A stretch of DNA of 64,000 nt from contig JAAEQR010000003.1 in NCBI GenBank assembly GCA_024231215.1, positions 22,660-86,659 of the forward strand, in the 5' to 3' direction. Positions 1 to 64,000 of this stretch are shown here, in pieces. The stretch is from PVC group bacterium. GTDB taxonomy: Bacteria; Omnitrophota; Gorgyraeia; B26-G9. Every line of letters begins with the position of its first letter. Within the stretch, counting starts at the first letter, position 1. The notes below the pieces were generated by a model. The model worked only from the letters and a program-made list of their open reading frames with translations, had not been told where the DNA came from and did not search any database. The position numbers and the translations under genes are program-made.

Positions 1-1
1 A

Positions 2-481
2 TTGATTGGGTTTAGAAGCGATTTCCTTGTAATGACTAGGGGTAGCGGGATTATGTACCAAAACTTTCTTGAATATCAGACCTATAAAGGCGATCTTCCT
101 ACCCGTCAAAGTGGGGTTCTTGTTTCACATGGAGCAGGTGATGCGGTGGCATACTCGCTTTTTAATTTGCAGCCGCGTGGTGAGATTTTTGTTAAGCCGG
201 GAGTGAAATTATATGAGGGAATGATTGTTGGTGTAAACAACAAGGGAGTTGACCTTGTGGTAAATGCTTTAAAGGGAAAGAAATTAACTAATATGCGTGC
301 TTCAGGAAGTGATGACACGATTTCACTTATTCCTCCTCGGCAAATGACCCTTGAGTTTGCGCTTGAGTTTATTGAGGATGATGAATTGGTTGAGATAACC
401 CCCAAACATATAAGGCTTCGGAAATTGAAATTAACAGAAGTAGATCGTAAAAGGGTGAGCCGCAGCGCTAAATCAAAATAA
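2..481 (+). CDS. typA: Translational GTPase TypA/BipA, C-terminal fragment (5' end lies outside the window)
   Basis: The ORF runs from the window edge. The translation (GFRSDFLVMTRGSGIMYQNF..LVSHGAGDAVAYSLFNLQPRGEIFV..YEGMIVG..NMRASGSDD..LEFALEFIEDDELVEITP) matches my recollection of the BipA C-terminal domain. Confidence 0.85.
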   Translation: MIGFRSDFLVMTRGSGIMYQNFLEYQTYKGDLPTRQSGVLVSHGAGDAVAYSLFNLQPRGEIFVKPGVKLYEGMIVGVNNKGVDLVVNALKGKKLTNMRASGSDDTISLIPPRQMTLEFALEFIEDDELVEITPKHIRLRKLKLTEVDRKRVSRSAKSK

Positions 482-511
482 TAGCATATTTAATATATTA
501 TTATATTTTAG

Positions 512-540
512 TTGACAAGTATTAGAAGTTAGAGTATACT
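512..540 (+). promoter_or_regulatory. Sigma70-type promoter of the cold-shock gene (TTGACA-17 nt-TATACT)
   Basis: TTGACA at 512-517 and TATACT at 535-540 with a 17-nt spacer. This leaves a leader of about 120 nt before the start codon at 665. Confidence 0.6.
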
Positions 541-578
541 TAATTTTGGTAGTAAATAAGGGAAGTAATGTCTTAGTC

Positions 579-617
579 CGCAAGGTAGAAGAATATTTGC
601 CTTGCGTTTTTTTGTTT
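579..617 (+). promoter_or_regulatory. Terminator-like hairpin plus T-run inside the csp 5' leader
   Basis: cgcaagg (579-585) pairs with ccttgcg (600-606) across a 14-nt loop and is followed by tttttttgttt (607-617). Confidence 0.45.
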
Positions 618-664
618 CTGCAATTATTTACTATTATTTTAATAAGAAGGAGGTGTAGTAAGTA

Positions 665-865
665 ATGGCAAAAGGAACAGTAAAATGGTTTAATAGTGCA
701 AAAGGTTTTGGATTTATTACTCCTGAGTCAGGCGATGATGTATTCGTACATCATAGTGCAATTCAGGGTGATGGTTATAAGTCTTTAGACGAAGGCCAGG
801 CAGTTGAGTTTGAAATTCAACAGGGCCCTAAAGGCGAACAAGCCACCAATGTAGTAAAGATATAA
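665..865 (+). CDS. cspA: CspA-family cold-shock protein (CSD, 66 aa)
   Basis: [15 protein letters not shown] (RNP1-like) and DVFVHHSAI (RNP2-like) motifs. AAGGAGG Shine-Dalgarno sequence upstream. Confidence 0.95.
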
Positions 866-878
866 TTGGTATGCAAAT

Positions 879-912
879 AAGGCCCGGCCAGAAATGTCCG
901 GGCCTTATTTAT
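879..912 (+). terminator. Intrinsic terminator after cspA
   Basis: GC stem ggcccgg / ccgggcc flanked by aa/tt, followed by a T-rich tract (ttattta). Confidence 0.7.
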
Positions 913-1082
913 AAAACCCAGAATTTACATTAGACCACAGCGAATAGCATTAATCTTTTTAGCTTAAACAAGTTCCAAAAAGCCTCGACGTACTTATGAG
1001 TATGTCTGCATTTTTTGTAACTGTTTAAACTTAAAAATTTTAGCACTTTTCGTCAGTGGTTAACGCAAAATCTAGGTTTATT
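911..1082. repeat. Imperfect palindrome of about 170 bp (arms about 911-982 and 1011-1082) with a 28-nt centre
   Basis: The reverse complement of 1011-1080 aligns by eye to 911-982, with shared blocks ACCAC, CGAA, TTTTTA, TTAAACA and CAAAAA. My rough identity estimate is about 75%. Confidence 0.5.
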
Positions 1083-1087
1083 AAATT

Positions 1088-1126
1088 CCACAGAGGTTTA
1101 GAAGCATTTACCTTGTGGTTTTTTTT
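1088..1126 (+). terminator. Intrinsic terminator-like hairpin 30 nt upstream of the ABC-F start
   Basis: ccacagagg / ccttgtgg forms 8 bp with one bulge and a 14-nt loop, followed by T8 (1119-1126). Confidence 0.6.
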
Positions 1127-1156
1127 CGGTTTAATTGTAAGGATGGATAATAGGTT

Positions 1157-2773
1157 ATGATTTCAGCTAATGGTGTGTCGCTGCAGTATGGTCAGCGGAA
1201 GCTTTTTTCAAATGTAAATATAGTTTTTAATCCGGGGAATTGCTATGGACTGATTGGTGCTAATGGTTCTGGTAAGTCTACGTTTTTAAAAATACTTTCG
1301 GGTGAAATTGATTATACAGCCGGGGAAGTTGTTGTTTCTAAGAACCAGCGGGTATCGATTTTAAAACAGGATCAGTTTGCTTTTGACGAATATACGGTAT
1401 TAAATACGGTGATTAGGGGGCATAGTAAGCTGTATGATATTATGACCGAGAAAGATGCTATCTATGCTAACGAAGATTTTACCGAAGAAGATGGGCTTCG
1501 TGTTTCAGATCTTGAGGCTGAGTTTATTGAACTAGACGGATGGAACGCTGAACCTAATGCAGCTAAATTATTAAGTAATCTGGGAATTCCTGAGAAATTT
1601 CATGCAATGCAGATGAAGCAGCTTGAGGCAGGGCAAAAGGTGCGGGTGCTTTTGTCACAAGCGCTATTTGGCAATCCTGATATCCTATTGCTGGATGAAC
1701 CTACGAACCATCTGGATGTTGAAACATGCATGTGGCTTGAGGAGTTTTTGTGTAATTTTGAAAATACAGCTATTGTTGTTTCGCATGACCGTCATTTTTT
1801 AGATAAAGTTTGTACGCATATTGCTGATATTGATTTTGGTAAGATCCAATTGTATTCTGGCAATTTTAGTTTTTGGTCAGAGTCAAGTCAGCTTGCATTG
1901 AGGCAGCGGACTGAATCTAATAAAAAGATAGGTGAGAAGAGAAAAGAATTACAGGAATTTATAGCTCGTTTTAGTGCTAACGCATCTAAATCCAGGCAGG
2001 CGACCAGCCGCAAAAAAACTTTAGAAAAACTTGCCCTTGAGGATATTAAACCGTCTTCCAGGAAATATCCATATATTAATTTTGAAGCTGAACGTGAAGC
2101 GGGTAATAATCTTTTAAGTATAGATGGCTTGTCAAAATCAGTGGATGGACAAGTTATGTTTAATGATTTGACGATACATATTAATAAGGGAGATAAGATT
2201 GCTTTTGTCGGTCAGTATAATCTTGCCAAGTCAGCGTTGTTTCAAATTTTAATGGGGGAGGAACAAACGGATGAAGGTACTTTCAAATGGGGTGCTTCTA
2301 CTAGCAGGGCATATTATCCTAAGGATAGTGCCGAATATTTTGAAGTAGATCTTAATATTGTTGAGTGGCTTAGTCAGTATACAGATAATACTGATCAGAA
2401 TTTTGTACGTGGATTTTTAGGCCGCATGTTGTTTTCCGGGGATGAATCCTTGAAAAAGGTTAAGGTATTATCAGGAGGTGAAAGGGTCAGATGTATGTTA
2501 GCGCGCATGATGTTAGTGCAGGCTAATGTATTAATCCTGGATGAACCGACTAATCATTTGGATTTAGAATCAATTACAGCTTTAAATAGAGGCCTTGAAA
2601 GATTTCCAGGGACTGTTTTCTTTTCTTCCCAGGATCATCAATTAGTGCAGACTGTGGCTAATCGTATTATTGAGATTACTCCGAATGGGTGTGTCGATAG
2701 AGCAGGGACAACATTCGATGAATATCTGTCTAATAAAAATGTTAAGCAAAAACAGCAGCAGCTCTACTCTTAA
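1157..2773 (+). CDS. ybiT: ABC-F family ATPase, YbiT-like (two ABC domains, no TM)
   Basis: Two Walker A / signature / Walker B sets (GANGSGKST, LLLDEPTNHLD; LSGGERVR, LILDEPTNHLD). The linker FSANASKSRQATSR and overall colinearity fit what I recall of E. coli YbiT. Confidence 0.85.
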   Translation: MISANGVSLQYGQRKLFSNVNIVFNPGNCYGLIGANGSGKSTFLKILSGEIDYTAGEVVVSKNQRVSILKQDQFAFDEYTVLNTVIRGHSKLYDIMTEKDAIYANEDFTEEDGLRVSDLEAEFIELDGWNAEPNAAKLLSNLGIPEKFHAMQMKQLEAGQKVRVLLSQALFGNPDILLLDEPTNHLDVETCMWLEEFLCNFENTAIVVSHDRHFLDKVCTHIADIDFGKIQLYSGNFSFWSESSQLALRQRTESNKKIGEKRKELQEFIARFSANASKSRQATSRKKTLEKLALEDIKPSSRKYPYINFEAEREAGNNLLSIDGLSKSVDGQVMFNDLTIHINKGDKIAFVGQYNLAKSALFQILMGEEQTDEGTFKWGASTSRAYYPKDSAEYFEVDLNIVEWLSQYTDNTDQNFVRGFLGRMLFSGDESLKKVKVLSGGERVRCMLARMMLVQANVLILDEPTNHLDLESITALNRGLERFPGTVFFSSQDHQLVQTVANRIIEITPNGCVDRAGTTFDEYLSNKNVKQKQQQLYS

Positions 2774-2799
2774 AAGAGCTGTAAATCTCATGATTTTAA

Positions 2800-2834
2800 C
2801 CCCTTGTAATGATATGTTTTGCAGGGGGTTTTTA
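2800..2834 (+). terminator. Intrinsic terminator after the ABC-F gene
   Basis: Stem cccctt(g) / (c)agggg with a 13-nt loop, followed by ttttt. Confidence 0.7.
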
Positions 2835-2940
2835 TTTGCTTGATATAAGATAAAAAAATGTTGTATGATTGGGGGTTTTGAAGGATAATAACGTGGTTAT
2901 TAAAAATAGGGGATTTGATTCATTGAATAGGAATAAAGCC

Positions 2941-3612
2941 ATGAGAATTTTATTAGTAGAGGATGAAAAGAAAATTGCCAGGTTCATCGAGCGCGGGTTA
3001 AGAGCAAATCGATATGTGGTAGATATTGCTTATACCGGAGAGAATGGGATGGAACTGGCAGAGATTAATCCGTATGATTTGATAATATTGGATATAATGC
3101 TGCCGGGAAAAGATGGGATAACTATTTGCCAGGAATTAAGGGAGTATAAGGTTGATGCTCCGATACTTATGCTTACTGCCAAAAGTGCAGTTGCCGAAAA
3201 AGTACTTGCTTTACAATCAGGAGCGGATGATTATCTGGTTAAGCCTTTTTCTTTTGAAGAGTTTTTGGCCAGGGTCGCGGCTTTATTGAGGCGTCAAAGA
3301 AGAGAGAAGACATCTTTTTTACAGATCGGTGATCTTGTGCTGGATCAGGTGTCGCATAAGGTTTTTAAGGCGGACAAAGAGATTGTTTTGACTCCCAAGG
3401 AGTATAGTCTTCTTGAATATATGATGCTTAATGTTGATCAGGTTGTGACCAGGGTCATGATTTCAGAGCATGTATGGAATGAGGATTTTGACAGCATTTC
3501 AAATCTAATCGATGTCTTTATCAAACATCTACGAAATAAAATTGATCCGACACGCGATAAGCAACTGATTCAAACAATTCGCGGAGTAGGATATGTCTTG
3601 AAAAGCAAGTAA
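2941..3612 (+). CDS. OmpR/PhoB-family response regulator (receiver plus winged-helix)
   Basis: MRILLVEDE..DLIILDIMLPGKDG..LMLTAK receiver motifs and a C-terminal LTPKEYSLLEYM..IQTIRGVGYVL. I prefer the ATG at 2941 over the TTG at 2869 in the ORF track. Confidence 0.9.
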   Translation: MRILLVEDEKKIARFIERGLRANRYVVDIAYTGENGMELAEINPYDLIILDIMLPGKDGITICQELREYKVDAPILMLTAKSAVAEKVLALQSGADDYLVKPFSFEEFLARVAALLRRQRREKTSFLQIGDLVLDQVSHKVFKADKEIVLTPKEYSLLEYMMLNVDQVVTRVMISEHVWNEDFDSISNLIDVFIKHLRNKIDPTRDKQLIQTIRGVGYVLKSK

Positions 3613-3614
3613 TC

Positions 3615-5096
3615 ATGAAAATCAATTCTATAAAATTTAAAATCTGCGTGCTTTATGTTGGCATATTAGGGCTGATATTGATTTCCTACCGGGGGTTGCT
3701 GTATTACAATTTATACCAAACATTATATCGAGACTCCGATAAACAGTTGATTGCAAAAGTCCGGGAAGTTCATAAAACTCTACGAATTTTTACGGTTCCA
3801 TTCGCAGAATCTAAAAGAGCTGTGATTTTTGGGGCACGAAAAATAATGGGTGTGAACGTAAACTTTCCCGATGAAGAAAAAATGAAAAAATCAGTTGCCG
3901 GATGGGAAAATAGAAGGATGCTGCTGGGGCTGAATCGGGATTATATTAATTTTTTAGATGAAAATGGGAAAACAGTAGTTAGTTCTCCGAATGTTGACCG
4001 AGGCTTAGCTAAGTTTTTGGAAGGATATGTAAGTAAAAAACCCGGCAAGAAGTCATTTTACAATATTGTTTATAAAGAAAGTTTAAATTTAAGAATTATT
4101 GTTCTGCCGGTGAATTTTGGAAAACTGGGCCGCTATACCATCCAGGTAGGAATATCTACCGATCCTATAATCTATATCTTACGCGAGCGCATTAATAAAA
4201 GTGCGATGAGTATCCCCCTGATTCTACTTCTTGCGGTTATTATCAGCTATTTTTTTGTCGGGCAGATTTTAAAGCCGGTAAAGCAACTTACAAAAATTGC
4301 GAATGATATTTCTCGCGGTAATTTAACAGCAAGAGTAAAAGTAGAGAATGTCGACGCAGAAATGAAATATCTTGCTGAATCTTTTAATGATATGTTGTCA
4401 CGTTTAGAGAAGGCTTTTACTTATGCGGGAGAATTTAGTTCATATATAGCACATGAATTAAGAACCCCTCTGACTATAATTAAAGGAGAGACAGAAGTTG
4501 CTTTAAAAACTGTCAGAAGTTTTGAAGAATGTACTAGTGTAATGGAATCGAATTTACAGGAAGTTGATAAGATTCTTGAAATCATTGACCATTTGTTATT
4601 ACTCTCAGATATTAATTTTCGCAAAGAGGCGGTAGGAGTTGAGCCATTAGATATATTAGAATTCATCAATGATATCAAAGAAAAAGCAGTACTGCTTGCC
4701 GTGCAAAAAGATATTAGTATGAAGTTTGATGTGCCGCAGGATAAAATTATGATCATGGCAAATGAAATGGAATTAAGACGATTGTTGCTTAATCTTATAG
4801 ATAATGCAATTAAGTTTACCCCCTTAAAAGGGACCATTGACCTGAGTGTTAAATGTGAGAATAAAAAAGTGTTTATTGCTATTCGTGATTCAGGTGTTGG
4901 TATTAACTCAGAAGAAATTTCCAAGATATTCAATAAATCATACCGTTCTGCTCAAGCTGAAGGAAATGCTAAGACAGGCAGCGGCTTGGGGCTGGCTATT
5001 GCACAATCTATTGCTAGAATGCACCAGGGGCATATTGAAGTGAAAAGTGTGCCTATGCAAGGCGCTGTATTCACTGTAATATTACCTATCCTCTAA
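3615..5096 (+). CDS. Sensor histidine kinase (2 TM, HAMP, HisKA, HATPase_c)
   Basis: H-box FSSYIAHELRTPL, N-box LLLNLIDNAIKFT, G1 IRDSGVGI and G2 GSGLGLAIA. The start is 2 nt after the response-regulator stop. Confidence 0.9.
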   Translation: MKINSIKFKICVLYVGILGLILISYRGLLYYNLYQTLYRDSDKQLIAKVREVHKTLRIFTVPFAESKRAVIFGARKIMGVNVNFPDEEKMKKSVAGWENRRMLLGLNRDYINFLDENGKTVVSSPNVDRGLAKFLEGYVSKKPGKKSFYNIVYKESLNLRIIVLPVNFGKLGRYTIQVGISTDPIIYILRERINKSAMSIPLILLLAVIISYFFVGQILKPVKQLTKIANDISRGNLTARVKVENVDAEMKYLAESFNDMLSRLEKAFTYAGEFSSYIAHELRTPLTIIKGETEVALKTVRSFEECTSVMESNLQEVDKILEIIDHLLLLSDINFRKEAVGVEPLDILEFINDIKEKAVLLAVQKDISMKFDVPQDKIMIMANEMELRRLLLNLIDNAIKFTPLKGTIDLSVKCENKKVFIAIRDSGVGINSEEISKIFNKSYRSAQAEGNAKTGSGLGLAIAQSIARMHQGHIEVKSVPMQGAVFTVILPIL

Positions 5097-5132
5097 ATCT
5101 CATCGCTTTATTTTTCCAAAGATTAAAAAAAA

Positions 5133-5154
5133 TTCATCTTATTTTCACCTTCTC
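5133..5154 (+). promoter_or_regulatory. Tandem 11-bp direct repeat (TTCATCTTATT / TTCACCTTCTC) upstream of a TATAAT at 5171-5176; possible OmpR-family binding site
   Basis: Two TTCAyCTT half-sites lie one helical turn apart, positioned where a -35 element would sit. They are between the two-component genes and the 845-aa secreted protein gene. Confidence 0.3.
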
Positions 5155-5230
5155 TTAATGATTGTTTAGATATAATTAATTATGAAAGAGATAAGGTATT
5201 ATTTGTGATTTCCAGGTTCAAGGAAGAAAA

Positions 5231-7768
5231 ATGGAAATAAGATATATTAAACAAGTTATTTTAGTTTTAGGAATGATAATGTGTGTGTGCGGTATCGTAA
5301 GAGATTGTACTGTTTTTGCTGCTAATCTAATGCTACCTGATAACTATTCATTTGAGATCATTATTAACCAATTTGATGACGAGGCTCCTATAGTGCAAGG
5401 GTGTGTTCCGGAAGTAAATGCCGCAGATGTTCCTCGTTCTACAAATATTCAAATGAATATTATCGATGGCAGCTCCGCAGTAGATATCAATTCCATAGAC
5501 CTTGAGGTGAACGGGGTTACAATTATTAATAATGGGATTACACAGATGTATCAGGATATTAACGGTGATATGCTTGCGTATGCGGCGGAGATCATCGAGA
5601 AAACTCCTAATGAATATATACTGATGTATGATCCAGAGGAATATCTTAATTATGAAGAAGATATTATAGTTAGTATAAGTGCAACTGATTTCGAGGGGAA
5701 TGTTCTTAATGGATACAGCTATGCTTTTAGAACGCAAAATTTCATGACCGGTTCATTTACTTCATTTGGCAGTGGCGGGACATTTGATTTTTCGATTGAA
5801 GGAGTGGAAGTGCAGACTGCGTTAACGCAATCTCTACAGGGGAATTCGTTTGTGAAAACTTCAAAGGACGGAAAATGTGTTTTTATTTGCTGGGAGCAGT
5901 TTTCTGTGAACGGGGTCTGGAATATTTACTGTGCGCGGTCAACTGATTTTGGTAAGAGTTTTGAAATGCCAGTTATGGTAAATCCTGCAGCAGTAGAATC
6001 AGAACAACGTTTTCCTGCGCTAGCGATTGATAGTGCAGATAATGTGTATATTTCCTGGCAGCAGAGATCATTGCTAGGAGATTGGGATATTTATATCTCG
6101 AAGATGGATAGTAGTGAAAGTGTGTTTGGTGATAGCTATTGTGTTTATGAAGATTTTGGGGGATCGGATCAAATCCATCCGTCAATTGCAGTTGGTCCGG
6201 CATTAACGGGGGATGGCAATCCTGCGACTTTAGAACCAGCTACTGTATATGTAGTATGGGTAGAAGATAATGGAACTGTTACGCAGATTTTTTATAACCG
6301 GACGACTGCAAATTATGGTGATCTTTGGTATGAGTTTGTACCTGTTAGCATCCGGGTGGATGATTATCGAGGGACGCAAATGCCGGCTGATCCGGAAATA
6401 AAAATAGATGACAGCGGTAGGACTTTTGTGGCTTGGAGAGGTGCAAATACCAATGATACATCGAGTCTATATTTCGATTATGCGAGTGCGATTCCCATAG
6501 ATGGCGGGGAGAGTTTTGGGTATGATGTGAGAGTTACTAGTGAGACTGCCGAAAATATTGGGGTGGATATAGCAGTATCATCTGATGGCAATAATGTTTA
6601 TCTGGTTTGGAAAGAATTAAAACAAGGGCTGAGCCGGCTTAAATTTTCTTATTACCGCTATAGTGGTTGGCGGTATGTGTTAACAGCGGATAGATATGTT
6701 AATGCTAATGCTTTAAATAATGAGGACTTGGGAGATTATGCGTTATCTATAGATAATGGTCGAGATGTATCGGTGGTATGGAGCGAGGTACGCTCAGGTA
6801 ACCGGAAGATTTGTATGGCCGGGGCATCATACAATAGTTATCAATTTTCTGAATATACCGCGCTTAGCACTCCCGGAGAACAGAAAAATCCTTCTGTGTC
6901 CATGGATGAAAATGGCGGACATTATTATGTTAGTTGGACGGATAATAGTAATGGCTATGATGCGATTTATTTTTGTCGGAATACATTTATAGTAACTGAT
7001 GAGATTACTTCTCAAAAAATAGAAAATGATATTGGTGGAACAATTACGGTTGATAGCGGAGCAATTGCCGGAACTATCCTTGATGTCCCAGCAGACGCAA
7101 TTGAAGCACCGATTACGATTACAATAACCGAAGTGGTGGGAGCCCCGGATGCTACGGCTGGTCTTATAAGGGTGGGTAGTGTCATTGATGTTGGGCCAGG
7201 GCAAACATTTTTTAATCTCCCGGCAAAAATAGAGATTCCTTATAAAGAAAATGATTTTATTGTCTCCGGCGTAAGTGATGAATTTTCTTTGCAGATTTAT
7301 TATTATAATATTGGTAAACTCTCTTGGGAAATCTTGCCTGGGAATTTGGTAGATATAGATAATAATAGTATTGCGGGTAATATATCTAATCTGTCGATGT
7401 ATATGATCGCCGGAGCCGATGCAGAGCAAATTCCGGATCCGAGTCCTCCTCCGTTACCGGATGATGGGCCTCCTCAGGGTGGAGAAGATAGTGAGAATAA
7501 CGGCAACGGCAATGGCGGAGGCGGTGGAGGAGGTTGTTTTATTGCGACCGCAGCGTTTGGAACAAAAATGGAGAATGAAGTGATCATCCTGTGCGAGTTT
7601 AGAGACCGCTATTTACTGACTAATGTACAGGGGAAGAAGTTTGTTAGAGAGTATTACCGATATAGTCCTCCGATGGCTGATTATATTGCGCAGCATGACG
7701 GATTAAGAGCAGTGAGTAGAGTTTACTTGACCCCTTTAGTGTTTTTAGCTAGAATGGTTTGTCAGTAG
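5231..7768 (+). CDS. Large secreted protein: signal peptide, Ig-like region, BNR/Asp-box-like beta-propeller repeats, Pro/Gly-rich linker, and a C-terminal CFIATAAFG module
   Basis: Repeated blade-like strings ([60 protein letters not shown]). Then [44 protein letters not shown] followed by [21 protein letters not shown]. Confidence 0.7.
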
Positions 7769-7804
7769 CATGTTGGCGTGAACCTACACATAAAGGTTAA
7801 TTAT

Positions 7805-8275
7805 ATGAAAAACTCTCAGAAAATAATGATATGGTTTCTTCCTGTAATTGTTATTGGTGGGCTATTTAATCCTTTGCTTGGTTATTTAGTCTTGGCAATG
7901 ATGGTGTTTTTATTAATCATGTCTTTTTTTAAAGGGCGATACTGGTGTTGGAATCTATGTCCCAGAGGTGCTTTTTTAGATATTGTATTATCGAAAGTTA
8001 GTGCTAAAAAGCCTTTGCCTAGGCTTGTCACAAAGCAATGGTTTCGCTGGATAATATTTGTTTTATTTATGAGTTTTTTGACGGTTCGAATTATTAGTAC
8101 CGGTGGAAATTACATTGCCATAGGTTTAGTTTTTGTGGTGATGTGCACAATAACAACTGTTATCTCAATTGTTATCGGTGTTGCCACAAAGCATAGGGGA
8201 TGGTGTATGATATGTCCCATGGGAACTCTTCAGGAGAAAATTCATAAAATAAATCAATCTTCCAAAAAACAATAA
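7805..8275 (+). CDS. Polytopic membrane protein with two C-x-x-x-C-P motifs (NapH/MauN-like 4Fe-4S-binding family)
   Basis: RYWCWNLCPRGAF and RGWCMICPMGTL motifs with 4 hydrophobic helices. I prefer the ATG at 7805 over the GTG at 7778. Confidence 0.6.
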   Translation: MKNSQKIMIWFLPVIVIGGLFNPLLGYLVLAMMVFLLIMSFFKGRYWCWNLCPRGAFLDIVLSKVSAKKPLPRLVTKQWFRWIIFVLFMSFLTVRIISTGGNYIAIGLVFVVMCTITTVISIVIGVATKHRGWCMICPMGTLQEKIHKINQSSKKQ

Positions 8276-8290
8276 TCGTTAGATTTATAA

Positions 8291-8328
8291 GGGAGGGGAG
8301 CTCAGAAAGAGTTCCCCCTTTTCTTTTG
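8291..8328 (+). terminator. Intrinsic terminator
   Basis: ggggagctc / gagttcccc stem with an agaaa loop, followed by ttttctttt. Confidence 0.75.
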
Positions 8329-8382
8329 ACTTTTCCCCCGGAACATGATACAAGAATAATATCATTTTAAATAGAAGGGATT

Positions 8383-9204
8383 TTGAAATTGGATATAATG
8401 TTAGAAGAAAAATTTGAAAAATTGAAGTCAATGCTAGCTTCGATGCAAAGCATCTTGATTGCATACTCCGGAGGGGTGGATAGTGCATTTTTGCTTAAAG
8501 CTGCGTCTTTAGTTGTTCCTGATAGTATTATGGCGGTAACTGCGGAATCTCCAACATATCCTTCCGGGGAAAAAGATAATGCGAAAGAAATTGCAAATAA
8601 TCTGGGTATCAGGCATATTTTAGTGAAGATTGATGAACTGGCTAATCCGGATTTTGTGAAAAATAATAAGGATCGGTGTTATTGGTGCAAAAAAGAGCTT
8701 TTTACAAAGTTCCTCGATATTGCTAAAGAGGAAAATTTAAAATATGTAGTCGAGGCAAGTAATTATGACGATACATTTGATTATCGTCCGGGGCTTAAGG
8801 CAGTAAAAGAGTTAGAGATAAGAAGCCCATTGATTGATCTGAAATTTACCAAGGATGAAATCAGGGAGGTGTCTAAATCGCTAGGGCTTTCAACGTGGAG
8901 TAAGCCTTCCATGGCTTGCCTATCTTCTCGATTTCCTTACGGAACGAAAATAACAGAAGAAGCTCTTAATCGTATAGACAAAGCGGAGATGTTTTTAAGG
9001 CAGGAAGGGTTTTCTCAGGTCAGGGTCCGACATTATGATGATCTGGCGCGAATTGAAGTTCCGGAAGAAGAATTGCCTAAATTACTGCAGGAACAGACAA
9101 GAAAGAAGATAATAGCTGAATTTAAAAAATTCGGATATGTTTATGTGACGATTGATATAGAAGGATATAGAAGTGGTAGTATGAATTTGGTGGATATGGG
9201 ATGA
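8383..9204 (+). CDS. larE: PP-loop ATP pyrophosphatase of the LarE (sulfur transferase) family
   Basis: SGGVDS PP-loop, CYWCK, and SMACLSSRFPYG near the C-terminal half. The start could be the TTG at 8383 or the ATG at 8398. Confidence 0.7.
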   Translation: MKLDIMLEEKFEKLKSMLASMQSILIAYSGGVDSAFLLKAASLVVPDSIMAVTAESPTYPSGEKDNAKEIANNLGIRHILVKIDELANPDFVKNNKDRCYWCKKELFTKFLDIAKEENLKYVVEASNYDDTFDYRPGLKAVKELEIRSPLIDLKFTKDEIREVSKSLGLSTWSKPSMACLSSRFPYGTKITEEALNRIDKAEMFLRQEGFSQVRVRHYDDLARIEVPEEELPKLLQEQTRKKIIAEFKKFGYVYVTIDIEGYRSGSMNLVDMG

Positions 9205-9252
9205 TGTCCTAAGACGCGATATGTCGCGTCTCTACGTATTGGATGATTGGGT

Positions 9253-10302
9253 ATGAAGAAAAAGGTTTTAGTAGCTATGAGCGGAGGAGTTGATTCTTCG
9301 GTAGCTGCTTTTTTATTAAAAGAGCAGGGATATGATATTGCCGGAGTAACCATGTGTCTTGGCATCTCTGATTCCGGCGATAGTTCCAGAGCCCAGTGCT
9401 GTGGAGTAGAAGCTATTGAGGATTCAAAGACTGTGTGTCGGAAGCTTGATATGCCTCATTATGTATTAAATTTTGCAAATGAATTAGAAGAATTTGTAAT
9501 TAAAAATTTTATTGATAATTACAAAAAAGGATATACTCCCAATCCATGTATTCGATGCAATCAATTTCTTAAATTTGAGAAGCTTTTTAACTATGCTAAA
9601 ACGCTGGGTTTTGATTATCTGGCCACAGGGCATTACGCAAAAATCATAAATTTAAATGAGCAGTATTATTTAAAACGTTCTAAAGACAAAAAGAAGGACC
9701 AGACGTATTTCCTATATTGCATAAAAAAAGATCAATTACAATCGATTCTTTTTCCGTTAGCCGATTATATGAAAGACCAAGTGCGCACCATTGCCAAAGA
9801 TGCTAACTTACCGGTTGCCGAAAAACCGGAAAGTCAGGATATTTGTTTTGTTAATGAAACAAATTATAAGGATTTCATTAAAAAACGTATTGGATTGCAG
9901 GAAGAAGGAGATATTGTCGATAAAAACGGGACGGTTTTAGGGAAACATAAGGGGATCATTAATTATACAAAAGGACAGCGTAAAGGCCTGGGAATAGCAA
10001 CCGGAAAACCATCGTATGTTATTGGAATTGATGCGGCGAAAAATCAGATTATTCTTGGAGACCGAGATGATCTCCTTCAAAAAAATCTTATTGCTTCAGA
10101 TATTAATCTTTTACTTGATGCTTTCCCGCAAAAAGGGAGCGCGCAGATAAGATATGCTCATCAGGAAGCGGATTGCAGTCTTGAATATAAGGATAATATA
10201 TTAAATGTTTCTTTTGATAACGCGCAAGACGCGGTAACTCCCGGGCAGGCAGTCGTGGTATATGATCATGAAACAGTTGTCGGTGGTGGTGTTATACAAT
10301 GA
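9253..10302 (+). CDS. mnmA: tRNA 2-thiouridine(34) synthase MnmA
   Basis: VAMSGGVDSSVAA PP-loop, NPCIRCN, ATGHYA and KDQTYFL motifs. Confidence 0.95.
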   Translation: MKKKVLVAMSGGVDSSVAAFLLKEQGYDIAGVTMCLGISDSGDSSRAQCCGVEAIEDSKTVCRKLDMPHYVLNFANELEEFVIKNFIDNYKKGYTPNPCIRCNQFLKFEKLFNYAKTLGFDYLATGHYAKIINLNEQYYLKRSKDKKKDQTYFLYCIKKDQLQSILFPLADYMKDQVRTIAKDANLPVAEKPESQDICFVNETNYKDFIKKRIGLQEEGDIVDKNGTVLGKHKGIINYTKGQRKGLGIATGKPSYVIGIDAAKNQIILGDRDDLLQKNLIASDINLLLDAFPQKGSAQIRYAHQEADCSLEYKDNILNVSFDNAQDAVTPGQAVVVYDHETVVGGGVIQ

Positions 10303-11069
10303 GTTCTGGAGATGATGTGATGAATTTTAATGAAGGACAATTGAAGCGGTATAGCCGGCATATTCTACTTCCGGAAATTGGAACTGAAGGACAGAGTAAA
10401 ATTAGCGCGGGCAAGGTCTTAGTAATTGGAACCGGGGGACTGGGCTCACCGGGATTGATTTATTTAGCGGCAGCTGGCGTGGGAACGATTGGGATTGCTG
10501 ATGCGGATAAAGTTGACCTTTCTAATCTGCAGCGTCAGGTTATTCATTTCACAGCTGATATAGGAAGATCAAAAGTTCTCTCGGCTAAAGAGAAGATAGA
10601 ACAGATTAATCCGGATGTTAATGTTATTGTTTATGAAGAGAGAGTAGTGGCTGATAATATCGCAGATATTATAAAAGACTATGATTTTGTTATTGATGCT
10701 ACTGATAATTTTTCAGGTAAGTTTTTAATCAATGATGCTTGTGTTATCGGGCAGAAACCGTTTTCTCATGCAGGGGTTTTGCGTTTTGAAGCTCAGACAA
10801 TGACTTATTTGCCGGGTAAAACCTGTTATCGATGTATTTTTAATAGTTCTCCGCCGGAAAATACTGTTCCTTCCGGAGCACAGGCCGGTATCTTTGGCAC
10901 AGTTCCAGGGGTAATCGGAACAATACAGGCAGCAGAGGCTTTAAAATTTCTTACTGGTGCCGGAGATCTGTTGACAGATCAGCTGTTGATTTTTAACGCA
11001 AAGACAATGGATTTTAGAAAAGTAAAATTTAATCAGAACAAAAACTGTCCGGTTTGTGGATATGATTGA
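10299..11069 (+). CDS. ThiF/MoeB/HesA-family adenylyltransferase (E1-like)
   Basis: RYSRHILLPEIG, the GxGGLG nucleotide loop (GTGGLGSP), and CYRC...CPVC zinc motifs. There is an ATGA start/stop overlap with mnmA. Confidence 0.85.
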   Translation: MSSGDDVMNFNEGQLKRYSRHILLPEIGTEGQSKISAGKVLVIGTGGLGSPGLIYLAAAGVGTIGIADADKVDLSNLQRQVIHFTADIGRSKVLSAKEKIEQINPDVNVIVYEERVVADNIADIIKDYDFVIDATDNFSGKFLINDACVIGQKPFSHAGVLRFEAQTMTYLPGKTCYRCIFNSSPPENTVPSGAQAGIFGTVPGVIGTIQAAEALKFLTGAGDLLTDQLLIFNAKTMDFRKVKFNQNKNCPVCGYD

Positions 11070-12930
11070 AATACGTGATATATCCAAATCATTTGGCGGT
11101 CAGGATCTTTTTGACGAGGGCTGTTTTGCTGTCGGGGCAAATGAAAAAATCGGCTTGGTTGGCCGTAACGGCCATGGCAAGACAACCTTGTTTAGTCTAA
11201 TCAACGGGACGTTAGAGCCTGATGCCGGAACCATAGTCATTCCTAAAAACTACCGCATTGGCTGTCTGGAACAAAATATTTGTTTTTCTCAAGATACGGT
11301 ACTTGCTGAAGCATGCCTGGAAATGCCGGCTAGCGAGAGTGAGGACTCCTGGAAAGCGGAAAAGGTTTTGCATGGGCTTGGTTTTTCTGTTTCAGATATG
11401 CAGAGATCTCCTTTGGATTTTTCCGGGGGATTTCAAGTACGCATTAATCTGGCAAAGATTCTGGTTTCTCAGGCAAACCTGTTGCTACTTGATGAACCGA
11501 ATAATTATTTAGATGTTGTAGCGATTCGCTGGCTGATTCGATTTTTGCGTGAGTGGAAAGGTGAATTAATGCTGATTACGCATGACCGTTGTTTTATGGA
11601 TGCGGTTGTTACGCATATAGTGGGAATTCATCGTAAAAAGATGCGTAAGATGTCCGGGACTACGAGCAGGTTTTATCAGCAGATTACGCAGGAAGAAGAT
11701 ATATATGAAAAAACCCGTAAACGTGACGAACGCAAACGTAAACATACAGAAATATTCATTAGTAAATTCCGCGCGAAGGCGCGACAGGCAGGGTTAGCGC
11801 AATCCCGATTGAAAAGTATTGCGAAATTAGAACAAAAAGATAAACTGGAAGAGATAAAGACATTTGATGTTTCATTTAATGCTGCATCATTTAGCGCGGC
11901 AACAATGATGGGTGTTAATAATATAAGCTTTTCTTATGGGGAGAAATATCCGCTATTATTTGAAAAGATCTTTTTTCAGGTTGGCCGGCGGGAACGCTTG
12001 TGTGTGATCGGGAAAAATGGTAAGGGGAAATCAACATTACTTAAGGTCCTTGCCGGAGAACTGAATTCGTTAAGCGGTACGATTAAATCACATCCTCGTT
12101 TGGAAACTGGATATTATGCGCAAAGTAATGCGGCAGAATTAAATTCAGAGCGTTCTGTACTTGCGGAAATCCTAAGTGCTGATCCGGCTGGGTTGCCGCA
12201 AAAAGCGCGTACTATTTGCGGATCACTTTTGTTTAGCCAGGATTTGGCTCTAAAACCTATCTCTGTGCTTTCTGGGGGAGAAAAAAGCCGGGTGTTGCTG
12301 GGGAAAGTTTTGATGCAGCCAAGCCATCTATTGCTTCTTGACGAACCGACAAATCATCTGGATATGGAATCAAGTGAAGCTTTATGCGAAGCGATTGATG
12401 AATTTGAAGGCTCGGTGATCATGGTTACACATAACGAATTATTTTTAGATCGGATTGCGGAGAAGTTACTTATATTTGAAGGAGATGGGGTTCGGTATTT
12501 TGACGGGACTTATCAGGATTTCTTGAGTCGAGTTGGTTGGCAGGATGAAGAAGGGGATTTGAAAGCATCTCCGGAATGCAAAACCCGGGAAAATCCTAAA
12601 ATGGATCGGCGTACGCACAGGCGGCTGGTTGCAGAATTGCGTCATGAGAAATCCAGAGTGCTAAAGCCGCTGGAAGAAAAAATAAAGAAACTGGAAACAA
12701 CGATAAATAATCAGGAAGCAGAATTGAAAAAGATCAATGAAGATCTTGTGACTGCTTCATATGAGTCTGACAGCCAGGCTATTGCTAAGCTTTCACGCAG
12801 GATTAAAGAACTGCCGTTGCAAATTGATGAGCATTATGTAATACTCGATCAGGTGTTTCAGGAATATGAATCACAGAGTGATAAATTCAGTCACAGACTG
12901 GCGGAGCTGAAAGCTCAGGAAAGTGAATGA
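11056..12930 (+). CDS. ABC-F family ATPase with a C-terminal coiled-coil extension (Uup/YheS-like)
   Basis: Two ABC cassettes (GRNGHGKTT, LLLDEPNNYLD; GKNGKGKST, LSGGEKSR, LLLDEPTNHLD). The K/E-rich tail is consistent with a coiled coil. Confidence 0.85.
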   Translation: MDMIEIRDISKSFGGQDLFDEGCFAVGANEKIGLVGRNGHGKTTLFSLINGTLEPDAGTIVIPKNYRIGCLEQNICFSQDTVLAEACLEMPASESEDSWKAEKVLHGLGFSVSDMQRSPLDFSGGFQVRINLAKILVSQANLLLLDEPNNYLDVVAIRWLIRFLREWKGELMLITHDRCFMDAVVTHIVGIHRKKMRKMSGTTSRFYQQITQEEDIYEKTRKRDERKRKHTEIFISKFRAKARQAGLAQSRLKSIAKLEQKDKLEEIKTFDVSFNAASFSAATMMGVNNISFSYGEKYPLLFEKIFFQVGRRERLCVIGKNGKGKSTLLKVLAGELNSLSGTIKSHPRLETGYYAQSNAAELNSERSVLAEILSADPAGLPQKARTICGSLLFSQDLALKPISVLSGGEKSRVLLGKVLMQPSHLLLLDEPTNHLDMESSEALCEAIDEFEGSVIMVTHNELFLDRIAEKLLIFEGDGVRYFDGTYQDFLSRVGWQDEEGDLKASPECKTRENPKMDRRTHRRLVAELRHEKSRVLKPLEEKIKKLETTINNQEAELKKINEDLVTASYESDSQAIAKLSRRIKELPLQIDEHYVILDQVFQEYESQSDKFSHRLAELKAQESE

Positions 12931-12950
12931 TGAAAGGGTGTTTAAATTAA

Positions 12951-14114
12951 ATGATTGATTACGATAAAAAGAAAAGTGTTTTGATTACTTGTGCGCGGGG
13001 AAATGTTCCTTATCTAACCCAGGAAATAGAACAATTAGGATATGCAGTTGAGTCTTCACATGAGACTGGGATAGAAATGTTTGCATCTTTACGCGATACG
13101 GAAAAACTTAATCTTTGTTTGCGTACGGCATTTAATGTTTTATATCTTTTAAAAAAATTCGCCTGTCGCAGTCCAAATGAACTTTATCGAGAGGTCAAAT
13201 CGATTGATTGGGAGAACATAATATCTCCAGAGGAGTATTTAAGCATTGTAACTTCTGCGAATACAAAAAATGTTAAAAATTCTGTTTTTGCCAGTCAGAA
13301 AACAAAAGACGCCGTTGTCGACCGGATTACGGAGAAATGTGGGAGCCGGCCGGATTCAGGTCCGGATCGGGATAATATCGTAATTAATCTTTATTGGAAA
13401 GATGACCGGTGTTGGATATATTTTAATACTTCCGGAAAAAAACTTGCAGATCGCAGCTATCGCAAACTTCCGCATAAAGCCCCTATGCAGGAGACTTTGG
13501 CGGCTGCAGTACTGAGCGCTTCCGGTTATGATGGGTCAATGTCTTTTATAAATCCGATGTGTGGCAGTGGTACTCTGGCGATTGAAGCGGCATTAATTGC
13601 TTCCCGCCGAGCTCCCGGGTTATTGCGTAGTAATTTTGGTATTATGCATCTGAAGAATTTTGATAAGGAAAGTTGGTATGCGACACGAAAAGAAGTGGCT
13701 CTTAACACTCGCAAACAATTGCCGAGCCGGATCATTGCCTCAGATATAGACAAAAAGGCGATCATTGCGGCAAAAAAGAACGCACAGACAGCTGGAGTGG
13801 ACCATTTGATTGAATTTCATGTCTGTGATTTTAGCGAGACTCCATTGCCGCACGAGAAGGGCATTATCATTATGAACCCGGAATACGGGATGAGGCTGGG
13901 CGAAGAAAAAAAACTTGGCGAGATTTATAAGCGTATCGGAGATTTTTTTAAACAGAAATGCCCTGGGTTTACCGGATATATTTTTACGGGGAATAAGGAG
14001 TTGTCAAAGCAGGTTGGTTTAAAAACTAGCCTGCGGCTGATATTCTTTAATGCTAAGATAGAATGCCGGCTTTTAGAGTATAAGATTTACGAAGGTAGTA
14101 AGGATGATAAATAG
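12951..14114 (+). CDS. THUMP-domain class I SAM-dependent RNA methyltransferase
   Basis: PMCGSGT SAM motif I, DID, NPEYG (the NPPY-type catalytic motif), and an N-terminal THUMP-like region. Confidence 0.8.
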   Translation: MIDYDKKKSVLITCARGNVPYLTQEIEQLGYAVESSHETGIEMFASLRDTEKLNLCLRTAFNVLYLLKKFACRSPNELYREVKSIDWENIISPEEYLSIVTSANTKNVKNSVFASQKTKDAVVDRITEKCGSRPDSGPDRDNIVINLYWKDDRCWIYFNTSGKKLADRSYRKLPHKAPMQETLAAAVLSASGYDGSMSFINPMCGSGTLAIEAALIASRRAPGLLRSNFGIMHLKNFDKESWYATRKEVALNTRKQLPSRIIASDIDKKAIIAAKKNAQTAGVDHLIEFHVCDFSETPLPHEKGIIIMNPEYGMRLGEEKKLGEIYKRIGDFFKQKCPGFTGYIFTGNKELSKQVGLKTSLRLIFFNAKIECRLLEYKIYEGSKDDK

Positions 14115-14123
14115 ATGTGATTG

Positions 14124-14486
14124 CTAATCACTGGTGACGATATCGATGGTGTTGGTTATTACTTTGCCGGCAGAATCTACTCCTTCTACCATTCCGTCGA
14201 TTACGCCTCTGGTTTCTCCTGCCGGCGCGCTCCAGACAGCGAACAATTTTTTTATCAGCCAGCCGTTTTTTTCCGGTTTTTCATTTCCGTAAACTTCGTA
14301 TCTATATATTTCTTTTATATTGTGCGGGCCTTTTATGAAAATGCCTTTTAGCGGTGCAAGGGGTATATTAATGAGGTTTTTTCCTATGTTTATGAGATGA
14401 TGCCGCGTTGAAAAAGCATATACCGGCTGTCCGGCTGTTGTGATTAATAAGATTAACATAATCCAGATACTAATTATTTTGCGCAT
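14124..14486 (-). CDS. Small exported hypothetical protein (120 aa)
   Basis: Signal peptide MRKIISIWIMLILLITTAGQPVYA. Its start overlaps the stop of the upstream phosphatase gene by 17 nt, suggesting an operon. Confidence 0.5.
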   Translation of the reverse strand: MRKIISIWIMLILLITTAGQPVYAFSTRHHLINIGKNLINIPLAPLKGIFIKGPHNIKEIYRYEVYGNEKPEKNGWLIKKLFAVWSAPAGETRGVIDGMVEGVDSAGKVITNTIDIVTSD

Positions 14487-15051
14487 TGATTAATTCCCTG
14501 GCTTTTTCAAAGTAAATAGTTTTATCTTTAAGTTGGTGAATGAAATTTTTCAGTTCAGGCGTTTCTCCGTAATAAGGCCAGAAACCGTATTTCTTTGCTT
14601 CTTGATAGCCCTGTTGTATGGTCATGCCGCAGGCAACCACACGGTACATTGCGATCATGACGCCGGTGCGGTCTTTACCTCCCGGGCAATATACGAAGAT
14701 TGGCTGATTGTTTTTAGTTAAAACTAATTCCAAGAACTTAAGTACTGTCCGGTCGTCCGGCCGCTGGTATAAAGTCATCGGAAGATGGTAAAATTTTATA
14801 CCTAAAGCCTTGGCTGTTTTTTGCTCTTGCAATGAATTTTCCTTATTATTTTTCAGGCTTATAACTGTTTTTATGCCAATTGTTTGTAATTTTTCCCAAC
14901 CCTGTTCATTGGGCACACTTCCTCGATAGAATTTTTCGTCAACCTGATGGAAGTTCGGAATATCGCCGCTTTGTTTAATAAAAGGCGCTAATTCAGCACA
15001 GCCCAAGAGCAAAAATAGGCTTATAATTAATAATGCGATATATTTTTTCAT
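14470..15051 (-). CDS. Lipoprotein, protein-tyrosine/dual-specificity phosphatase family
   Basis: Lipobox LLLGC. CX5R active-site loop VYCPGGKDRTG. I prefer the ATG at 15051, which has a GAGGGGA Shine-Dalgarno sequence, over 15078. Confidence 0.75.
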   Translation of the reverse strand: MKKYIALLIISLFLLLGCAELAPFIKQSGDIPNFHQVDEKFYRGSVPNEQGWEKLQTIGIKTVISLKNNKENSLQEQKTAKALGIKFYHLPMTLYQRPDDRTVLKFLELVLTKNNQPIFVYCPGGKDRTGVMIAMYRVVACGMTIQQGYQEAKKYGFWPYYGETPELKNFIHQLKDKTIYFEKARELINAQNN

Positions 15052-15175
15052 AATCCCCTCTAATATAAAGTATATCATATTTTTGGAAAAACAGCAGGGA
15101 TTGGTATAGTTTTGTTATAATATATCTGAGAACATAAAGCATTGTAGTATATGAAGTTGCAATAAAACATAAAAG

Positions 15176-15204
15176 TTGCAAATAAATAAAAACTAGTGTA
15201 TACT
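15176..15204 (+). promoter_or_regulatory. Sigma70-type promoter (TTGCAA-17 nt-TATACT) of the distal tagged-family gene
   Basis: TTGCAA at 15176-15181 and TG-TATACT at 15197-15204. The downstream TTTAAAGTCTTTTTA resembles the leaders of the 33-60 kb cluster promoters. Confidence 0.6.
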
Positions 15205-15251
15205 TTAAAGTCTTTTTAGAATAGAAGCCAATATCTAGTGGGAGGAAAATA

Positions 15252-16244
15252 ATGATTTTACAAAAAAACATAAGATTGATTAGTTATTGTACATTATTTT
15301 TGCTTTATTTAGTTTTTCTAAGTCCGGTTTATGCTTTTGAAAATAGTATTTCTAGAGGAAGTGCTGATAACATGCTAAGTCCACAGATACAGATCAGCCA
15401 TAAGGCGGTAAGATCTGAGATTATTGATATGGTTGCATTTGCTAAGAGTAATAATGTTTTCAATAAGTTTACTCCAATATTGTTTTGGCAAGTTAAGATT
15501 CTTAAAAAATTCGGAATGCAATCAGAGCAAAGCAGAACAGCCTCGTTGATAAGAAAGATAAATAAAGCATATGCAATTAAGGGTAACGTAGGAGGACGTA
15601 AAAGAAAGCACATGGATTTGACCTACTCTGATTTCAACTGGATATTTTCTCAAGCATTACTAAATGATCAGGTTACTAATGAGAAGCTGGAAGCAATTAT
15701 TAATTTGGGGCTTAATATTAAGCATAACTGGAATTGCCTGAGATATAATGTTCAGCTTTGTGATGCTTTTGATCCAGGGCCATCGACATTTGCTATAAGT
15801 GATACCAGAGAGCTTTTACTTGCTTGTGTCAAGTTTGCAAGCGATTTTTCTGATGAAGATTTTTTTGCTGTGATGAATTTTTTTGAGACGGTTGTGTCTG
15901 AGGGGTATGAGATGCATTATGCCCTAAGCATGGCCAAAGAGATTGATGCTCAGAAAGGATTGAATTCTGCTGGGTTTAGTGCTTATGCGGTTGAGGTATC
16001 TAAAGTTCTAAAGATAATGAAAGACGAGCAATATAACCGAGAGACAATAGAGGTTCGCTCAATAGTAAGCAGCCTGATTGAAGCTGTAAGTAAAGGGAGA
16101 ACATTGCGTATAGTAGAAAGTAAAAAAATACCAAAGAGAAGCTTTCTCAGCTCAGAAATTAATATGCTAGACACTTCTTCGTTTTATCGTCAGGGAATAT
16201 CTATTGAAAGTGTGGATACTAGTCTAGTAGAATATGCTATTTAA
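15252..16244 (+). CDS. Hypothetical exported protein, distal member of the leader / L-S-P box / ..YAI-COOH family
   Basis: Signal peptide ..LVFLSPVYA, then MLSPQIQIS. The C-terminus is SLVEYAI. GGGAGGA Shine-Dalgarno sequence. Confidence 0.8.
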   Translation: MILQKNIRLISYCTLFLLYLVFLSPVYAFENSISRGSADNMLSPQIQISHKAVRSEIIDMVAFAKSNNVFNKFTPILFWQVKILKKFGMQSEQSRTASLIRKINKAYAIKGNVGGRKRKHMDLTYSDFNWIFSQALLNDQVTNEKLEAIINLGLNIKHNWNCLRYNVQLCDAFDPGPSTFAISDTRELLLACVKFASDFSDEDFFAVMNFFETVVSEGYEMHYALSMAKEIDAQKGLNSAGFSAYAVEVSKVLKIMKDEQYNRETIEVRSIVSSLIEAVSKGRTLRIVESKKIPKRSFLSSEINMLDTSSFYRQGISIESVDTSLVEYAI

Positions 16245-16319
16245 GGTTAAATTCAGGAATTAATATATTGTAATTAAAGTGTTTGCAATAGGATACGATT
16301 TGGTGTAATATATTGATCG

Positions 16320-17795
16320 ATGAAAGCAATATCTTTTTGGAAGAAACTTTTATTTACTTTGTTCGGGTGTTTAATATTTCTGGCTATTCTCGAATTTGGA
16401 TTGAGGATTGGAGGCCAGATTTTTTTGTCTTTGCAGGAACATCGTAATGAAATTTCTTTAAAACAAAAGGATTCATGTCGGATCCTTTGTTTGGGGGAAT
16501 CTACTACAGCTTTAGGGGGAAATTATTCTTATCCACGTCAGCTGGAAAAAATTCTAAATCAAAGTAAAGATATAAATAAAAAATTTACAGTGATTAATAA
16601 GGGAATCCCGGCAATTAATACAGGATTGTTATTGTTGCAGCTTCAGGACAACTTAGATAAATATAAGCCGGATATTGTTATTACCATGATTGGAATAAAT
16701 GATAAATTGGGGGAAATAAGAAACAAAGAAGATAATTATTTTACTTCATTTAGAGTATATAAGTTGGCAAAATTTATTTATTCCAGCTTAAGCAATAAAG
16801 GACATAAGCCTAAGGATGTTCAGGATATAGCTGTTGCTTTGAGCGATGCACAGTTAGAATCTTTGCAGGTTATGGAAAAAGATTTGAAAAAGAAAATAGA
16901 ATCCAACCCGCAAGAGTATGAATTATATACTGATTTGGGAATATGCTATCTGGATCAAGGGAAATATTTTGAGAGTGAAAAGAGTTTAAAGCAGGCTGTG
17001 GCAATGAACCCGAAAAGTATGCGGGCATATTTTGAATTGGGAGTATGTTTACAAAAACAGGGAAAATATCAAGAGAGTGAAAAAGTTTTTGTTCGAGCAA
17101 TAGAAATTTCCGAGGATAATTGGATGCCGTATGTCCAGTTATCAGCTTGCTATAGAAGTCAAAGAAAATATGAACAGAGCCGGCAGATACTGGAAGAGGC
17201 TATTGAAAAACATCCAGAGGTACATTGGCTTTTTTCTGAGCTGGGTATGGTTTGCAAAGAACAGGGGAAAACTGAGCAAGCCAAGTTGTTTTTGCAGAAA
17301 GCAATAGAGTTAAATCAGAAAAAAGATCATGTTTGGCCATATATAGAATTGGGGCGATTGTATCGAAGTGAGGGCCGAAATGATGAAGCTAAAGAAATGA
17401 TCAAACAGGCAATTTTAATTGATCCGAAAAATAAGTGGGCTAAATTCGAAACAGATGGTTTTAATAGTAATCAGGTAAGATTGGAATCAAATAGTCCGGT
17501 TACAGCTTATAATTATCAAAAAATAGCAAAAATGATTGCAGATAGGGGGATCAGGCATTTGTGCGTGCAGTATCCCATGCGTAAAGTTAGTGATTTAGAA
17601 AGAATATTAAAATCTTATCGGAAAAACATTGTTTTTATCGATAATAAATTAGTATTAAAAGAAGCAGTTGAGAAAGACGGATATAAAGAGTATTTTACGG
17701 ATAGATTTGCCGGAGATTTTGGGCATTGTACCGCTAAAGGGAATCGGCTCTTGGCGGAAAATATTGCAAAATTCATTATTGACATAATGGATTAA
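16320..17795 (+). CDS. Membrane-anchored SGNH/GDSL-like hydrolase interrupted by a TPR-repeat insert
   Basis: Block I ILCLGESTT, block III MIGINDK and block V GDFGHCTAKGN. About 230 aa of TPR-like repeats (YTDLGICYLDQGKYFESEKSLKQAVAMNP..) lie between blocks III and V. Confidence 0.7.
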   Translation: MKAISFWKKLLFTLFGCLIFLAILEFGLRIGGQIFLSLQEHRNEISLKQKDSCRILCLGESTTALGGNYSYPRQLEKILNQSKDINKKFTVINKGIPAINTGLLLLQLQDNLDKYKPDIVITMIGINDKLGEIRNKEDNYFTSFRVYKLAKFIYSSLSNKGHKPKDVQDIAVALSDAQLESLQVMEKDLKKKIESNPQEYELYTDLGICYLDQGKYFESEKSLKQAVAMNPKSMRAYFELGVCLQKQGKYQESEKVFVRAIEISEDNWMPYVQLSACYRSQRKYEQSRQILEEAIEKHPEVHWLFSELGMVCKEQGKTEQAKLFLQKAIELNQKKDHVWPYIELGRLYRSEGRNDEAKEMIKQAILIDPKNKWAKFETDGFNSNQVRLESNSPVTAYNYQKIAKMIADRGIRHLCVQYPMRKVSDLERILKSYRKNIVFIDNKLVLKEAVEKDGYKEYFTDRFAGDFGHCTAKGNRLLAENIAKFIIDIMD

Positions 17796-17878
17796 TAAAT
17801 ATTGTTATCCAGGATGATGCTGTGGTAAAATATTATTTAATTGTTATATAATGTGGTAGAAAGGATGTAAGTTGTGTT

Positions 17879-19588
17879 ATGAAATTGTTTAAAGATTTGG
17901 GATTATCTCCAGAGATATTGGAAGTACTTAAGAGAAAAGGGTTTGAAGTGCCTACTCCTATCCAGGAACAGACGATTCCGGCTGTGCTGAGTGGAGATAA
18001 AGATATTGTTGGACAGGCTCAGACGGGTACCGGGAAAACAGCGGCTTTTGGTCTTCCAATAATCGAGTTGTTAGAGGAAAATTCAAGTGTAGTTCAAGCG
18101 CTTGTATTGACTCCGACACGTGAGTTGGCGATTCAGGTAGCAGAGGAGATATTATCATTAAAGGGTAAAAAAAAGCTGAGTGTTGTGCCGATATATGGAG
18201 GGCAATCAATTTCTTTACAGTTGAGAAGCTTGAAAAAAGGGGTAGATGTGGTTGTTGGTACTCCAGGCAGAATATTAGATCATCTTAAAAGAGGCACATT
18301 AAAGGTGAATAATATTTCTTATCTTGTCCTGGATGAGGCGGATGAGATGTTAAATATGGGGTTTCAGGAAGATGTAGAGAAAATAATGAAGAAAACATCA
18401 GAGGATAAGCGGACATTGCTGTTTTCCGCGACCATGCCTGCGGCAATAATGAAGATTGCAAAACAGTACATGGGTGAATATGATGTTTTCAAAGTAGCGC
18501 ATGGCCAGCTTACGGTAAATTCAACCGACCAGATATATTTTGAAGTTAGAATGTCGGATAAATTTGAGGCTTTGTGCCGAATTATTGATATTGAGGAAGA
18601 GTTTTATGGGCTTGTTTTCTGCCGGACGAAAATAGATGTTGATACAGTTGCCAGGCATCTTAGTGAACGAGGTTATGATGCTGAAGCTTTGCATGGTGAT
18701 ATTACTCAGAACTTAAGAGAGAAAATACTTAATAAACTTAAAAAGCGTTTGATCAATATCCTTGTTGCGACAGATGTAGCGGCCAGGGGAATCGATGTGC
18801 AGGATCTGACGCATGTTATCAACTATGCTATTCCACAGGATCCGGAGTCATATGTTCACAGGATCGGGCGGACCGGCCGGGCCGGGAAAAAAGGAATTGC
18901 TATAACTTTTGTTACTCCTTCGGAGTACAGAAAACTTCAGTTTATAAAGCAAAAAGCTAAGACAGATATACGCAAGGTGAAACTGCCGAAGGTCAAAGAT
19001 GTTATTAACGCAAAAAAACTTCGAGTTAAGACCCAGATTGAAGAAATAATGCAGACAAACCTTCAACCGGATTATCTTGCTATGTCTGAAGACCTTTTGA
19101 ATAATCATGCTCCCGAACAAGTTCTTGCGGCACTTTTACAGTATTCTTTTCGCGGAGAGTTAAGTGAAAAGAATTATGCTCCAATAGAAGAGAGAGGTGG
19201 TGGAGACGGCGGTGGGGTAGACCGGCAGGGTAAGACGCGTCTTTTTGTTCAACAGGGAAAGAATAACGGGCTGACAGCTAGAAGTCTAGTAGAGATCATT
19301 ACGGATAAATGCAATATCCGGGCAGATAAAATCAGAGATATCCAAATACTTGATGCTTTTTCTTTTGTAACTCTTCCGTTTAATGAGGCAGAAAAGGTAT
19401 TGTCTTATTTTCAGAAAAGACGGAAAGAGTCAGATTTGTTAATTGTGAAAGCTAAGACTGAAAGAACAGGGAGAAGTGATCGAAAAGGCAGAGACAGGGG
19501 AAGAGGCAGAAGTAGTAGGCCGGGCAGAAGTGGTGGTAAAGGTCGTAAAGATAGACAAAGTAAAAGTAGGAGTAGGGGAAGAAAATAA
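17879..19588 (+). CDS. deaD: DEAD-box ATP-dependent RNA helicase with a DbpA-type C-terminal domain and an Arg/Gly/Ser-rich tail
   Basis: Q-motif, AQTGTGKT, PTRELA, DEAD, SAT and HRIGRTGRAG motifs. The tail is GRSDRKGRDRGRGRSSRPGRSGGKGRKDRQSKSRSRGRK. Confidence 0.9.
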   Translation: MKLFKDLGLSPEILEVLKRKGFEVPTPIQEQTIPAVLSGDKDIVGQAQTGTGKTAAFGLPIIELLEENSSVVQALVLTPTRELAIQVAEEILSLKGKKKLSVVPIYGGQSISLQLRSLKKGVDVVVGTPGRILDHLKRGTLKVNNISYLVLDEADEMLNMGFQEDVEKIMKKTSEDKRTLLFSATMPAAIMKIAKQYMGEYDVFKVAHGQLTVNSTDQIYFEVRMSDKFEALCRIIDIEEEFYGLVFCRTKIDVDTVARHLSERGYDAEALHGDITQNLREKILNKLKKRLINILVATDVAARGIDVQDLTHVINYAIPQDPESYVHRIGRTGRAGKKGIAITFVTPSEYRKLQFIKQKAKTDIRKVKLPKVKDVINAKKLRVKTQIEEIMQTNLQPDYLAMSEDLLNNHAPEQVLAALLQYSFRGELSEKNYAPIEERGGGDGGGVDRQGKTRLFVQQGKNNGLTARSLVEIITDKCNIRADKIRDIQILDAFSFVTLPFNEAEKVLSYFQKRRKESDLLIVKAKTERTGRSDRKGRDRGRGRSSRPGRSGGKGRKDRQSKSRSRGRK

Positions 19589-19622
19589 AGCAGGACAATC
19601 AGAGATAATATGAGTTTATAGC

Positions 19623-19662
19623 AAGCCCTTACTGGTAAAAACCCGGTAAGGGCTTTATTATT
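19623..19662 (+). terminator. Intrinsic terminator after the helicase gene
   Basis: Long stem aagcccttac..gtaagggctt followed by tttattattt. Confidence 0.75.
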
Positions 19663-19716
19663 TAGTTATAAATAAATGGTTCTAAATATTAGAGAGATAT
19701 AATATAATATAAAATA

Positions 19717-19731
19717 CCGAATAATATTCGG
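19717..19731. promoter_or_regulatory. Perfect 15-bp palindrome CCGAATA-A-TATTCGG just downstream of a TATAAT (19703-19708); possible operator for the FIST gene
   Basis: Read directly from the sequence. It is located 40 nt upstream of the 19772 start codon. Confidence 0.3.
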
Positions 19732-19771
19732 GATTTTAAAATGCAAGATTAAAAAACAGAGGGGAATATTT

Positions 19772-21073
19772 ATGTTAAAGAAAATTACAATTTTAGTTTT
19801 GTTGTCTTTATTATTTTTTTCGATCAATGGGGACGGTTTGGCCGAAGAAAATAAAAACGTGTGGGTGGGAGTCGGCAGCTCGGTAAATACGGATTTAAAA
19901 GAAGCAGTAAAGGAAGCAGGAGCTCAGATAGAAGAACGGCTGGGGAAATATAAGCCAGATTATGTAATCTTATTTTCGACAATAGGATATAATCCGGTAG
20001 AGTTGTTAAAAGAAGTAAAAAATGAATTAGGTAAGAATGTCAAAATATACGGGGGGACTTCTTGTTTGGCTGTTTTTGATCAGAATGGGTTTCATCAGGG
20101 GGAGATTGCTTCTCTTTCGATGTTAGCGGTTTCGTCTGATGAAATAAAATTCGGAGTAGGCGGGGCTGATTTAGATGCAACCAGTCCTTTTGAAGCAGGG
20201 AAAACAGCGATTATAAAAGCCATGGAAAATTCAGGAAGTAAAGAGGAAAAACCTGATTTAATTCTAATTACCGCTGCTCCCGGTGCGGAAGAATTTATTA
20301 TCGAAGGGATTCAAAGTGTTGTAGGAGATGTCCCGATTACCGGGGGGTCTTCCGCGGATAATTCGATCGAAGGTCAATGGCTGCAGTATGCGAATGGTGA
20401 TTTTTTTAGCAATGGAGTTGTCTTAACAGCTATCTATACAAAATTAAAAATTGGCATTTCTTTTGAAGGAGGATATGGCCGGACGGTTAATACTGGTATT
20501 GTTACTAAAGCTGAAGGCAGGGTTATATATGAGATAAATAACAGGCCTGCGGCAGTTGTATATAATGAATGGGTTAACGGTGAATTTAAAGATGTCTTAA
20601 CGGACGGAGGAAATATTTTATCCCGGGCTACTTTTTATCCTTTGGCTAAAAGCATTAGAGGGAGCGGGGATGTCTGGTATTCTTTGACTGTGCATCCGAG
20701 TACTATAAATGCTCCGGAACAGTCATTATCCACATTTGTTAAGGTAGAAGAAGGGGACAATCTAACTCTTATGAGGGGGGATTGGGAGATACTTCTTAAT
20801 AGAGGAATGTCAACACCAAAGCTGGCTTTAAAAAACGGAGGGTTAGATAGGGATAATATTGTTTTTGGTATTTATACTTTTTGCGGGGGATCTATGCTGG
20901 CTATACCGGAAAGCGAGAGACCCAAACTGTCTTTGTTAGCAAATAGGGTATTAAAAGATATTCCTTATGTTGGAACATTTACGTTTGGAGAGCAGGGCTA
21001 TGTTTCCGGGATAGGTAACATGCATGGTAATTTAGTAAGTACAATGGTGTTGTTTAGCGATAGCGAGGAATAA
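19772..21073 (+). CDS. Exported FIST-domain (FIST_N plus FIST_C) sensor-like protein
   Basis: Signal peptide. The overall pattern fits my memory of FIST proteins (..YVILFSTIGY.., ..GGSSADN.., ..FTFGEQG..). Confidence 0.65.
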   Translation: MLKKITILVLLSLLFFSINGDGLAEENKNVWVGVGSSVNTDLKEAVKEAGAQIEERLGKYKPDYVILFSTIGYNPVELLKEVKNELGKNVKIYGGTSCLAVFDQNGFHQGEIASLSMLAVSSDEIKFGVGGADLDATSPFEAGKTAIIKAMENSGSKEEKPDLILITAAPGAEEFIIEGIQSVVGDVPITGGSSADNSIEGQWLQYANGDFFSNGVVLTAIYTKLKIGISFEGGYGRTVNTGIVTKAEGRVIYEINNRPAAVVYNEWVNGEFKDVLTDGGNILSRATFYPLAKSIRGSGDVWYSLTVHPSTINAPEQSLSTFVKVEEGDNLTLMRGDWEILLNRGMSTPKLALKNGGLDRDNIVFGIYTFCGGSMLAIPESERPKLSLLANRVLKDIPYVGTFTFGEQGYVSGIGNMHGNLVSTMVLFSDSEE

Positions 21074-21271
21074 AGGCTTCTATGTTAATGAGAAAAAGAG
21101 TTTATCCGCTTTGACGATTGTAAAGAAGATCGTACAATTCTAGCAAAAAAAGCAGCTTGACCTTACCACGGGTGAAAAAAATCACTAAAAACCAATGTTA
21201 TGTAACATGTTGAAAACAAATAAATTGATTCAGACTTCCAGCCACAATTCAAAATAAATTCAAAAAACAAG

Positions 21272-21299
21272 TTGACAAAGTAATTTTTTATGGTATATT
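21272..21299 (+). promoter_or_regulatory. Sigma70-type promoter of rex (TTGACA-16 nt-TGg-TATATT)
   Basis: TTGACA at 21272-21277 and an extended -10 TGGTATATT at 21291-21299. Confidence 0.6.
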
Positions 21300-21317
21300 A
21301 GTGAATAAATTCACAGA
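21298..21317. promoter_or_regulatory. Rex operator (TTAGTGAATAAATTCACAGA)
   Basis: The inverted repeat GTGAA-N4-TTCAC fits the known Rex box TTGTGAA-N4-TTCACAA. It overlaps the -10 and transcription start region of rex itself. Confidence 0.7.
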
Positions 21318-21334
21318 TATACTTGGAGGGGTTG

Positions 21335-21958
21335 ATGGATTTTTCGAATAACACAATTGATCGGATTTGCCGGATATTTGGATATCTTACAGTATTAGAG
21401 AAAAAAGGTATTGATTTTATTTCGTCAAAAGAGTTAGCCGAAGCTATCGGAGCTACAGAATATACAATCCGCAAGGATTTTAGTACTTTAAATTTTAAGG
21501 GATATACAAGAAGAGGGTATGCGGTTAAATCATTAAAGAATAAAATCGGCGATAAGTTTCTTTTAAATCAAAAACGAAGAGCGTGTATTGTCGGGTTGGG
21601 ACGGTTGGGAACGGCATTACTTGATTATGAAAAATTTCAGGAAGACGGATTTGAAATTATTGCCGGGTTTGATATAAGCATTAATAAAATAGAGCGTATT
21701 CAGACAGATATTGATGTATTTGCGATAAGCCGTTTGCCGGATATTGTGAAAAGTAAAAATATAGAGTTAGGCATTATTACTGTGCCAGGGGAAGCAGCTC
21801 AAAAGGTTGCGGATATTTTAATTAAGGCGGGAGTTAAAGGTATTTTAAATTTCTCTCCGGCCAAGATAAATGTGCCGCAATCTATTGTTCATCTGGATAA
21901 AGATTTTACAAGTGCTTTGCGGTTTATTGCCGCAAGGTTTATGGTGGAGAGGAAGTAA
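21335..21958 (+). CDS. rex: Redox-sensing transcriptional repressor Rex
   Basis: An N-terminal winged helix (SSKELAEAIGATEYTIRKDFS) and a Rossmann GLGRLG motif. The start could be the ATG at 21335 or the TTG at 21323. Confidence 0.9.
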   Translation: MDFSNNTIDRICRIFGYLTVLEKKGIDFISSKELAEAIGATEYTIRKDFSTLNFKGYTRRGYAVKSLKNKIGDKFLLNQKRRACIVGLGRLGTALLDYEKFQEDGFEIIAGFDISINKIERIQTDIDVFAISRLPDIVKSKNIELGIITVPGEAAQKVADILIKAGVKGILNFSPAKINVPQSIVHLDKDFTSALRFIAARFMVERK

Positions 21959-22071
21959 TGATTCCGGGCACTAAGAGAGTAGGGGGTACCCTACAGTGCC
22001 ACGGACATAATTCACGCATATAAATTACATCACTTTGTTCTGTAATTTATGCGTTCATTGAGGAGGTAGTT

Positions 22072-23160
22072 ATGACAGAGATTTATAATTTTAGTGCAGG
22101 TCCGGCAGTATTGCCGAAAGAGGTATTACAAAAAGCAGCTGATGAATTATTGAATTATAATGGATCAGGTATGTCTGTGATGGAGATGTCCCATAGAAGC
22201 GCTGATTTTAAAAACATTATTGATTCTGCGGAATCTAATTTAAGGCAGATAATGGGGATTCCGGAAAATTATAAGGTGTTATTTTTACAGGGAGGTGCGA
22301 GTTTACAGTTTGCAATGATCCCGCTTAATTTAATGAATAAAAATAAAAAAGCTGATTATGTGCATACAGGACAGTGGTCGAAAAAAGCAATAGCTGAAGC
22401 TAAAAAATTTGGAGATGTAAATATCGTTGCTAGTTCGGAAGGGGATAATTATACTAATATTCCAAAGCTTGATCCTGCTATATTTTCTGAGGATGCTGAT
22501 TACTTTTATATTGTAAGCAATAACACTATTTATGGTACTACTTATAATGATTTGCCGGATACGGGCAATGTCCCTTTGGTAGCAGATATGTCCTCGAATA
22601 TTTTATCTGAGCCAATTGATGTTTCAAAATTTGGCGTGATTTTCGCCGGAGCTCAAAAAAATATAGGCCCAGCCGGAGTAACGATTGTGATTATTCGTGA
22701 AGATTTAGTTGGTAATGCTGTGGATAATATCCCAACGATGTTGAACTATAAAACACATGCTGATGCCGGATCCATGTTTAATACGCCGCCGTGTTATTCA
22801 ATTTATATGGCTGGATTGGTATTTGCCTGGATTAAGCAAAAAGGCGGCTTGGCCCAGGTGAAAAAGATCAACGAAGTAAAAGCGAATATGTTATATGATT
22901 ATCTGGATAATTCTAAACTTTTTAGTAGTCCGGTGCAGAAAGAAAATAGATCCTTGATGAATATTCCTTTTGTTACTGGTAATGAAGAGATTGATGCTAA
23001 GTTTATTAAAGAAGCTTCGGCGCGTGGATTAAAAACACTTAAAGGTCATCGTACAGTTGGAGGGATGAGGGCAAGTATTTATAATGCGATGCCGATTGAG
23101 GGAGTTAAGGCTTTGGTTGAATTTATGAAGGAGTTTGAGAAGGAGGTTGGAAATGCATAA
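22072..23160 (+). CDS. serC: Phosphoserine aminotransferase
   Basis: NFSAGPAVLP, SHRS, GAQKNIGPAG (PLP lysine region) and GGMRASIYNAMP motifs. Confidence 0.95.
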   Translation: MTEIYNFSAGPAVLPKEVLQKAADELLNYNGSGMSVMEMSHRSADFKNIIDSAESNLRQIMGIPENYKVLFLQGGASLQFAMIPLNLMNKNKKADYVHTGQWSKKAIAEAKKFGDVNIVASSEGDNYTNIPKLDPAIFSEDADYFYIVSNNTIYGTTYNDLPDTGNVPLVADMSSNILSEPIDVSKFGVIFAGAQKNIGPAGVTIVIIREDLVGNAVDNIPTMLNYKTHADAGSMFNTPPCYSIYMAGLVFAWIKQKGGLAQVKKINEVKANMLYDYLDNSKLFSSPVQKENRSLMNIPFVTGNEEIDAKFIKEASARGLKTLKGHRTVGGMRASIYNAMPIEGVKALVEFMKEFEKEVGNA

Positions 23161-24325
23161 AGTTTTAAAACTTAATAAGATTGCGGTTGAAGGTTTGAGC
23201 ATGTTTCCGTTAGATCAGTATGAGATTGGAACAGAGACTAAAGATCCTGATGTGATATTGTTACGTAGCTATAAGATGCATGACATGACGTTGGGAGACA
23301 ACTTATTGGCAGTTGGCAGAGCCGGAGCTGGTGTAAATAATATTCCGGTTGAAGAATGTTCGAAAAAGGGAATTGTTGTGTTTAATACTCCCGGGGCAAA
23401 TGCTAACGCGGTAAAGGAAATGACTATAGCTAGTCTTCTTTTGTCTTCGCGGGATATTGTGGGCGGGGTTAATTTTACCCAAACTTTGAAAGATAAGGGA
23501 GCTGAGGTTCCGGCACTTGTCGAAGCGAATAAAAAGAATTATGCTGGGCAGGAGATAATGGGTAAGAAATTGGCTGTTATTGGTCTGGGCAAAATAGGTG
23601 TAATGGTTGCTAATAGCGCGGTTGATTTGGGCATGGAAGTTATGGGGTATGATCCGTTTATTTCGGTTGAATCTGCTTGGGGATTATCCAGAGCGGTAAA
23701 GAGAGCCGAAGGGTTGGAAGCGTTAATTGCCGAAGCTGATTATATTTCAGTACATACGCCGTTAACAGACAAAACGCGCGGCATAATCAATGTGGATAAA
23801 TTTAACTGCATGAAAAAAGGCGTGCGTATTCTGAATTTCTCCCGCGGTGGGATTGTGAATAATGATGATTTAAAAGCGGCAATTGAAAAGGATATTGTAG
23901 CACGTTATGTAACTGACTTTCCGGATGATGAGCTTTTAAACATGAAGAATATATTAACCATCCCTCATCTAGGTGCTTCAACCCAGGAATCAGAGCGCAA
24001 CTGTGCGGTAATGATTGCTAAAGAGATGCGGGATTTTGTGGAGACAGGAAAGATCAAGAATTCGGTTAATTATCCGGATTGCAAATTAGATCAGAGTACG
24101 GATTTTCGGGTTATTGTTATGCATGAGAATATTCCGAATATGGTACGTCAGGCAACGGAAATCCTGGCAGATGCAAAGATCAATATCAACGAGATGTTGA
24201 ATAAGAGTAAAGGAAACTATTCCTGTACGATTATTGACGCTTCTGATGAGCCGAGTGAGAAGCTGATAAAGGCTATATGCGCGGTAGAGGGAGTTTCTAA
24301 GGTCAGGATGTTGTGTTTTAAGTGA
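23153..24325 (+). CDS. serA: D-3-phosphoglycerate dehydrogenase with a C-terminal ACT-like domain
   Basis: GLGKIG NAD-binding motif, SVHTPLT, FSRGG and HLGAST motifs. I prefer the ATG at 23153, which overlaps the serC stop by 8 nt. Confidence 0.9.
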   Translation: MHKVLKLNKIAVEGLSMFPLDQYEIGTETKDPDVILLRSYKMHDMTLGDNLLAVGRAGAGVNNIPVEECSKKGIVVFNTPGANANAVKEMTIASLLLSSRDIVGGVNFTQTLKDKGAEVPALVEANKKNYAGQEIMGKKLAVIGLGKIGVMVANSAVDLGMEVMGYDPFISVESAWGLSRAVKRAEGLEALIAEADYISVHTPLTDKTRGIINVDKFNCMKKGVRILNFSRGGIVNNDDLKAAIEKDIVARYVTDFPDDELLNMKNILTIPHLGASTQESERNCAVMIAKEMRDFVETGKIKNSVNYPDCKLDQSTDFRVIVMHENIPNMVRQATEILADAKININEMLNKSKGNYSCTIIDASDEPSEKLIKAICAVEGVSKVRMLCFK

Positions 24326-24341
24326 TAAAGGGAGGGAAGAG

Positions 24342-25091
24342 ATGAAGAATGTTATTAGAAATACAATAGGATTATTGTTGGCCAGCCAGACTGCGGCTTA
24401 TGCATATACAAGTAAGCGTGAGATTAACTGGAATGATCAGGTTTTGCAGCCGCTTAAAAACGCATTGGTGGATGCTGTAAGTTTTATCCCGGATATTGTC
24501 TTTGCTGTGTTGATTTTGGTTTCGGGGTGGTTAATAGCTAAAATTGTGCAGTTTGTGATATCCCGTTTTCTTCTATCTATAAAATTTGATAACTTTGCCC
24601 AAAAAATGGGAATTACTGAATTATTAGGTGAAGGAAAAGAACCAATTGCGCCGCATCGCTGGATAGGTAATTTGTCGTTCTGGGTGGTTATTGTAATAAG
24701 TATTATTTCAAGTCTAAATCAGCTTCAGCTTAGGCTTGCTTCAGCCAGGTTAGATGGGTTGCTGCATTTTCTGTCTACTATTTTCAGCACTGTGGTTATT
24801 TTTATTATTGGTATGTTTTTGAGTTTTATCGCGGCAAAATTAATACGAGTAATTGCTCAAAATCTTAAGATGCAGAAACCGGAATTGTTTGCAAATTTAA
24901 CGAAGTGGACGGTTCTTGTGTTTACGGCTATGGTGTGTTTAATGGAAATCGGCTTACCTCCGCAGATAGTGCTTATTGCTATTACTATTGTTTTTGTGAC
25001 TTTGTGTATTACTTTTGTTATCGCCTTTGGTACGGGGGGCATTGGTTGGGCATCAAAAGTACTGGATAGGACTTTAGAGAAAAAAAATTAA
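24342..25091 (+). CDS. Polytopic membrane protein with a signal peptide (possibly a TM-helix-repeat or mechanosensitive-channel-related family)
   Basis: Signal-like N-terminus followed by about 5 hydrophobic helices. I recognised no catalytic motif. Confidence 0.5.
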   Translation: MKNVIRNTIGLLLASQTAAYAYTSKREINWNDQVLQPLKNALVDAVSFIPDIVFAVLILVSGWLIAKIVQFVISRFLLSIKFDNFAQKMGITELLGEGKEPIAPHRWIGNLSFWVVIVISIISSLNQLQLRLASARLDGLLHFLSTIFSTVVIFIIGMFLSFIAAKLIRVIAQNLKMQKPELFANLTKWTVLVFTAMVCLMEIGLPPQIVLIAITIVFVTLCITFVIAFGTGGIGWASKVLDRTLEKKN

Positions 25092-25114
25092 TCTAAAACG
25101 ATAATAATTTTAGA

Positions 25115-25146
25115 ACAGCCGGCAAGATATTAGCCGGCTGTTTTTA
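25115..25146 (+). terminator. Intrinsic terminator
   Basis: 9-bp stem acagccggc / gccggctgt with a 9-nt loop, followed by ttttt. Confidence 0.85.
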
Positions 25147-25175
25147 TTTATGGGGATATGGTAAAATAGCACATT

Positions 25176-25919
25176 ATGGGAAAGAAACTATTAGGGATAG
25201 TAAAAACAAAAGATAATATTAAAATATCGTATGAGCACCGGCAGAATGGATTTCCTTCGGTGGTGATCGTGTGTCCTGGTTTTTTTAACAGTAAAAAGAA
25301 CCGATGGATACGTCGGACTGTGGATATTGTCAGTGAAGAGCATGATGCGATTGTGCTTGATTTTCGCGGGCATGGAGATAGCGGAGGATTATTTACCTGG
25401 TCTGCTAAAGATTATTATGATGTTCAGGCAATAGTTGAATACGCGCGGTCTTGCGGTTATGAATCGATTGGGATTTTGGGATATTCTCTAGGTGCCGCCG
25501 CCGCAGTAAATGCGGTAAGTTATACGAAGGATATAAGGAGTATGATCCTGATTAGTGGACCGTATGATTTCTGGCAGATAAATTATCATTTCTGGGAGCC
25601 GGAGGTGATTTCGGATTTAAAGGATAATATTGATTGTGCCTGGGAGGGAAAAGGTGCGCGGGTTGATAGTTTGTTTATTCCTAAGCCAAAACCAATTACA
25701 CAGATAAAACGTATTACAGAAACACCGATACTGCTTATTCATGGTACACGAGATTGGATCATAAAAGATTATCATTCTCAGAAGTTATTTGATGCAGCGC
25801 CGGGAGAGAAAAAAATAGAACTAATAAAAGGTGGTTTGCACGCGGAACGGCTGATTCAGCAGTACCCGGAGCGGATGAAGCGGTTAATACTAGGCTGGCT
25901 GAAGAAAACAATGGGTTAG
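25176..25919 (+). CDS. Alpha/beta-fold hydrolase
   Basis: Nucleophile elbow GYSLGA, HGTRDW (Asp region) and GGLHAE (His region). Confidence 0.75.
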   Translation: MGKKLLGIVKTKDNIKISYEHRQNGFPSVVIVCPGFFNSKKNRWIRRTVDIVSEEHDAIVLDFRGHGDSGGLFTWSAKDYYDVQAIVEYARSCGYESIGILGYSLGAAAAVNAVSYTKDIRSMILISGPYDFWQINYHFWEPEVISDLKDNIDCAWEGKGARVDSLFIPKPKPITQIKRITETPILLIHGTRDWIIKDYHSQKLFDAAPGEKKIELIKGGLHAERLIQQYPERMKRLILGWLKKTMG

Positions 25920-25924
25920 TACAA

Positions 25925-28153
25925 ATGATTATTTTCCGAAGTTTATTTAAATTAAAATGTGTTTGTTGTTTCATTTGCCTGGTATTGGCTGTCCCGGTCT
26001 TTGCGCAGGAATATGTGGTAACTCGACCGAAGATTGCCTTGGTGTTGGGAGGAGGGGGAGCACGCGGAGCGGCTCATGTAGGAGTTCTAAAAGTTCTCGA
26101 AGAGCAGCGTGTTCCGGTTGATTATATTGTGGGGACAAGCATGGGGGCACTTGTGGCCGGATTGTATGTGTCTGGAATTTCCCCAGAAGAGATGGAAACA
26201 TTATTTAACGAAATTGATTGGGATAGTCTTTTTAAGGATAAACCGACCGATGATTACTTGCCGTTCCGGCTAAAAGGTGATGAACAGCGCTTTATGGTAC
26301 TTGAGACAGGTATCAAGCAAGGTAAGATTGTTTTGCCGCGCGGATTTATTGCCGGGCAAAAACTCAGTTTTTTTCTTAAAAAAATGACTCTACCGGTTTC
26401 GGATATAGAAAACTTTGATCAATTGCCGATTCCTTATCGTGCGGTAGCTGCTGATATCGGCACAGGAGATGCTTTTATATTTGATCATGGTAATATTGCG
26501 GAAGCTATGCGGGCAAGCATGACTATCCCTGGGGTATTTTCACCAGTGGAGATTGATGGGCATGTACTGGTTGATGGTGGGGTAGTAAATAATGTGCCGA
26601 TTGATGTTGCCCGAGATATGGGTGCGGATATTATTATTGTGGTTGAAGTTGGGCCGGTGCTTGAAAATACCGAAAAATTAAAATCTGCCGTAGCGATTAT
26701 GATGCAATCTCTTGATATTTTGGGCAAGGGGGATGTACAGCGTAAGCTTGCTTTACTTTCAGAGGATGATATTTTAATTCAGCCGGATGTGGGCAGTATT
26801 GAAACCGGAAGTTTTTATCAGGCCCCGGAAGCGGTTATTACCGGAGAAAAAGCTGCACGAAAGGCTGAGAATAGCTTTAGTAAGTTTGGTGTTTCGGCAA
26901 AAGAGTATGAGGCATATTTAACTAGGTTGCGTCCAGAAAAAAAAGATCCGATAACTATAGATTTTATTGAAGTGGCAAATCCTGAAAAATTAAGACCGGA
27001 AATAATTAAAGGCAGGCTTTCTGTTAAGACCGGAGAAGAACTTGATTTGAAGCGGTTACAAAAAGATCTTACGCGTGTGTATGCTATGGGTGATTTTGAA
27101 AAAGTAGAGTTTGATGTTGTTCGTCGGGATAGTCAACGGGGGTTGTATATTAAAACCAAAGAAAAAGAATGGGGACCGGATTATTTGCGTTTTGGCCTTA
27201 ATCTGAATAGTGATTCTACGGGTGATAGTGAATATACCGCACTTGCAGATTATCGCATGACCCAGATTAACTCATTGGGAGGAGAATGGCGGAATATCTT
27301 TCAGTTTGGAGCGACTACCGGACTTTTTTCTGAATTTCATCAGCCCCTGGACGTATACAATCGTTTTTTTATCGCGCCTAATTTTAGAATTGAACGGTAT
27401 TTGTCAGATGTATATGAGAATGATGATCGAGTTGCGGAATACCGGGTTGATTATCACGGAGCCGGAGTTAATTTGGGAGTGAATGTTAGTTCATATACAC
27501 AGTTTAAAATGGGATTAACACGCGGTAGTATAGAGGCAAATTCGGGCATAGGAGGGGTGGCTCTTCCTGAATTTAATAGTATTCAGGAAGGAGCTTTTAC
27601 GGCGAAATTAATATATGATCAGCTGGATAGTCATATCTTTCCGTCCCGCGGAATTCAATCGCAGTTAGCTTTATATCTTTCCGATAAAAAACTCGGAGCT
27701 GATTTTAATTATGAAAAATTGAAATTCGATCTGATGAAAGCCAGAACATATTATAGAAAGCATACTTTTGTGGCTGGTTGCGAGGCCGGGATGAGTGTGG
27801 ACGAGGATACTCCGTTTTATGATCAGTTTACATTGGGTGGTTTCTTGTCTCTTTCTGGCTATGAAGAAAACCAGTTGCGAGCTCAGCACAGCGGATTGGG
27901 AAGATTGATTTATTTTTACACGCTGGGTGACGATGCGTCCGGGGTAGCTCGCAATATTCATTTAGGTGCGGCGCTTGAGTATGGTAATGTCTGGGATGAC
28001 TTTGATGATATTGCGTTTAATGACTCGCGTTTAAGCGGCACGGTTTTTGTCGGAATGAAAACTATGCTCGGTCCATTGTATTTTGGTTATGGGCTGGCTG
28101 AGGGGTATTCTGACGGCAGGCTGTATCTTTTCTTAGGGCAGACATTCTATTGA
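25925..28153 (+). CDS. Patatin-like phospholipase fused to POTRA and an Omp85-type beta-barrel (PlpD-like, type Vd architecture)
   Basis: Signal peptide, GGGGARGAAHVG, GTSMGA and DGGVVNN motifs. A POTRA-like segment (IDFIEV..VYAMGDFEKVEFDV) is followed by a C-terminal barrel ending ..LFLGQTFY. Confidence 0.85.
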   Translation: MIIFRSLFKLKCVCCFICLVLAVPVFAQEYVVTRPKIALVLGGGGARGAAHVGVLKVLEEQRVPVDYIVGTSMGALVAGLYVSGISPEEMETLFNEIDWDSLFKDKPTDDYLPFRLKGDEQRFMVLETGIKQGKIVLPRGFIAGQKLSFFLKKMTLPVSDIENFDQLPIPYRAVAADIGTGDAFIFDHGNIAEAMRASMTIPGVFSPVEIDGHVLVDGGVVNNVPIDVARDMGADIIIVVEVGPVLENTEKLKSAVAIMMQSLDILGKGDVQRKLALLSEDDILIQPDVGSIETGSFYQAPEAVITGEKAARKAENSFSKFGVSAKEYEAYLTRLRPEKKDPITIDFIEVANPEKLRPEIIKGRLSVKTGEELDLKRLQKDLTRVYAMGDFEKVEFDVVRRDSQRGLYIKTKEKEWGPDYLRFGLNLNSDSTGDSEYTALADYRMTQINSLGGEWRNIFQFGATTGLFSEFHQPLDVYNRFFIAPNFRIERYLSDVYENDDRVAEYRVDYHGAGVNLGVNVSSYTQFKMGLTRGSIEANSGIGGVALPEFNSIQEGAFTAKLIYDQLDSHIFPSRGIQSQLALYLSDKKLGADFNYEKLKFDLMKARTYYRKHTFVAGCEAGMSVDEDTPFYDQFTLGGFLSLSGYEENQLRAQHSGLGRLIYFYTLGDDASGVARNIHLGAALEYGNVWDDFDDIAFNDSRLSGTVFVGMKTMLGPLYFGYGLAEGYSDGRLYLFLGQTFY

Positions 28154-28207
28154 AAATTATGGTTTAAAGCGCCACGAAAAGAGTATTTTTGCTTTAGCTA
28201 ATTTAAA

Positions 28208-29371
28208 GTGAAATATATGAAAACTTATAAAACAAAAATATATGATTTATCATTTGGCGGTGCCGGAGTTGGCAAGGTTGACGGTAAGGTGTGTTTTGTC
28301 CGCGGGGCTTTGCCGGAAGAAGAAGTTGTTTTTAACGTCGAGAAAGAGACCTCGAGCTATATTAAAGGTTTGGTTATTGAATTGCTTAATACTTCTTCTG
28401 ATCGCATCGAACCAAAATGTAAATATTATAATGTTTGCGGGGGATGTCAATACCAGCATCTTACCTATGAAAAAGAAATTTTCTATAAAAAACTGCAAGT
28501 TGAAGATTTAGTTCGAAGGTTTGGCGGCATCAATGATTTTAAAACCGAAATTATAGCTTCAAAAGATCCTTATGAGTATCGTAGTAGTATTACCTTGCAT
28601 AAGGCGGATAAAGGGTATGGGTTTTGTCGGTATAATTCAAATGAAATTATAGGAATAGATCAGTGTTCAATAGCATCTAAGAGTATAAATAAGTTATTGC
28701 CCATAGCCGGCGAAGGAGCGCAGAAAGATAGATTGACATTGAAGGAAGATTGTAGCGGAAGGGTTTGGCGTTCTGATAGAAAAGAAGATAAGTTTTTCAC
28801 GGATACATATGCAGATAAGGATATGGTTTTTTCTCCTCGCATATTTTCACAGTGCAATCGCTATATTGCCTTAAAAATAGCCGAAGAGTTGAAGGGATGG
28901 ATTCAGGAGACAGATAATGATTCAGCATTTTTTGATATGTATTGCGGTGCGGGATTTTTTTCGTTTCTTCTGCCGGATTTTGTTTTAAAAGTGGGAATGG
29001 ATTATGAAGGTATTGCTATTGACTGCGCAAAAAAAACATTGAAAAATGTTGGGTTTAAAAACCACAGGTTTTATAAAGGTGATGTGGATAGATTGTTCAA
29101 ATCTGTTTTCAATCGCAATAAAAAAGCTAAAAACATTTTACTTTTAGACCCGCCGCGTAAAGGATTGAGCAAAAATCTCATCAAAATATTAACAGCTATG
29201 AATGATATCGATGCGTTCTATTATGTGTCCTGCGATCCTTCTACATTAGCTAGGGATATAAAACTGTTATGTTCTGGTAGTTGTTGGCAGCTTGAAAGGT
29301 TTAAGGTTTTTGATATGTTTCCCCGTACATATCATGTGGAGTGCTTGGCAGAGTTTAAGCGTGGTGAATAG
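28208..29371 (+). CDS. TRAM-domain 23S rRNA (uracil-5-)-methyltransferase, RlmD/RumA family
   Basis: CGGCQYQH Fe-S cluster motif, a SAM fold (DMYCGAGFF, LLLDPPRKG), and the catalytic YVSCDPSTLARD. Confidence 0.85.
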   Translation: MKYMKTYKTKIYDLSFGGAGVGKVDGKVCFVRGALPEEEVVFNVEKETSSYIKGLVIELLNTSSDRIEPKCKYYNVCGGCQYQHLTYEKEIFYKKLQVEDLVRRFGGINDFKTEIIASKDPYEYRSSITLHKADKGYGFCRYNSNEIIGIDQCSIASKSINKLLPIAGEGAQKDRLTLKEDCSGRVWRSDRKEDKFFTDTYADKDMVFSPRIFSQCNRYIALKIAEELKGWIQETDNDSAFFDMYCGAGFFSFLLPDFVLKVGMDYEGIAIDCAKKTLKNVGFKNHRFYKGDVDRLFKSVFNRNKKAKNILLLDPPRKGLSKNLIKILTAMNDIDAFYYVSCDPSTLARDIKLLCSGSCWQLERFKVFDMFPRTYHVECLAEFKRGE

Positions 29372-29568
29372 GGGAGTGTTTTTTTAGGTATTGTAAAATA
29401 AAATGTTGTATTTTCGCCCAGTATTGATTCTACCCAAATTGTTCCTTTGTGCATTTGCACGATTTTTTTTACGATGGCAAGGCCTGCTCCGGTGCCTTCA
29501 GAATTCTTACGTTTTTCAAGCCTTTGGAAAATCTCAAATATTTTTGCAATTCTCGGATCATTTTGCAT
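29332..29568 (-). pseudogene. Remnant of a sensor histidine kinase (only the extreme C-terminal HATPase_c G2-box part)
   Basis: The 78-aa ORF contains GTGAGLAIVKKIVQMHKGTIWVES..GTTFYFTIP. An in-frame stop lies 30 nt upstream, there is no H-box or N-box region, and the ORF overlaps the convergent methyltransferase 3' end. Confidence 0.6.
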
Positions 29569-29892
29569 TTCATGTATCGCATTTTTTCTGGAAAGTTTTT
29601 AGCCAATTCAATGCTTCTTCTTCTGCAGTAAACATTAAATCAGACCAATATATCAAGATGTAACTTAGTATATACTGATGATTGTATCATAAGATATAAT
29701 TGGGTGCAATATTATTTCATATAGAGTTAAATATTAATATAATCTTAAAAAATCTTATAAACTTAGTAAAATTGAATTGGGCGTTACGATCAACAAAAGA
29801 AAGGTTGAAAGTTTTCAGTAAATGAAGTAACATATAAAAATAACTCTTATTTGTTCTTAGTTGCCGGGAAAAAAGGAAAATCTGACGATATA

Positions 29893-30852
29893 ATGGAGAG
29901 ATTAGTAAATACCCAAAGTGGAAAGCATAGCTTGGTTGGTCGAAGTAATTCGATGCTGACTGTCTATGAACTAATAGAAAAAATTTCTCCGGTTGATGTC
30001 GGGGTCTTATTGATCGGGGAGAGTGGAACGGGTAAAGAGTTGGCAGCACATGCAATACATGGTAAAAGCGCACGAAAAGATATGCCGTTTGTTGCTGTAA
30101 ACTGTGCTGCGATTCCGGATACTTTAGCGGAAAGTGAATTGTTTGGACATGAAAAAGGGGCGTTTACCGGTGCGCAGGCAAAACGCAAGGGGAAGTTTGA
30201 ACTTGCGGATAAGGGTACTTTGTTTTTAGATGAGATCGGGGATATGAGCCTTGAAGCACAGTCCAAGATGCTTAGGATACTTGAAGAAAAGAAGTTGGAG
30301 ACGGTTGGGGGAGAGCAGAGTATTTTAGTAGATATCCGAATTATTGCCGCTTCAAACAAAGATCTTCTTCAAAAAGTAAAAGAGAGAACATTTCGGTCGG
30401 ATCTCTATTACCGACTGAATGAAATGAGAATAGACCTGCCTCCGCTAAGAGAAAGAAAAGAAGATATCTCGTTGCTGGTAAAGCATTTCATTGAGTTGTT
30501 TAATCAAGATTTTAACAAAAAAGTAAAAGGGGTTTCTGATACTGCTTTAAGTTATCTTATTAAACATAGTTGGCCTGGTAATGTTCGGGAATTGAAAAAC
30601 GTGATTAAAAGGGCAATTGCTTTAATGGAATCAGAAGTCATTTGGCTGGAGCATCTGCCGTTTGAGGTAAGGTTGCAGGCAAAAGATTATCTTAAAGACG
30701 ATTTCTCCTTGAAACAGATAGAAAGGTGTCATATTGCCGCGATATTAAATAAAACGAAATGGAACAAGAAAATGGCGGCAATGATTCTTGAAATTTCGAG
30801 GCCAAGATTAGATCGTAAAATAAAAGAGTATAATTTGACGGAGGGTAAGTAA
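29893..30852 (+). CDS. Sigma54-dependent transcriptional activator lacking any N-terminal sensor or receiver domain (AAA+ plus Fis-type HTH only)
   Basis: GESGTGKE Walker A, GAFTGA loop (EKGAFTGAQ), DEIGDM Walker B, and a C-terminal HTH (KKMAAMILEISRPRLDRKIKEY). The AAA+ domain begins about 15 aa after the ATG at 29893. Confidence 0.85.
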   Translation: MERLVNTQSGKHSLVGRSNSMLTVYELIEKISPVDVGVLLIGESGTGKELAAHAIHGKSARKDMPFVAVNCAAIPDTLAESELFGHEKGAFTGAQAKRKGKFELADKGTLFLDEIGDMSLEAQSKMLRILEEKKLETVGGEQSILVDIRIIAASNKDLLQKVKERTFRSDLYYRLNEMRIDLPPLRERKEDISLLVKHFIELFNQDFNKKVKGVSDTALSYLIKHSWPGNVRELKNVIKRAIALMESEVIWLEHLPFEVRLQAKDYLKDDFSLKQIERCHIAAILNKTKWNKKMAAMILEISRPRLDRKIKEYNLTEGK

Positions 30853-31266
30853 GTGATTAAAAAAATAAGTATAGGTAGAGAGATTTGTGTGAGTGTTTTA
30901 AATGAAGTTGGCGTATTATCCCGGACAACTTCATTTTTAGTAAATAATGGTATAAATTTAGAGGCGGTTACCGGTTACGCGAGGAATATAGGAGAACCAG
31001 CTGAACTTATGTTTGTAACTAATGATAACCTGGCGGCAATTGATATATTGACTGAAGCTGGATATGATTCTGTGGAGGAAAACGATGTGCTTGTCGTGGA
31101 ACTTGAAAATACTCCGGGAGCATTAAAGAATATTTCTGTGCTTTTATCTCAGAACGGACTAAATATTATATATATATATGGAACTACTTGTAACAAAGGA
31201 TGTCCGGCCAAGATTATTTTAGCAACATCGGATAATCGTCGGGCTCTGGCGTTGCTGAAGAGTTAG
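30853..31266 (+). CDS. Stand-alone tandem ACT-domain protein
   Basis: Two ACT-like units (ICVSVLNEVGVLSRTTSFLVNNGINL.. and VLVVELENTPGALKNISVLLSQNGLNI..). The GTG start directly follows the activator's stop codon. Confidence 0.65.
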   Translation: MIKKISIGREICVSVLNEVGVLSRTTSFLVNNGINLEAVTGYARNIGEPAELMFVTNDNLAAIDILTEAGYDSVEENDVLVVELENTPGALKNISVLLSQNGLNIIYIYGTTCNKGCPAKIILATSDNRRALALLKS

Positions 31267-31352
31267 AATCGGCTTGAAAATAAAAGATTGTAGTAGTATT
31301 ATAAATATTGTTAATAGATAATGTTTTTTTATAACAAGAAAGGGGGCAGTAC

Positions 31353-32825
31353 ATGAGGAAGGGACGGTATGTTGTTGTCGTTGCGGTAGCGGTTGCTTTG
31401 TTGTTGGCAGGGACTCAGTCAGCTTGGGCGCTGGACAGATTTTTAATTGGAGCACGCGGCGCAGGGATGGCTGGAGCTAATGTAGCGTGTGTAAATGATA
31501 CAACCGCGCAGTATTATAATCCGGCGGCGTTTGGTTTTATGGTTGAAGAAAGAAAAAAAGATACTGATCCGGGTAATTTTGCATGGGATACTAATATGGG
31601 GCTTGGATATCGTGTCCATGAAAATCTGGGAAAACTTTTGGATGATTTATCTAAAATAGATATTACGGAATTGGGTGCAAATGATATTCAGAACGAAACA
31701 GATTTGCAGAACTTGACTAAGGCGGCTGAGTTTATTAGCCGGCTTGATGATAAGGGAAACGCGATTAGTGTGGATGGCAATGCCGGCACAGGTGTTCGGA
31801 TAAATAATTTCGCGATCGGGGTGCGTGCTATGTATCAGGCTAGCGCAAGAGTTGCCACTGTTGATATAGCCAATCTGGGAATTGGAGTTAATATTGCTGG
31901 ACTAAATACTGATATTAATGCTGTTACATTAACGGGCGATGATGGACTGACATCTCTTTTCACCGGAGCGCAGGTAACACAGCTGACAACCGCAGGTTTA
32001 AATGCGGCTTCGATTCAACAGCTTGATTTCGCGGCAAGGCAAGCAGGGGTTAGTAGCGGGTCTACTGAATTACAACAGGCAGTTGACATGCTTGGTAGCG
32101 TTGCTACGGCAACAGCCAGTGCAACTGGTGGAGAAATTGAAAATAACACCACCAGCGCTGTATTAGAAGGATTTGGAGTGTATGAGATCCCGATTTCTTA
32201 CGGACGTGCCTTGAATGAGCATGTATCTATTGGTGGAAATCTGAAAATAATGAAGGGTAAAGTCTACGGGACCGAGATGATTGTTTTTAAAAATGATTCC
32301 GGCGATATTATGAAGGAAGCGGATGAAAATTATAAAGAGACTACGACTTTTGGTTTAGACCTGGGTGTAATGGCTAAATACGGAAAATTTAGCTACGGGC
32401 TTGTTGGCCGCAATTTAAATTCTCCAAAATTTGACGGGCCTACGGTTAATGCCAGAGTGTTCAATGATGTCACTATTGATCCTCAGGTTACTGCGGGTGT
32501 GGCATATCTTCCGTGGAACGGGTTGGTCTTAGAGTGTGATTATGATCTGACCAAGAGTGAAACAGGGTTGCCGGGATATGATACAAAGAACCTGTCTTTA
32601 GGTGTGGAATGGATGCTTATGCGGATTCTTTCTTTACGTGGTGGTATGTATGATAACATGGAAGAAAGCGATATCGGTTGGGTATATACAGCTGGTGTTG
32701 GTATAAATCTGCCATGGGTAAGCCTGGAAGTAGCCGGGGCGATGTCTTCTGATAAAAGTGATTATGACGGAGATAGTATTCCAGAAGAAAGTCGTGTTAC
32801 TGCACAGCTGAGCATTGGGTTTTAA
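31353..32825 (+). CDS. Outer-membrane beta-barrel protein, TraF_2/PorV/FadL-like
   Basis: Signal peptide ..TQSAWA, N-terminal GARGAGMAGANVACVNDTTAQYYNPAAFG, alternating beta-strand patterns, and a terminal ..AQLSIGF. Confidence 0.7.
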   Translation: MRKGRYVVVVAVAVALLLAGTQSAWALDRFLIGARGAGMAGANVACVNDTTAQYYNPAAFGFMVEERKKDTDPGNFAWDTNMGLGYRVHENLGKLLDDLSKIDITELGANDIQNETDLQNLTKAAEFISRLDDKGNAISVDGNAGTGVRINNFAIGVRAMYQASARVATVDIANLGIGVNIAGLNTDINAVTLTGDDGLTSLFTGAQVTQLTTAGLNAASIQQLDFAARQAGVSSGSTELQQAVDMLGSVATATASATGGEIENNTTSAVLEGFGVYEIPISYGRALNEHVSIGGNLKIMKGKVYGTEMIVFKNDSGDIMKEADENYKETTTFGLDLGVMAKYGKFSYGLVGRNLNSPKFDGPTVNARVFNDVTIDPQVTAGVAYLPWNGLVLECDYDLTKSETGLPGYDTKNLSLGVEWMLMRILSLRGGMYDNMEESDIGWVYTAGVGINLPWVSLEVAGAMSSDKSDYDGDSIPEESRVTAQLSIGF

Positions 32826-32860
32826 GAATAAATTGTAAGTGTTTTAAAGTAGTAGATAGA

Positions 32861-32896
32861 AGAGGAATTCCCTTTATGGGGATTCCTCTTTTTTTG
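32861..32896 (+). terminator. Strong intrinsic terminator after the beta-barrel gene
   Basis: 12-bp stem agaggaattccc / ggggattcctct with a 5-nt loop, followed by T8. Confidence 0.9.
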
Positions 32897-32958
32897 AGCC
32901 TTCCTTTAGATGTATTAATACATATTTTCTTTATTTGTAATAAGATAGGATTATTGAT

Positions 32959-32987
32959 TTGCTGAGAATAGAAAAATATGGTATACT
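32959..32987 (+). promoter_or_regulatory. Cluster promoter P1 (TTGCTG-17 nt-TATACT, embedded in ATATGGTATACTT)
   Basis: Read directly from the sequence. It shares the ATATGGTATACTT block with P2-P6. Confidence 0.6.
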
Positions 32988-33020
32988 TCACTACTTTTTT
33001 TAGATCTATGTAAATTAAAA

Positions 33021-34271
33021 ATGACTGGATATGAAATGCGAAAAATATTAAAAATAACCGGATGTATTTTCCTGTTAGCGGGAGTTTTATGTAATGCGCA
33101 AATTGGGGTTTCTCAAGAAGCGTGTTCTAATAATTTACTATCTCCGCGGCTTTCATTACAGCAGGAACATTTTCTTAGGATTTTTTCTGCAGATAAAATT
33201 CCGGCTATTAGACGGACTACGGATAGTAAAACTACTTATTTACCTGCGGATTATAGTTTGGAGGTAAAGGAAATACTTGTCCAGGTGAATTATTGGGGAA
33301 CTATGGAATATGTGATAGACGAAATACATCAAAAACTTCCGCAAGATATTGCGATGGTTATCATTTTTAATGAACGCATTAAGCCGTATTTAGATTATGC
33401 TAAAAACAAGTTATCTTCTCGAAAAGTAAGATTTATAATGTCTGAAAAAATCAGCGTTTGGGCAAGAGATAATTATATCTATTCTTTTTCTAAAAACAAA
33501 CCGATAATGGTGTTTCCAGACGGAGAGTTGCTGCGTAATATGATAGAATTGACGACAGATAAAAGAGCTATCTATAAACTCGCGAAGAAGTTGAAAATAA
33601 AAATAAAACAGGCAAAGTTTCATTTTACCGCGGGTGATATTATGACGGATGAAGAAAATATATTTGTCGGTGCGGCTACTATGCAGGATAACTTTAATAG
33701 ATATAAAATGTCTTGGAAGGAAACGTCTAAAAAAATGCAGGCTTTATTTGGAAATCCGATAGAAGTTCTGCAATTAGATGTAAATGATATTGATAATGTG
33801 CTTACTCTTTTACCGGGCAAGCGGGCAGTATTGGGTAATAATGAGCAGTTTGATAGTTTTTTAAAGGGCCATTATCATGAAAAAGTTGGTGACATTAAAA
33901 AACGTTTACTGGAGTTAGGATATGCGGTTATTGATATCCCCTGGCGGCCGCATGAAATTGATCATGGCCATGCTGATACGACTACGCTGATCTCTTATAA
34001 TAATGTTGTCTTTTTAGACCGTGATAGAATACTTTTGCCTCAGTATGGAATACCGGCAGATAAGGAAGCCATAATGACTTGGGAGCAATTAGGCTATAAG
34101 GTTATCCCGGTTCAGGCATTTTGTAACGGGGAGCATGGCGGAAGTATTCGTTGTTTTACGAATATTATCAACGCTGATTTTATTAATTATGATTCCGAAG
34201 ATTCTTCTAGAATATTCTGTCCCTCAGTTTCTCTTCAGCCGTTAGAACAATTGATTGAAATGGCTATATAA
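33021..34271 (+). CDS. Tagged-family member 1: exported agmatine/peptidyl-arginine deiminase-like protein (guanidino-group-modifying fold)
   Basis: VWARDNY, FHFTAGDIMTDEENIFVG, HGHADTT and GEHGGSIRCFTN (catalytic Cys context). The leader is followed by LLSPRLSLQ and the C-terminus is QLIEMAI. An alternative start is the ATG at 33036. Confidence 0.75.
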   Translation: MTGYEMRKILKITGCIFLLAGVLCNAQIGVSQEACSNNLLSPRLSLQQEHFLRIFSADKIPAIRRTTDSKTTYLPADYSLEVKEILVQVNYWGTMEYVIDEIHQKLPQDIAMVIIFNERIKPYLDYAKNKLSSRKVRFIMSEKISVWARDNYIYSFSKNKPIMVFPDGELLRNMIELTTDKRAIYKLAKKLKIKIKQAKFHFTAGDIMTDEENIFVGAATMQDNFNRYKMSWKETSKKMQALFGNPIEVLQLDVNDIDNVLTLLPGKRAVLGNNEQFDSFLKGHYHEKVGDIKKRLLELGYAVIDIPWRPHEIDHGHADTTTLISYNNVVFLDRDRILLPQYGIPADKEAIMTWEQLGYKVIPVQAFCNGEHGGSIRCFTNIINADFINYDSEDSSRIFCPSVSLQPLEQLIEMAI

Positions 34272-34372
34272 AGTTCAGAATCCACCCCATTTTTACAAGC
34301 TACTTAAAAAATTGTCAAATCTAAGCCGTAACTAGCTGCGAGTAAAAGGGATATGTAAAACATGTCCTTACC

Positions 34373-34401
34373 TTGACAGAAGTATATACCTATGGTATAC
34401 T
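34373..34401 (+). promoter_or_regulatory. Cluster promoter P2 (CCTTGACA-17 nt-TATACT)
   Basis: TTGACA at 34373-34378 and TATGGTATACTT, with the hexamer at 34396-34401. Confidence 0.7.
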
Positions 34402-34457
34402 TTTGAGTCTTTTTATTTTACCTAATAAAAATATATAAAAAAACAAGGAGATTTGTT

Positions 34458-37400
34458 ATGATTTCAGTATTAAGTCGTAATTTTTTCTTTAGAACAACCG
34501 CAATTATTTTAATTCAAGCATTTTTATTAATAGACATATCGTGGGCCTGTGGTGGGAGGCTTAATGATATTGATGACAGTAAGGTTTTTGAAGATAACTA
34601 CCTTGCTCCTTCCTTAATTATTAATCACTCTGACTTTTCAAGTTATTTTTCTAGTCCAGAAGATATTACTGCGAATCAATTCAGTAGTTTAAGTTCTGCA
34701 GAAATCGAAACCTTAACATATAAACTTGGCCTAACTCTTACCAATGAAAAGCAAGCAGCAAGAGAGATTGAAGAGATTAAGAAAGAACAATTTAAAATAA
34801 TGGATCAGTTTAGTGAAGGGTTAGAGAACAAGGAGCAACGTGAAAAAGCTTTGAATCAGGTAGTAAGAGATACCAATAAAGCGATTGATACTTTAAGGGC
34901 TGATTTTGTTGTGCAGGAGAGGGCAAAAGCTGAGTTAAAAATTAAAGCAGAAGAGTTGAAAATAGAAGCAGAAATTGCAAAGCTAAAATTAGGCAAAGAG
35001 AGAAGAGAAAACTTTGCGAAAGAAGCTCAGCAGGCATATGATCAGGAAATCGCCAAGCTTATTAAAGAAATCAAAGATGCCGCGAAATCAAAAAAAAGAA
35101 AGGCAGAGGAAGAGTATAAGGAACGTGTTAGCAAAATTGAGGAATGTGTTAGCAAAATTAAGGAGGGACTGCTTGAAGGAATATACATATCTGATTCGCT
35201 GGCTCAGGATATTGAAAAAATCAAGCAGGATACAAATGCCAGGATCCAAAAGATAGCTGCGGATATGCGTACTGAGAAGGGCTTTTTAAGCGATACAGTC
35301 AGGGGTATTATTATTGGCGTGTTTAAAATCGCCTGGTATTGGCCAAAAGGTAAGATAGCTGTTTTAAAGATTGAATTGAGCACTCATGAAGGTTATGATC
35401 TTAGCAAGTCTCGTAGTAGATTTAAGGCAGAAGTTAAGGAAATTAATAAATCTGCCAAGGCAGAGATAGAAGCGGTTAGGGACGGAAAAGATAAAAGGAC
35501 ACATAAACTTAAAGAAGAGCTTGATCAGGCTGGTTTAAATATTGAAAAAGATAAAACGAGGCTGGAACAGCTGGAATCAGATAAGAAAAAACAGCCGGAA
35601 ACAATTAGACAAGAAGTAGAAAACGCAATAAAAGAAGCTCAGAAAGATGCAGCTTTAAAAATCCTTAGCGGTCTTCAAGGTGATGAATATGTAGAACTCA
35701 GGCTGAAGGCTTTAGAAACTGTTTTGCCGCTGGTTAAATTATACGAAGACCGCCAGTCAGAAGGCCAGATGGACATGAGAATTGAAAGTAGGGAGGAGTC
35801 CATTGCCGCTTTATTTTTACGCGCGTATCGGGAAGGGCTTAGCGCTATTTCGATTACCGATGCTAAGCAATTACCTTCTCCTGAGGCGGCTAAGGCACAG
35901 CAGATTGTGAACAGACATATCAAGCGTTCTCGAAAGAAAAATGAAGATAAAAGAAAACCGCTGAAATATATTCCGGGAATCGAATTAGTCGTGTCTCTGG
36001 ACGGAGAGAAAGTTCCGGTAATTATCTATCTGCCGGAAAATTCACGTAACTTGGCGAACGATAAGACTGTTCAGGATTTGCTGGCGCGTAGAAGACCGTT
36101 TATGTTACAGGAACTCGCCCATATTTTATACGTATATAACGGAAAGATTGCTTTAGCCGATGCTCATAAATCTCTAAAAGCAGCGCAGATATTTTTTGAA
36201 CGCATGGCGGAATTTGTAATTAAAGGCAGGATCCCGTTGCGGTCCGTATTAGGGGTCGTATATTATGAAGGAACAAAGCAAAAATCTGATGAGCCGGACA
36301 GTCCGGAGAAACAGAAGCTGATGGAGTATATCGCCCGGCTTTGCGTACACCATCCGGTTTATAAACAGAGTGAGCTTTTCTTTCTGCCGGGAACTAATTT
36401 CAGCGGTAGTGTAGATCTGGAAAAGGAAAATATGCTCGGCAGCGGAGCGGATCGTCATCCGCATGAAACGAGTTATCGAGATAGGATTTTAAAGGCAGTA
36501 AATTATAAATCGGGATTATGGGAGAAGATTGTTTATGAATATGAGGGGTTTTTAAAAAACGTTTATATTTGGGGTTTAATGATTACGGCAGGTGTAACGA
36601 TTGTTGGGACACATTCACTTATTTTGGCCGGACTTTTTGCGGTGATGTTCTATTATTTGATTGCGACATATCCTGGATCTAAAAAAAGTGCATTAAAACA
36701 ACAGGTGCAAGTAATTCCCCAGGCAGATATTGCGTCAGAGGAAATGATGAAATACAAAGATTGGAAATTTGATCCGGCTAAAATTCCTCAACCCAAACCA
36801 GAAAGCGAAAAGAGTGCTTCTAAATGGGGAAAAGTGATGGAAACCGCAGGAAATATTTTTGATAAACTGGATATATTAGAAAATCTTTTTTATAGAGCGA
36901 CAGCCGGGACTAAGTATTTTGCCGGCAGTTTGAGAGAGCATTTAAATAAAAATAAGATCACAAATAACTTTTTCAGAAACGATTTGAAGCCCTGGCAAAA
37001 ATGGACTTTCTTTATTTCCAGTTTGACAATAAGCGGAGTATTGGCCGGTTGGTTGGCCGGCAGTGCATGGCTCGGAATTAAAATAGGGGCATTAGTCTGG
37101 GGTATTGCAATAGCGTTAAAGATTTTTGTGTACATAACCGATTGGGATATGGTGCTTTTACTTTTTGGATTTGCTGGTAGTGGGATAGCCGGATGGTTCT
37201 TGGGAAAAGACTACCCGTGGCAAGGAGCTTTTATTGGTCTTACCGGGTGGACGGGTTTTTTAAATAGGAAAGGAATAATATCCTTTTTTAGAGACAGAAT
37301 AAGAAAAGAGATTGATTTTTATAAACGTTTTAGGATGCTTGGGCCCAAGGCTGTTTTTATCCGAAAGACTCTGAAATTACAGCAGGATATGGCTAAGGGA

Positions 37401-38723
37401 ATTGTATATGTGAATATGGTGGGAAAATCGTTTGGCCTGAGAAAAATAGAGGTTGTGAATGTTTTGGCTAAACATGGTTTTGAATATGTAAAGATACAAG
37501 ATGCCAGCACATTGGTATTTGCCAAAAAGGACGTGATGAGAAGGATCGGAGCGGAATTTTTGAAAACAGCTTTAGAAAAATCCGGCACTTCCTGGGAGAA
37601 GATGACCGAGACTTTAAATAAGATCACAGAACATTTTGAAAAAATGCTGGTCGAGGTAACGCTGAGCACAGGGAACGGCAGGACACGTAAAATGTTTATC
37701 CCGGATCCGAGAGAAATTGCCGATGATCAGGTTATGTATAAGCTTTACCGGATTATCGCCATGTACAAGGCACAGGGATTAGTTTTGGAAAATCCCCAAA
37801 CCCGTCTGGTGGTTGATGTAAAAGGAGCGGACGGACAAGTCAGACCAGTTACAGCAAACGAATTGGCCTTAGTTATGAATAAATATTTTGACATTGTAGT
37901 ACCCATGCCGGAGGAGGGAAGTACGCCGGTGAAATCCAGGATTAGTCAGGGGGAGGTAAGGATACTGGAAGCTACCGGACAGCTTAATGAACTTTGGGAA
38001 CAAGGGGTTAAATCTTTAGTTTCGATCAACCTTGGTTCGCAGATCAGAGTGATTGTTGCGGAATTGCTCAAAGATGAAAAAATCGGAACAATTCGGGTAA
38101 CCTCTTATCCGACAGAATTAGGGCGTGACCTGATTGATTTTAGCTCCGAGGCCGGGAAATCGGTAGAAAGTTTGATCAGTGATCAGGCAATATTGGAGGC
38201 GGCGGAAGAGATGGGCTTACTGGAAACGATTGCGCGAGAGTTTAATATGGATAAGGAGAGCGTAACCCCTGAGCATATCGGACTGATCGCTGCCGGGCGA
38301 AATCCTTTTAATCAGGAGCAAGAGTTATACCAGCCTGTAGAGGTTAAAAAGTCGACGATGCATATGGGCAGTAAATATTTTGGCGGAGACACCGGGTCTA
38401 AGCTTGAGCGATTAGAGGCTGTGGCCCAGGAGTTATGGAAAAAGATAGATCGCAAAATAGCGGATTTTATCATCAAGCTGGATGCGGATAGAGCTGCGGA
38501 ACCGGGAAAGACCTCTTATCATCTTAGCGGAGAAACAATGACTTTGGATATCGCTAAGTTAAGAACGGAAAATTTGCGCCGGTTTCTTGAAGAGAAAAAG
38601 GCTGAGCATATCGAATTTTCCTGCGGGGAAGACCCCCTATCGGGAAACGCAATAATCGACCATGATTTAGAGCGGTCTTCTGAGATTACCGAACCTGCTT
38701 TGTTGGTTGAAATGGCGATTTAG
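34458..38723 (+). CDS. Tagged-family member 2: 1421-aa protein with a K/E-rich coiled-coil region and an internal multi-TM block
   Basis: Leader IILIQAFLLIDISWA, YLAPSLIIN box, Lys/Glu-rich heptad-like sequence at about nt 34720-35700, 6-7 hydrophobic helices at about nt 36560-37265, and C-terminus LLVEMAI. Confidence 0.85.
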   Translation: MISVLSRNFFFRTTAIILIQAFLLIDISWACGGRLNDIDDSKVFEDNYLAPSLIINHSDFSSYFSSPEDITANQFSSLSSAEIETLTYKLGLTLTNEKQAAREIEEIKKEQFKIMDQFSEGLENKEQREKALNQVVRDTNKAIDTLRADFVVQERAKAELKIKAEELKIEAEIAKLKLGKERRENFAKEAQQAYDQEIAKLIKEIKDAAKSKKRKAEEEYKERVSKIEECVSKIKEGLLEGIYISDSLAQDIEKIKQDTNARIQKIAADMRTEKGFLSDTVRGIIIGVFKIAWYWPKGKIAVLKIELSTHEGYDLSKSRSRFKAEVKEINKSAKAEIEAVRDGKDKRTHKLKEELDQAGLNIEKDKTRLEQLESDKKKQPETIRQEVENAIKEAQKDAALKILSGLQGDEYVELRLKALETVLPLVKLYEDRQSEGQMDMRIESREESIAALFLRAYREGLSAISITDAKQLPSPEAAKAQQIVNRHIKRSRKKNEDKRKPLKYIPGIELVVSLDGEKVPVIIYLPENSRNLANDKTVQDLLARRRPFMLQELAHILYVYNGKIALADAHKSLKAAQIFFERMAEFVIKGRIPLRSVLGVVYYEGTKQKSDEPDSPEKQKLMEYIARLCVHHPVYKQSELFFLPGTNFSGSVDLEKENMLGSGADRHPHETSYRDRILKAVNYKSGLWEKIVYEYEGFLKNVYIWGLMITAGVTIVGTHSLILAGLFAVMFYYLIATYPGSKKSALKQQVQVIPQADIASEEMMKYKDWKFDPAKIPQPKPESEKSASKWGKVMETAGNIFDKLDILENLFYRATAGTKYFAGSLREHLNKNKITNNFFRNDLKPWQKWTFFISSLTISGVLAGWLAGSAWLGIKIGALVWGIAIALKIFVYITDWDMVLLLFGFAGSGIAGWFLGKDYPWQGAFIGLTGWTGFLNRKGIISFFRDRIRKEIDFYKRFRMLGPKAVFIRKTLKLQQDMAKGIVYVNMVGKSFGLRKIEVVNVLAKHGFEYVKIQDASTLVFAKKDVMRRIGAEFLKTALEKSGTSWEKMTETLNKITEHFEKMLVEVTLSTGNGRTRKMFIPDPREIADDQVMYKLYRIIAMYKAQGLVLENPQTRLVVDVKGADGQVRPVTANELALVMNKYFDIVVPMPEEGSTPVKSRISQGEVRILEATGQLNELWEQGVKSLVSINLGSQIRVIVAELLKDEKIGTIRVTSYPTELGRDLIDFSSEAGKSVESLISDQAILEAAEEMGLLETIAREFNMDKESVTPEHIGLIAAGRNPFNQEQELYQPVEVKKSTMHMGSKYFGGDTGSKLERLEAVAQELWKKIDRKIADFIIKLDADRAAEPGKTSYHLSGETMTLDIAKLRTENLRRFLEEKKAEHIEFSCGEDPLSGNAIIDHDLERSSEITEPALLVEMAI

Positions 38724-38772
38724 CGATAATAGTTTATAACTATCTTAAAATAAATAAGTTACATTCTATCCC

Positions 38773-38801
38773 TTGACGAAGTATGCCTTATATGGTATAC
38801 T
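38773..38801 (+). promoter_or_regulatory. Cluster promoter P3 (CCTTGACG-17 nt-TATACT)
   Basis: TTGACG at 38773-38778 and TATGGTATACTTTAC, with the hexamer at 38796-38801. Confidence 0.7.
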
Positions 38802-38861
38802 TTACTACCTATTTTTAAATAATCCAAACTATAATAATAACCTATTGGGAGAAAACAAGTT

Positions 38862-41800
38862 ATGGGTATCAATAAGAAATACCTATATCTAAGAATTATT
38901 GCATGTATTCTAATACAGGCGGTTTTGTTTGGTAACAGCGGCTTGATCGGAGTAGTGCGCGCAGAAAACTTCCTGTCGCCGGTTTTAGAAATAAATAATA
39001 AGCTGGTTAAGACTTCGTTTGAAACTCCTCAGGTAAAAAGTCGTCGTTTTGTTCATAATCTGGATGATTTATCAAAACTTTCCCGCCGCAAAAGAGATGA
39101 TCTCGAAATAAATGTTCTTAAAAGAATTAGAAATATTAATCTCAAAGGTTTTAATTTTTTATCAAGGGAGGAGCAGGAGAATTTCATTTTTGTTGATTTG
39201 GACTTTGCGGAGTATGTGTTAAAGACTATCTTTACCGATAAGATTAAAGAGGACATGTCTCAGAAGAACGTATCTTATGAAATCATAACAAGGATTATAG
39301 TAGACATGTTTATTCTTTTAAACAAGGTGTTAGAACAACAAGAAGGACAGGATAATACCTATATCGCATGCACTAATTATACTTTTTCTAAAGATAGAAA
39401 AGGACAGACATATGTACTCACGGTTAATTTTGAGAAAAAAGGAGTGGAAGCTAAAATATCAAAATTTATAGCCGAAGAAATTGATGCAGAAATGCCGAAT
39501 ATTGTCTCAGTGTCCGGGCCGATAGAAAAAATCACTGGAAATAAAAGTATAGATGTTAGTTTTTACGGGGTTTCAAAAAATAACAAAGTGCTTACCCCAT
39601 CGGAAATAACCCGAGCAGTGAAGAAGCTGCCGCCGAACGCAGAGAATATAGATATTTCGGAATTAAGAATTGCGCATAAAAGATTACTTAATTTGGCCAG
39701 AGATCGTTACGAAAAACAGGATATTTTAAAAGAAATAACCCCAGCCATAGAGAGGAAAATAAAAACAGGTATTGTTGCGGAAGGGACATCTTCTTTTACC
39801 CCGATTACTGAGAAGGCTTTTGTGGGAAAGATTATTTGCGCGGAAGTGGTAGAAAAAGAGAAAAAGCCGACATATCCTTTAGTTTCATATTATTCGGAAA
39901 CATTGAGGAAAGATCTGAGATTATTAGATAATGCTATAAATACGGCTATGTATAAGTATGAAGGTATAGATATTAATACGGTTCATCATTTTTTGCAGGA
40001 TGCCTTTGCGTTTGCAAGACATGATTCTCGGGAAACACGCAAGGCTCCGACAGCTCAATTTTTATCGCATCTTATGGATGAGCGGAAGGCAGTGCGGGTT
40101 AGAATTCGAAAGGAATTATTGGAGATTATTACATATACGCCGATGTTAAATAAAGACAATGAGCCAAGAGAGATTTCGGAAATCATGGAGGAAGAGCTAG
40201 CTGAGTTAGCGGAACTGCAAGATTACGAAGACAATATGTATATCTGGGGAGAACTGAACAGGCTTAATCAAGAGGATTTGCTATGGGATAACATCATGTC
40301 TCAAGCAAATGAAATTGTGGGTAATATATATCAATATATAGAAGGAGTGGACCCTGAACCTAAAAATGAAAAAGAGCAGATGGCTTTAGATGCGATTGAA
40401 AATGCGAGGAAGGCAGTCCCAACAGATACTCAAATTGGGTCTATGGTCGATACTGTATTACAAGATCTGCCGCGGCAGTTATTTGCCTGGTTAAGAAAAT
40501 ATGATTGTTCTTTACATGAGGCGTTTTTTCGGTCTATGCAACCTATTGTAGACCAGTTAGTTCAAGCTCAAGAACATACGTCGCAAATGAAAGGAGGGCT
40601 TTCTTTAAATCTCCATACCGAACTTTGTACTTTTGTGGATACTGTATTGTTGGAACTGGGAGAGTATGAATCGCGGCATGTAGTGGTACATAATGACTCG
40701 GAGAAGGAGCCATTTATATTATATGTGCCGGGAGACCTAGGAGGGCCGGAGGAATATTTGCGTTTTCGGCGTCTTTATCCGAATATGGTAGGGATTGTAG
40801 TTAAAGAAGGAGCTAAACATTATGCGGTAATGGCCGGAGATCACGGATTCCCGGTGATTAATAAAATTGATTTAATTGAAATGAGCGAAGGAAAATTGCC
40901 GTTAGAGCTGGTGTTAAAAAAGAAAACTAATGGAATTATGCGTATTAGCAGGGGAGGGAAAGCGTTTTTATATATAAACCCTTCATTGAGGGATACCCTT
41001 GAGGCGGAAACTATTATAAAAACAGCGCAGGCAATTAAAATATTGTGTGAAGCTAATATAGATTTAGAAGGAGAAGATGGGAAATTAAAGACGTATGATG
41101 GAGTAGAAGCGCCTGAGATAATGATGAATTTGGATATTGCCGAAGATGCGGAAGACTTGCCGAGCCGGGTAATACGGAAAATAGGTCTTTATCGTACAGA
41201 ATATGAGTATGAACGTCATGGAGAGTTAACAGAAGAAGCATGGTATAAAATTTTTAAGAAAATTGTTAAAGATTCAGAGGGCGATTTTATCGCTGTACGT
41301 TTACCGGATAGAAAAGTATCCGGAGAAGGTGGGGATATAAAAAATCCTAAAGCTTTTGGAAAAAGTAATCTTGAAGGACTTGATTTTTTGCTTGATGAAA
41401 GAGCTAAGGGCAGGCGAATCTCAACGATAATATTAAGGGCCCTTATGAGAGTATATGCAGAAGACGGAGTCGTAGGTGCTCTTTTTCCCATGGTTTCGCA
41501 AGAAAGAGCCGAAGGAATAATCGACTTTGTCGAAGAAATAAAAGAGAATTTAATCTTTGAACAAAAAAATAAAAATAAGCGGGAAGCTTTGGAAGAGGCG
41601 TTAGACAGCTTTTCCGTGGGAGCGATGTTTGAAACTCCTCAGGCTTTTGAATTTAAAAAAGAGCTTATGGAGATTTTTGATTTTGTAAGTTGGGGGAGTA
41701 ATGACTGGAAGATGGCTTCTTCCGGGAAGTCAAGAGGTGCTCAGGGAACGACCAAAGAATTGATTTCATTTACGCCTGAGGTTGTAAAAACCGCATTAGC

Positions 41801-42191
41801 GGCAGGTAAGATGAGCAGGAAGAAGGAAGTACCTTTTTCTATCTGTGGTAAGCTTGCGTCTACCCCTGAATTCATTCTATTTTCACTATATGCAAAGTCG
41901 TTGTCGCTTTTTGATATCCGACTAAGCGTTGGTAAAGATTCTATAGCGTACGTCAAAGAATTTATTCGCCATGTCGATACTAGACGCATTAAAGATATCT
42001 TTAATGATTATCGAAAAGGTTATGATCAGAATAAATTTGATGAGAAAATAGCAGATGAAATAGAAAACATAGTGCTTTCTATGGGAGAATTAGCCAAGCC
42101 TTTTCTACAGGGACAAGTTAAGATGTCGTTACAGAAGAAAAGGGGGCAGGCATCGAAGGCTCCTGTGTTAGTGCATGAGTATGCAATATAA
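38862..42191 (+). CDS. Tagged-family member 3: 1109-aa protein whose C-terminal half resembles PEP-utilising enzymes (swivel His-domain plus TIM barrel, PtsI/PPDK-like)
   Basis: GAKHYAVMAGDHGFPVI (compare GGxTSHAAIxARxxGIPAV), GLYRTEYEY (compare GLFRTEFL), LFPMVS, VGAMFETPQAF, FVSWGSNDW (compare SIGTNDL) and FSICGKLAS (compare CGEMAG). Leader ILIQAVLF, FLSPVLEIN box, C-terminus LVHEYAI. Confidence 0.8.
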   Translation: MGINKKYLYLRIIACILIQAVLFGNSGLIGVVRAENFLSPVLEINNKLVKTSFETPQVKSRRFVHNLDDLSKLSRRKRDDLEINVLKRIRNINLKGFNFLSREEQENFIFVDLDFAEYVLKTIFTDKIKEDMSQKNVSYEIITRIIVDMFILLNKVLEQQEGQDNTYIACTNYTFSKDRKGQTYVLTVNFEKKGVEAKISKFIAEEIDAEMPNIVSVSGPIEKITGNKSIDVSFYGVSKNNKVLTPSEITRAVKKLPPNAENIDISELRIAHKRLLNLARDRYEKQDILKEITPAIERKIKTGIVAEGTSSFTPITEKAFVGKIICAEVVEKEKKPTYPLVSYYSETLRKDLRLLDNAINTAMYKYEGIDINTVHHFLQDAFAFARHDSRETRKAPTAQFLSHLMDERKAVRVRIRKELLEIITYTPMLNKDNEPREISEIMEEELAELAELQDYEDNMYIWGELNRLNQEDLLWDNIMSQANEIVGNIYQYIEGVDPEPKNEKEQMALDAIENARKAVPTDTQIGSMVDTVLQDLPRQLFAWLRKYDCSLHEAFFRSMQPIVDQLVQAQEHTSQMKGGLSLNLHTELCTFVDTVLLELGEYESRHVVVHNDSEKEPFILYVPGDLGGPEEYLRFRRLYPNMVGIVVKEGAKHYAVMAGDHGFPVINKIDLIEMSEGKLPLELVLKKKTNGIMRISRGGKAFLYINPSLRDTLEAETIIKTAQAIKILCEANIDLEGEDGKLKTYDGVEAPEIMMNLDIAEDAEDLPSRVIRKIGLYRTEYEYERHGELTEEAWYKIFKKIVKDSEGDFIAVRLPDRKVSGEGGDIKNPKAFGKSNLEGLDFLLDERAKGRRISTIILRALMRVYAEDGVVGALFPMVSQERAEGIIDFVEEIKENLIFEQKNKNKREALEEALDSFSVGAMFETPQAFEFKKELMEIFDFVSWGSNDWKMASSGKSRGAQGTTKELISFTPEVVKTALAAGKMSRKKEVPFSICGKLASTPEFILFSLYAKSLSLFDIRLSVGKDSIAYVKEFIRHVDTRRIKDIFNDYRKGYDQNKFDEKIADEIENIVLSMGELAKPFLQGQVKMSLQKKRGQASKAPVLVHEYAI

Positions 42192-42202
42192 AAGAGGATA
42201 TT

Positions 42203-44296
42203 ATGGGATTTTCTGGTAAAAAAAGATCGGGCAAATCAATATCTTCACGAATTATCACCCTGATAATTCTACAGATCTTTTTTGTCTCAGGATTGTTGTC
42301 CCTAGGCAATAGCTTTGCTGCGGATACTCACCAAACCTGCCTTTCTCCCCGTGTAAATATATCTAATGCGCTAGTCAAAAATTCTTTTAGTACCTTTAAA
42401 AAGCTTAATTTAAATGATTTGTTTGAAGGATTTGCAGAGGGTATTCTAGACATCGATAAGGTAGATCACTGGTTAGTTGGTCGCAATGAATCTATCGCTT
42501 ATGAGTTTAAAACAGATTTAGTTCCTAAAATTGTACAACAACCCAATGCAAAATGGTTTTTAGAACAAATACTTGCAGAAGATAAACTTAAGCCATTACA
42601 TTTTGAAGCCCAAGCTGTTCTTTTGCAGATACGTTTTAAAGAGCTTGGATATCCTAACCATAACCCAGCCTGGAGACATTTTATATCTTCGATGAAAGAA
42701 GGGCTTCAATTCCTGGAAAACCCTGAAAACTTAGAGAATAAGGATGTAGTTATCGGCACTTGTCATGTGGCTGCGGATTCGGATTCTGTGGCTGCGGCAA
42801 TTACGTGGTATGAACGGGAAAGAATGTTAGCAGAGAATCGAGGAAAGGTTTTTATTCCTTTGATCTCTAATGAGGACAGGGATATAAATCTTGAAACAGA
42901 GAGACAATTGCATATTTGTGGGATAATAGCAGAGGATCTGATATACGCTTTTCCTAGTAAAGAGATGGAGAAAAGAGGCGAGGTTAAAAGCCTGATACAG
43001 CAGAAACTTGAGGCTATTGCTAAAACAAAATATAAGAGTAGAATAAAAATTGATTTGCTCGATCATAATGCGGTACAGGTTGACTGGTTAAAACCTTTTA
43101 AAGTACGTAAGATATATGATCATCATAACCCGGAAGTGGATATGCCGGAATTGGCCCCGGGAAATGATTATGTCCGCATTGAAGCCTCCACGACAACCAT
43201 AATTGCTCAGGAAAACATGAAAGATCGTATTTTCCATAGATCATTTCCACAGATAAAGTTTTTGACTATGGCTACCTTGCTTTCAGATACAGACTGTTTA
43301 AATTCAGATATTACACAGCAAGAAACTCTCGGGATTTTATCTCGGATGGCAAAGGATATGGGTTTTTTAAAAAAAGTGCAGTTAAATGGCGGCATAGGCT
43401 CTAGTGGTAAGATTGATTTTGAAAAAATGGAACGCTATTTTGAAATCATAGTTGATAGGGTTTATCTGAACCGGCATTCTTATGTAGAGGAATGGCTGAG
43501 GGATTGTAAGACATATAATGGGTTTGAATTCGGCCAGTCAAAAGTTATATCTTGGGAAGAGTTGTCTGAGAAAAAAGAAATGGAATTAATCGAAGGCATG
43601 AGAAATAAACTTAATGAAAACGATGACAATGAAGCTATTGTTTGGATGGTATCTTCAATGAATCCGTCTGAGTATGGCAGTAAATTTTATGCAATATGTA
43701 AAGATGACCCAGATGGGGCTAAGGCAGAACAGATTATTAGCCAGGTGATGTATCAAAGTCCGGTAAGGATCGGGCTGGTGCGGTCGATATATGTGAATCC
43801 GGCAATACATGCGTACCAGAAAGACTCTCCGGTGAATCCAGTGAGAGTTTTGAATAGAGCTTATAGACAATTTGATCTTAATCTGGATAGATCAACCAAG
43901 AAACAGATGATGGAAAAGATAAGCAATTTGATACAAGATTATGGAAGTAGATTGAAAAGGGATTTGGTTTATAGATATTATTCGTATGAAATAACCAGTG
44001 ATATAATTGAATTTCTGGAGTCAAAAGGCATATCCTGGATACATGCGGAAGTAATGAAGCCGGAAAAAATATATATCGAGGAAATAGGATTAAAAAACGA
44101 AAGAACGCGCAGGGTTCAAATGCCTGGATTTGCTTCCCGGAAGAATATAAAAAATGAGGTTGAAGGCGCAGTCGCGGAAATCATCAGAATAAATAAAGCT
44201 GAGAGGACATTGCGTTTGAACCTCCGCAATGAAATTATGGGCGCTGATGCTGCTTTTGGAATTCAAGCAAAAGAGTTAGTCTTACAGGCTATTTGA
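42203..44296 (+). CDS. Tagged-family member 4: DHH-family phosphoesterase-like protein (family II pyrophosphatase / nanoRNase-type motifs)
   Basis: CHVAADSDSVAAA (DxD), LLDHNAV, IYDHHNP (DHH) and TLLSDTDCL motifs. Leader IILQIFFV, CLSPRVNIS box, C-terminus ELVLQAI. The start is 11 nt after the previous stop. Confidence 0.8.
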   Translation: MGFSGKKRSGKSISSRIITLIILQIFFVSGLLSLGNSFAADTHQTCLSPRVNISNALVKNSFSTFKKLNLNDLFEGFAEGILDIDKVDHWLVGRNESIAYEFKTDLVPKIVQQPNAKWFLEQILAEDKLKPLHFEAQAVLLQIRFKELGYPNHNPAWRHFISSMKEGLQFLENPENLENKDVVIGTCHVAADSDSVAAAITWYERERMLAENRGKVFIPLISNEDRDINLETERQLHICGIIAEDLIYAFPSKEMEKRGEVKSLIQQKLEAIAKTKYKSRIKIDLLDHNAVQVDWLKPFKVRKIYDHHNPEVDMPELAPGNDYVRIEASTTTIIAQENMKDRIFHRSFPQIKFLTMATLLSDTDCLNSDITQQETLGILSRMAKDMGFLKKVQLNGGIGSSGKIDFEKMERYFEIIVDRVYLNRHSYVEEWLRDCKTYNGFEFGQSKVISWEELSEKKEMELIEGMRNKLNENDDNEAIVWMVSSMNPSEYGSKFYAICKDDPDGAKAEQIISQVMYQSPVRIGLVRSIYVNPAIHAYQKDSPVNPVRVLNRAYRQFDLNLDRSTKKQMMEKISNLIQDYGSRLKRDLVYRYYSYEITSDIIEFLESKGISWIHAEVMKPEKIYIEEIGLKNERTRRVQMPGFASRKNIKNEVEGAVAEIIRINKAERTLRLNLRNEIMGADAAFGIQAKELVLQAI

Positions 44297-44379
44297 TCAA
44301 TTTGTACCCAGTCGTAAACCCGCCGCAAAATTTATTTCTAACCATCTGAAAATAAAAGACTTAAAAATCTCGCCAGACC

Positions 44380-44408
44380 TTGACAGGTTGTATTTCATAT
44401 GGTATACT
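44380..44408 (+). promoter_or_regulatory. Cluster promoter P4 (CCTTGACA-17 nt-TATACT)
   Basis: TTGACA at 44380-44385 and ATATGGTATACTTTACC, with the hexamer at 44403-44408. A GC hairpin gggccg/cggccc (44436-44456) lies in the leader. Confidence 0.7.
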
Positions 44409-44480
44409 TTACCGCTTTTATAATAATTAATGTAGGGGCCGCGCTCGGCTCGGCCCGAATAGTCTATAGAAGAGGTAAAT

Positions 44481-46349
44481 ATGCTATCCAAACGAATAAT
44501 AAAAGTTGTTGCAGTTGTTATTATCCAGATGTTTTTATTTATGGATTTTGCCTGGGCAGCGGATTGTCTAAGTCCTTCTTTGAATTTTAGCGGAACTCAA
44601 TTTTCCTCTCATTACAATATTATTTCTGAGGCAATTAAGATTTTTGAAGAATTAGAAGGAGCTCAGGAACAATTTGTTATCAAATCAGGTGATAATTATT
44701 TTTACGTTTATAATCCTAATAATGCTTCAAAAACATTATTAACAAATGCAGAAGTTATTATTAATAATGAAGACGTAGCAGTTGCTTTATTGGGTGATTT
44801 TAAATACCAGAAGACAGAAAAGAAGCTAGTAGAGCCGGTGAAAAATGTAAATATTATTACGGATTTATATTCAGTTCAGCAATGGCGTTCAATATTTGAA
44901 ATGATTATTCACGGGGTTGGTCCGAATAAACCAGGATATTCTCGGGACTATATCCCGCATGTCAAACGATGGTTTAGGCTTCTTTTTAAACAGATAACTG
45001 GGGTAGAGCCTCCAGCTGAAGCTGTTTATTTTTTCGAGGCAGTATATGCGGATGTTGTTACTAGCCGGGTTAATCCTATGGTAAAAAAATACAATAAAGA
45101 AGAAGAGCGTTATGGGGTGCGTGAAATAGAATTAACTCAAAAGGCGATAGGTAATTTTGCGGCAACGCCCTACGCATACATGGATGCAGGTGTTAGAGAA
45201 GAGATGTATAAAAAATTAGATGCGGTTTTAGCAGAGATAGTAGAGATAGCTCTAGCTCAAGGAGCGACTGGCGATTGGCCGACAGCATTAAATGCAATAA
45301 TGCACAGCCAGGGAACGGTCACCGGAACTGAATGGATCCAGGACCGATTAGAAAAAGGAATGTGGCCGGATGTATTGCAGACAGATAAAATAATATTAAT
45401 TGGTGGGGTGTTATGGCTCAAATCAATTCTTAGAAGCAGACCTTTAAGTGATCCTTTAAGAGTTCAAAAATTTGGAGGAATGATTGTAAATATTAAAGAC
45501 CCGCAAGATGCAATTGGAAGATTTTTAAGGCTATTGAGCCCTGAATTTGCGGATGCGATATTTGCTGATGGGTATCTTAATGTGGGAAGTTTTTTAAACC
45601 CATTATCACATACAATTGCTTCTCATACTAAGTATTGGAATAGTCGTAGAATCGCTAAAATCAAGGCAATGATGCTTGTATTTAGCGCATTAAGGCAGAA
45701 TCCCGCGTGGTTAACCAAATACGGACGCAAGTCTTTAGATATTAATGCAGCAGAAACTGAATTCAGAAGAGATCTTCTAAAATTACTTAGAAGTGACTTA
45801 TCCTCCTTGCCCCAGCATGATCCGGAACTTATTGGGCCGGGGTATAAATTTGTGTCTAATGATGAGAATGAGGCTACGGGAGGTATCTTTGTTTTAAATG
45901 AAGCGGCTGAAAAAATTGGATTTTATGCGGACAATAAAACAGTTGCTGCAAATAATGATATCATTGAGCCGATCAAAGCAAAAGTTAAATTTACAAAAAA
46001 TCTTACAGCTAAAGTAGAAGAGTTAAATAAAATCACTCCGGATAGAGCAAATAACCAGGGGTATATGATGATTAATTCTTTGAATCAGGAAGCGGCGAAT
46101 CAAATTAGAGACAAAATTAAAGAAATCAGTTTATTTGTAGAACAGTTTCAGGGTGCAGATACACGGGAGCTTGCTGTACGGATTAAGGAAGTGCAGGATT
46201 TAGCTAGACAGAATATGGACATTTCTAAATTAGATGAAATTAAAGTAAAAATGCAGAATTTGCTTAGTACTACTATAAAGTCAATTGAAGTTTGTAAGCC
46301 TGCTTCAGGGCAGAGTTCAATTATTGCTGCAATCAGTATATCAATATAA
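44481..46349 (+). CDS. Tagged-family member 5: 622-aa protein of unknown function
   Basis: Leader VVIIQMFLFMDFAWA, CLSPSLNFS box, C-terminus IAAISISI. I recognised no catalytic motif. Confidence 0.8.
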   Translation: MLSKRIIKVVAVVIIQMFLFMDFAWAADCLSPSLNFSGTQFSSHYNIISEAIKIFEELEGAQEQFVIKSGDNYFYVYNPNNASKTLLTNAEVIINNEDVAVALLGDFKYQKTEKKLVEPVKNVNIITDLYSVQQWRSIFEMIIHGVGPNKPGYSRDYIPHVKRWFRLLFKQITGVEPPAEAVYFFEAVYADVVTSRVNPMVKKYNKEEERYGVREIELTQKAIGNFAATPYAYMDAGVREEMYKKLDAVLAEIVEIALAQGATGDWPTALNAIMHSQGTVTGTEWIQDRLEKGMWPDVLQTDKIILIGGVLWLKSILRSRPLSDPLRVQKFGGMIVNIKDPQDAIGRFLRLLSPEFADAIFADGYLNVGSFLNPLSHTIASHTKYWNSRRIAKIKAMMLVFSALRQNPAWLTKYGRKSLDINAAETEFRRDLLKLLRSDLSSLPQHDPELIGPGYKFVSNDENEATGGIFVLNEAAEKIGFYADNKTVAANNDIIEPIKAKVKFTKNLTAKVEELNKITPDRANNQGYMMINSLNQEAANQIRDKIKEISLFVEQFQGADTRELAVRIKEVQDLARQNMDISKLDEIKVKMQNLLSTTIKSIEVCKPASGQSSIIAAISISI

Positions 46350-46363
46350 AGGAAGGTAAAAAT

Positions 46364-49183
46364 ATGTTATCTAAGAGATTCGTAAAAATTATTTCAATTG
46401 TAATCATTCAGGCATTTTTGGTTTTGGACTTTGCCTGGGCCATGGGGCCTGATGCCAGATTTTTTGATGCCGGAGCACAGGAATATCTTGCTCCGACATT
46501 AACTATTAACAGCGCGCCGATTCAGGCAACTTTGCAAAATATGATGGCGCGTGAGAAATCACTTCAGGATGTTATTGATTTTGGCAAAGAAGAAAAAACA
46601 GAATTCTTTGCCGGGTTATCTAAAGAAGAAAAAATAAAACAGCTTGAACAATGGATGGCTGCGTCTTTTGAAGGCGGCGGACCCAAAGGCGCTTATGAAG
46701 CAGGGATTGGACAACTGTTTATGGAGTCATGGATGCATTTGAAAAACCAGGGCAAGGAAGATGTTACCGGGTTTGATGTTATCGGGGGTAACTCCGCAGG
46801 TGCAATTAATGCTTTGTTTTTTAGTTTAGCAATAATGTATGATCCGACTTTTGTTAAATATAATGAAATTACCTGGGTAAAACATTTAAATTTAAAGAAT
46901 TTATTAGAACCGGGCCAAAATTATAATCCTAAGAACGCAGTTTTTTCCAGCCAAATAATAGATCGCGCAATAAAAGCCATAGAGCAAAAGTTGGAAGAGT
47001 GTAAGAATAACGACAAGACTCTTTCTTATGCTCCGGAAGAGATAAGAGTTGTTTTTTCAGTAACCAATCTTAGTGGAACTCCTTATTGGGATGAAGTGAA
47101 GAATCTTCTGGATGGTAAAAAAGGTATTAGATATGACCACCAGGGGAAAATCCATTTTACAATTAAAAAGAAAGACCGCTACAGTCCTGAGACTATGGAA
47201 ATGCTTACATTGATGATGAAAGTTGCGGTAGCTTCAGCATCAATTCCAATTGTTTTTGAAGCGCGAAAAATAGCTCAGTCAGTTAGAGCTTATCCTGGCA
47301 GCATTTTGGCAAACATGGCTGTGAAAGCCGGGAAATGGCTTACCGAAAAAATCACATCAATTTTTGTCGATGGAATGCTTGTAGACAACAAGGCGATAAA
47401 AACAGTAGCAAAGCTAGCTAGGAAGAAGGATATTGAAGAGGGAATGCTGAACAGCAATTTGCGCAATAGATTGCAAGTGGCTATTTCACCGAATGTAATA
47501 GATGATACCGAAGGAGAAAGATTTGATAAACAGGATATCCCTTCTGTTGCTATGAAGAGCCTTAGTGCGGTTATGGCGCAAGTTCTTTATCAGAATGAAA
47601 AGATTGATGAGATAAATAAGAAAAACACGCTGATTACGCATTTCATACAGGATATACAGAAACAGGCTGAAAAAGTAAAGCGTTATAAATGGAGTAAGAA
47701 GCGACTAAAGCAGGAGATTGATGAGTTATTATTCGGATCAAGTTACAGTCTTATTAAACGCAAAAGTGAAAATAGAGCCAAAAGACACATTCTAAAGGAA
47801 ACAGGAAAAGAAGTGGAATATGAAGCGACCAAGGATGAAGTAGCCTGGTATATAAAAAGAAATAAAGAACGTGTAATCAGGCAGCGTTTGCTGGCCAACG
47901 GAATTATTACCGAAGCACAGCTTAACAGTCAGGATGAACGGGATAAATTGTTTATTGATTACTTGGCACTTTTTACGTTTGTCGAGGAATGCGGTCGTGA
48001 TTTAAGAGGCAGGGAAGAAGTATACGTACATCAGATTGCGCCAACTAAGCATCCTTTGGCATCTGATCTCTTGCTCGGGTTTTTGAGTGAGGATGTCAGG
48101 CAGGCTGATTTTAATCAGGGATATGAAGATGCACGATTGGCATTGGAGGCGCTTTTAGGTGTGGATCTTTCTGGTTTGCGCCGGCAGGAATCGGTTCAGC
48201 AGACGGAAGGTTATCAGTTTGCTTATAGCAATGTTTCTTTGACAGAAAGAAAAGAAATAGTAAATATGCTTATTGCCAGAGCAAAACTTATTGTTAAAAC
48301 TATCTTAAGCAAAAAACATTCGTCCTTGGTGGGTAAAATATTCGCTCAGCCGGGGATTGTGGGAAGAAATATTCTGCTTAGTGGTGCTTTAATATTTGTT
48401 AAAAAAATGCTGGCAAAACAATTTCATATTCCTCAGGATGAAAAAAATGCTAAAGCAAGAAGAGTCGAGTCTTTAAAGCTAAATATGCGTAATAATATTT
48501 TATATAAAGAGAATGAACTTTATAATTTAAAGGAAACAAAAGCAAGGCTGGAGCAAATAGCTAATTCTAAGAAGCCGGTTGCAGTTATTGTAGGTAGTGA
48601 TTTAGAAACTTCATTTGAGGCAATGTCTGTGATTAGTAGGTATAGAAAAGATATTACTATTCTTAAAGCACCACATGGAGAGACCCCTGGACAAGCTTTG
48701 CGAACAAGTTATACAAAAGGAAAAGAGACTATTGATTTACATAAATCTACCCAATATAACAGAGATGTTATTTTAAAAACTTTTATTTTAAATTCAGGAA
48801 TTTTAATTAGTACTAAAAAGATGCTGGATAAATATTCTCGAATTGGAGGTAATTACAAAATTACAGAATTGGGGGAAAAAGCAGAAGCCGAGTGGGCAAC
48901 AATTATTAATAATAAAGAACATATAATTATATTGGGAGAGACCCCGGAACAATTAAAACCGATATTAAAGGATAAGGATGTATTAGAAATAGAGACAGCA
49001 AAGCATAGGAAGGCTTTGAATAGAAAAATCCCCTTTGTCGGCAGGAATGTTTGGGAGAAATATTTTGGCAAAGATAAGCAAGCTAAAACACGTAATTTAC
49101 TGGACCTTCGTTATGTACCTAGTTTTGGTGGATATAAACAACCATTGATGATGCATAATAATCTGGTGAATATAGCAATTTAA
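46364..49183 (+). CDS. Tagged-family member 6: 939-aa patatin-like phospholipase with a long C-terminal extension
   Basis: FEGGGPKGAYEAG (oxyanion GGGxxG), GGNSAGA (GxSxG) and VDGMLVDN (catalytic Asp region). Leader VIIQAFLVLDFAWA, YLAPTLTIN box, C-terminus NLVNIAI. Confidence 0.85.
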   Translation: MLSKRFVKIISIVIIQAFLVLDFAWAMGPDARFFDAGAQEYLAPTLTINSAPIQATLQNMMAREKSLQDVIDFGKEEKTEFFAGLSKEEKIKQLEQWMAASFEGGGPKGAYEAGIGQLFMESWMHLKNQGKEDVTGFDVIGGNSAGAINALFFSLAIMYDPTFVKYNEITWVKHLNLKNLLEPGQNYNPKNAVFSSQIIDRAIKAIEQKLEECKNNDKTLSYAPEEIRVVFSVTNLSGTPYWDEVKNLLDGKKGIRYDHQGKIHFTIKKKDRYSPETMEMLTLMMKVAVASASIPIVFEARKIAQSVRAYPGSILANMAVKAGKWLTEKITSIFVDGMLVDNKAIKTVAKLARKKDIEEGMLNSNLRNRLQVAISPNVIDDTEGERFDKQDIPSVAMKSLSAVMAQVLYQNEKIDEINKKNTLITHFIQDIQKQAEKVKRYKWSKKRLKQEIDELLFGSSYSLIKRKSENRAKRHILKETGKEVEYEATKDEVAWYIKRNKERVIRQRLLANGIITEAQLNSQDERDKLFIDYLALFTFVEECGRDLRGREEVYVHQIAPTKHPLASDLLLGFLSEDVRQADFNQGYEDARLALEALLGVDLSGLRRQESVQQTEGYQFAYSNVSLTERKEIVNMLIARAKLIVKTILSKKHSSLVGKIFAQPGIVGRNILLSGALIFVKKMLAKQFHIPQDEKNAKARRVESLKLNMRNNILYKENELYNLKETKARLEQIANSKKPVAVIVGSDLETSFEAMSVISRYRKDITILKAPHGETPGQALRTSYTKGKETIDLHKSTQYNRDVILKTFILNSGILISTKKMLDKYSRIGGNYKITELGEKAEAEWATIINNKEHIIILGETPEQLKPILKDKDVLEIETAKHRKALNRKIPFVGRNVWEKYFGKDKQAKTRNLLDLRYVPSFGGYKQPLMMHNNLVNIAI

Positions 49184-49215
49184 GTGACAAGTTACGAGTG
49201 ACAGGTGAGAAGTTA
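49184..49215 (+). repeat. Short tandem AGTGACARGT-type motif block immediately after the stop codon
   Basis: GTGACAAGTTAC (49184-49195), GTGACAGGTGAG (49198-49209) and AAGTTA (49210-49215). A related block occurs at 60734-60778. Confidence 0.4.
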
Positions 49216-49217
49216 AT

Positions 49218-49255
49218 GCCCCCCTTCCGGGAATATCCGGGAGGGGGTTTTTGTT
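49218..49255 (+). terminator. Strong intrinsic terminator
   Basis: GC-rich stem ccccccttccgg / ccgggaggggg (about 11 bp) followed by tttttgtttt. Confidence 0.9.
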
Positions 49256-49380
49256 TTGTACTCGTATAGTTTGGCAATCATCCATCGCTATGTGGCGCTT
49301 AAGCCGCAGCGCATCTTTAACTCTCTGCGAATAAAACACTTAAATCTTCCATTTTTTTATAATAAAATCCCTTCTAGCTA

Positions 49381-49409
49381 TTGAAAAAAGCCAAATCATA
49401 TGGTATACT
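49381..49409 (+). promoter_or_regulatory. Cluster promoter P5 (TTGAAA-17 nt-TATACT)
   Basis: TTGAAA at 49381-49386 and ATATGGTATACTTTACC, with the hexamer at 49404-49409. Confidence 0.65.
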
Positions 49410-49475
49410 TTACCGATTTTATTTATCATTTTTTAGCAACTTTTTAAAGTGTATTTAAGAAAGAAGGAGTTTTTT

Positions 49476-52400
49476 ATGTTATCGACGAAAAATAATCAAA
49501 AAATTGGTTTCAAATTAATATCTTTTGTTCTTATCCAGGCTTTTCTTTTAATGAATGTTTCCGGTGCCTTTGCCGGACTGGCTGTGGCTCAAAACAGCGT
49601 GGAAAATCAAACTACACTCGCTCCGAATATTGCGATCAGCCATAATGCTTTGCAAGGCATGTTTATGGTTGAACAAGCTCCGGTGATCAAAGTGCCGGAA
49701 AGTTTAATCGACGTAGATTATTTTATGAAGACAGTACGTCGGGCATACTTGACTCGCAAGGTTAATGCTGTGAAAAAAGCTGAAGATTTAGAAACTGCGA
49801 TGCTGGGGATCGTGGAAAAGTATACATCTGCGGATACTGATAAAGTGCGTAGTGCGATCATTACTAAAGTTCGCAAGGCTGGTAAAGAACTTCCTATATA
49901 TAAAGAAGTGGAAAAAATGCTGACTAAAAAGTCTCTGCATATGGAAATGATAAAACATGTGCTTAAGAAAAAACAACTTGGTGAAAAGGTATTTACGGCT
50001 AATAGTGCTGGTGAGTTGTTGAAAACTTTTGGCGTGGATGAAGAGACGCAGCAGCAGGCAATAAATGATGCTAAGCAGACAATAGGTCTTGGTGTAAAAC
50101 TTACCCGTAAAGAACTCAAAAACATTTTAACCCAGATTCCAAGTAAAGAAAAAATTCCCTCTTTGGCTATAGAATATCTGGATAATAAATACAAAATTAA
50201 AGAATGGTGGGGGGTGCAGCTATTTAAAGGAATATGGATGTGTAAGATCGGACAAATGTCTTGGCCGGTGTTAGGGGTGAAAATAGTTCGCTTTGTAAAA
50301 GAGAATGATTTGCTTTCTAAATTCTGGGGAAAGTTTGTGGCTTGGTGGGAAGGCTCATTTAAAAGTTTTATTATTAACTATATAAAAGGAATAAAATTCC
50401 AGTATTCCCAGGGCTCAGGGTATAATTTCGAAACAGCGCGTAACTGGCTTGATACTTTACTTCGTCTTTATATAGATAAATCTGATCGTGAGGATGCTGA
50501 GATTGACCAGGCGCAGACAAGAGAATATATATTTGACCAAATGCGAAAAAAAGGGATTGTTCCGGAAGAGTATAAGCTTTTATTTGCGTCAATGGTTTCA
50601 AAACAGCCTGTGCCTGAAAACATCGAAGGCTTTGCTAAGACAGCAAGTGAAAAGAGATTAACAAATGAAGATATAAAAAAATTGACAATTATGCTTGATA
50701 AGGTAATTGACCGGGCAGAAATCGCGATTTCTCAATACGAATTATCAGGAAATTCCCGGACAGATGAAAAAGCCTGGGATATGCTGGATAAGCGTTTTGA
50801 AGTATATTTAAGCGTGGTTGAGAAACCGTTAATTACGGTGTTTGATATGTGTTCTAAATATCGCATTATCAGTGATATGGTATTTATGATGTTTAAAAAT
50901 TCAGGACTGCTGCTAGAGAATGACAAATATTTATTTAGCCGGATAGGCGATAAAAATATATTTGAAGATGTAAAAATACAGATCAGAGAAAGAATAGAGG
51001 ATAACCGGAAAATATTATCCGGGAAATTAGACAAAAACGATTACACCATAACTACAGCTGGCAACAACCTTAAAATAATTCTCCAGTATATTCTAATGAT
51101 AAAGCAGACAGCTTTTGCAGATGGAAAAGTTGATTTATATGAAGCTAAAAACTGGTTTGGTAAGTTATTTGATTTTTATAAGCAAAGTACTCCTGAATCT
51201 CGCAGGGATATTATTAAAAGACTGAAACGCGCGGAATTGATCCTCAGCGATAAAGATGAAGCATTGTTTAGTGAGTTGCTGAAATCAAAGCCGGGAGTTA
51301 CTGAAAAAATTATTATTGCCATGACTAAAAATGTAAAGACAAAGAGAGCCGGGGAGTCGAAAAGACAGAAATTGATAAAACAGATTCTAAGCGATAAATA
51401 TAGATATGTCTCCAAAATAAACGCACAGGTATCTGATGAGACTGTATTAAAATCAGTAGATAAAAAAGAATTAATCGGAGTTATCGATAGGTTTGTGCGG
51501 GCGCAAAACCTGATTATGGAAGCGGATAAGGTATACCTGGCCGCGGCAACCCCAGAAGAATATGCAGTCGCAGGGGAGATATTAGAAGATGTCCTAAGTA
51601 TTTATAAACTGACGAAATATCGTATGGAACGAAATATTATTTTTAAAATGCTGATAGAGGCAAGATTAGTAACGCGTGAACATAAAGGATTATTTGATTT
51701 GCTATATGCAGGTTCTGCAACCGCAGTCGAAGATATTAAAGATGCAGTTACGGCTCAAGTACAACAGCGCAAAAAAGATTTGGAAGAGTCTTTTATTGAA
51801 ATTCGTGAAGCTGTGAATAAGTCAGTAGAGCTTTATGAGAAAGCTGCGGAGTTATCTAAGGAGCAGATTGATGAATTTCTTAATGAAAAAATGGCTAAAG
51901 TTATAAGTGATTTTACCCAGGAGTATTCGTTTGAACAGGTATTAGAGAGTATCCGAAGGATGGAGACAGGAGAAAAAATAGATTTCTTAGTTGATTTATA
52001 TGAAGACGATAAAGCTAGGCCTGATCAAAAGAAAAGAATATTTGAGATATTAAAAGAAGTGGGATTGCTGGATGGTTTTTGGGTAAATGTTCACAATTTT
52101 TTCAGTAAGCTTGGGCTTACTAAGCGTTTTGCTGCAATTAAGGAACGTTTAAAAGAAACGATCCTGGGTAAAGTTTACTCTGTGCTAGGTGAAAAGAAGC
52201 TGAAGCTCGGGGGGCAGGCTATAGTTTATGCGAAGGCAGCTCAGGCTTTGGATCCGGCGTTAAAGATATATGTCAAAGAACCTTTAGCCAGGCAATTTAT
52301 AACTGAGAGACTGGAAGCGGCAAATTTAATTGATAATTCGATTCAGATGAAGGCAATGTTCTGGTTCTTAGCCGGAGCTAAGCCGTTTGAACCAACTAAT

Positions 52401-55019
52401 ATTATTATCCGGTTAATAAATATTCCGATAAGTGCAATCGGATTACTTATACAGTATCCGGCAAAATTGTTGATTAAATTCATGGTAAAAATAGTCATCA
52501 CTCATCGTCAGATACAAGAATCAGCACGGATTGAGCAGCTGATTATTGCCGCAAGGAAAAATATCGAAGAGGCTGTTAGTTTGTATTCTAAGGGTGATAA
52601 ACCAACCGCGGAAGTAAAAATAGATGCAGCTTTAGATACTTTTGGAGATGCAAAACAGACGCAGGCTAAAATTTTGCAGGCTTTTAAAGATAATGGTTTT
52701 CTTACGGAAGATGACACAGAGTTGAATAGCTTGTTTGATCAGTTGGCACAAAGCACAGATTATGCGCAAAAAGAATCTGTGAAGGCGGAGATTGTACAAA
52801 AGATAAGCATGAATCAGCCGGATCCTCTTCCGAGCGTAGACGTAATACTTGAAACAATAATTCCGGCGGCAGAGCAAGCATATATTGATAAGAATTGGGC
52901 TAGTTTGGAAGCTGCCCTGGATGTCTTTTTGAATTTTTATGAAAAGGTAAAAGAGCCTAGGGAGGAAGAGATTGTATTAAATGGTTTTGCGGGTGCTTTT
53001 CGTGAACATGATATATGGAGCGATACCCTGGATGTATTATTTGAAAAATTAAGAAGTCCGGGGCAGAATTATGAGCAGATTAGAAATGATATCAAAAGTT
53101 ACATTCAGAAAAAAATGAGTGGCACAACTCCGGAAGTGCCTGATTTAGATCAGGCACTTACTGCAATAGCAGAAGCGACGGGGTTATATGCGGATAAAAA
53201 ATATGAAGAAGCCGAAGCTGAATTACTTAAAGTATTGCAGTTTTATGCATTAAATACAGTAAGCGAACGAGAGCGTACAATTGTCATGGATAATATTAAG
53301 CCTTTGTTGCCTACAGAGGATAAGCAGTTAGAAGCGTTTTTTAGATCAATTGCCGATCAAAATACTCCGGATGAAGATAAACAAAGTTTGATAGCTGCGA
53401 TTATAGAAAAAATAACTATTTATCAGAAGTCCCAAGTTGATCCGACTCCGGAAATGCCGGATTTGAATAAAATACAGAGGGATGTGAATAAGGTCGTTAA
53501 TTTATATAAAGAAAAGCAAGATAATACTGCGGAAGAAATATTAGGATCGATACTGAATCTGGCAATAACTCACAAAGATAATGCAGAGGTTATAACTCCA
53601 ATATCCAATATGCTGGTGACTGCGGGATTATGGAATGATGCGGATAAGCAGTTGTTTTCGGAATTATTGCAGAAAAATGACTTGCAGGGGATAAAAGATA
53701 AGATTTCTGCAATCGTATTAAAACATAGAAATGAAATAAGATCAGCAACCGAATATATTAATACTGTAAAAGTTTTTTGTTACGAAAGAAAGTTTAATTG
53801 GGAAGTTGCGTCACAGTCGATTGATTCAGCCTTAACTCTTTATGAGGAAAATGCATGGGTGAGAGATTCAATAGCAGTAGCTTTAACCATGGAAAAAGCA
53901 TTGCTGGATAATGTTACCCGAAATGAATTAATTGGGAAGTTTAATAATGCGATAAAAAATAATGAAAATACAACCGGGATAAAGGGTGAGATAAAAGCGG
54001 CTATAAAAACTTATGCAACAGCGCAGTTAGAGAAAGTAGAGAAGGTAAAGCAAGTTGCGGCGAAAGATAAAGTTAGCAGTTTGACAATAATTATGCGTAA
54101 CAGCTATTACGCGAATGATCTGGATCTTCCGATACAGGCACGGGATGATTTGTTAGCAACATATGTTAAGGTTATGCCATTGCGGAGCTTAATAAAAGAA
54201 CAAATTATAGAAGCTGATTTAATGACAGAAGAGGATGTGAATAGATTATTCGGAGCTTTGGATAGGGTTTCTTCTGATGATGAAATAAAGGATGCACTAG
54301 ACGCTATCGAGAATAATATGTTAACCCATGTGTTGGAGCAACGGCTTGATAAGGCGCAGACCACTATTATACTTATAGCTGATCGTTATGAGGTGGCGGT
54401 AAAAGATGAAGACTATAAGAAAGCAGAGGATCTTTTGAATTATCCTTTGGCTGTGGCGTTAGATTGTAATGAGCATGCAGAGGCTATCTTGACGGAACTG
54501 GAAAAACAGAAATTAGTAACTACTAATGAAGTTAAAGGACACTTCCGGGACTATGTGAATTCCAGGGATGCCGGGTATCTCGATCTTTTAAAACGTAAAA
54601 TAACCGAAGCACAAAAAGCTCTTAAACAGATAGAAGAGCCGAAACAGCCGGATGATGGACAGCAGAATGATATTATTCAGTTGAAAATGAAAGTGGTAAA
54701 CTTTATTGCTGAGGCATGTGGTAATTATTATGTAACTGAAGATTTTGACGCGGCAGGAAAATCTCTTAATGAAATATTGAATGCATATATGGAACATCCT
54801 GAAATACGTGATTTTATCACTGAAATCATGGAGAAGAATGACTTGATGAACGATACTATTAAGGGGTTATTTAAAGACTTAGGAGTCTTGTCCGATAATA
54901 ATATTTCCGAACAACAGATTGATAGTATAAGAGGAAAGATACAGGATGCTGTAAAAGCAAATGTAAAAGCAGTAAAAAGAAATAAAAAGATGCTGGAATT
55001 AATTGGCATGGCGATTTAA
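49476..55019 (+). CDS. Tagged-family member 7: giant (about 1847 aa) alpha-helical repeat protein
   Basis: I prefer the ATG at 49476 (AAGGAG Shine-Dalgarno sequence 7 nt upstream) over the GTG at 49449. Leader VLIQAFLLMNVSGAFA, TLAPNIAIS box, C-terminus ELIGMAI. There are at least 12 degenerate repeats of about 90-110 aa. Confidence 0.85.
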   Translation: MLSTKNNQKIGFKLISFVLIQAFLLMNVSGAFAGLAVAQNSVENQTTLAPNIAISHNALQGMFMVEQAPVIKVPESLIDVDYFMKTVRRAYLTRKVNAVKKAEDLETAMLGIVEKYTSADTDKVRSAIITKVRKAGKELPIYKEVEKMLTKKSLHMEMIKHVLKKKQLGEKVFTANSAGELLKTFGVDEETQQQAINDAKQTIGLGVKLTRKELKNILTQIPSKEKIPSLAIEYLDNKYKIKEWWGVQLFKGIWMCKIGQMSWPVLGVKIVRFVKENDLLSKFWGKFVAWWEGSFKSFIINYIKGIKFQYSQGSGYNFETARNWLDTLLRLYIDKSDREDAEIDQAQTREYIFDQMRKKGIVPEEYKLLFASMVSKQPVPENIEGFAKTASEKRLTNEDIKKLTIMLDKVIDRAEIAISQYELSGNSRTDEKAWDMLDKRFEVYLSVVEKPLITVFDMCSKYRIISDMVFMMFKNSGLLLENDKYLFSRIGDKNIFEDVKIQIRERIEDNRKILSGKLDKNDYTITTAGNNLKIILQYILMIKQTAFADGKVDLYEAKNWFGKLFDFYKQSTPESRRDIIKRLKRAELILSDKDEALFSELLKSKPGVTEKIIIAMTKNVKTKRAGESKRQKLIKQILSDKYRYVSKINAQVSDETVLKSVDKKELIGVIDRFVRAQNLIMEADKVYLAAATPEEYAVAGEILEDVLSIYKLTKYRMERNIIFKMLIEARLVTREHKGLFDLLYAGSATAVEDIKDAVTAQVQQRKKDLEESFIEIREAVNKSVELYEKAAELSKEQIDEFLNEKMAKVISDFTQEYSFEQVLESIRRMETGEKIDFLVDLYEDDKARPDQKKRIFEILKEVGLLDGFWVNVHNFFSKLGLTKRFAAIKERLKETILGKVYSVLGEKKLKLGGQAIVYAKAAQALDPALKIYVKEPLARQFITERLEAANLIDNSIQMKAMFWFLAGAKPFEPTNIIIRLINIPISAIGLLIQYPAKLLIKFMVKIVITHRQIQESARIEQLIIAARKNIEEAVSLYSKGDKPTAEVKIDAALDTFGDAKQTQAKILQAFKDNGFLTEDDTELNSLFDQLAQSTDYAQKESVKAEIVQKISMNQPDPLPSVDVILETIIPAAEQAYIDKNWASLEAALDVFLNFYEKVKEPREEEIVLNGFAGAFREHDIWSDTLDVLFEKLRSPGQNYEQIRNDIKSYIQKKMSGTTPEVPDLDQALTAIAEATGLYADKKYEEAEAELLKVLQFYALNTVSERERTIVMDNIKPLLPTEDKQLEAFFRSIADQNTPDEDKQSLIAAIIEKITIYQKSQVDPTPEMPDLNKIQRDVNKVVNLYKEKQDNTAEEILGSILNLAITHKDNAEVITPISNMLVTAGLWNDADKQLFSELLQKNDLQGIKDKISAIVLKHRNEIRSATEYINTVKVFCYERKFNWEVASQSIDSALTLYEENAWVRDSIAVALTMEKALLDNVTRNELIGKFNNAIKNNENTTGIKGEIKAAIKTYATAQLEKVEKVKQVAAKDKVSSLTIIMRNSYYANDLDLPIQARDDLLATYVKVMPLRSLIKEQIIEADLMTEEDVNRLFGALDRVSSDDEIKDALDAIENNMLTHVLEQRLDKAQTTIILIADRYEVAVKDEDYKKAEDLLNYPLAVALDCNEHAEAILTELEKQKLVTTNEVKGHFRDYVNSRDAGYLDLLKRKITEAQKALKQIEEPKQPDDGQQNDIIQLKMKVVNFIAEACGNYYVTEDFDAAGKSLNEILNAYMEHPEIRDFITEIMEKNDLMNDTIKGLFKDLGVLSDNNISEQQIDSIRGKIQDAVKANVKAVKRNKKMLELIGMAI

Positions 55020-55048
55020 TTGGTGAATGGTTGATCGTGAATAGTTTT

Positions 55049-55070
55049 TGGGCCGGTTGAGACCGGCCCA
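55049..55070. other. GC-rich hairpin (tgggccggt / accggccca) without a downstream U-tract
   Basis: 9-bp stem with a tgag loop, flanked by T5 upstream and A3 downstream. It lies between the giant gene and the next family member. Confidence 0.4.
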
Positions 55071-55088
55071 AACTGATATATAATTAAT

Positions 55089-56639
55089 ATGAAAATAATT
55101 ACAAGTATAATCATACAGATATTTTTATTTACTACCTTGTGCTTTGGCGCGGGAGCGAATAGCTATCTTTCCCCTGAGATATCCATGGCTAGTGAAGGAG
55201 TAAAGGACAGGATATCTCAGGTATCCGAGCAAGATAATACTGCGTCTATTTTTCCTACCTATGATGTGATTAAAGAACTCAAGAAAGAAAATTATATTTC
55301 AGGTAAAATTGGCCAGCATGATTTTGCCGGAACAGTAAGACGACGGAAAGGTTTTTTATTTATCCATAATGTATATAAGCCTCAGAGCAAGAAAGATATC
55401 CGATGCTGGGGCGGTGTTTTATTTAAGGTTCCGTATGAAATAATACCTTCTGAAGACGAGGATAAAGGTGTGTTTTTGAAAATGCGTATAAAAGATGTAT
55501 CTAAAAACGGAAAGTTTTCTCTTACCTTGCAATGGCCGGAATTAAAGAATGATAGTTATGTGCGGCTTGTCTATGATACGGATAAAACAGGGGAGATCAC
55601 TATAAACTTATCTAAACTGGTTAAGGACAGAGGATTGCCGGCTGGGGATCAGTTTTATGTACAGGTATTGCCGGTTGGTCATAATGCTAAAGTAGAAATA
55701 GATGAATTTGTTTTAGAAAATATTCCGGTGCGGCAGGAAGAAAATGCTGTGTATAACCGGCATATATACCCTATATATAAAGAAGGGGAATATCCAATTA
55801 ACTTAACTTCGTATCAGGCGGAACAAATTCGCGTGTTTTTGTCTGCAATTTACTCGATTTCAGAAGAGAGCAAAAGGAAAGATGTTTCCAAAGTAGAAAT
55901 AGGTGGTGAGTTGTTTGATTTGCTTAATCAGATAATGGAAGAGCAGGAGAGTTTATGTCTTTTAATGGAATTGGGATATGAAGAGCCGCTGTTGAAAATA
56001 TTAACAGTATTAAAAAAGAAGTTTTTGCGTATGTCTAACATAGCAGTAAAGGTTGAAAAGCTAAAAATAGAAATGCAGAGTAATTCTCGAATGTTAAGAG
56101 TAAGAAGACTGGAAAAAGAGTGGTCTTATATTAATAATCAGTTCGAAGAAAAAAATGCGCAGTACACTGAGACTTTACGCCAGCATCGGGTATTTGGTTC
56201 ACCTCATCCGGGAAGCTATGATGAGATTATGTCCTTGTTTGAAATAAAGAATCATTTGTTTGGAGAATTGAATCGGACAAAAGATGAGTTATTTCGTAAG
56301 GTGGTTGAATACTATAATCATTGTCGTAACTTTTGTAAATTTAAAAGGACCTTAAAGCAGAAGATGGAAGAGATAAATACCATATTAAACAGCAAAGAGG
56401 AGGCTAATATATATTCGAATCCGGAATTATTAGCAAAAGAATTTAAAAAATATTCGTCTTTGATGGGCTCTCCTTCGAAGGCGAGCCGCCTGACTGCCGA
56501 AGATAAAAAATCTGTTATAAAGATGGTTATGTCTTATATTTCTTCGCAATCCGATAGACGCGAGGAAAATATCACTTCGGTGAAATCAATTAAAGAGATT
56601 TCTCGTCCTGCTTTATCTTTCGTGGAATCAGCAATATAG
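55089..56639 (+). CDS. Tagged-family member 8: 516-aa protein of unknown function
   Basis: Leader SIIIQIFLFTTLCFGAGA, YLSPEISMA box, C-terminus SFVESAI. There is no obvious Shine-Dalgarno sequence. Confidence 0.75.
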   Translation: MKIITSIIIQIFLFTTLCFGAGANSYLSPEISMASEGVKDRISQVSEQDNTASIFPTYDVIKELKKENYISGKIGQHDFAGTVRRRKGFLFIHNVYKPQSKKDIRCWGGVLFKVPYEIIPSEDEDKGVFLKMRIKDVSKNGKFSLTLQWPELKNDSYVRLVYDTDKTGEITINLSKLVKDRGLPAGDQFYVQVLPVGHNAKVEIDEFVLENIPVRQEENAVYNRHIYPIYKEGEYPINLTSYQAEQIRVFLSAIYSISEESKRKDVSKVEIGGELFDLLNQIMEEQESLCLLMELGYEEPLLKILTVLKKKFLRMSNIAVKVEKLKIEMQSNSRMLRVRRLEKEWSYINNQFEEKNAQYTETLRQHRVFGSPHPGSYDEIMSLFEIKNHLFGELNRTKDELFRKVVEYYNHCRNFCKFKRTLKQKMEEINTILNSKEEANIYSNPELLAKEFKKYSSLMGSPSKASRLTAEDKKSVIKMVMSYISSQSDRREENITSVKSIKEISRPALSFVESAI

Positions 56640-56667
56640 TTAATATTTATAGGAAAAAAATTAAATT

Positions 56668-57936
56668 ATGAGTAGTAGATTTGGAGTAATATTTAAAATC
56701 ATTGTAATAGTACTTGTGCAGGCATTTTTGACGTTAGATCTTGCTTGGGCTGCGCAGGGGAATCTGCGTTCGTTTCAAGCGGATGATACTATTTCTCCTT
56801 ATATCCAGGTCGAAAATATTTCTTTGCAGGCCGGATTTTCTGTTTTATTTACTAAGGTTGCTGTGAAAGATATTGCTCAGATTGAAACTATTGAGAGTAT
56901 AGAGCAAAACACTACTAACTCATCCATCCTATCTCAAATCAGAAATTGGATGGAAAGATTTTTTCTAAAAATCACATTTTCTTTAGGACAGATATTGTTA
57001 GGGTGGACTGGACTTGTTTGGGCGCAGGAGCATATAGAAGAATATAACGGCCCTTATTTTGATAACGTATGGTCGTATTGGTGGTATCGGACATGTAATT
57101 TTTTTACAAATCCAGTTGTTTTTAAGACTGTATTGGTTATCTCAGGTGTAGCAATGGTTTTTTTAGTCGCGAGTTTTGTTGTAGCTAACCTGATGACAAG
57201 TAAAAAAGATAGAAGCAATCTGGGAATGGTGATATTGATTGGTTTGATTGGTTATTTGGTTCTAAGCAGTGATATAGGCAATAAAGTACAAGACTTTTTC
57301 TTTCCCGATGTTATGCCTGATATGAAGACTTCGACACAAAAGAGTATTATGGAGCACAAATTAGGACTCCCTGGAGTAGGCATACAGACAAATGCGGTGC
57401 ATTCGGAAGTAATACAAGAATTCACCTCAAAAGGAAAAACAAGGAAAAATGTAATTATAAACGGAAAGATAGTAGGAGATAATATTCCTCAGAAGAGTTT
57501 TACACTTGATCAGAATGAGATTGTCTTGGCTGTATTGTTCATGCTTGCAGGGATTTTTTTAATTGATCATGCAATAAACAAAAATAAAAGAGGTCAGAAA
57601 ACATTAATAGATATATCTTTTGCTTTCTGGGGCCCGATAATAGAGGAGATAATTGAGATATTGAAAGCGTCATCTCAATCTGCAGGCCAGCTGGTAACGA
57701 TTAATGAATCAGACATAGCTGATTTACCATCAGAGACTGAGACTGTGTTGGATCAGTCAGGGGTGTTTTTCTCGGATAAGAATTCTGCCCAGGGAGAGCT
57801 TCAGCTTTATATGGAACAATTCGGGGCGCTTCTTTATCCTACAAACTGGGATGATTTTCGAAAAGCAGAACAGGTGCATCGTAACCGGCTGAATAATTGT
57901 AGTACATCATATGTTTTGCTGGAACAGGCTGTTTAG
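56668..57936 (+). CDS. Tagged-family member 9: 422-aa polytopic membrane protein
   Basis: Leader VIVLVQAFLTLDLAWA, TISPYIQVE box, about 4 internal hydrophobic helices, C-terminus VLLEQAV. Confidence 0.8.
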   Translation: MSSRFGVIFKIIVIVLVQAFLTLDLAWAAQGNLRSFQADDTISPYIQVENISLQAGFSVLFTKVAVKDIAQIETIESIEQNTTNSSILSQIRNWMERFFLKITFSLGQILLGWTGLVWAQEHIEEYNGPYFDNVWSYWWYRTCNFFTNPVVFKTVLVISGVAMVFLVASFVVANLMTSKKDRSNLGMVILIGLIGYLVLSSDIGNKVQDFFFPDVMPDMKTSTQKSIMEHKLGLPGVGIQTNAVHSEVIQEFTSKGKTRKNVIINGKIVGDNIPQKSFTLDQNEIVLAVLFMLAGIFLIDHAINKNKRGQKTLIDISFAFWGPIIEEIIEILKASSQSAGQLVTINESDIADLPSETETVLDQSGVFFSDKNSAQGELQLYMEQFGALLYPTNWDDFRKAEQVHRNRLNNCSTSYVLLEQAV

Positions 57937-58013
57937 CTCCATAACTTTACGCCTTCCAATAAATATCAATTGCAACCAATTGTAAATAAATAGCTTACAG
58001 AAATAGACCTGCC

Positions 58014-58042
58014 TTGACAAGCCTGCCTATATATGGTATACT
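58014..58042 (+). promoter_or_regulatory. Cluster promoter P6 (CCTTGACA-17 nt-TATACT)
   Basis: TTGACA at 58014-58019 and ATATGGTATACTTTA, with the hexamer at 58037-58042. Confidence 0.7.
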
Positions 58043-58096
58043 TTAAAACCATTTTTAATGTGTAATTTATTGGGATAATTTGAGTTATGAATTTTA

Positions 58097-60730
58097 GTGA
58101 AAAACGGGGTGCAGGTTTTGTTAGTAAAACATTCTAAAATATTGATTCTTACTAAGCTTTTTGTATTGCTTCTGGTGCAGGCGATGTTGATGACAAATAT
58201 TGTCTGGGCTGGAGGGTGGGAAGTCTTATGTCCAGATACCAGAGAAATGCTTGCTCCTACTCTTCAAATCAATAGCACTGTGATACAGGATAGTCTTGCT
58301 GCATTTAACCCTGAACATCCAACTAATCTGAAATATCTTTCCACAGAAGATGAAGTCTTTAAACTGTCCGAATATGTAAAACAACGTGTTCGGGAACTTG
58401 GATACCAGAATAGGGAGATAGATAAAATATCTAATAATTTGCTTGATCTTTTTCTATCTCAAAAAGATAACGGAGGAAGTGCAAGTTTATTGAAATTAAA
58501 GCAGCAGTTGGCAGTTTTGAAAGAATCAAAAGATAGTTTTCCGGCAGAAAGATTTGAAAATCAGGAGATGCAAATTATAATCCAGGTGATGGATATGATT
58601 ACTGCGGTTATCAAGCCTACTTATGATGAATTTGAGGGAATGTTTTTAGAAGATGTATTGAAAAATAAAAAGGCGCAGGGACTAGGCTATACGCAGTTGT
58701 TTTGTATTTTAGCCGGAGCCATCGGCTTGGAAGCATTTCCCGCATCGACAATGTATAATGTGGAAAATCTGGATAAGAAGTTTAATATGTTGAATTATGT
58801 CCGACTTATCACAGGAAAATTTGTTCGGGTCGATCTGATTAATACTCGATTACTGATAAAGGGGCCTTTTCTTTTAACGGAGGAATATTATATTAGAGAC
58901 AATTACTTTATCCCTTTGGAAAGTTCTGCAGATAAATCTTTGTACTCGTGTATTCGTATAGAGTCTTTTTCTAAACTACCAGCGTATATTTGGGATGTCA
59001 AAGGAGCTTTGGCCTATAGGAAGTTTAGCAAAGAAAAATATAAAGATGAGGAGAGTGTTTTAAGAAAGTTGGAACTTGCTAAAATAATCAAGATTTTTCT
59101 AAGAGCTAAAGCAATAGACCATGATGATTTATTAGTGCATTTACACTTAGCTAATATTTATGCTTTGACTGGAATTTATCAAAAGTCGGTTGAATACATA
59201 AGCACGGCAATTCAATTGACCAAACATATTTTTCCCCGAAAATTTGTGGCTGATTTATATCAATTTCGTGGGGAACTATATTTAGAAATGAAACGGAATC
59301 AAGAGGCAAGAAAAGACTTTGTTCAGGCGATTGAGTTAAATCCATTGTTAGAAAAGGAGATTTTAGAATGCTGGAAGGCTGAAACAAAGAAGCCATTTGC
59401 TTCGGCATTGAATAAAAACAGTAAGCCGGTAGTTAATATTGATGATTTAGTGCCGGCAATTGAACTGCCTGGCGCAAAGGGGAGGATTCTAAGCCACAAA
59501 GACAATGTACTATTGTTAGCAAAAGGTAAGATCCCAAAGGTAGGTTCCGGAAAATTTCGGGATAATGCCCTCAAACTTAAAAGGGCAAGCAGTTTTTTAA
59601 GAGAATATTATAAAAAAGAAGATAAATTTGGTGCTAAAGCTGAAATGCTTAAGAAAATCAGTATATCCGGAGTAGATATGAAAACCAATTTATTATATTA
59701 CGATCCTGTGTATAATTTATGTGTGCCGGCTCATATAGTCAGAAGAGCCCAACTGATTGAATTCTCCATGAAGTTTCTTGAACAGTGTGATGTAAAAACA
59801 GATAATGGTATTCGTCTCTTAGCTAAATATATTGACCAGGCAATTAAATTTTTTGTTAAATATGAACAACTTAAAAAAGAGGTCAGGAATAATCCGACAG
59901 ATTCAGATGCTATGTATGAAGCTTTGTTGCCCTTGACTAGGCTATATGAGAACAGGAAGCAGGGAAATATTTTTTCCAAAAAGGCGATGAGAAAAGTGCT
60001 GGCCGGCCTAATAGAAAAAGATAATATTATCGAACAGAAATTGAGCAAGAAAGTTGAGACGGCTGAACGAAAAGTAAAGAAAATGATAATGAATTTGGAA
60101 AAACAAATGCCGAACTTGCTGGGGTATCAAATCCGGGATAAGATTTTAAAAATTACTCCGTTATGTGAAAATATTGGCGAGGACCTGGACCAGGCTGGGA
60201 AGTTTGATGAAGCAAGAAAATATTATTTGGAGGTTGTACGACTGCTTAAATTATCCGAGTTGGATTTGGGTGCCTGGCCGGTAATGTGCCAGAAGAGAAT
60301 TACTTACTTTTTACTGGAACATGGGTTGTTTATTGAACTTATTGAATTGCTTGGTATATTTTGGGATCCGGATGAATTTATCCGGGACATTTCTCAGTTG
60401 CATGAAACAGAATCCGGATATTTGAAAAATATAGAGGGGAAAGAGAGAGCAGAATATTTGTTAGATCAACAGGGGCTGTGGAAAAATATTATAGAAGGAG
60501 ATCATTCTATTTTATGGAATGAGCTTTATTATCAAATGTCGGTACGGAAATCTCAAGCTAGTTTTGCTTTCGCTTTGGAAATTGAGTATCTTCAGAAAAA
60601 GGCAGAAGGATTATATGAAAAGTTATGCCGAAAATTAAGAGAATTGGATGCTCAGCATGAAAGAGGTAACGCGTGGAGAGAGAACGAGTTAGATTTATCG
60701 AATGATATCTTAGTGGAACAGGGAGTATGA
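58097..60730 (+). CDS. Tagged-family member 10: 877-aa protein with TPR repeats and a possible transglutaminase-core-like (SirB1-like) region
   Basis: Leader LLLVQAMLMTNIVWA, MLAPTLQIN box, C-terminus ILVEQGV. GLGYTQLFCILAGAIGLEA..LNYVRL..VRVDL is followed by TPR-like LHLANIYALTGIYQKSVEYISTAIQL..RKDFVQAIELNP. The true start may be the TTG at 58118. Confidence 0.75.
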   Translation: MKNGVQVLLVKHSKILILTKLFVLLLVQAMLMTNIVWAGGWEVLCPDTREMLAPTLQINSTVIQDSLAAFNPEHPTNLKYLSTEDEVFKLSEYVKQRVRELGYQNREIDKISNNLLDLFLSQKDNGGSASLLKLKQQLAVLKESKDSFPAERFENQEMQIIIQVMDMITAVIKPTYDEFEGMFLEDVLKNKKAQGLGYTQLFCILAGAIGLEAFPASTMYNVENLDKKFNMLNYVRLITGKFVRVDLINTRLLIKGPFLLTEEYYIRDNYFIPLESSADKSLYSCIRIESFSKLPAYIWDVKGALAYRKFSKEKYKDEESVLRKLELAKIIKIFLRAKAIDHDDLLVHLHLANIYALTGIYQKSVEYISTAIQLTKHIFPRKFVADLYQFRGELYLEMKRNQEARKDFVQAIELNPLLEKEILECWKAETKKPFASALNKNSKPVVNIDDLVPAIELPGAKGRILSHKDNVLLLAKGKIPKVGSGKFRDNALKLKRASSFLREYYKKEDKFGAKAEMLKKISISGVDMKTNLLYYDPVYNLCVPAHIVRRAQLIEFSMKFLEQCDVKTDNGIRLLAKYIDQAIKFFVKYEQLKKEVRNNPTDSDAMYEALLPLTRLYENRKQGNIFSKKAMRKVLAGLIEKDNIIEQKLSKKVETAERKVKKMIMNLEKQMPNLLGYQIRDKILKITPLCENIGEDLDQAGKFDEARKYYLEVVRLLKLSELDLGAWPVMCQKRITYFLLEHGLFIELIELLGIFWDPDEFIRDISQLHETESGYLKNIEGKERAEYLLDQQGLWKNIIEGDHSILWNELYYQMSVRKSQASFAFALEIEYLQKKAEGLYEKLCRKLRELDAQHERGNAWRENELDLSNDILVEQGV

Positions 60731-60733
60731 GGG

Positions 60734-60778
60734 AAGTTACAGGTAAAGAGTGGCAAGTAAAGGGTGACAAATTACAAG
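60734..60778 (+). repeat. Tandem AGTKRCAAGT-type motif block immediately after the last cluster stop codon
   Basis: AAGTTACAGGTAAAG, AGTGGCAAGTAAAG and GGTGACAAATTACAAG in tandem. GTGACAAATTAC (60764-60775) differs by 1 nt from 49184-49195. Confidence 0.4.
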
Positions 60779-60862
60779 ATTCAGCATATTTTTACTTATC
60801 CCATTGTAAATAATTTGGTTATGTAATAAAGATAGTGTTTGGTATTATAGTTAAATAAGTCC

Positions 60863-60891
60863 TTGATTTTGTATTTTTAATTAGTTATAAT
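60863..60891 (+). promoter_or_regulatory. Sigma70-type promoter of nifJ (TTGATT-17 nt-TATAAT)
   Basis: TTGATT at 60863-60868 and TATAAT at 60886-60891. Confidence 0.6.
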
Positions 60892-60979
60892 ATTTTTTTA
60901 AGTAGGTGGCTTTTTGTCTCTAATCAAAACATAAAGAGGTCCGTAGGGACCTGTTATTTTTTTATAAGGAGGGAAATAG

Positions 60980-63900
60980 ATGGCACGAAGAAAAATTGCA
61001 ATGGATGGAAATACCGCGGCGGCATATGTCGGCCACGCGACTAATGAGGTAATTGCTATTTACCCAATTACTCCTTCTTCTGGTATTGGTGAAATGGCTG
61101 ATGCTAAATCAGCTAAAGGTGAAAAGAATATATGGGGACAAATTCCGGTTGTATCCGAATTACAGTCCGAAGGCGGGGCTTCTGGAGCAGTGCACGGGGC
61201 TTTAAGTGCGGGTAGTTTGACGACTACATTTACTGCGTCTCAGGGGCTTTTACTTATGCTTCCGAATATGTTTAAGATTTCCGGAGAGCTTACTCCGGCA
61301 GTGTTTTATGTTACCGCACGTACAGTAGCATCGCATGCGTTATCTATTTTTTGTGATCATTCGGATATTATGGCTGCACGTTCTACGGGGTTTGGTGTTT
61401 TGTTTGGAGGTAGTGTGCAGGAAGTCATGGATATGGGTTTGATTGCTCAAGCGGCAACCTTAGAAGCTCGCGTTCCTTTACTTATGTCTTTTGACGGGTT
61501 CCGGACTTCGCATGAAATTCAGAAAATTGAAGAGCTTACATTTGATGATATGCGTCAGGTGATAAAAGATGAGTATGTGCAGGCACATCGCAGCCGTGCG
61601 CTTAATCCTGATTGTCCGACGATAAAAGGAACTTCTCAGAACCCGGATGTATTTTTTCAGGAAAGAGAGACGGTTAATCCGTATTATGATAAAGCAGCTT
61701 CTGTTATTCAGGGCGTAATGGATCGTTTTGCTAAAGTTGTTGGTCGTCAATATAAGTTATTTGATTATTTCGGAGCGCCGGATGCAGAGCGTGTGATTGT
61801 AATTATGGGATCCGGAAGCGGTGCAGTGCTTGAGACAGTAGAAGAGATGAATAAAAACGGAGAGAAGGTCGGGATGGTTAAAGTTAATGTATATCGTCCT
61901 TTTTGCGTAGAAAGCTTTGCCAAAGCATTACCGGAAAGTGTAAAAAAGATTTCTGTATTAGATAGAACTAAAGAACCGGGTGCAATAGGAGAGCCTTTAT
62001 ATATTGATGTTCGTTCTGCAATTGGAGAGGCTTTAGAAATTGGTATTGCTACATTTAAAGAATGGCCGGTGATTGTCGGAGGTAGATACGGTTTAGGTTC
62101 TAAGGAATTCAATCCTTGTATGGCAAAAGCAGTGTTTGACAGTCTAAAAGGTGAAAAGGCTAAAAATCATTTTACTGTTGGGATTAATGATGATGTGACT
62201 AAAACAAGTATTGAATTTGATACTTGTTTTTCAGCTGAAGATGTAGATACGTTCCGCGGGGTGTTTTACGGGTTAGGGTCTGATGGTACTGTTGGTGCAA
62301 ACAAAAATTCGATAAAAATAATCGGTGAGTTGACTGATAATTACGTGCAGGGATTTTTTGTCTATGATTCTAAAAAAGCTGGTTCACGAACGGTATCCCA
62401 TCTGAGATTTGGCAAGAAACCAATCAACAGTACTTATTTGATTCAGCAGGCTAATTTCGTTGCTTGTCATAACTTTAGCTTTTTGGAAAAGTACGATATG
62501 CTTTCCGGGGCTGATGAAGGAGCTACTTTCTTGCTGGCAAGCCCGTATGGCAAAGATGAAGTTTGGGATAAGATGCCAAAAGAAGTGCAAAAACAGATCA
62601 TTGATAAAAAGATAAAATTTTATGTTATTGCGGCATATGACCTGGCGAAAAAGATAGGGTTAGGGGCTAGAATAAATGTGATAATGCAGACTGCGTTTTT
62701 TAAGATTAGTAATATTATTCCGACAGATGACGCAGTAAAGGCGATCAAAGATGCGATTAAGAAAACCTATGGGAAAAAAGGTGATAAGATTGTAGAGATG
62801 AATAATAAGGCGGTTGATGTGGGCTTAAACGCGATGGAAGAGGTGAAAGTTCCGGCAGAGGCTACCAGTAAGATAACTATTCCAGATATAGTTCCGAATG
62901 ATGCGCCTGAATTTGTGAAGAATGTAACTTCTCAGATCATCTCTTGTCGTGGAGATGATTTGCCGGTATCCGCGTTTCCAGTAGACGGAACTTGGCCGAC
63001 TGCTACTTCTAAGTTTGAAAAGCGTAATATTGCGGTGCAAATACCGGAGTGGATCCCGGATTTGTGTATTCAGTGTGGACAATGCAGTTTTGTGTGTCCA
63101 CATGGTGTTATCCGAATGAAAATATATGATTCAGATCTGGTCAAAAGTGCTCCGGAAAAATTCAAGAGTTCTAAAGCTACAGGAAAAGGATTGGATAATA
63201 AATCGTTTACTTTACAGGTGGCCCCGGAAGATTGTACGGGTTGCGGAGTTTGTGTGAATAAATGTCCGGCTTTGGAAAAAGATGCAGATAAACAACCTAC
63301 CGGGAAAAAGGCGATCAATATGGTCTCTCAGGTTGAATTGAGAGATCAGGAAAAGAAGAATTTTGAATTTTTCTTGTCTATCCCGGATATGAAGGTAAAA
63401 GATTTACCGATTGGTATTGATACAGTAAAAGGGGCACAGCTTATGCGTCCTTTGTTTGAGTTCTCCGGTGCTTGTGCAGGTTGCGGAGAGACTCCTTATG
63501 TTAAGCTGATGACCCAATTGTTTGGAGACCGGGCGATTATTGCTAATGCAACAGGATGCTCTTCTATTTATGGGGGAAATCTACCGACTACACCTTATTG
63601 TGTGACAGAAGATGGTAGAGGTCCTACCTGGTCAAATTCTTTATTTGAAGATAACGCTGAATTCGGGTTTGGTATGAAGCTGGCAGTTGAGCAGCTTACC
63701 GAACGCGCACGTGCACTGTTGAAGGAGGTGAATTCAGATAGTTTAACTGAGGATGTTCTATCAGCTGAGCAAAAAACTCATCAGCAGATAGAAGAACAGC
63801 GTGAACGCATTGCGAAGTTGAAAGAAATACTGGCTAAGAAGTCTAATGATCCTAAAGTAAAAGAATTACTTGGCATCATAGATTATTTAGCCCAAAAGAG

Positions 63901-64000
63901 CGTTTGGATACTTGGCGGTGACGGATGGGCTTATGATATTGGTTATGGTGGACTTGATCATGTATTGGCATCTGGAAAAAATGTAAATGTTCTGGTGCTT
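60980..64000 (+). CDS. nifJ: Pyruvate:ferredoxin (flavodoxin) oxidoreductase, single-polypeptide NifJ/PFOR type; 3' end outside the window
   Basis: This ORF is not in the supplied track because it is open to the window end. My translation from the ATG at 60980 gives MARRKIAMDGNTAAAYVGHATNEVIAIYPITPSSGIGEMAD. Two ferredoxin motifs (CIQCGQCSFVCPH, CTGCGVCVNKCP) lie at about 63.07-63.27 kb and the TPP motif GGDGWAYDIGYGGLDH at about 63.91 kb. AAGGAGGG Shine-Dalgarno sequence. Confidence 0.9.
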   Translation, partial: MARRKIAMDGNTAAAYVGHATNEVIAIYPITPSSGIGEMADAKSAKGEKNIWGQIPVVSELQSEGGASGAVHGALSAGSLTTTFTASQGLLLMLPNMFKISGELTPAVFYVTARTVASHALSIFCDHSDIMAARSTGFGVLFGGSVQEVMDMGLIAQAATLEARVPLLMSFDGFRTSHEIQKIEELTFDDMRQVIKDEYVQAHRSRALNPDCPTIKGTSQNPDVFFQERETVNPYYDKAASVIQGVMDRFAKVVGRQYKLFDYFGAPDAERVIVIMGSGSGAVLETVEEMNKNGEKVGMVKVNVYRPFCVESFAKALPESVKKISVLDRTKEPGAIGEPLYIDVRSAIGEALEIGIATFKEWPVIVGGRYGLGSKEFNPCMAKAVFDSLKGEKAKNHFTVGINDDVTKTSIEFDTCFSAEDVDTFRGVFYGLGSDGTVGANKNSIKIIGELTDNYVQGFFVYDSKKAGSRTVSHLRFGKKPINSTYLIQQANFVACHNFSFLEKYDMLSGADEGATFLLASPYGKDEVWDKMPKEVQKQIIDKKIKFYVIAAYDLAKKIGLGARINVIMQTAFFKISNIIPTDDAVKAIKDAIKKTYGKKGDKIVEMNNKAVDVGLNAMEEVKVPAEATSKITIPDIVPNDAPEFVKNVTSQIISCRGDDLPVSAFPVDGTWPTATSKFEKRNIAVQIPEWIPDLCIQCGQCSFVCPHGVIRMKIYDSDLVKSAPEKFKSSKATGKGLDNKSFTLQVAPEDCTGCGVCVNKCPALEKDADKQPTGKKAINMVSQVELRDQEKKNFEFFLSIPDMKVKDLPIGIDTVKGAQLMRPLFEFSGACAGCGETPYVKLMTQLFGDRAIIANATGCSSIYGGNLPTTPYCVTEDGRGPTWSNSLFEDNAEFGFGMKLAVEQLTERARALLKEVNSDSLTEDVLSAEQKTHQQIEEQRERIAKLKEILAKKSNDPKVKELLGIIDYLAQKSVWILGGDGWAYDIGYGGLDHVLASGKNVNVLVL

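Follow-up and report, generated by a model that had tools for sequence, protein, structure and literature searches.

The window analysed here, a stretch of 64,000 nucleotides, holds a group of genes whose products share short signatures at both ends, and two of them, encoding proteins of 622 and 516 amino acids, raise the question of what such proteins do when only their ends look familiar. A first-pass annotation had seen no catalytic signature in either protein and had named both as the likeliest members of a possible effector arsenal to have genuinely new activities. Both open reading frames were confirmed (Table 1). The overall explanation favored here, which we consider moderately probable, is that the two are non-equivalent tagged cargoes, a lipase-like enzyme of 622 residues and an orphan of 516 residues, and that both are exported.

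Table 1. Features of the two tagged genes and their surroundings (positions in the window)
Feature	Position	Strand	Basis
Promoter-like element CCTTGACA-N17-TATGGTATACTTTAC, common to tagged genes	44378..44412	+	sigma-70 match
GC-rich hairpin GGCCG..CGGCC, presumed 5' UTR of 622-aa gene	44437..44455	+	pattern and fold
Gene, 622-aa tagged DDHD-like serine hydrolase (predicted)	44481..46349	+	ORF
622-aa leader, aa 1-26 (MLSKRIIKVVAVVIIQMFLFMDFAWA)	44481..44558	+	tag HMM
622-aa box, aa 29-45 (CLSPSLNFSGTQFSSHY)	44565..44615	+	box regex; logo of 32 tagged proteins
Alpha/beta-hydrolase (DDHD/DUF676-like) domain, aa 134-443	44880..45809	+	
HG oxyanion-hole motif H144-G145, past first core strand	44910..44915	+	IHG(I/V)G conserved in alignment
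Nucleophile elbow M274-H-S276-Q-G278	45300..45314	+	alignment and AF2 model
Candidate catalytic acid D340-P-Q-D343, past strand 334-339	45498..45509	+	conservation
Candidate catalytic histidine H382, motif SHTKYW	45624..45626	+	H382, Y385 invariant
C-terminal extension, aa 444-612, predicted helical	45810..46316	+	pLDDT mostly <60
622-aa tail region SIIAAISISI, divergent L-[IV]-x-Q-[AS]-I	46317..46346	+	
Tagged patatin-like phospholipase gene	46364..49183	+	Pfam Patatin, E 2e-15
Intrinsic-terminator-like hairpin with T run, end of 44481-46364 unit	49220..49247	+	stem scan
GC-rich hairpin GGCCGGTTGAGACCGGCC, between 49449 and 55089, without T run	55051..55068	+	fold z-score -3.97
Generic sigma-70-like site TTGAGA-16-TATAAT, overlapping the hairpin at 55051	55057..55084	+	
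Gene, 516-aa tagged ORFan	55089..56639	+	ORF
516-aa leader, aa 1-22 (MKIITSIIIQIFLFTTLCFGAG)	55089..55154	+	tag HMM
516-aa box, aa 26-42 (YLSPEISMASEGVKDRI)	55164..55214	+	box regex and logo
Putative beta-sandwich, aa 67-212	55287..55724	+	AF2 pLDDT 55-80 in region
Long predicted helices, aa 241-505	55809..56603	+	low-confidence AF2 model
516-aa tail region PALSFVESAI	56607..56636	+	
Next tagged gene, 422 aa, internal membrane segments	56668..57936	+	ORF, 28 nt past 516-aa gene

The tag consists of a leader (K/R..I-I-Q-A-F-L..(D)-x-A-W-A), a box (L-[SA]-P-x-[ILV]-x-[ILMFV]) no more than about 65 residues from the start, and a C-terminus of the form [AS]-[IV] after L-[IV]-x-Q. A tag HMM scored 11 tagged ORFs of the window at 49-74 bits and every other six-frame ORF at 9.4 bits or less; in leave-one-out runs, the 622-aa protein still reached 31.9 bits and the 516-aa protein 22.2 bits, with non-members again no higher than 9.4. 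The box regular expression has exactly 11 six-frame matches in the window, each 30-65 residues into its ORF; the box cores are LSPSLNF at residue 30 of the 622-aa protein and LSPEISM at residue 27 of the 516-aa protein. An [AGS][IV] C-terminus ends all 11 tagged ORFs and none of the 24 other plus-strand ORFs of at least 150 aa, and the co-occurrence of box and tail within the window is perfect. The three parts are thus present in both proteins, although the earlier description of them as clean was too generous. Against the tail consensus L-[IV]-[EGD]-Q-[AS]-I, the ..AAISISI end of the 622-aa protein is the most divergent, retaining nothing but the final two positions and the I at -4, whereas the ..FVESAI end of the 516-aa protein matches well. 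Its leader, in turn, is among the weaker ones and lacks the D..AWA end.

By inspection, both leaders show a Sec layout, MLSKRIIK / VVAVVIIQMFLFM / DFAWA in the 622-aa protein and MK / IITSIIIQIFLFTTLCF / GAGA in the 516-aa protein. With a basic start, a hydrophobic core and an A-x-A end (A-W-A in the 622-aa protein), they would be Sec-type signal peptides, and the longer leader would be cleaved after A26. The sequence of the leader is unusually fixed across tagged proteins, and the cores of the 11 tagged window proteins have no mutual similarity. Neighboring tagged proteins are enzyme-like (PAD, PEP-utilizing, DHH, patatin, TPR), so that a family united by its tag alone, with unrelated and often enzyme-like cores, fits the effector-arsenal view. 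No Pfam or NCBIfam model matched the tag, whether in whole proteins or as isolated tag peptides, and the papers retrieved on secretion and effectors in Omnitrophota do not describe it; the three-part tag is apparently undescribed so far.

Beyond the window, a 12-sequence tag profile recovered only two fragments from a protein collection, and that alignment proved too degenerate to scan DNA with; a closer 4-sequence alignment worked. Together with loci from other assemblies, the window brings the tagged proteins to 33, with mostly unrelated cargo, and all four tagged loci with named genomes belong to Candidatus Omnitrophota. Cargoes elsewhere include PPDK_N, PEP-utilizers, GT1 and a glycogen-synthase fragment, all dependent on ATP, PEP or sugar nucleotides, and exactly two internal membrane segments are present in many of the tagged proteins there, an arrangement in which box and tail would face the same side of the membrane. 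Tagged genes are preceded by a conserved promoter element, TTGACA-N17-TATGGTATACTTTA. With up to two mismatches, TATGGTATACTTTA occurs eight times, against 0.92 expected, and all seven plus-strand matches precede tagged ORFs. In other Omnitrophota genomes, too, the tag is accompanied by this promoter.

It had also been proposed that the tag-encoding module was duplicated, on the grounds that the leaders of the genes at 44481 and 46364 are similar at the DNA level. The similarity is real (56 of 78 nucleotides identical), but back-translation of both peptides with the codon usage of the window predicts 51.1 +/- 2.8 identical nucleotides (P ~0.05). The same codon is used at only 7 of the 17 identical leader residues, two of these seven being Met and Trp, and other leader pairs are similarly alike (63-75%). 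We therefore rejected a recent duplication, or a gene conversion, of the leader-coding DNA, as the identity is close to the peptide prediction and synonymous sites look randomized. The tag rather appears old and maintained by selection on the peptide, because it is already present in other Omnitrophota assemblies.

The claim that the 622-aa protein has no catalytic signature did not survive comparison with its relatives. The protein itself has no match in Pfam at E up to 0.1, including DDHD and DUF676, nothing significant in NCBIfam, PHROGs or PADLOC, and zero matches, not even its own entry, in a word-indexed search of 5.8 billion protein clusters. A full HMMER scan, by contrast, found 26 homologues covering query residues 134-457. 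In the resulting alignment of 27 sequences, H275, S276, G278, D343, D363, H382 and Y385 are invariant and D340 is conserved in at least 90%. Twelve of the 27 family members match Pfam DUF676 (PF05057) at E <0.01, with a best value of 4.8e-8 (9e-8 is also quoted as the best family-member value for the DUF676/DDHD matches), and 11 of the 27 match DDHD (PF02862) at the same threshold, only some reaching the Pfam cut-off (e.g., P0006, 28.6 versus 28.3 bits). The stretch D340-D343 is the site at which homologues match the DDHD model. Since a PDB sequence search with the family profile gave only weak lipase matches near the elbow (E of at least 0.04), the DDHD relationship rests on structure and on the matches of these other members.

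The AF2 model of the 622-aa protein is confident over the hydrolase domain, whose core fold resembles solved alpha/beta-hydrolase-fold serine hydrolases and which is structurally similar to a solved DDHD domain, the closest match being that of Nir2 (PDB 9jyx). HG144-145 stands at the end of strand 138-144, and strand 268-275 passes directly into helix 277-291 at the elbow. The candidate triad has the canonical order Ser-Asp-His in the alignment and the model, and the oxyanion motif is present. Sequence and model place the 622-aa protein among the serine hydrolases with an alpha/beta-hydrolase fold, nearest to the lipase-like DDHD/DUF676 group, with predicted activity of the lipase or phospholipase type. 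The nucleophile attacking an acyl ester would be Ser276, on its strand-elbow-helix, with Asp340 or Asp343 and His382 as the other members of the triad and an oxyanion hole built from His144-Gly145; the substrate is likely a membrane lipid, hydrolyzed by a phospholipase A1-like or lipase activity. D340, D343, D363 and H382 are conserved, although a one-to-one mapping onto the residues of eukaryotic DDHD domains was not achieved.

Several features of the domain invite the question of whether it is still an enzyme. A nucleophile elbow normally has a small residue at its -2 position, which in the homologues is G, A, S or T; Met274 of the 622-aa protein is an unusual residue there. The protein also departs from its family at several near-invariant positions (e.g., GSP to GGV, and the Trp of GxWxN). 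Such a domain could be catalytically dead, serving in lipid binding or as a scaffold, as in Nir2, whose DDHD domain, the top structural match, is without the serine and shows no lipase activity (PMC12582312). Both Met274 and the loss of near-invariant residues in the 622-aa protein and its best homologue, P0002, lend this reading some weight. It is nonetheless unlikely, given that the 622-aa protein and the tagged P0002 keep Ser276, Gly278, Asp340/343, His382 and the HG motif, while Nir2 has glycine in place of the serine.

P0002 shares its leader, box and tail with the 622-aa protein, has the elbow GHSLG, and lacks the region past about residue 470; its contig is only 2.6 kb long and places it between an upstream IS200-type transposase and a downstream HflX-like gene. 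Untagged homologues are rare, uncharacterized and without a signal peptide, and hence are not the housekeeping periplasmic relatives that had been named in advance as grounds for refutation. PADLOC returned nothing for four untagged homologues, which gives no link between them and known defense systems. The lipase-like DDHD fold, known chiefly from intracellular phospholipases of eukaryotes, has uncharacterized bacterial relatives.

Transcription of the 622-aa gene would start from the family promoter. TATGGTATACTTTA matches exactly at 44398-44411, within an element that agrees with sigma-70 at 11 of 12 positions, has an extended -10, and belongs to repeat family D2/D3, with copies 5' of 34458, 38862, 44481, 49449 and 58097. 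A ribosome-binding site, AGAAGAGG, precedes the ORF. The GGCCG..CGGCC pattern of the presumed 5'-UTR hairpin occurs three times in the window, against 0.16 expected, and this copy folds with a z-score of -1.9; scanning the window for Rfam families and tRNAs gave nothing. Downstream, only 14 nt, including a ribosome-binding site, separate the ORF from the patatin-like gene at 46364, and the window site scan found no plus-strand promoter-like or terminator-like site between the two. The unit ends with a 12-bp stem containing nine GC pairs, followed by TTTTTGTTTT. Promoter, short gap and terminator delimit the 44481-46364 unit, and the patatin-like gene is probably co-transcribed with the 622-aa gene. 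The two products may form a two-enzyme module that degrades lipid, and they offer a testable pair for attack on membranes.

For the 516-aa protein, the earlier description holds. It is a true orphan with no detectable relatives: its single match among 5.8 billion protein clusters is itself (GY853_00320, from a "PVC group bacterium" MAG), nothing significant was found in Pfam, NCBIfam, PHROGs, PADLOC or PDB sequences, and phmmer against all fetched loci gave nothing. Its single-sequence AF2 model is poor (pLDDT 47.7), with weak Foldseek matches of residues 67-212 to jelly-roll and CBM-type sandwiches (E 3e-4 to 1e-2) that amount to a hint only, and one heptad-rich stretch lies at about residues 298-331. 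The model hints at a beta-sandwich followed by long helices, and a non-catalytic cargo with a binding or adaptor role is our best guess. For the 622-aa hydrolase, a genuinely new activity is not what would be expected first; it is the 516-aa protein that marks the truly unknown biology. That both proteins are motif-less orphans with new activities, their tag module spread by DNA duplication, could draw on this orphan status and on the nucleotides shared by the two leaders. We judge it quite improbable, as the recognizable hydrolase domain refutes a motif-less reading of the 622-aa protein, the shared leader nucleotides are near the peptide prediction with mostly different codons, and the tag is conserved across several assemblies.

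The 516-aa gene has no family promoter of its own. The sigma-70-like site overlapping its upstream hairpin has no match to TATGGTATACTTTA and is distinct from the family element, the nearest TATGGTATACTTTA being at 49399, upstream of 49449, with which the 55089 gene may be co-transcribed. No family promoter element was found between the 55089 and 56668 genes, and the latter is probably in the same transcript. A weak leader, no homologues and no family promoter of its own might describe a decaying or fast-evolving gene without a function, but this is very improbable for an ORF that is uninterrupted over 516 codons and keeps both box and tail. A truly broken tagged gene looks different: the one at 9986-10397 of locus L004 is frameshifted and adjoins a transposase-like fragment.

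Omnitrophota are uncultured and widespread. They have been proposed to be predators or parasites (PMC10066038). Tagged proteins would be exported across the inner membrane and then pass through a second, family-specific sorting step that reads box and tail, the likeliest destination being the cell surface or a host or prey cell. Searches beside the tagged clusters, in the window and at the other loci, found no secretion or sorting machinery. The conserved non-tagged neighbors comprise only MFS, GH2-like and PilZ genes; these are common to closely related contigs and were not interpreted as machinery. Upstream of the cluster in the window lies a TraF_2/PorP-like outer-membrane protein, which was set aside for want of a counterpart in other loci.

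The missing secretion genes are also what would be expected if tagged proteins stayed in the cell's own envelope, either in the periplasm or anchored through a leader that is not cleaved off, and served its own physiology, such as lipid turnover or envelope remodeling. The conserved hydrophobic leader could act as such an anchor, and the internal membrane segments of several tagged proteins would hold them in the inner membrane. This alternative seems to us unlikely, though it deserves real weight: the A-x-A site at the end of the leader is a good one, two phospholipases in the cell's own envelope would be a hazard, and enzymes requiring ATP, PEP or sugar nucleotides would idle in the periplasm. 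Such cargo is odd for the periplasm or the exterior and fits delivery into another cell, although it does not prove it. Taking export as the preferred reading, we tentatively propose, with less than even confidence, that leader, LSP box, ..Q-A-I end and promoter define an undescribed Omnitrophota-specific regulon and sorting pathway, by which membrane proteins and enzymes unrelated to one another (lipases, PEP/ATP-dependent enzymes, glycosyltransferases), dozens in all, would reach the surface or enter host or prey cells. The 622-aa protein would then be a secreted bacterial counterpart of eukaryotic DDHD phospholipases, and the 516-aa protein a new-fold effector. The rule of leader, box and tail, with the promoter element, singles out proteins that are probably exported and allows candidate interaction factors to be listed directly in any Omnitrophota genome.

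Compared with known systems, the DDHD or intracellular phospholipase A1 family (DDHD1, DDHD2, SEC23IP and Nir2) is eukaryotic and cytosolic, whereas the 622-aa protein is bacterial, tagged and equipped with a predicted signal peptide, shares about 12% sequence identity with that family, and retains the serine that Nir2 has lost. Legionella PlaB (6zth) and RavL (7x2p), T6SS Tle lipases and patatin-type effectors have no sequence-level relationship to it. CBM11, CBM16 and CBM30 beta-sandwiches weakly resemble residues 67-212 of the low-confidence 516-aa model, without sequence similarity and with no counterpart to its 270 helical C-terminal residues. Known effectors carry T4SS, T6SS or T3SS signals, whereas the export signal here would be a fixed Sec leader with box and tail. 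The nearest parallels are YSIRK-G/S with LPXTG, PEP-CTERM/exosortase and the T9SS CTD, which likewise combine an N-terminal signal-peptide variant with a C-terminal signal on unrelated cargo within one lineage. Neither whole proteins nor isolated tag peptides matched LPXTG, PEP-CTERM, GlyGly-CTERM or T9SS CTD models in Pfam or NCBIfam, the C-terminus shows no hydrophobic segment, and no sortase-like partner was identified. Unlike those signals, the tail described here is only about six residues long and sits at the free C-terminus without a membrane helix, basic cluster or folded domain, and the tag adds an N-terminal box that the YSIRK/LPXTG, PEP-CTERM and T9SS systems lack.

The 622-aa protein encoded at 44481-46349 on the + strand is not an orphan but adds a new, tagged member from bacteria to the lipase-like DDHD/DUF676 hydrolases. 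Family libraries and a word-indexed protein search gave no match to it, and the first-pass annotation had described it as an orphan with no recognizable motif. That description was wrong, as seen from its homologues, their conserved residues, and a canonical hydrolase model. Specifically, a full HMMER search of 1.84 billion cluster representatives recovered 26 homologues at E ≤1e-3 (four at E ≤1e-10), all aligning to query residues ~134-457. Except for the best, these are 211-337 aa long, and the full-length short homologues open straight at ..IHGIG.. and therefore lack a signal peptide. The sole label in one homologue cluster is "hypothetical protein [Candidatus Omnitrophota bacterium]". Across the alignment of 27 sequences, Y233, H275, S276, G278, G308, N337, D343, D363, H382, and Y385 are invariant and conservation extends to an IHG(I/V)G motif; members taken singly match the Pfam families DUF676 (putative serine esterase; 12/27) and DDHD (11/27), with a best E of 9e-8. 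An AlphaFold2 model built from this alignment is confident over residues 131-443 (pLDDT mostly 85-97) and has the canonical layout: strand 138-144 leads to HG144-145, strand 268-275 to S276 and helix 277-291, and strand 334-339 to D340/D343, with H382 past the last strand. The protein is very likely an alpha/beta-hydrolase of the DDHD/DUF676-like group, and it is predicted, with somewhat better than even confidence, to be an active lipid esterase. The DDHD domain of Nir2 is described as lipase-like yet inactive, with glycine in place of the serine (PMC12582312), whereas the 622-aa protein keeps its serine. The sequence Gly-X-Ser-X-Gly is present in DDHD2 and p125 (PMC9031518). Two caveats apply to these assignments: the 622-aa elbow has Met, not a small residue, two positions before the serine, and the tagged branch of the family lacks a few near-invariant residues.

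The best homologue, P0002 (445 aa; E 2.6e-39; 33% identity), is encoded on an unrelated metagenome contig and carries the same three-part tag of N-terminal leader (IIAIILINSFVLINLCWA), box (CLSPSVMLN), and C-terminal tail (LVSQSI), scoring 51 bits against a tag HMM made from window proteins alone. The combination of lipase-like cargo and tag is therefore conserved, and no accident of the window genome. In the window, a patatin-like gene (46364, named by its start; Pfam Patatin, E 2e-15) with its own ribosome-binding site begins 14 nt past the 622-aa stop. Given the promoter-like and terminator-like features around them (see table), we infer a two-gene unit for two lipolytic enzymes. GC-rich GGCCG..CGGCC hairpins precede exactly the 622-aa and 516-aa genes, with three matches in the window versus 0.16 expected; the one ahead of the 516-aa gene has a fold z of -3.97 and no T run. 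A second patatin phospholipase in the window, the untagged patatin-POTRA-Omp85 protein at 25925-28153, has PlpD-like type Vd autotransporter architecture and is exported differently from the tagged one.

The three-part tag is found on 11 window ORFs, ten of them consecutive at 33021-60730 and one at 15252, and its occurrence there is far beyond chance. Among six-frame ORFs of at least 100 aa, the box pattern [LIVMT][SA]P.[LIV].[LIFMV][NSAEQ] has exactly 11 matches, each 30-65 residues into the ORF. The 11 score 49-74 bits against an N-terminal-region HMM (10.7-54 bits when left out in turn), versus at most 9.4 bits for any other window ORF, and a C-terminal [AGS][IV] ends 11/11 of them versus 0/24 of the remaining + strand ORFs that reach 150 aa. 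Similarity among the 11 proteins is confined to the tag. The two ORFs highlighted in the first-pass annotation lie at the coordinates it gave, and their products do carry leader, box, and tail, though not in the cleanest versions: the tail of the 622-aa protein (..AAISISI) diverges more than any other, and the leader of the 516-aa protein ranks among the weaker ones. Directly upstream of the ten-gene cluster lie a sigma-54 activator and a TraF_2/PorP-SprF-like outer-membrane beta-barrel (29851-30852 and 31353-32825); in the other loci, no equivalent of the barrel lies next to a tagged cluster. After the cluster, a pyruvate:ferredoxin oxidoreductase-like ORF recognized by eye (60980-64000) runs past the window end, suggesting an anaerobic organism.

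A similarity between the leader DNA of 44481 and 46364 had been read as duplication of a tag-encoding module. The similarity is real (56/78 nt; 17/26 residues), but there is no sign of recent DNA duplication. Only 7 of the 17 identical residues share a codon (two of them Met and Trp), back-translation with window codon usage predicts 51.1 +/- 2.8 identical nt (P about 0.05), and other leader pairs are 63-75% identical; the likeness is therefore kept at the protein level.

The orphan status of the 516-aa protein (55089-56639, + strand) holds. Its sole database match is itself, GY853_00320, deposited from a MAG labeled "PVC group bacterium"; searches of Pfam, NCBIfam, PHROGs, and PADLOC and of PDB sequences returned nothing, and none of the loci compared contains a relative. 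The ORF is taken as a real gene because its intact 516-codon frame has box and tail at opposite ends. By contrast, a frameshifted gene in a comparison locus (L004 9986-10397), with leader and box in different frames and adjoining a transposase-like fragment, is truly broken and exemplifies decay in the tag family. A single-sequence model is poor (pLDDT 47.7), suggesting a beta-sandwich at ~aa 67-212 followed by long helices, and its Foldseek matches are weak ones of jelly-roll and carbohydrate-binding-module type; a non-catalytic binding or adaptor role is a tentative, rather doubtful reading. A 5.8-billion-cluster protein collection contains this protein and not the 622-aa protein of the same contig, and no other tagged protein of the window turned up in a tag-profile search of the collection.

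Tagged genes also share a promoter-like element, TTG(A/C)(C/A)A-N17-TATGGTATACTTTA, with eight window occurrences versus 0.92 expected (at most two mismatches in the 14-mer). All seven + strand copies lie just upstream of tagged ORFs (15252, 33021, 34458, 38862, 44481, 49449, and 58097), and none precedes the window's other + strand genes. Each of the remaining tagged genes (42203, 46364, 55089, and 56668) starts 11-69 nt after another tagged gene and is therefore probably co-transcribed with it. The element likewise precedes tagged genes in loci L001, L003-L009, and L011-L013, P0002's contig included, suggesting that the tagged genes form a conserved regulon.

Scanning the DNA of one genome per species turned up four tag loci, all titled Candidatus Omnitrophota, from three MAGs, and a metagenome scan found six more, one duplicating a genome locus. 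Omnitrophota falls within the PVC group, the label of the window's source. Leader and box occur on 33 proteins in the window and other loci, and the [AS/G]-[IV] end on 31/31 whose ORF ends within the sequence at hand. The consensus is x-L(31/32)-[SA]-P(29/32)-x-[ILV]-x-[ILMFV]-[NSDQ]-xxx-[LFIV]-xxx-[FLYI] for the box and L-[IV]-[EGD]-Q-[AS]-I for the tail. The leader resembles a Sec signal peptide of unusually fixed sequence: basic residues come first, then a hydrophobic core, and it closes with A-x-A. The tag, isolated tag peptides included, matches no Pfam or NCBIfam model and is unmentioned in the Omnitrophota literature examined.

Features of the window and of loci from other assemblies and metagenomes (L numbers)
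Feature	Coordinates	Remark
Sigma-70-type site	44380-44408	11/12 match, extended -10; upstream of 622-aa gene
GC-rich hairpins GGCCG..CGGCC	44437-44455; 55051-55068	20-25 nt upstream of start codons
Strong terminator-like hairpin	49220-49247	downstream of patatin-like gene
Promoter-like element copies	window 15194, 32977, 34391, 38791, 44398, 49399, 58032	+ strand
Tagged cargo normally cytoplasmic	L008 15158-19360; L007 14958-19916; L012 1290-4649 (-); L012 7443-9947; L004 1-2268; window 38862-42191	
Tagged proteins with internal hydrophobic segments	L005 9995-13069; L008 6539-8419, 9902-12175, 12439-15045; L009 9977-12289; L013 204-935, 2002-4233; window 56668-57936, 34458-38723	

Many tagged proteins in the other loci match no family. 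Cargo that could be assigned includes PPDK_N with a PEP-utilizers mobile domain, PEP-utilizers_C in a full-length relative of window gene 38862, HEAT repeats, a GT1 glycosyltransferase, and a glycogen-synthase-like fragment with the end LLEQAI. The PPDK_N/PEP-utilizers, PEP-utilizers_C, GT1, and glycogen-synthase-like enzymes are usually confined to the cytoplasm. L009 4493-7210 encodes a relative of the PPDK-like cargo that lacks the tag. A trypsin-like serine protease (L002 1-1764), with its box at the metagenome contig edge and the end LLEQSI, is directly followed by a second tagged gene (1775-2035; P0029). A tagged 849-aa protein (L004 7385-9934), in which HEAT repeats are the only Pfam match at E ≤1e-3, contains GTMNPLHYGH, which we take to resemble the HxGH motif of nucleotidyltransferases. 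Small PilZ-domain (c-di-GMP-binding) proteins lie just upstream of tagged clusters (L004 2256-2642; L008 6038-6418), with a further PilZ protein at L004 19123-20090.

The analysis directly supports three points: the 622-aa protein has the fold and conserved residues described above; leader, box, and tail occur together, in several assemblies, on cargo that is mostly unrelated; and tagged genes share the promoter element. Tagged proteins would be exported by Sec, lose the leader, and undergo a second sorting step reading box and tail; no candidate sorting machinery was found beside tagged clusters. The 622-aa hydrolase would then cleave lipids through S276/D340(343)/H382, in cooperation with the patatin enzyme. 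The target may be a host or prey membrane, consistent with the proposal that Omnitrophota are predatory or parasitic (PMC10066038). The ATP-, PEP-, and sugar-nucleotide-dependent cargo favors delivery into another cell over a purely periplasmic role, though this evidence is indirect; that tagged proteins reside in the envelope is a serious, if less likely, rival.

Taken as a whole, the first-pass annotation was partly confirmed in its observations and partly supported in its reading, and the finding gains value through its link to a tag-plus-promoter system that is conserved in Omnitrophota and apparently undescribed. By a crude hydropathy scan, internal hydrophobic segments are common in tagged proteins elsewhere, often exactly two, so that box and tail would share the outer side of the membrane. 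In some, the segments form a closely spaced pair, reminiscent of the bilobed hydrophobic domain seen in chlamydial inclusion-membrane proteins.

Follow-up and report, generated by a model that had tools for sequence, protein, structure and literature searches.

Omnitrophota are uncultured, widespread bacteria, and the locus described here raises the question of what a patatin-like lipase does, and on whose membrane, when its gene stands among genes whose products share its terminal sequences. The window, i.e. the whole stretch of DNA analysed, is 64 kb long. By itself a patatin lipase is nothing unusual, and this one carries that annotation already: NCBI lists an identical protein as 'MAG: patatin-like phospholipase family protein [PVC group bacterium]'. 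It is the context that matters. The gene, its operon and the associated signals are located as follows.

44339..44356, + strand: TAACCATCTGAAAATAAA, upstream box belonging to the shared promoter module, aligned with the other module boxes
44380..44409, + strand: promoter-like site consisting of TTGACA, 17 nt and the extended -10 TATGGTATACT (11/12 match, TG extension)
44481..46349, + strand: first gene of the operon, a tagged 622-aa protein with the C-terminus ...AISISI and a start resembling that of the target
46350..46356, + strand: ribosome-binding site AGGAAGG, read from the sequence 7 nt ahead of the target ATG
46364..49183, + strand: target ORF, ATG start, 939 aa and stop codon
49220..49257, + strand: intrinsic terminator, a 12-bp stem with 9 GC pairs followed by TTTTTGTTTT, the strongest terminator-like site between 42 and 61.5 kb

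The target is co-transcribed with the tagged 622-aa protein, as judged from the operon and promoter layout: 14 nt lie between the stop codon of the first gene and the target ATG, the promoter module (44339-44409) is located upstream of the 44481-49183 operon, and the following module begins at 49318, past the terminator. Boxes equivalent to TAACCATCTGAAAATAAA were aligned at 34329, 38737, 49318 and 57973, and near-identical promoters were found on five further tagged units of the window. The exact sequence TATGGTATACTT occurs six times in 64 kb, against 0.46 expected, each time ahead of a tagged gene or operon. The window gave no matches in Rfam and tRNA scans. The 622-aa partner is 65% identical to the target over the first 26 aa; it gave no match in Pfam, NCBIfam, PADLOC or PDB, and no homolog of it was found. 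Its 'MHSQG' string resembles a lipase nucleophile elbow, and a lipase reading is not claimed since no alpha/beta-hydrolase family matched.

Both ends of the target protein carry sequences that recur in other proteins of the window.

46364..46441, + strand: Sec-type signal peptide MLSKRFVKIISIVIIQAFLVLDFAWA, aa 1-26, the first part of the N-terminal tag, assigned from composition, with predicted cleavage
46487..46510, + strand: LAPTLTIN, aa 42-49, the second part of the N-terminal tag, pattern L(S/A)PxFxF(N/S), where F stands for a hydrophobic residue
49163..49180, + strand: C-terminal tag motif LVNIAI-COOH, aa 934-939, closely similar in the other tagged window proteins

The two-ended tag class was defined here by an N-terminal (K/R)-hydrophobic-IQAFLxxDxxWA followed by L(S/A)PxFxF (F again hydrophobic), a C-terminal (L/I/F)(V/I/L)xx(A/S/G)(I/V)-COOH, and the TTGACA-N17-TATGGTATACT promoter module. 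The target has the N-terminal tag, the C-terminal motif and the promoter, and its tag HMM score (72.3 bits, E 8.7e-22) is the highest among the window proteins; the initial annotation had rightly called it tagged. In the signal peptide, a positively charged n-region is followed by a hydrophobic core of 13 aa, and A-W-A occupies positions -3 to -1. Among the 46 of 58 distinct tags that have the strict-pattern core, the residue at -3 is small in 46/46, Ala occupies -1 in 42/46, and the n-region is positive in 45/46. In the second part of the tag, Pro44 is invariant among the window tags, Leu42 is kept in at least 90% of them, and this motif is kept across Omnitrophota tags, mostly 11-18 aa past the WA site. 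The C-terminal motif is present in 11/11 tagged window proteins (nine strict, two near variants) and in 0/22 untagged ones, and at other loci in 21/25 and 13/13 of the 3'-complete tagged ORFs.

The tags are distributed across the phylum. A hand-made degenerate DNA pattern applied to 185,579 species genomes gave 28 matches, namely 21 true N-terminal tags, of which 19 come from Omnitrophota MAGs and 2 from MAGs with a Planctomycetia label, and 7 internal matches, close to the ~7 estimated by chance. Tagged genes form clusters in other genomes as well, and the tags are common to dozens of otherwise unrelated Omnitrophota proteins. Several tagged neighbours contain enzyme domains for cytoplasmic substrates (PEP-utilising, DHH, and a GGDEF domain at locus L014), which would be odd for the periplasm or surface, except in proteins that work within another cell. 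A secretion apparatus was not identified, and neither a conserved secretion component nor another machinery gene recurs near the tags at other loci; the tags alone recur. The window does encode a barrel protein, at 31353-32825.

An ortholog combining the tag with a patatin was not found in the protein, genome-contig, metagenome-contig or tagged-locus searches. The target itself was the sole return of a word-indexed search of 5.8 billion proteins. In the protein search the tag profile yielded one 77-aa fragment and the 622-aa partner nothing, while the whole target protein against genome contigs, and the alignment of the target and P0003 tags against metagenome contigs, gave no relatives. The protein P0003 is not an ortholog of the lipase, since the common part consists of promoter, tag and linker only and ends before any patatin domain. 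At locus L001 the same promoter and tag are joined to a different gene body.

The catalytic part of the target follows the N-terminal tag.

46649..47533, + strand: patatin catalytic domain, aa 96-390
46673..46690, + strand: oxyanion-hole loop GGGPKG, aa 104-109, with G104 and G109 invariant in a 22-sequence alignment
46787..46801, + strand: nucleophile elbow GNSAG, aa 142-146, with Ser144, from alignments of 22 and 65 sequences
47366..47389, + strand: VDGMLVDN, aa 335-342, with the catalytic Asp336; both D336 and G337 reach at least 90% conservation across 65 sequences

The protein has the patatin alpha/beta fold. Pfam Patatin (PF01734), a search that the initial annotation had proposed, matches aa 101-343 at 58 bits (cut-off 27.7; E 2e-15). 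The three motifs listed had already been recognised at these positions, and the domain, earlier placed in the first ~400 aa, ends near aa 390. The residues G142, S144, A145 and G146 are invariant among the 22 sequences; among the 65, G146 is invariant and S144 at least 90% conserved.

The C-terminal half consists of two dissimilar regions.

47534..48433, + strand: helical post-patatin domain, aa 391-690, ending in basic amphipathic helices (phmmer, hhalign, AF2)
48056..48124, + strand: LASDLLLGFLSEDVRQADFNQGY, aa 565-587, the DUF3376-like core motif of this domain, with F573, R579, D582 and G586 invariant in the 22-sequence alignment
48434..49162, + strand: orphan region, aa 691-933, a long helix and, after it, a predicted alpha/beta segment, without matches

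This half had been described as a K/E-rich extension of ~540 aa without a recognisable motif. It is K-rich and basic (K 11.1%, E 8.3% and a net charge of +26 over aa 400-939), but ~300 aa of it form a conserved family domain: phmmer alignments with the relatives P0002, P0006 and P0017 reach aa 645-655, and hhalign of the target against the post-patatin domains of 21 relatives gave a probability of 98.2% (E 4.7e-14). The AF2 pLDDT is about 78-95 up to aa 650. Judged by sequence, the target belongs to a rare subfamily in which a helical post-patatin domain follows the catalytic one. The Pfam DUF3376 model (PF11856) matches the relative P0013 at the place aligned with the core motif of the target, in which it finds no match even at E up to 10. 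The target scores 50.4 bits with TIGR03607 (NCBIfam), below the cut-off of 262.45; since the closest relatives P0002, P0013 and P0017 also remain below it (90-105 bits), the whole group represents a sister clade rather than members of this family. The 21 closest relatives begin directly at the patatin fold, some having C-terminal transmembrane helices instead of a leader. A literature search on DUF3376, TIGR03607, PF11856 and the tag strings returned nothing relevant.

For aa 691-933 no match was found among 1.84 billion representatives, PDB, Pfam and NCBIfam, and no counterpart in the window or at other tagged loci; hhalign against the family gave 0.2%, and the AF2 pLDDT is mostly below 60.

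Taken as a whole, the locus is best explained, with a probability of about 0.5, by an active exported patatin that is sorted together with the tagged cargoes and likely used against prey or host. The analysis establishes fold, catalytic residues, domain homology, the tags with their spread through the phylum, and the layout of operon and promoters; we infer its cleavage and export, its substrate and the owner of the membrane attacked. In this Omnitrophota lineage, a normally leaderless patatin with its helical module would have been placed between lineage-specific sorting signals, and the target would in addition have acquired the ~240-aa orphan region at its C-terminal side. The Sec-type signal peptide would probably be cleaved after AWA26, and two motifs, L(S/A)PxLxI close to the start of the mature protein and LVxxAI-COOH at the C-terminus, would serve as sorting signals. 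Given these signals, the operon with a tagged partner and the near-identical promoters of the five further tagged units, the protein would leave the cytoplasm and travel, together with the rest of the tagged cargoes, as far as the envelope, the cell surface or beyond it. The basic helical region may then bind the membrane, and the predicted Ser144/Asp336 dyad would hydrolyse glycerolipids, the enzyme acting as a phospholipase A- or lysophospholipase-type acyl hydrolase. The likely target would be a cell of the prey or host; a predatory or parasitic life has been proposed for most Omnitrophota (PMC10066038; bioRxiv 10.1101/2023.11.21.568195).

Because an N-terminal export signal and a C-terminal motif are common to dozens of proteins, the patatin is also a candidate cargo of an undescribed sorting route. 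That this route is an Omnitrophota-wide sorting or export pathway with signals at both protein ends is possible, and we propose it tentatively. The leader IQAFLxxDxxWA, L(S/A)PxLxI near the mature N-terminus and LVEQ(A/S)I-COOH would define the route, and its cargo genes would lie in islands under a single promoter type. Diversified enzymes (lipase, PEP-utilising, DHH, GGDEF), some of them normally cytoplasmic, might thus reach the surface or prey and host cells, with the orphan C-terminal domain perhaps acting as a target-recognition or activation module. We know of no molecules that Omnitrophota use on other cells, apart from speculation about giant proteins. For a phylum to which predatory or parasitic habits have been ascribed as a proposal, the locus offers a concrete candidate: a predicted membrane-lytic enzyme that carries an export signal. 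The two-ended signature and promoter could list the entire co-sorted protein set in any Omnitrophota genome; if they mark a new sorting route, the exported proteins of Omnitrophota and their mechanism of interaction become directly testable.

The strongest rival, still rather unlikely in our estimate, is a self-directed membrane lipase, held by an uncleaved signal-anchor or retained in the cell's own envelope, which would remodel or recycle the phospholipids of the producer, presumably like the untagged relatives anchored by their C-termini. The tags would then mark residents of one envelope compartment rather than exported weapons. The C-terminal transmembrane helices of the close relatives P0004-P0007 and, more distantly, of P0031, P0037 and P0068 make membrane tethering a family trait; however, these anchors are located at the other end of the protein, implying the opposite topology. 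Within the hydrophobic core of the tag, one Gln is invariant and an Asp/Asn is conserved, which is unusual in a simple signal peptide, and several tagged proteins have further internal transmembrane helices. Yet an anchor would not need the A/S-W-A pattern at -3/-1 followed by G/A-G, which is strongly conserved.

It is improbable that the target is a catalytically impaired patatin-fold protein serving as a lipid-binding or structural module. The third residue of the Asp motif, which in patatins is DG(G/A), is Met, whereas at least 90% of the 22 relatives have Gly, and the NNEP that follows DGG in the family corresponds to VDNKA after DGM; these replacements could alter the activity. The family residues P344 and S107 are replaced too (position 344 is Ala), and the target is a singleton, with no ortholog showing purifying selection on the dyad. 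However, both dyad residues (Ser144 and Asp336) and every glycine in the oxyanion loop and elbow are intact, and the loop has the canonical GGGxKG form, compared with G(G/A)VSLG in the closest relatives.

Among known systems, the CBASS phospholipases CapV and CapE are the top structural neighbours, and weak PADLOC matches to 'Effector phospholipase' (E 1.5e-5) cover the N-terminal 55 aa only. A defence or abortive-infection lipase of this type, destroying its own membrane upon a phage-triggered signal, is nevertheless very improbable: PADLOC found no defence-system partner (adjacent CD-NTase) among the neighbours, which are all tagged and share one promoter class, the vicinity contains no gene for a cyclase or sensor, and the contigs of the relatives have no conserved defence context. 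The signal peptide would also take the enzyme out of the cytoplasm and thereby separate it from nucleotide second messengers. CapV, CapE and plant patatin are cytosolic, single-domain proteins of ~300-360 aa, unlike the target with its 939 aa, signal peptide, two extra domains and no associated cyclase.

The initial annotation correctly recognised a patatin-type lipase, but the kinship with ExoU and VipD that it suggested is largely refuted. An injected effector of this type, with a lipase that is switched on after delivery when its C-terminal domains engage a cofactor or membrane of the host, is highly unlikely, as the matches are limited to the catalytic core and rank below generic patatins in the fold comparison (ExoU sequence match, E 0.24), the helical domain is homologous to that of leaderless bacterial relatives instead, a Sec-type signal peptide is unsuited to T3SS or Dot/Icm delivery, and the window contains neither system. 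No T3SS or SpcU-like chaperone families were found among the window proteins scanned, and the target resembles neither the bridging domain and C-terminal membrane-localisation bundle of ExoU nor VipD with its C-terminal Rab5/Rab22-binding helical domain and Dot/Icm delivery. As in ExoU, the T3SS phospholipase of Pseudomonas aeruginosa, helical C-terminal domains follow a patatin domain with a Ser-Asp dyad, and action on foreign membranes is the proposed role; with the Legionella Dot/Icm effectors VipD and VpdC it shares an N-terminal patatin and a C-terminal helical regulatory domain. In the type Vd secreted patatin PlpD, a fused POTRA-Omp85 barrel, absent from the target, exports the lipase; this architecture is present in the window ORF 25925-28153 (Patatin, POTRA and Omp85 in Pfam), confirmed as a distinct, Omp85-fused patatin.

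Closest in domain composition are the TIGR03607/DUF3376-related bacterial proteins, which likewise have a patatin core with family-specific insertions, a post-patatin helical domain and the core motif LAGDxxxxFxGFFxxxWRxHDFxxGR; the best match is 30% identical over aa 102-655 (E 1.8e-31). They are ~550-610 aa long, against 939 aa, and lack the N-terminal signal, the LVxxAI C-terminus and a counterpart of aa 691-933, all of which the target has. In organisation, and by analogy only, the tagged proteins resemble polymorphic toxins and variable surface-protein families, which combine a common promoter and an N-terminal trafficking module with unrelated payloads in islands. They differ in having no immunity genes or known secretion domains, and in carrying tags at both protein ends that are Omnitrophota-specific in the searches made here.

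The patatin gene at 46364-49183 (+) is the second gene of an operon extending from 44481 to 49183 and comprises 939 codons beginning with ATG. The encoded protein contains the motifs quoted in the initial annotation, GGGPKG (aa 104-109), GNSAG (aa 142-146) and VDGMLVDN (aa 335-342), and a Pfam search confirmed its assignment as a patatin (aa 101-343; score 58 bits, cut-off 27.7; E 2e-15). This annotation already exists; an identical protein, 'MAG: patatin-like phospholipase family protein [PVC group bacterium]', is found in NCBI on a 103,999-bp contig. Base composition is continuous across the gene and its surroundings. The signals of the operon and the promoter modules of the window are located as follows.

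44380-44409: near-consensus promoter of the gene at 44481 (TTGACA, 17 nt, extended -10 TATGGTATACT)
7 nt upstream of the ATG at 46364: ribosome-binding site AGGAAGG
49163-49180: C-terminal motif LVNIAI, the last six codons of the patatin gene
49220-49257: strong terminator downstream of the patatin gene (12-bp stem, 9 GC pairs, T run)
32977, 34391, 38791, 44398, 49399 and 58032 (+): promoter modules with TATGGTATACTT
34329, 38737, 44339, 49318 and 57973: upstream box TAACYATCTGNRAATAAA accompanying the promoters

At the sequence level the protein is very isolated. It was its own sole match in a word-indexed search of 5.8 billion proteins, and exhaustive phmmer searching of 1.84 billion cluster representatives yielded no more than 68 proteins with E <= 1e-3; the top match is 30% identical (E 1.8e-31). 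In these relatives, of about 550-610 aa, nothing precedes the first patatin strand, and the best of them are co-linear with residues ~100-650 of the 939-aa protein. One cluster of relatives bears the name 'DUF3376 domain-containing protein' and matches Pfam DUF3376, while all relatives score weakly against NCBIfam TIGR03607 (90-105 bits, cut-off 262). An alignment of 22 sequences shows no variation at G104, G109, G114, G142, S144, A145, G146, G337, F573, R579, D582 or G586, and at least 90% conservation of D336; among 65 sequences S144, D336 and G337 are each conserved in at least 90%, and G146 is invariant. The conservation of S144 and D336 across the relatives indicates that the catalytic dyad is intact, and a pseudo-enzyme is accordingly improbable as a reading of this gene. 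The protein carries DGM where the family has DGG, VDNKA in place of NNEP, and the canonical oxyanion loop GGGxKG as against G(G/A)VSLG.

The region following the patatin domain, which had been described as a 550-aa extension with no recognisable motif, falls into two parts. Residues ~391-690 form a helical domain that has its homolog in the post-patatin domain of the relatives: aligning residues 391-700 by hhalign against a profile of 21 such regions gave 98.2% probability (E 4.7e-14, 169 columns), and both share the motif LAGDxxxxFxGFFxxxWRxHDFxxGR, represented at aa 565-587 by LASDLLLGFLSEDVRQADFNQGY. AlphaFold2 with the 65-sequence alignment was confident over aa ~100-650 (pLDDT mostly 85-97). 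Residues ~691-933 are an orphan region, with no match in the 1.84-billion-protein library, PDB, Pfam or NCBIfam, within the window, or in about 60 other tagged proteins, and an hhalign probability of 0.2% against the family; the model, of low confidence here, shows a long helix and then an alpha/beta segment. The C-terminal half is lysine-rich, as first described, and strongly basic (net charge +26 over aa 400-939).

The protein begins with an N-terminal tag common to nine consecutive genes (34458, 38862, 42203, 44481, 46364, 49449, 55089, 56668 and 58097) and present in weaker form at 15252 and 33021, giving 11 tagged proteins in the window. A basic start is followed by a hydrophobic core, (K/R)IIxxVIIQAFL, and D/N-x-x-W-A, with the fuller consensus (K/R)IIxxVLIQAFLxxD(I/F)(A/S)WA(G/A)G; a second motif, L(S/A)PxFxF(N/S), where F is hydrophobic (typically L(S/A)PxLxI(N/S)), lies mostly 11-18 residues after WA. 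A degenerate DNA pattern for [IL][IV]QAFLxxDxxWA, scanned over one genome per species (185,579 species), gave 28 matches against ~7 expected by chance from the information content of the pattern. Genuine N-terminal tags account for 21 of them, 19 in Candidatus Omnitrophota MAGs and two in MAGs labelled Planctomycetia; the other seven, mostly from Actinobacteria and Proteobacteria, are internal and lack the rest of the tag. The same pattern identified 22 further tagged ORFs in JGI metagenome contigs. Overall, about 58 distinct tagged proteins were collected (window and loci L005-L052), almost all from Candidatus Omnitrophota, a phylum within the PVC group, in agreement with the NCBI label of the source. 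The strict core pattern fits 46 of the 58 tags; among these, position -3 is small in all 46, a positive n-region is present in 45 and Ala occupies position -1 in 42. Such a pattern characterises a Sec signal peptide cleaved by signal peptidase I, in our protein probably after A-W-A26, and the tag as a whole fits such a signal plus one extra motif. It is not in NCBIfam, no paper describing it was found, and Omnitrophota papers searched for relevant terms do not mention it; signal peptides are not mentioned at all by Seymour et al.

An N-terminal leader is missing from all 21 of the closest untagged relatives, several of which instead have C-terminal transmembrane helices; the lipase module has thus been re-targeted in this Omnitrophota lineage. 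No tagged ortholog was found in any collection searched.

A second signal lies at the opposite end. All 11 tagged window proteins terminate in closely similar six-residue motifs, two of them near variants (LVEYAI, LIEMAI, LVEMAI, VHEYAI, LVLQAI, AISISI, LIGMAI, FVESAI, LLEQAV, LVEQGV and, in the patatin, LVNIAI), and none of the 22 untagged window proteins does. The consensus is (L/I/F)(V/I/L)(E/x)(Q/M/Y/S)(A/S/G)(I/V)-COOH, typically LVEQSI or LVEMAI. Among the loci examined for 3' ends (L006-L048), the strict pattern occurs in 21 of 25 3'-complete tagged ORFs from genomes, the misses being two near variants and two truncated ORFs, and in 13/13 from metagenomes; 'background' matches in the genome loci are all ORFs cut at the 5' end by the locus boundary, or weak tags. 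The patatin is therefore bracketed by two signals, which argues that the whole 939-aa ORF, with its orphan domain, encodes one intact product. The novelty of this patatin is that it combines sorting signals specific to the lineage, one at either terminus, with a helical domain of the family type and an orphan domain at the C-terminal end, and the tag system is a more novel element than the patatin gene itself.

The upstream gene of the operon (44481-46349), encoding a 622-aa protein tagged at both ends, stops 14 nt before the patatin ATG and has no detectable homolog or family. Its 'MHSQG' string, considered as a hydrolase nucleophile elbow, is a resemblance only, and nothing supports that reading. 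The exact 12-mer TATGGTATACTT of its promoter occurs six times in 64 kb (0.46 expected), always upstream of tagged units (33021, 34458, 38862, 44481, 49449 and 58097) and nowhere else in the window. The six modules are near-identical, in the order upstream box, TTGACA, 17 nt, TATGGTATACTT, which points to co-regulation of the set or to a promoter class of its own. In other Omnitrophota loci, TG(G/A/T)TATA(C/A)T lies ahead of about a dozen tagged genes, and TGGTATACT is likewise found upstream of tagged genes. A related organism (locus L001, ENA ERZ23498480, 1130 bp; 161-983, compared with window positions 44334-44545 and 46361-46630) has the same promoter, with 79% nucleotide identity. There the tag and linker, 71% identical to those of the patatin, follow the promoter directly and are fused to a different body; the ORF ends after 224 aa and lacks a patatin domain, and the 622-aa gene is missing between promoter and tagged ORF. 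Promoter and tag thus act as a 5' unit that can move: either it has been shuffled onto another body, or L001 is a decayed copy.

Between the tags lie payloads with no relation to one another, most of them without a Pfam match; the types seen are patatin, PEP-utilising, DHH, PAD-like, TPR, GGDEF, HEAT, coiled-coil and multi-TM regions. Normally cytoplasmic domains (PAD_porph-like, PEP-utilizers_C, DHH phosphoesterase and GGDEF) are carried by tagged proteins at 33021-34271, 38862-42191 and 42203-44296 and in locus L014 (789-3920). For exported proteins this is odd: domains with cytoplasmic substrates (PEP-utilising, DHH and GGDEF) would be sensible outside the cell only if they act inside another cell, or if topology departs from the signal-peptide rule. 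The tagged 1421-aa protein at 34458-38723 has internal TM helices and a weak PADLOC match to LeoBC (E 1.2e-6, aa 98-396); a 77-aa ENA fragment, P0070, is an ortholog of its tag.

The fold, catalytic residues, domain ancestry, tags and their distribution, and operon and promoter structure of the patatin are observed, while its cleavage and export, substrate and target membrane we infer. On the most likely reading, with a probability of about 0.5, the protein would be an exported patatin-fold lipid acyl hydrolase, sorted alongside the other tagged proteins, and the membrane it attacks would lie outside the cytoplasm of the producing cell. The most attractive target would be the membrane of a prey or host, because most Omnitrophota are proposed to be predators or parasites (PMC10066038; bioRxiv 10.1101/2023.11.21.568195). 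The main rival, a lipase directed at the producer itself and either anchored in its own cell envelope or retained there, is a possible but clearly less favoured explanation. A CapV-like defence lipase and an injected effector of the ExoU/VipD type, to which the layout had initially been likened, are both very unlikely.

Immediately upstream of the tagged island lie genes for a sigma-54 activator (29851-30852) and an outer-membrane beta-barrel protein (31353-32825; TraF_2, E 1.4e-31, weak PorP/SprF similarity). No homolog of the barrel was found beside tags in the other loci sampled, so its role in sorting is unsupported. The downstream edge is formed by an untagged ORF of at least 1007 aa (60981-64000, +) that continues past the window end and whose start we take to be typical of pyruvate:ferredoxin oxidoreductase. 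GC skew is strongly positive over the whole window 1-64000 (+0.13 to +0.32 per 2 kb). The long non-overlapping ORFs lie on the + strand with a single exception, and tRNA and Rfam scans of the 64 kb gave no match. The other patatin (25925-28153) is indeed Omp85-fused, with Patatin, POTRA and Omp85 domains, and has an ordinary signal peptide, an aromatic C-terminus and no tag. Two differently routed patatins are therefore encoded within 20 kb, the tagged one and an untagged one matching the type Vd layout of PlpD.

Follow-up and report, generated by a model that had tools for sequence, protein, structure and literature searches.

This locus encodes a protein of 1,847 amino acids in which a helical motif seems to recur about every 100 residues. 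It raises the question of whether the recurrence is a genuine repeat, to which class of repeats it would belong and what such a protein might do.

The gene and its expression signals

The DNA analysed was a window of 64 kb (64,000 nucleotides). Its contig was placed in the Omnitrophota because of a neighbouring ABC-F gene, which shares 85% identity with its counterpart in an Omnitrophota single-cell genome. The nearest genome identified was the Omnitrophota SAG AM-311-C11 (JBHPDT01). The protein itself is recorded at NCBI as MCP4648508.1 (locus tag GY853_00315, PVC group bacterium MAG). In its longest form, the open reading frame (ORF) runs on the + strand from a GTG at 49449 to 55019. We regard the ATG at 49476 as the likely start because it is preceded, at a distance of six bases, by the sequence AAGGAG, and the size of 1,847 aa given in the initial annotation agrees with this choice. 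The signals in and around the start of the gene are as follows.

49220..49247, + strand: intrinsic-terminator-like hairpin at the end of the upstream patatin gene (12-bp stem with 9 G-C pairs, T-run)
49381..49409, + strand: promoter-like TTGAAA-17-TATACT with an extended -10 TG (match to consensus only)
49464..49469, + strand: Shine-Dalgarno sequence AAGGAG, six bases 5' of ATG 49476 (read in the sequence)
49476..55019, + strand: coding sequence, 1,847 aa, stop codon included (ORF and NCBI record)

Since the terminator-like hairpin closes the patatin gene, the repeat-protein gene would form its own transcription unit. We infer that its product, of Omnitrophota origin and about 210 kDa in mass, is alpha-helical, modular, exported and non-enzymatic.

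The protein contains a 14-unit tandem repeat

Profile hidden Markov models were built from six at a time of the seven motif copies listed in the initial annotation, and the seventh, left-out copy was recovered in six of the seven cases with 7.2 to 17.1 bits, while the best of 200 shuffles reached 2.4 to 5.9 bits; the copy at residue 1246 was marginal (3.7 bits). A profile of about 105 columns made from all seven seeds then detected six more, unseeded copies at 7.4 to 19.8 bits. With this profile, shuffles scored no higher than 4.7 bits, translated natural ORFs (239,667 residues in all) no higher than 6.3 bits, and the reversed protein gave 0.2 bits. Seed-free ungapped autocorrelation produced weak peaks at offsets of about 103, 203 and 403 residues (z of about 3.4, which is close to the 95th percentile for shuffle maxima). 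Because this signal is only borderline, the case for the repeat rests on the gapped profile tests. A blastp self-comparison was uninformative, as it returned zero off-diagonal alignments for the real and the shuffled sequence alike. When the profile search was iterated, it converged on an array of 14 tandem units of about 100 aa, covering residues 291-1830 (nt 50346-54965); 13 of the 14 are full-length and one lacks the first helix. The protein therefore carries significant, in-register copies of one unit, and the 14-unit tandem repeat is real.

We also considered whether the repeat could be an illusion created by the amphipathic helical composition of a protein rich in Lys, Glu, Leu and Ile. 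Such an artefact would fit the identity of just ~19% among the units, an ungapped autocorrelation that scarcely exceeds that of shuffles and the lack of off-diagonal blastp alignments. It does not account for the recovery of six of seven left-out copies, for six unseeded units that beat all shuffles and some 240,000 natural residues, including helical proteins of the same genome, or for the 0.2 bits of the reversed sequence. Nor does it explain the end-to-end in-register tiling, with its invariant Phe, or the fact that a 14-row alignment of paralogous units suffices for a structural model with a pLDDT of 93. The leave-one-out test, the unseeded copies, the natural-ORF control and the AlphaFold2 model effectively refute a compositional artefact, to which we assign a negligible probability.

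The degenerate helical unit of ~100 aa proposed in the initial annotation is thus borne out by profile tests with left-out and unseeded copies, and all 14 of the motif strings quoted there were found at the positions given for them. The number of repeats, put at "at least 12", rises to 14, and the first motif, read as A-x2-[LI]-x3-L-x2-Y, is corrected to A-x3-[LIF]-[DGN]-x2-L-x2-Y. The array does lie at the proposed span of 50421-54939, but its true start is ~75 nt earlier and its end ~25 nt later.

Layout and divergence of the units

The array follows a non-repeat N-terminal region and is arranged as listed below. All units were located by profile search, complemented by structural models where indicated.

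49665..50345, + strand: non-repeat N-terminal region, residues 64-290 (Lys/Glu-rich, with a Trp/Phe-rich amphipathic end; no family match)
50346..50669, + strand: repeat unit 1, residues 291-398
50670..51020, + strand: repeat unit 2, residues 399-515, enlarged by an insertion that follows helix 2
51060..51359, + strand: repeat unit 3, residues 529-628
51477..51785, + strand: repeat unit 4, residues 668-770, following a linker of 39 aa
51786..52187, + strand: repeat unit 5, residues 771-904, with an insertion of ~40 aa between helices 1 and 2
52218..52436, + strand: repeat unit 6, residues 915-987, helix 1 missing, last helix hydrophobic
52518..52817, + strand: repeat unit 7, residues 1015-1114
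52818..53129, + strand: repeat unit 8, residues 1115-1218 (also AlphaFold2: five helices, pLDDT 93)
53133..53429, + strand: repeat unit 9, residues 1220-1318 (also two-unit model)
53451..53738, + strand: repeat unit 10, residues 1326-1421 (also two-unit model)
53739..54029, + strand: repeat unit 11, residues 1422-1518
54033..54335, + strand: repeat unit 12, residues 1520-1620
54336..54626, + strand: repeat unit 13, residues 1621-1717
54660..54965, + strand: repeat unit 14, residues 1729-1830

Seven of the junctions between units contain 2-4 Pro/Gly residues, five contain none and one is a hydrophobic segment. With such mixed junctions, the array may behave as a string of modules that is flexible in some parts and stiff in others. 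The repeat was not found in any other ORF of the window.

Pairwise identity among the units averages 18.7% (range, 11 to 28%), with no higher-order pattern in the pairwise values. At the DNA level, the gene shows no repeat of ~300 nt, which rules out a recent amplification of DNA. No sub-repeat was detected inside the unit either (hhalign gave 0.4% probability when helices 1-2 were aligned with helices 3-5). The 14 copies are anciently diverged. Nearly all conserved columns are hydrophobic, and to these are added a partly conserved Asp, an Arg in helix 3 and two Lys, in helices 4 and 5. A conserved Tyr closes helices 1 and 2, and the invariant Phe lies in helix 4. This hydrophobic conservation suggests that what selection has preserved is the fold and not a catalytic site.

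The predicted module is a compact bundle of five helices

AlphaFold2, run on unit 8 with the alignment of 14 paralogues, returned an all-helical model with zero strands (pLDDT 93.1, pTM 0.83) and helices at residues 7-23, 27-43, 47-62, 69-79 and 85-101. The module of ~100 residues is thus predicted to consist of five helices of 11-17 residues each; across the AlphaFold2 models, helices of 8-22 residues alternate with loops. A two-unit model of units 9-10 reached a pLDDT of 84 and a pTM of 0.51, with a linker pLDDT below 50, and leaves the predicted orientation between modules undefined. Its alignment was made of non-overlapping unit pairs and had just seven rows, and the low pTM may reflect this shallow information rather than real flexibility. 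PDB fold searches gave generic helical matches only.

These models bear on the earlier suggestion of "a scaffold or a fibre". A coiled-coil fibre is disfavoured, as the predicted helices are short and packed in compact five-helix modules, without long uninterrupted helices, whereas a modular scaffold or rod would be compatible with them.

The repeat matches no known family and has TPR-like first helices

No relative of the protein was detectable among about 15 billion proteins. A search of 5.8 billion clusters with the full protein returned itself alone, JGI metagenome contigs contained no relatives, look-ups of contigs by exact sequence were likewise empty, and the whole protein gave zero domains against Pfam, NCBIfam and PHROGs and zero matches to PDB sequences. 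The unit profile, run against 1.84 billion representative proteins, found nothing beyond the protein itself except four TPR-like/PPR proteins. These matches were weak (E of 1e-6 to 7e-4) and scattered over several stretches, and we judged them to be motif-level resemblances.

The initial annotation had set the repeat apart from TPR, HEAT, ankyrin and Sel1 repeats, and indeed the Pfam models of these families were reached by none of the 14 units. The whole protein had no TPR or Sel1 match at E<=0.1, units scanned singly had none to the Pfam TPR, Sel1, HEAT, ARM or spectrin models at E<=10, and no Pfam family was matched by two or more units; the same tool scored true TPR proteins in the window at E of 1e-14 to 1e-30. 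One period spans ~100 residues and five helices, where TPR/Sel1 arrays have one helix-turn-helix hairpin per 34-44 residues, and a cryptic 34-aa TPR array was rejected for want of a 34-aa sub-period inside the unit. Neither the profile match and 40- to 47-aa unit of two or three helices in a continuous superhelix that mark HEAT/Armadillo repeats nor the 33-aa unit of a beta-hairpin loop and two helices that marks ankyrin repeats was found; for the latter, there was no Pfam match and the model is all-helical. The statement that the repeat is not TPR holds for family membership and needs qualifying for helices 1-2, which are TPR-like in sequence: hhalign aligned them to a TPR-based repeat with 73% probability over 36 columns. 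Helices 1-2 would form a TPR-like hairpin, and the other helices have no recognisable counterpart.

A leader, shared terminal tags and a hydrophobic segment

The initial annotation had also called the protein "tagged", and it does carry an LSPxLxI motif near its N terminus and an LVExAI tail at its C terminus, both of which are common to 11 ORFs. Four features of this kind lie outside or between the repeat units or overlap their ends.

49476..49574, + strand: Sec-type leader, the shared N-terminal tag, residues 1-33, with three Lys, the hydrophobic core LISFVLIQAFLLMNV and an A-F-A|G site of the cleavage type (sequence pattern)
49617..49664, + strand: L[SA]PxLxI motif, residues 48-63, LAPNIAISHNALQGMF (common to 11 ORFs of the window)
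52353..52514, + strand: hydrophobic segment, residues 960-1013, MFWFLAGAKPFEPTNIIIRLINIPISAIGLLIQYPAKLLIKFMVKIVITH (Kyte-Doolittle 19-residue means, peaks of 1.8 and 1.6)
54966..55016, + strand: C-terminal tail KAVKRNKKMLELIGMAI, ending in the shared C-terminal tag, here LIGMAI-COOH (ORF comparison)

Cleavage of the leader is predicted from the -3/-1 rule. Its 19-residue hydrophobicity window has a Kyte-Doolittle mean of 1.97, and judging from its sequence it might instead be an uncleaved anchor. A conserved Gln inside the leader core is atypical.

A profile of the N-terminal tag recognised exactly 11 ORFs in the window (53 to 85 bits; noise, <=6.8 bits). The C-terminal tag (LVExAI) stands at the end of all 11 of these and is absent from the ends of the other 22 long ORFs, a coincidence with a chance probability of 5e-9. 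The tagged proteins are alike only in their first ~60-100 residues and in the C-terminal tag; they include proteins with patatin, peptidyl-arginine-deiminase (PAD)-like, DHH and PEP-utilising domains. Outside the window, the only match to the tag profile was an ENA fragment of 77 aa. The tagged patatin neighbour had zero relatives in GTDB genomes or the protein database, and a tagged neighbour of 1,421 aa had zero matches in JGI contigs. Models for PEP-CTERM, LPXTG, GlyGly-CTERM and the T9SS CTD (NCBIfam, Pfam) gave zero matches on nine of the tagged proteins.

The hydrophobic segment is interrupted by Tyr-Pro and, containing Arg and Lys, is only marginally TM-like; residues 960-1013 may form a membrane hairpin or an anchor. 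The net charge is +21 over residues 34-987 and -48 over residues 1015-1830. No secretion-system genes adjoin the repeat-protein gene, and the sole secretion candidate near it is an outer-membrane beta-barrel ~17 kb upstream.

Possible functions of the repeat protein

The reading we favour, tentatively and at somewhat less than an even chance, is that of an exported modular helical scaffold or tether whose repeat family is new but of a kind already familiar. The Sec-type leader would take the protein across the cytoplasmic membrane, and the hydrophobic segment that follows unit 6 could tether it to a membrane. The LSPxLxI motif and LVExAI tail would direct it to wherever in the envelope or at the surface the ten unrelated co-tagged proteins go, a shared destination suggested by the co-occurrence of the tags. 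Once there, the 14-module protein could act as a multivalent protein-binding scaffold or as a spacer.

The array could instead be a TPR-type solenoid that has diverged very far, in which case the repeat would belong to the TPR clan as a remote member and would not be a new module. Its 14 units would then stack in one continuous superhelix and bind peptide ligands in a groove, as classical TPR scaffolds do. The TPR-like helices 1-2, non-self profile matches confined to TPR-like/PPR proteins, the hhalign alignment and the five junctions without helix breakers are all consistent with this, but not one unit reached the Pfam TPR, Sel1, HEAT or ARM models even at E=10, helices 1-2 and 3-5 show no 34-aa sub-periodicity, five helices per unit contrast with the even number expected of hairpins, and units 9 and 10 are parted by a Pro-rich linker (pTM 0.51). 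We consider a solenoid of this type unlikely. Rather unlikely, too, is a secreted effector that would work inside or on a host or prey cell, and not in the envelope of its producer, alongside the patatin phospholipase and other enzymes that bear the tags. Omnitrophota are described as host-dependent or predatory, and large exported proteins are implicated in their attack (10.1101/2023.11.21.568195, PMC10066038). This lifestyle speaks for an effector, as do the signal-peptide enzymes of effector type in the cluster (patatin, PAD-like, DHH) and the status of all cluster members as lineage-specific orphans, often true of fast-evolving effectors. However, the gene has no secretion-system genes beside it apart from the distant beta-barrel candidate, the mid-protein hydrophobic segment fits anchoring better than translocation, and Pfam, NCBIfam and PDB sequence searches revealed no similarity to known effectors.

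The protein might also span the membrane, with an uncleaved signal anchor and a single span at residues 974-1008 that would place the acidic last eight units across the membrane from units 1-6. Two hydrophobic windows (Kyte-Doolittle means of 1.6-2.0), the marked charge asymmetry on either side of the segment and the predicted TM helices of ~85% of Omnitrophota long proteins (10.64898/2026.06.07.730766) fit such a topology. It is nevertheless improbable: the C-terminal tag also occurs on leader-only proteins, which argues that both ends lie in one compartment, and a segment split by Tyr-Pro and containing Arg and Lys would equally fit a hairpin or a buried interface. A more speculative proposal, and a decidedly improbable one, is that the terminal tags of the enzymes encoded nearby dock on the modules. 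The protein would then be the scaffold of a cellulosome-like attack complex of several enzymes anchored in the envelope, assembled by a dual-signal sorting system (N-terminal motif plus C-terminal tail) not described before in Omnitrophota. The TPR domains of PEX5 and Hop clamp C-terminal peptides, and by analogy TPR-like hairpins may bind free LVExAI-COOH tails. The 11 clustered tagged proteins, the tag on the scaffold itself and the conserved Arg/Lys of the modules are compatible with docking.

Comparison with known systems

Tandem alpha-helical repeat proteins are familiar, and Omnitrophota as a rule have large repeat proteins that are exported, so the existence of a protein of this kind is unsurprising. 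What is new is a five-helix unit of ~100 residues that neither Pfam and NCBIfam models nor the sequences and folds in the PDB capture. It makes up a "dark" repeat family complete in itself, whose fold is predicted confidently from its own 14 paralogues and which is a candidate for domain libraries. The setting is also new and weightier, as the repeat protein is the largest of 11 unrelated exported proteins with common tags. If the tags mark a sorting route in host-dependent nanobacteria, it is the obvious candidate for an organiser of the others.

Among helical repeats, TPR (Pfam clan CL0020) shares with helices 1-2 the pattern I..A..LY....Y..A...L..L..Y, but a TPR has 34 aa and two helices where the unit has ~100 aa and five, and here Pro-rich linkers part several units. 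The spectrin repeat (Pfam PF00435) has about 106 aa and three long helices. It resembles the present unit in its period (~100-106 aa), its all-helical bundles and its long tandem arrays, and some junctions here, the five without a helix breaker, are maybe continuous helices. It differs in having three helices of ~30 residues rather than five of 11-17, and sequence similarity is absent, including any Pfam match. The F- and FG-repeats (FIVAR/GA) of the staphylococcal surface proteins Embp/Ebh are described as multivalent binding modules of an elongated rod (PMC7587433). Embp and Ebh are likewise giant exported bacterial proteins with tens of all-helical units of ~100-170 aa, but an Embp unit comprises two interconnected triple-helix bundles of the FIVAR and GA families (PMC7587433). 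The module here has five helices and no Pfam match to FIVAR or GA, and anchoring, phylum and envelope type are different.

The paired tags recall C-terminal sorting signals (LPXTG, PEP-CTERM, GlyGly-CTERM, MYXO-CTERM and the type IX CTD) in being short conserved terminal signals on unrelated exported proteins, which likewise start with a leader. Unlike LPXTG- and PEP-CTERM-type signals, the C-terminal tag has only ~6 residues and no following TM helix or basic tail; unlike the type IX secretion CTD, it has no beta-sandwich domain of ~80 aa; and, unlike all of them, it is always paired with LSPxLxI just after the leader. Comparable, too, is the described Omnitrophota long-protein class of "tandem-repeat scaffolds", which have signal peptides, TM segments and old, diverged repeats (10.64898/2026.06.07.730766). 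The present protein shares with them its phylum, a signal peptide with a hydrophobic segment and repeats diverged at the DNA level, but that class consists of much larger proteins with known Pfam repeats (TSP3, NHL, WD40, HEAT, TPR), whereas the protein described here has just 1,847 aa and is built from a previously undescribed repeat.

Gene and host lineage

The largest ORF of the window (49449 to 55019, + strand) encodes the repeat protein. An AAGGAG lies six bases upstream of ATG 49476, and the 1847-aa product proposed in the initial annotation is therefore the likely one. This protein is identical to NCBI MCP4648508.1 (“MAG: hypothetical protein GY853_00315 [PVC group bacterium]”), from a 104-kb contig. 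Two elements upstream of the gene were read from the sequence:

49220–49247: strong terminator-like hairpin at the end of the preceding patatin gene
49381–49409: promoter-like site upstream of the repeat-protein gene

The ABC-F gene at 1157 to 2773 places the organism in the Omnitrophota: its identity to counterparts in this phylum is 85% for a single-cell genome and 71 to 79% for dozens of MAGs. The window has a G+C content of 37% and a strongly positive GC skew throughout (positions 1 to 64000, uniformly +0.13 to +0.32), and no tRNA genes were found in its 64 kb. Every long ORF is on the + strand, with one exception:

14470–15078, − strand: dual-specificity/tyrosine phosphatase

The protein contains 14 diverged tandem units

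All strings quoted in the initial annotation were recovered where it had placed them. Since its seven examples had been chosen by eye, we tested them with leave-one-out profiles, in which six copies were used to search for the seventh. The left-out copy was found in six of seven cases at 7.2 to 17.1 bits, compared with 2.4 to 5.9 bits for the best of 200 whole-protein shuffles; the copy at residue 1246 was marginal. With a 51-column motif profile, two unseeded sites scored higher than all shuffles. When the seeds were lengthened to ~105 residues, the first pass added six copies at 7.4 to 19.8 bits (shuffle maximum, 4.7). Natural ORF translations totalling 239,667 residues, drawn from the window and from 80 further loci of Omnitrophota, were scanned with the same first-pass profile; the highest score among them was 6.3 bits, and the reversed repeat protein gave 0.2 bits. 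Iteration settled at 14 units that tile residues 291 to 1830 almost without gaps. A repeat due to chance is excluded. The array noticed by eye is confirmed, and its unit number (14), unit boundaries, and predicted fold are now defined.

Gapped profiles are the only means of detecting the repeat. The peaks from ungapped autocorrelation (offsets of about 103, 203, and 403 residues) were weak, a blastp self-comparison gave no repeat signal, and the repeat is not visible in the DNA sequence of the gene. Pairwise identity among the units is 11 to 28% (mean, 18.7%), adjacent units are no more similar than distant ones, and no higher-order pattern emerged from the identity comparison. The underlying duplications are old, and most repeats in Omnitrophota long proteins have likewise been reported as old and diverged (10.64898/2026.06.07.730766).

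Each unit is predicted to form a five-helix module

The unit consensus is I..A..(L)Y - 7 - A...LD..L..Y - ~7 - R..I - ~8 - L[LVW] - ~6 - K.LF..L - ~9 - IK..I...I, in which the Phe is invariant. AlphaFold2, given the 14 paralogous units as its sole alignment, predicted unit 8 as five helices (residues 7 to 23, 27 to 43, 47 to 62, 69 to 79, and 85 to 101) with a pLDDT of 93.1 and a pTM of 0.83. The conserved hydrophobic residues fall within these predicted helices at a spacing of i, i+3/4, i+7, and thus it is the core that is conserved and not an active site. No sub-repeat was found inside the unit. A joint model of units 9 and 10, based on a seven-row alignment, kept both modules at a pLDDT of 84, with a pTM of only 0.51 and a pLDDT below 50 in the linker. 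In sequence, the junctions differ as follows:

7/8, 8/9, 9/10, 13/14: Pro-rich
2/3, 3/4, 5/6: Gly or long linkers
1/2, 4/5, 10/11, 11/12, 12/13: no helix breaker

The breaker-free junctions could be continuous helices and, given the two kinds of junction, we read the array as a string of modules in which some joints are flexible and others stiff. A further element interrupts the array:

residues 960–1013 (52353–52514, + strand): hydrophobic segment of ~50 residues between units 6 and 7

This segment lies between parts of opposite net charge, basic (+21) on the N-terminal side and acidic (−48) in the eight C-terminal units.

Terminal tags are shared by 11 ORFs

The first 33 residues resemble a Sec leader in having three Lys, a core of hydrophobic residues, and AFA|G. 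Residues 48 to 63 read LAPNIAISHNALQGMF, and the C-terminal residues are …LELIGMAI. Ten further ORFs in the window likewise carry the leader, the L[SA]PxLxI motif, and the C-terminal tail. The tagged ORFs, all on the + strand, are:

15252–16244
33021–34271
34458–38723
38862–42191
42203–44296
44481–46349
46364–49183 (patatin gene)
49476–55019 (repeat protein)
55089–56639
56668–57936
58097–60730

The leader has the core IIQAFL…WA (IIQAFL..D..WA), with a conserved Gln in the hydrophobic core; an L[SA]PxLxI[NS] motif follows 5 to 25 residues later; and the C terminus is of the type LVE[MYSQ]A[IV]-COOH (e.g., LVEMAI, VEYAI, VESAI, and LEQAV). An N-terminal tag profile scored the 11 ORFs at 53 to 85 bits and everything else at 6.8 bits or less. 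The C-terminal tail was present in 11/11 N-tagged ORFs and in 0/22 other long ORFs (chance probability, 5e-9). Beyond their first ~60 to 100 residues the 11 proteins are unrelated: their bodies include patatin, peptidyl-arginine-deiminase-like, PEP-utilising, and DHH domains and TPR repeats, and in several no domain is recognisable. The tags are matched by no model in Pfam or NCBIfam, and they are not mentioned in the Omnitrophota giant-protein papers 10.64898/2026.06.07.730766 and 10.1101/2023.11.21.568195. The three elements look like an undescribed dual sorting signal, and these tags are a more unusual feature of the cluster than the repeat.

Three tagged ORFs (33021–34271, 38862–42191, and 42203–44296, + strand) carry cytoplasmic-type domains behind export leaders, namely, PEP-utilizers_C, a DHH phosphoesterase, and a Porphyromonas-type arginine-deiminase-like domain, a pattern reminiscent of the “metabolic” domains that have been reported from giant exported proteins of Omnitrophota (10.1101/2023.11.21.568195). 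The only trace of the tag family outside the window was a 77-aa N-terminal fragment (P0006) on a 622-bp contig (L001, ENA ERZ23498480), which scored 74 bits against the tag profile and is very similar to the N terminus of the 1421-aa tagged protein encoded from 34458. Its similarity shows that a related organism is present in another metagenome.

Three neighboring genes are untagged:

25925–28153, + strand: PlpD-like protein (patatin, POTRA, and Omp85 barrel domains), a second patatin phospholipase in the window
29851–30852, + strand: sigma-54 activator, apparently short at its N terminus
31353–32825, + strand: 490-aa outer-membrane beta-barrel (TraF_2 match, E 1e-31; weak PorP/SprF match)

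The latter two lie directly upstream of the main tagged run, and the beta-barrel is a candidate partner of the tagged proteins.

Relationship to known repeats

Searches of the whole protein against Pfam, NCBIfam, and PHROGs returned nothing significant. Scanned singly at E ≤ 10, the 14 units gave no match to TPR, Sel1, HEAT, ARM, ankyrin, PPR, spectrin, FIVAR, or GA, and no Pfam family matched more than one of them. Sequence searches of the PDB with the whole protein and the unit profile were empty or insignificant, and Foldseek with the one-unit and two-unit models found no PDB match at E < 0.1. Among 1.84 billion representative proteins, the unit profile retrieved the repeat protein itself and four weak matches, all TPR-like or PPR repeat proteins aligned at profile positions ~12 to 58. 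In hhalign, the unit aligned with the 120-aa TPR-based repeat of one weak match at 73% probability over 36 columns, covering helices 1 and 2 only. We therefore assign the module as a probable TPR-like hairpin, after which come three helices that have no counterpart. The initial annotation had not recognized the repeat as TPR, HEAT, ankyrin, or Sel1; this stands as regards membership in the single-unit scans, but through helices 1 and 2 the unit is not wholly unrelated to TPR. Overall, its interpretation was largely right.

One weak match, the otherwise unrelated 537-aa protein P0003, has four ~120-aa repeats, each beginning with a TPR-like hairpin that closely resembles unit helices 1 and 2. 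Such a TPR-like beginning may thus have given rise to long repeat units on more than one occasion.

Possible function and known analogues

The repeat protein combines a tandem five-helix architecture (with a predicted fold), conservation confined to the core, and membership of the leader- and tag-bearing group; no catalytic domain was found in it. In the favored reading, which we hold tentatively and at somewhat under an even chance, it would be exported by the same route as its tagged neighbors, with the hydrophobic segment as a possible tether, and its elongated shape would serve as a spacer or as a platform for multivalent binding. Instead of a string of modules, the units could form a continuous, very divergent TPR-type superhelix, an arrangement compatible with the one- and two-unit models that we nevertheless consider unlikely. 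Somewhat less likely still is that the protein is secreted and acts as an effector on a host or prey cell, and we regard it as improbable that it spans a membrane and has one half in each of two compartments.

No relatives of the full protein were found among 5.8 billion clusters, nor of the unit profile among the 1.84 billion representatives, nor of the protein in JGI metagenome contigs, and the repeat was absent from the other ORFs of the window. Its tagged neighbors, the patatin protein and the 1421-aa protein, are likewise isolated. We conclude that the repeat forms a new family, an orphan among helical tandem-repeat proteins, which are a familiar class and abundant in the Omnitrophota. 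Spectrin has the same period but shares neither sequence nor helix count with it. The closest bacterial architectural analogue is the F/FG-repeat rod of staphylococcal giant adhesins (PMC7587433), which differs in sequence and helix count.
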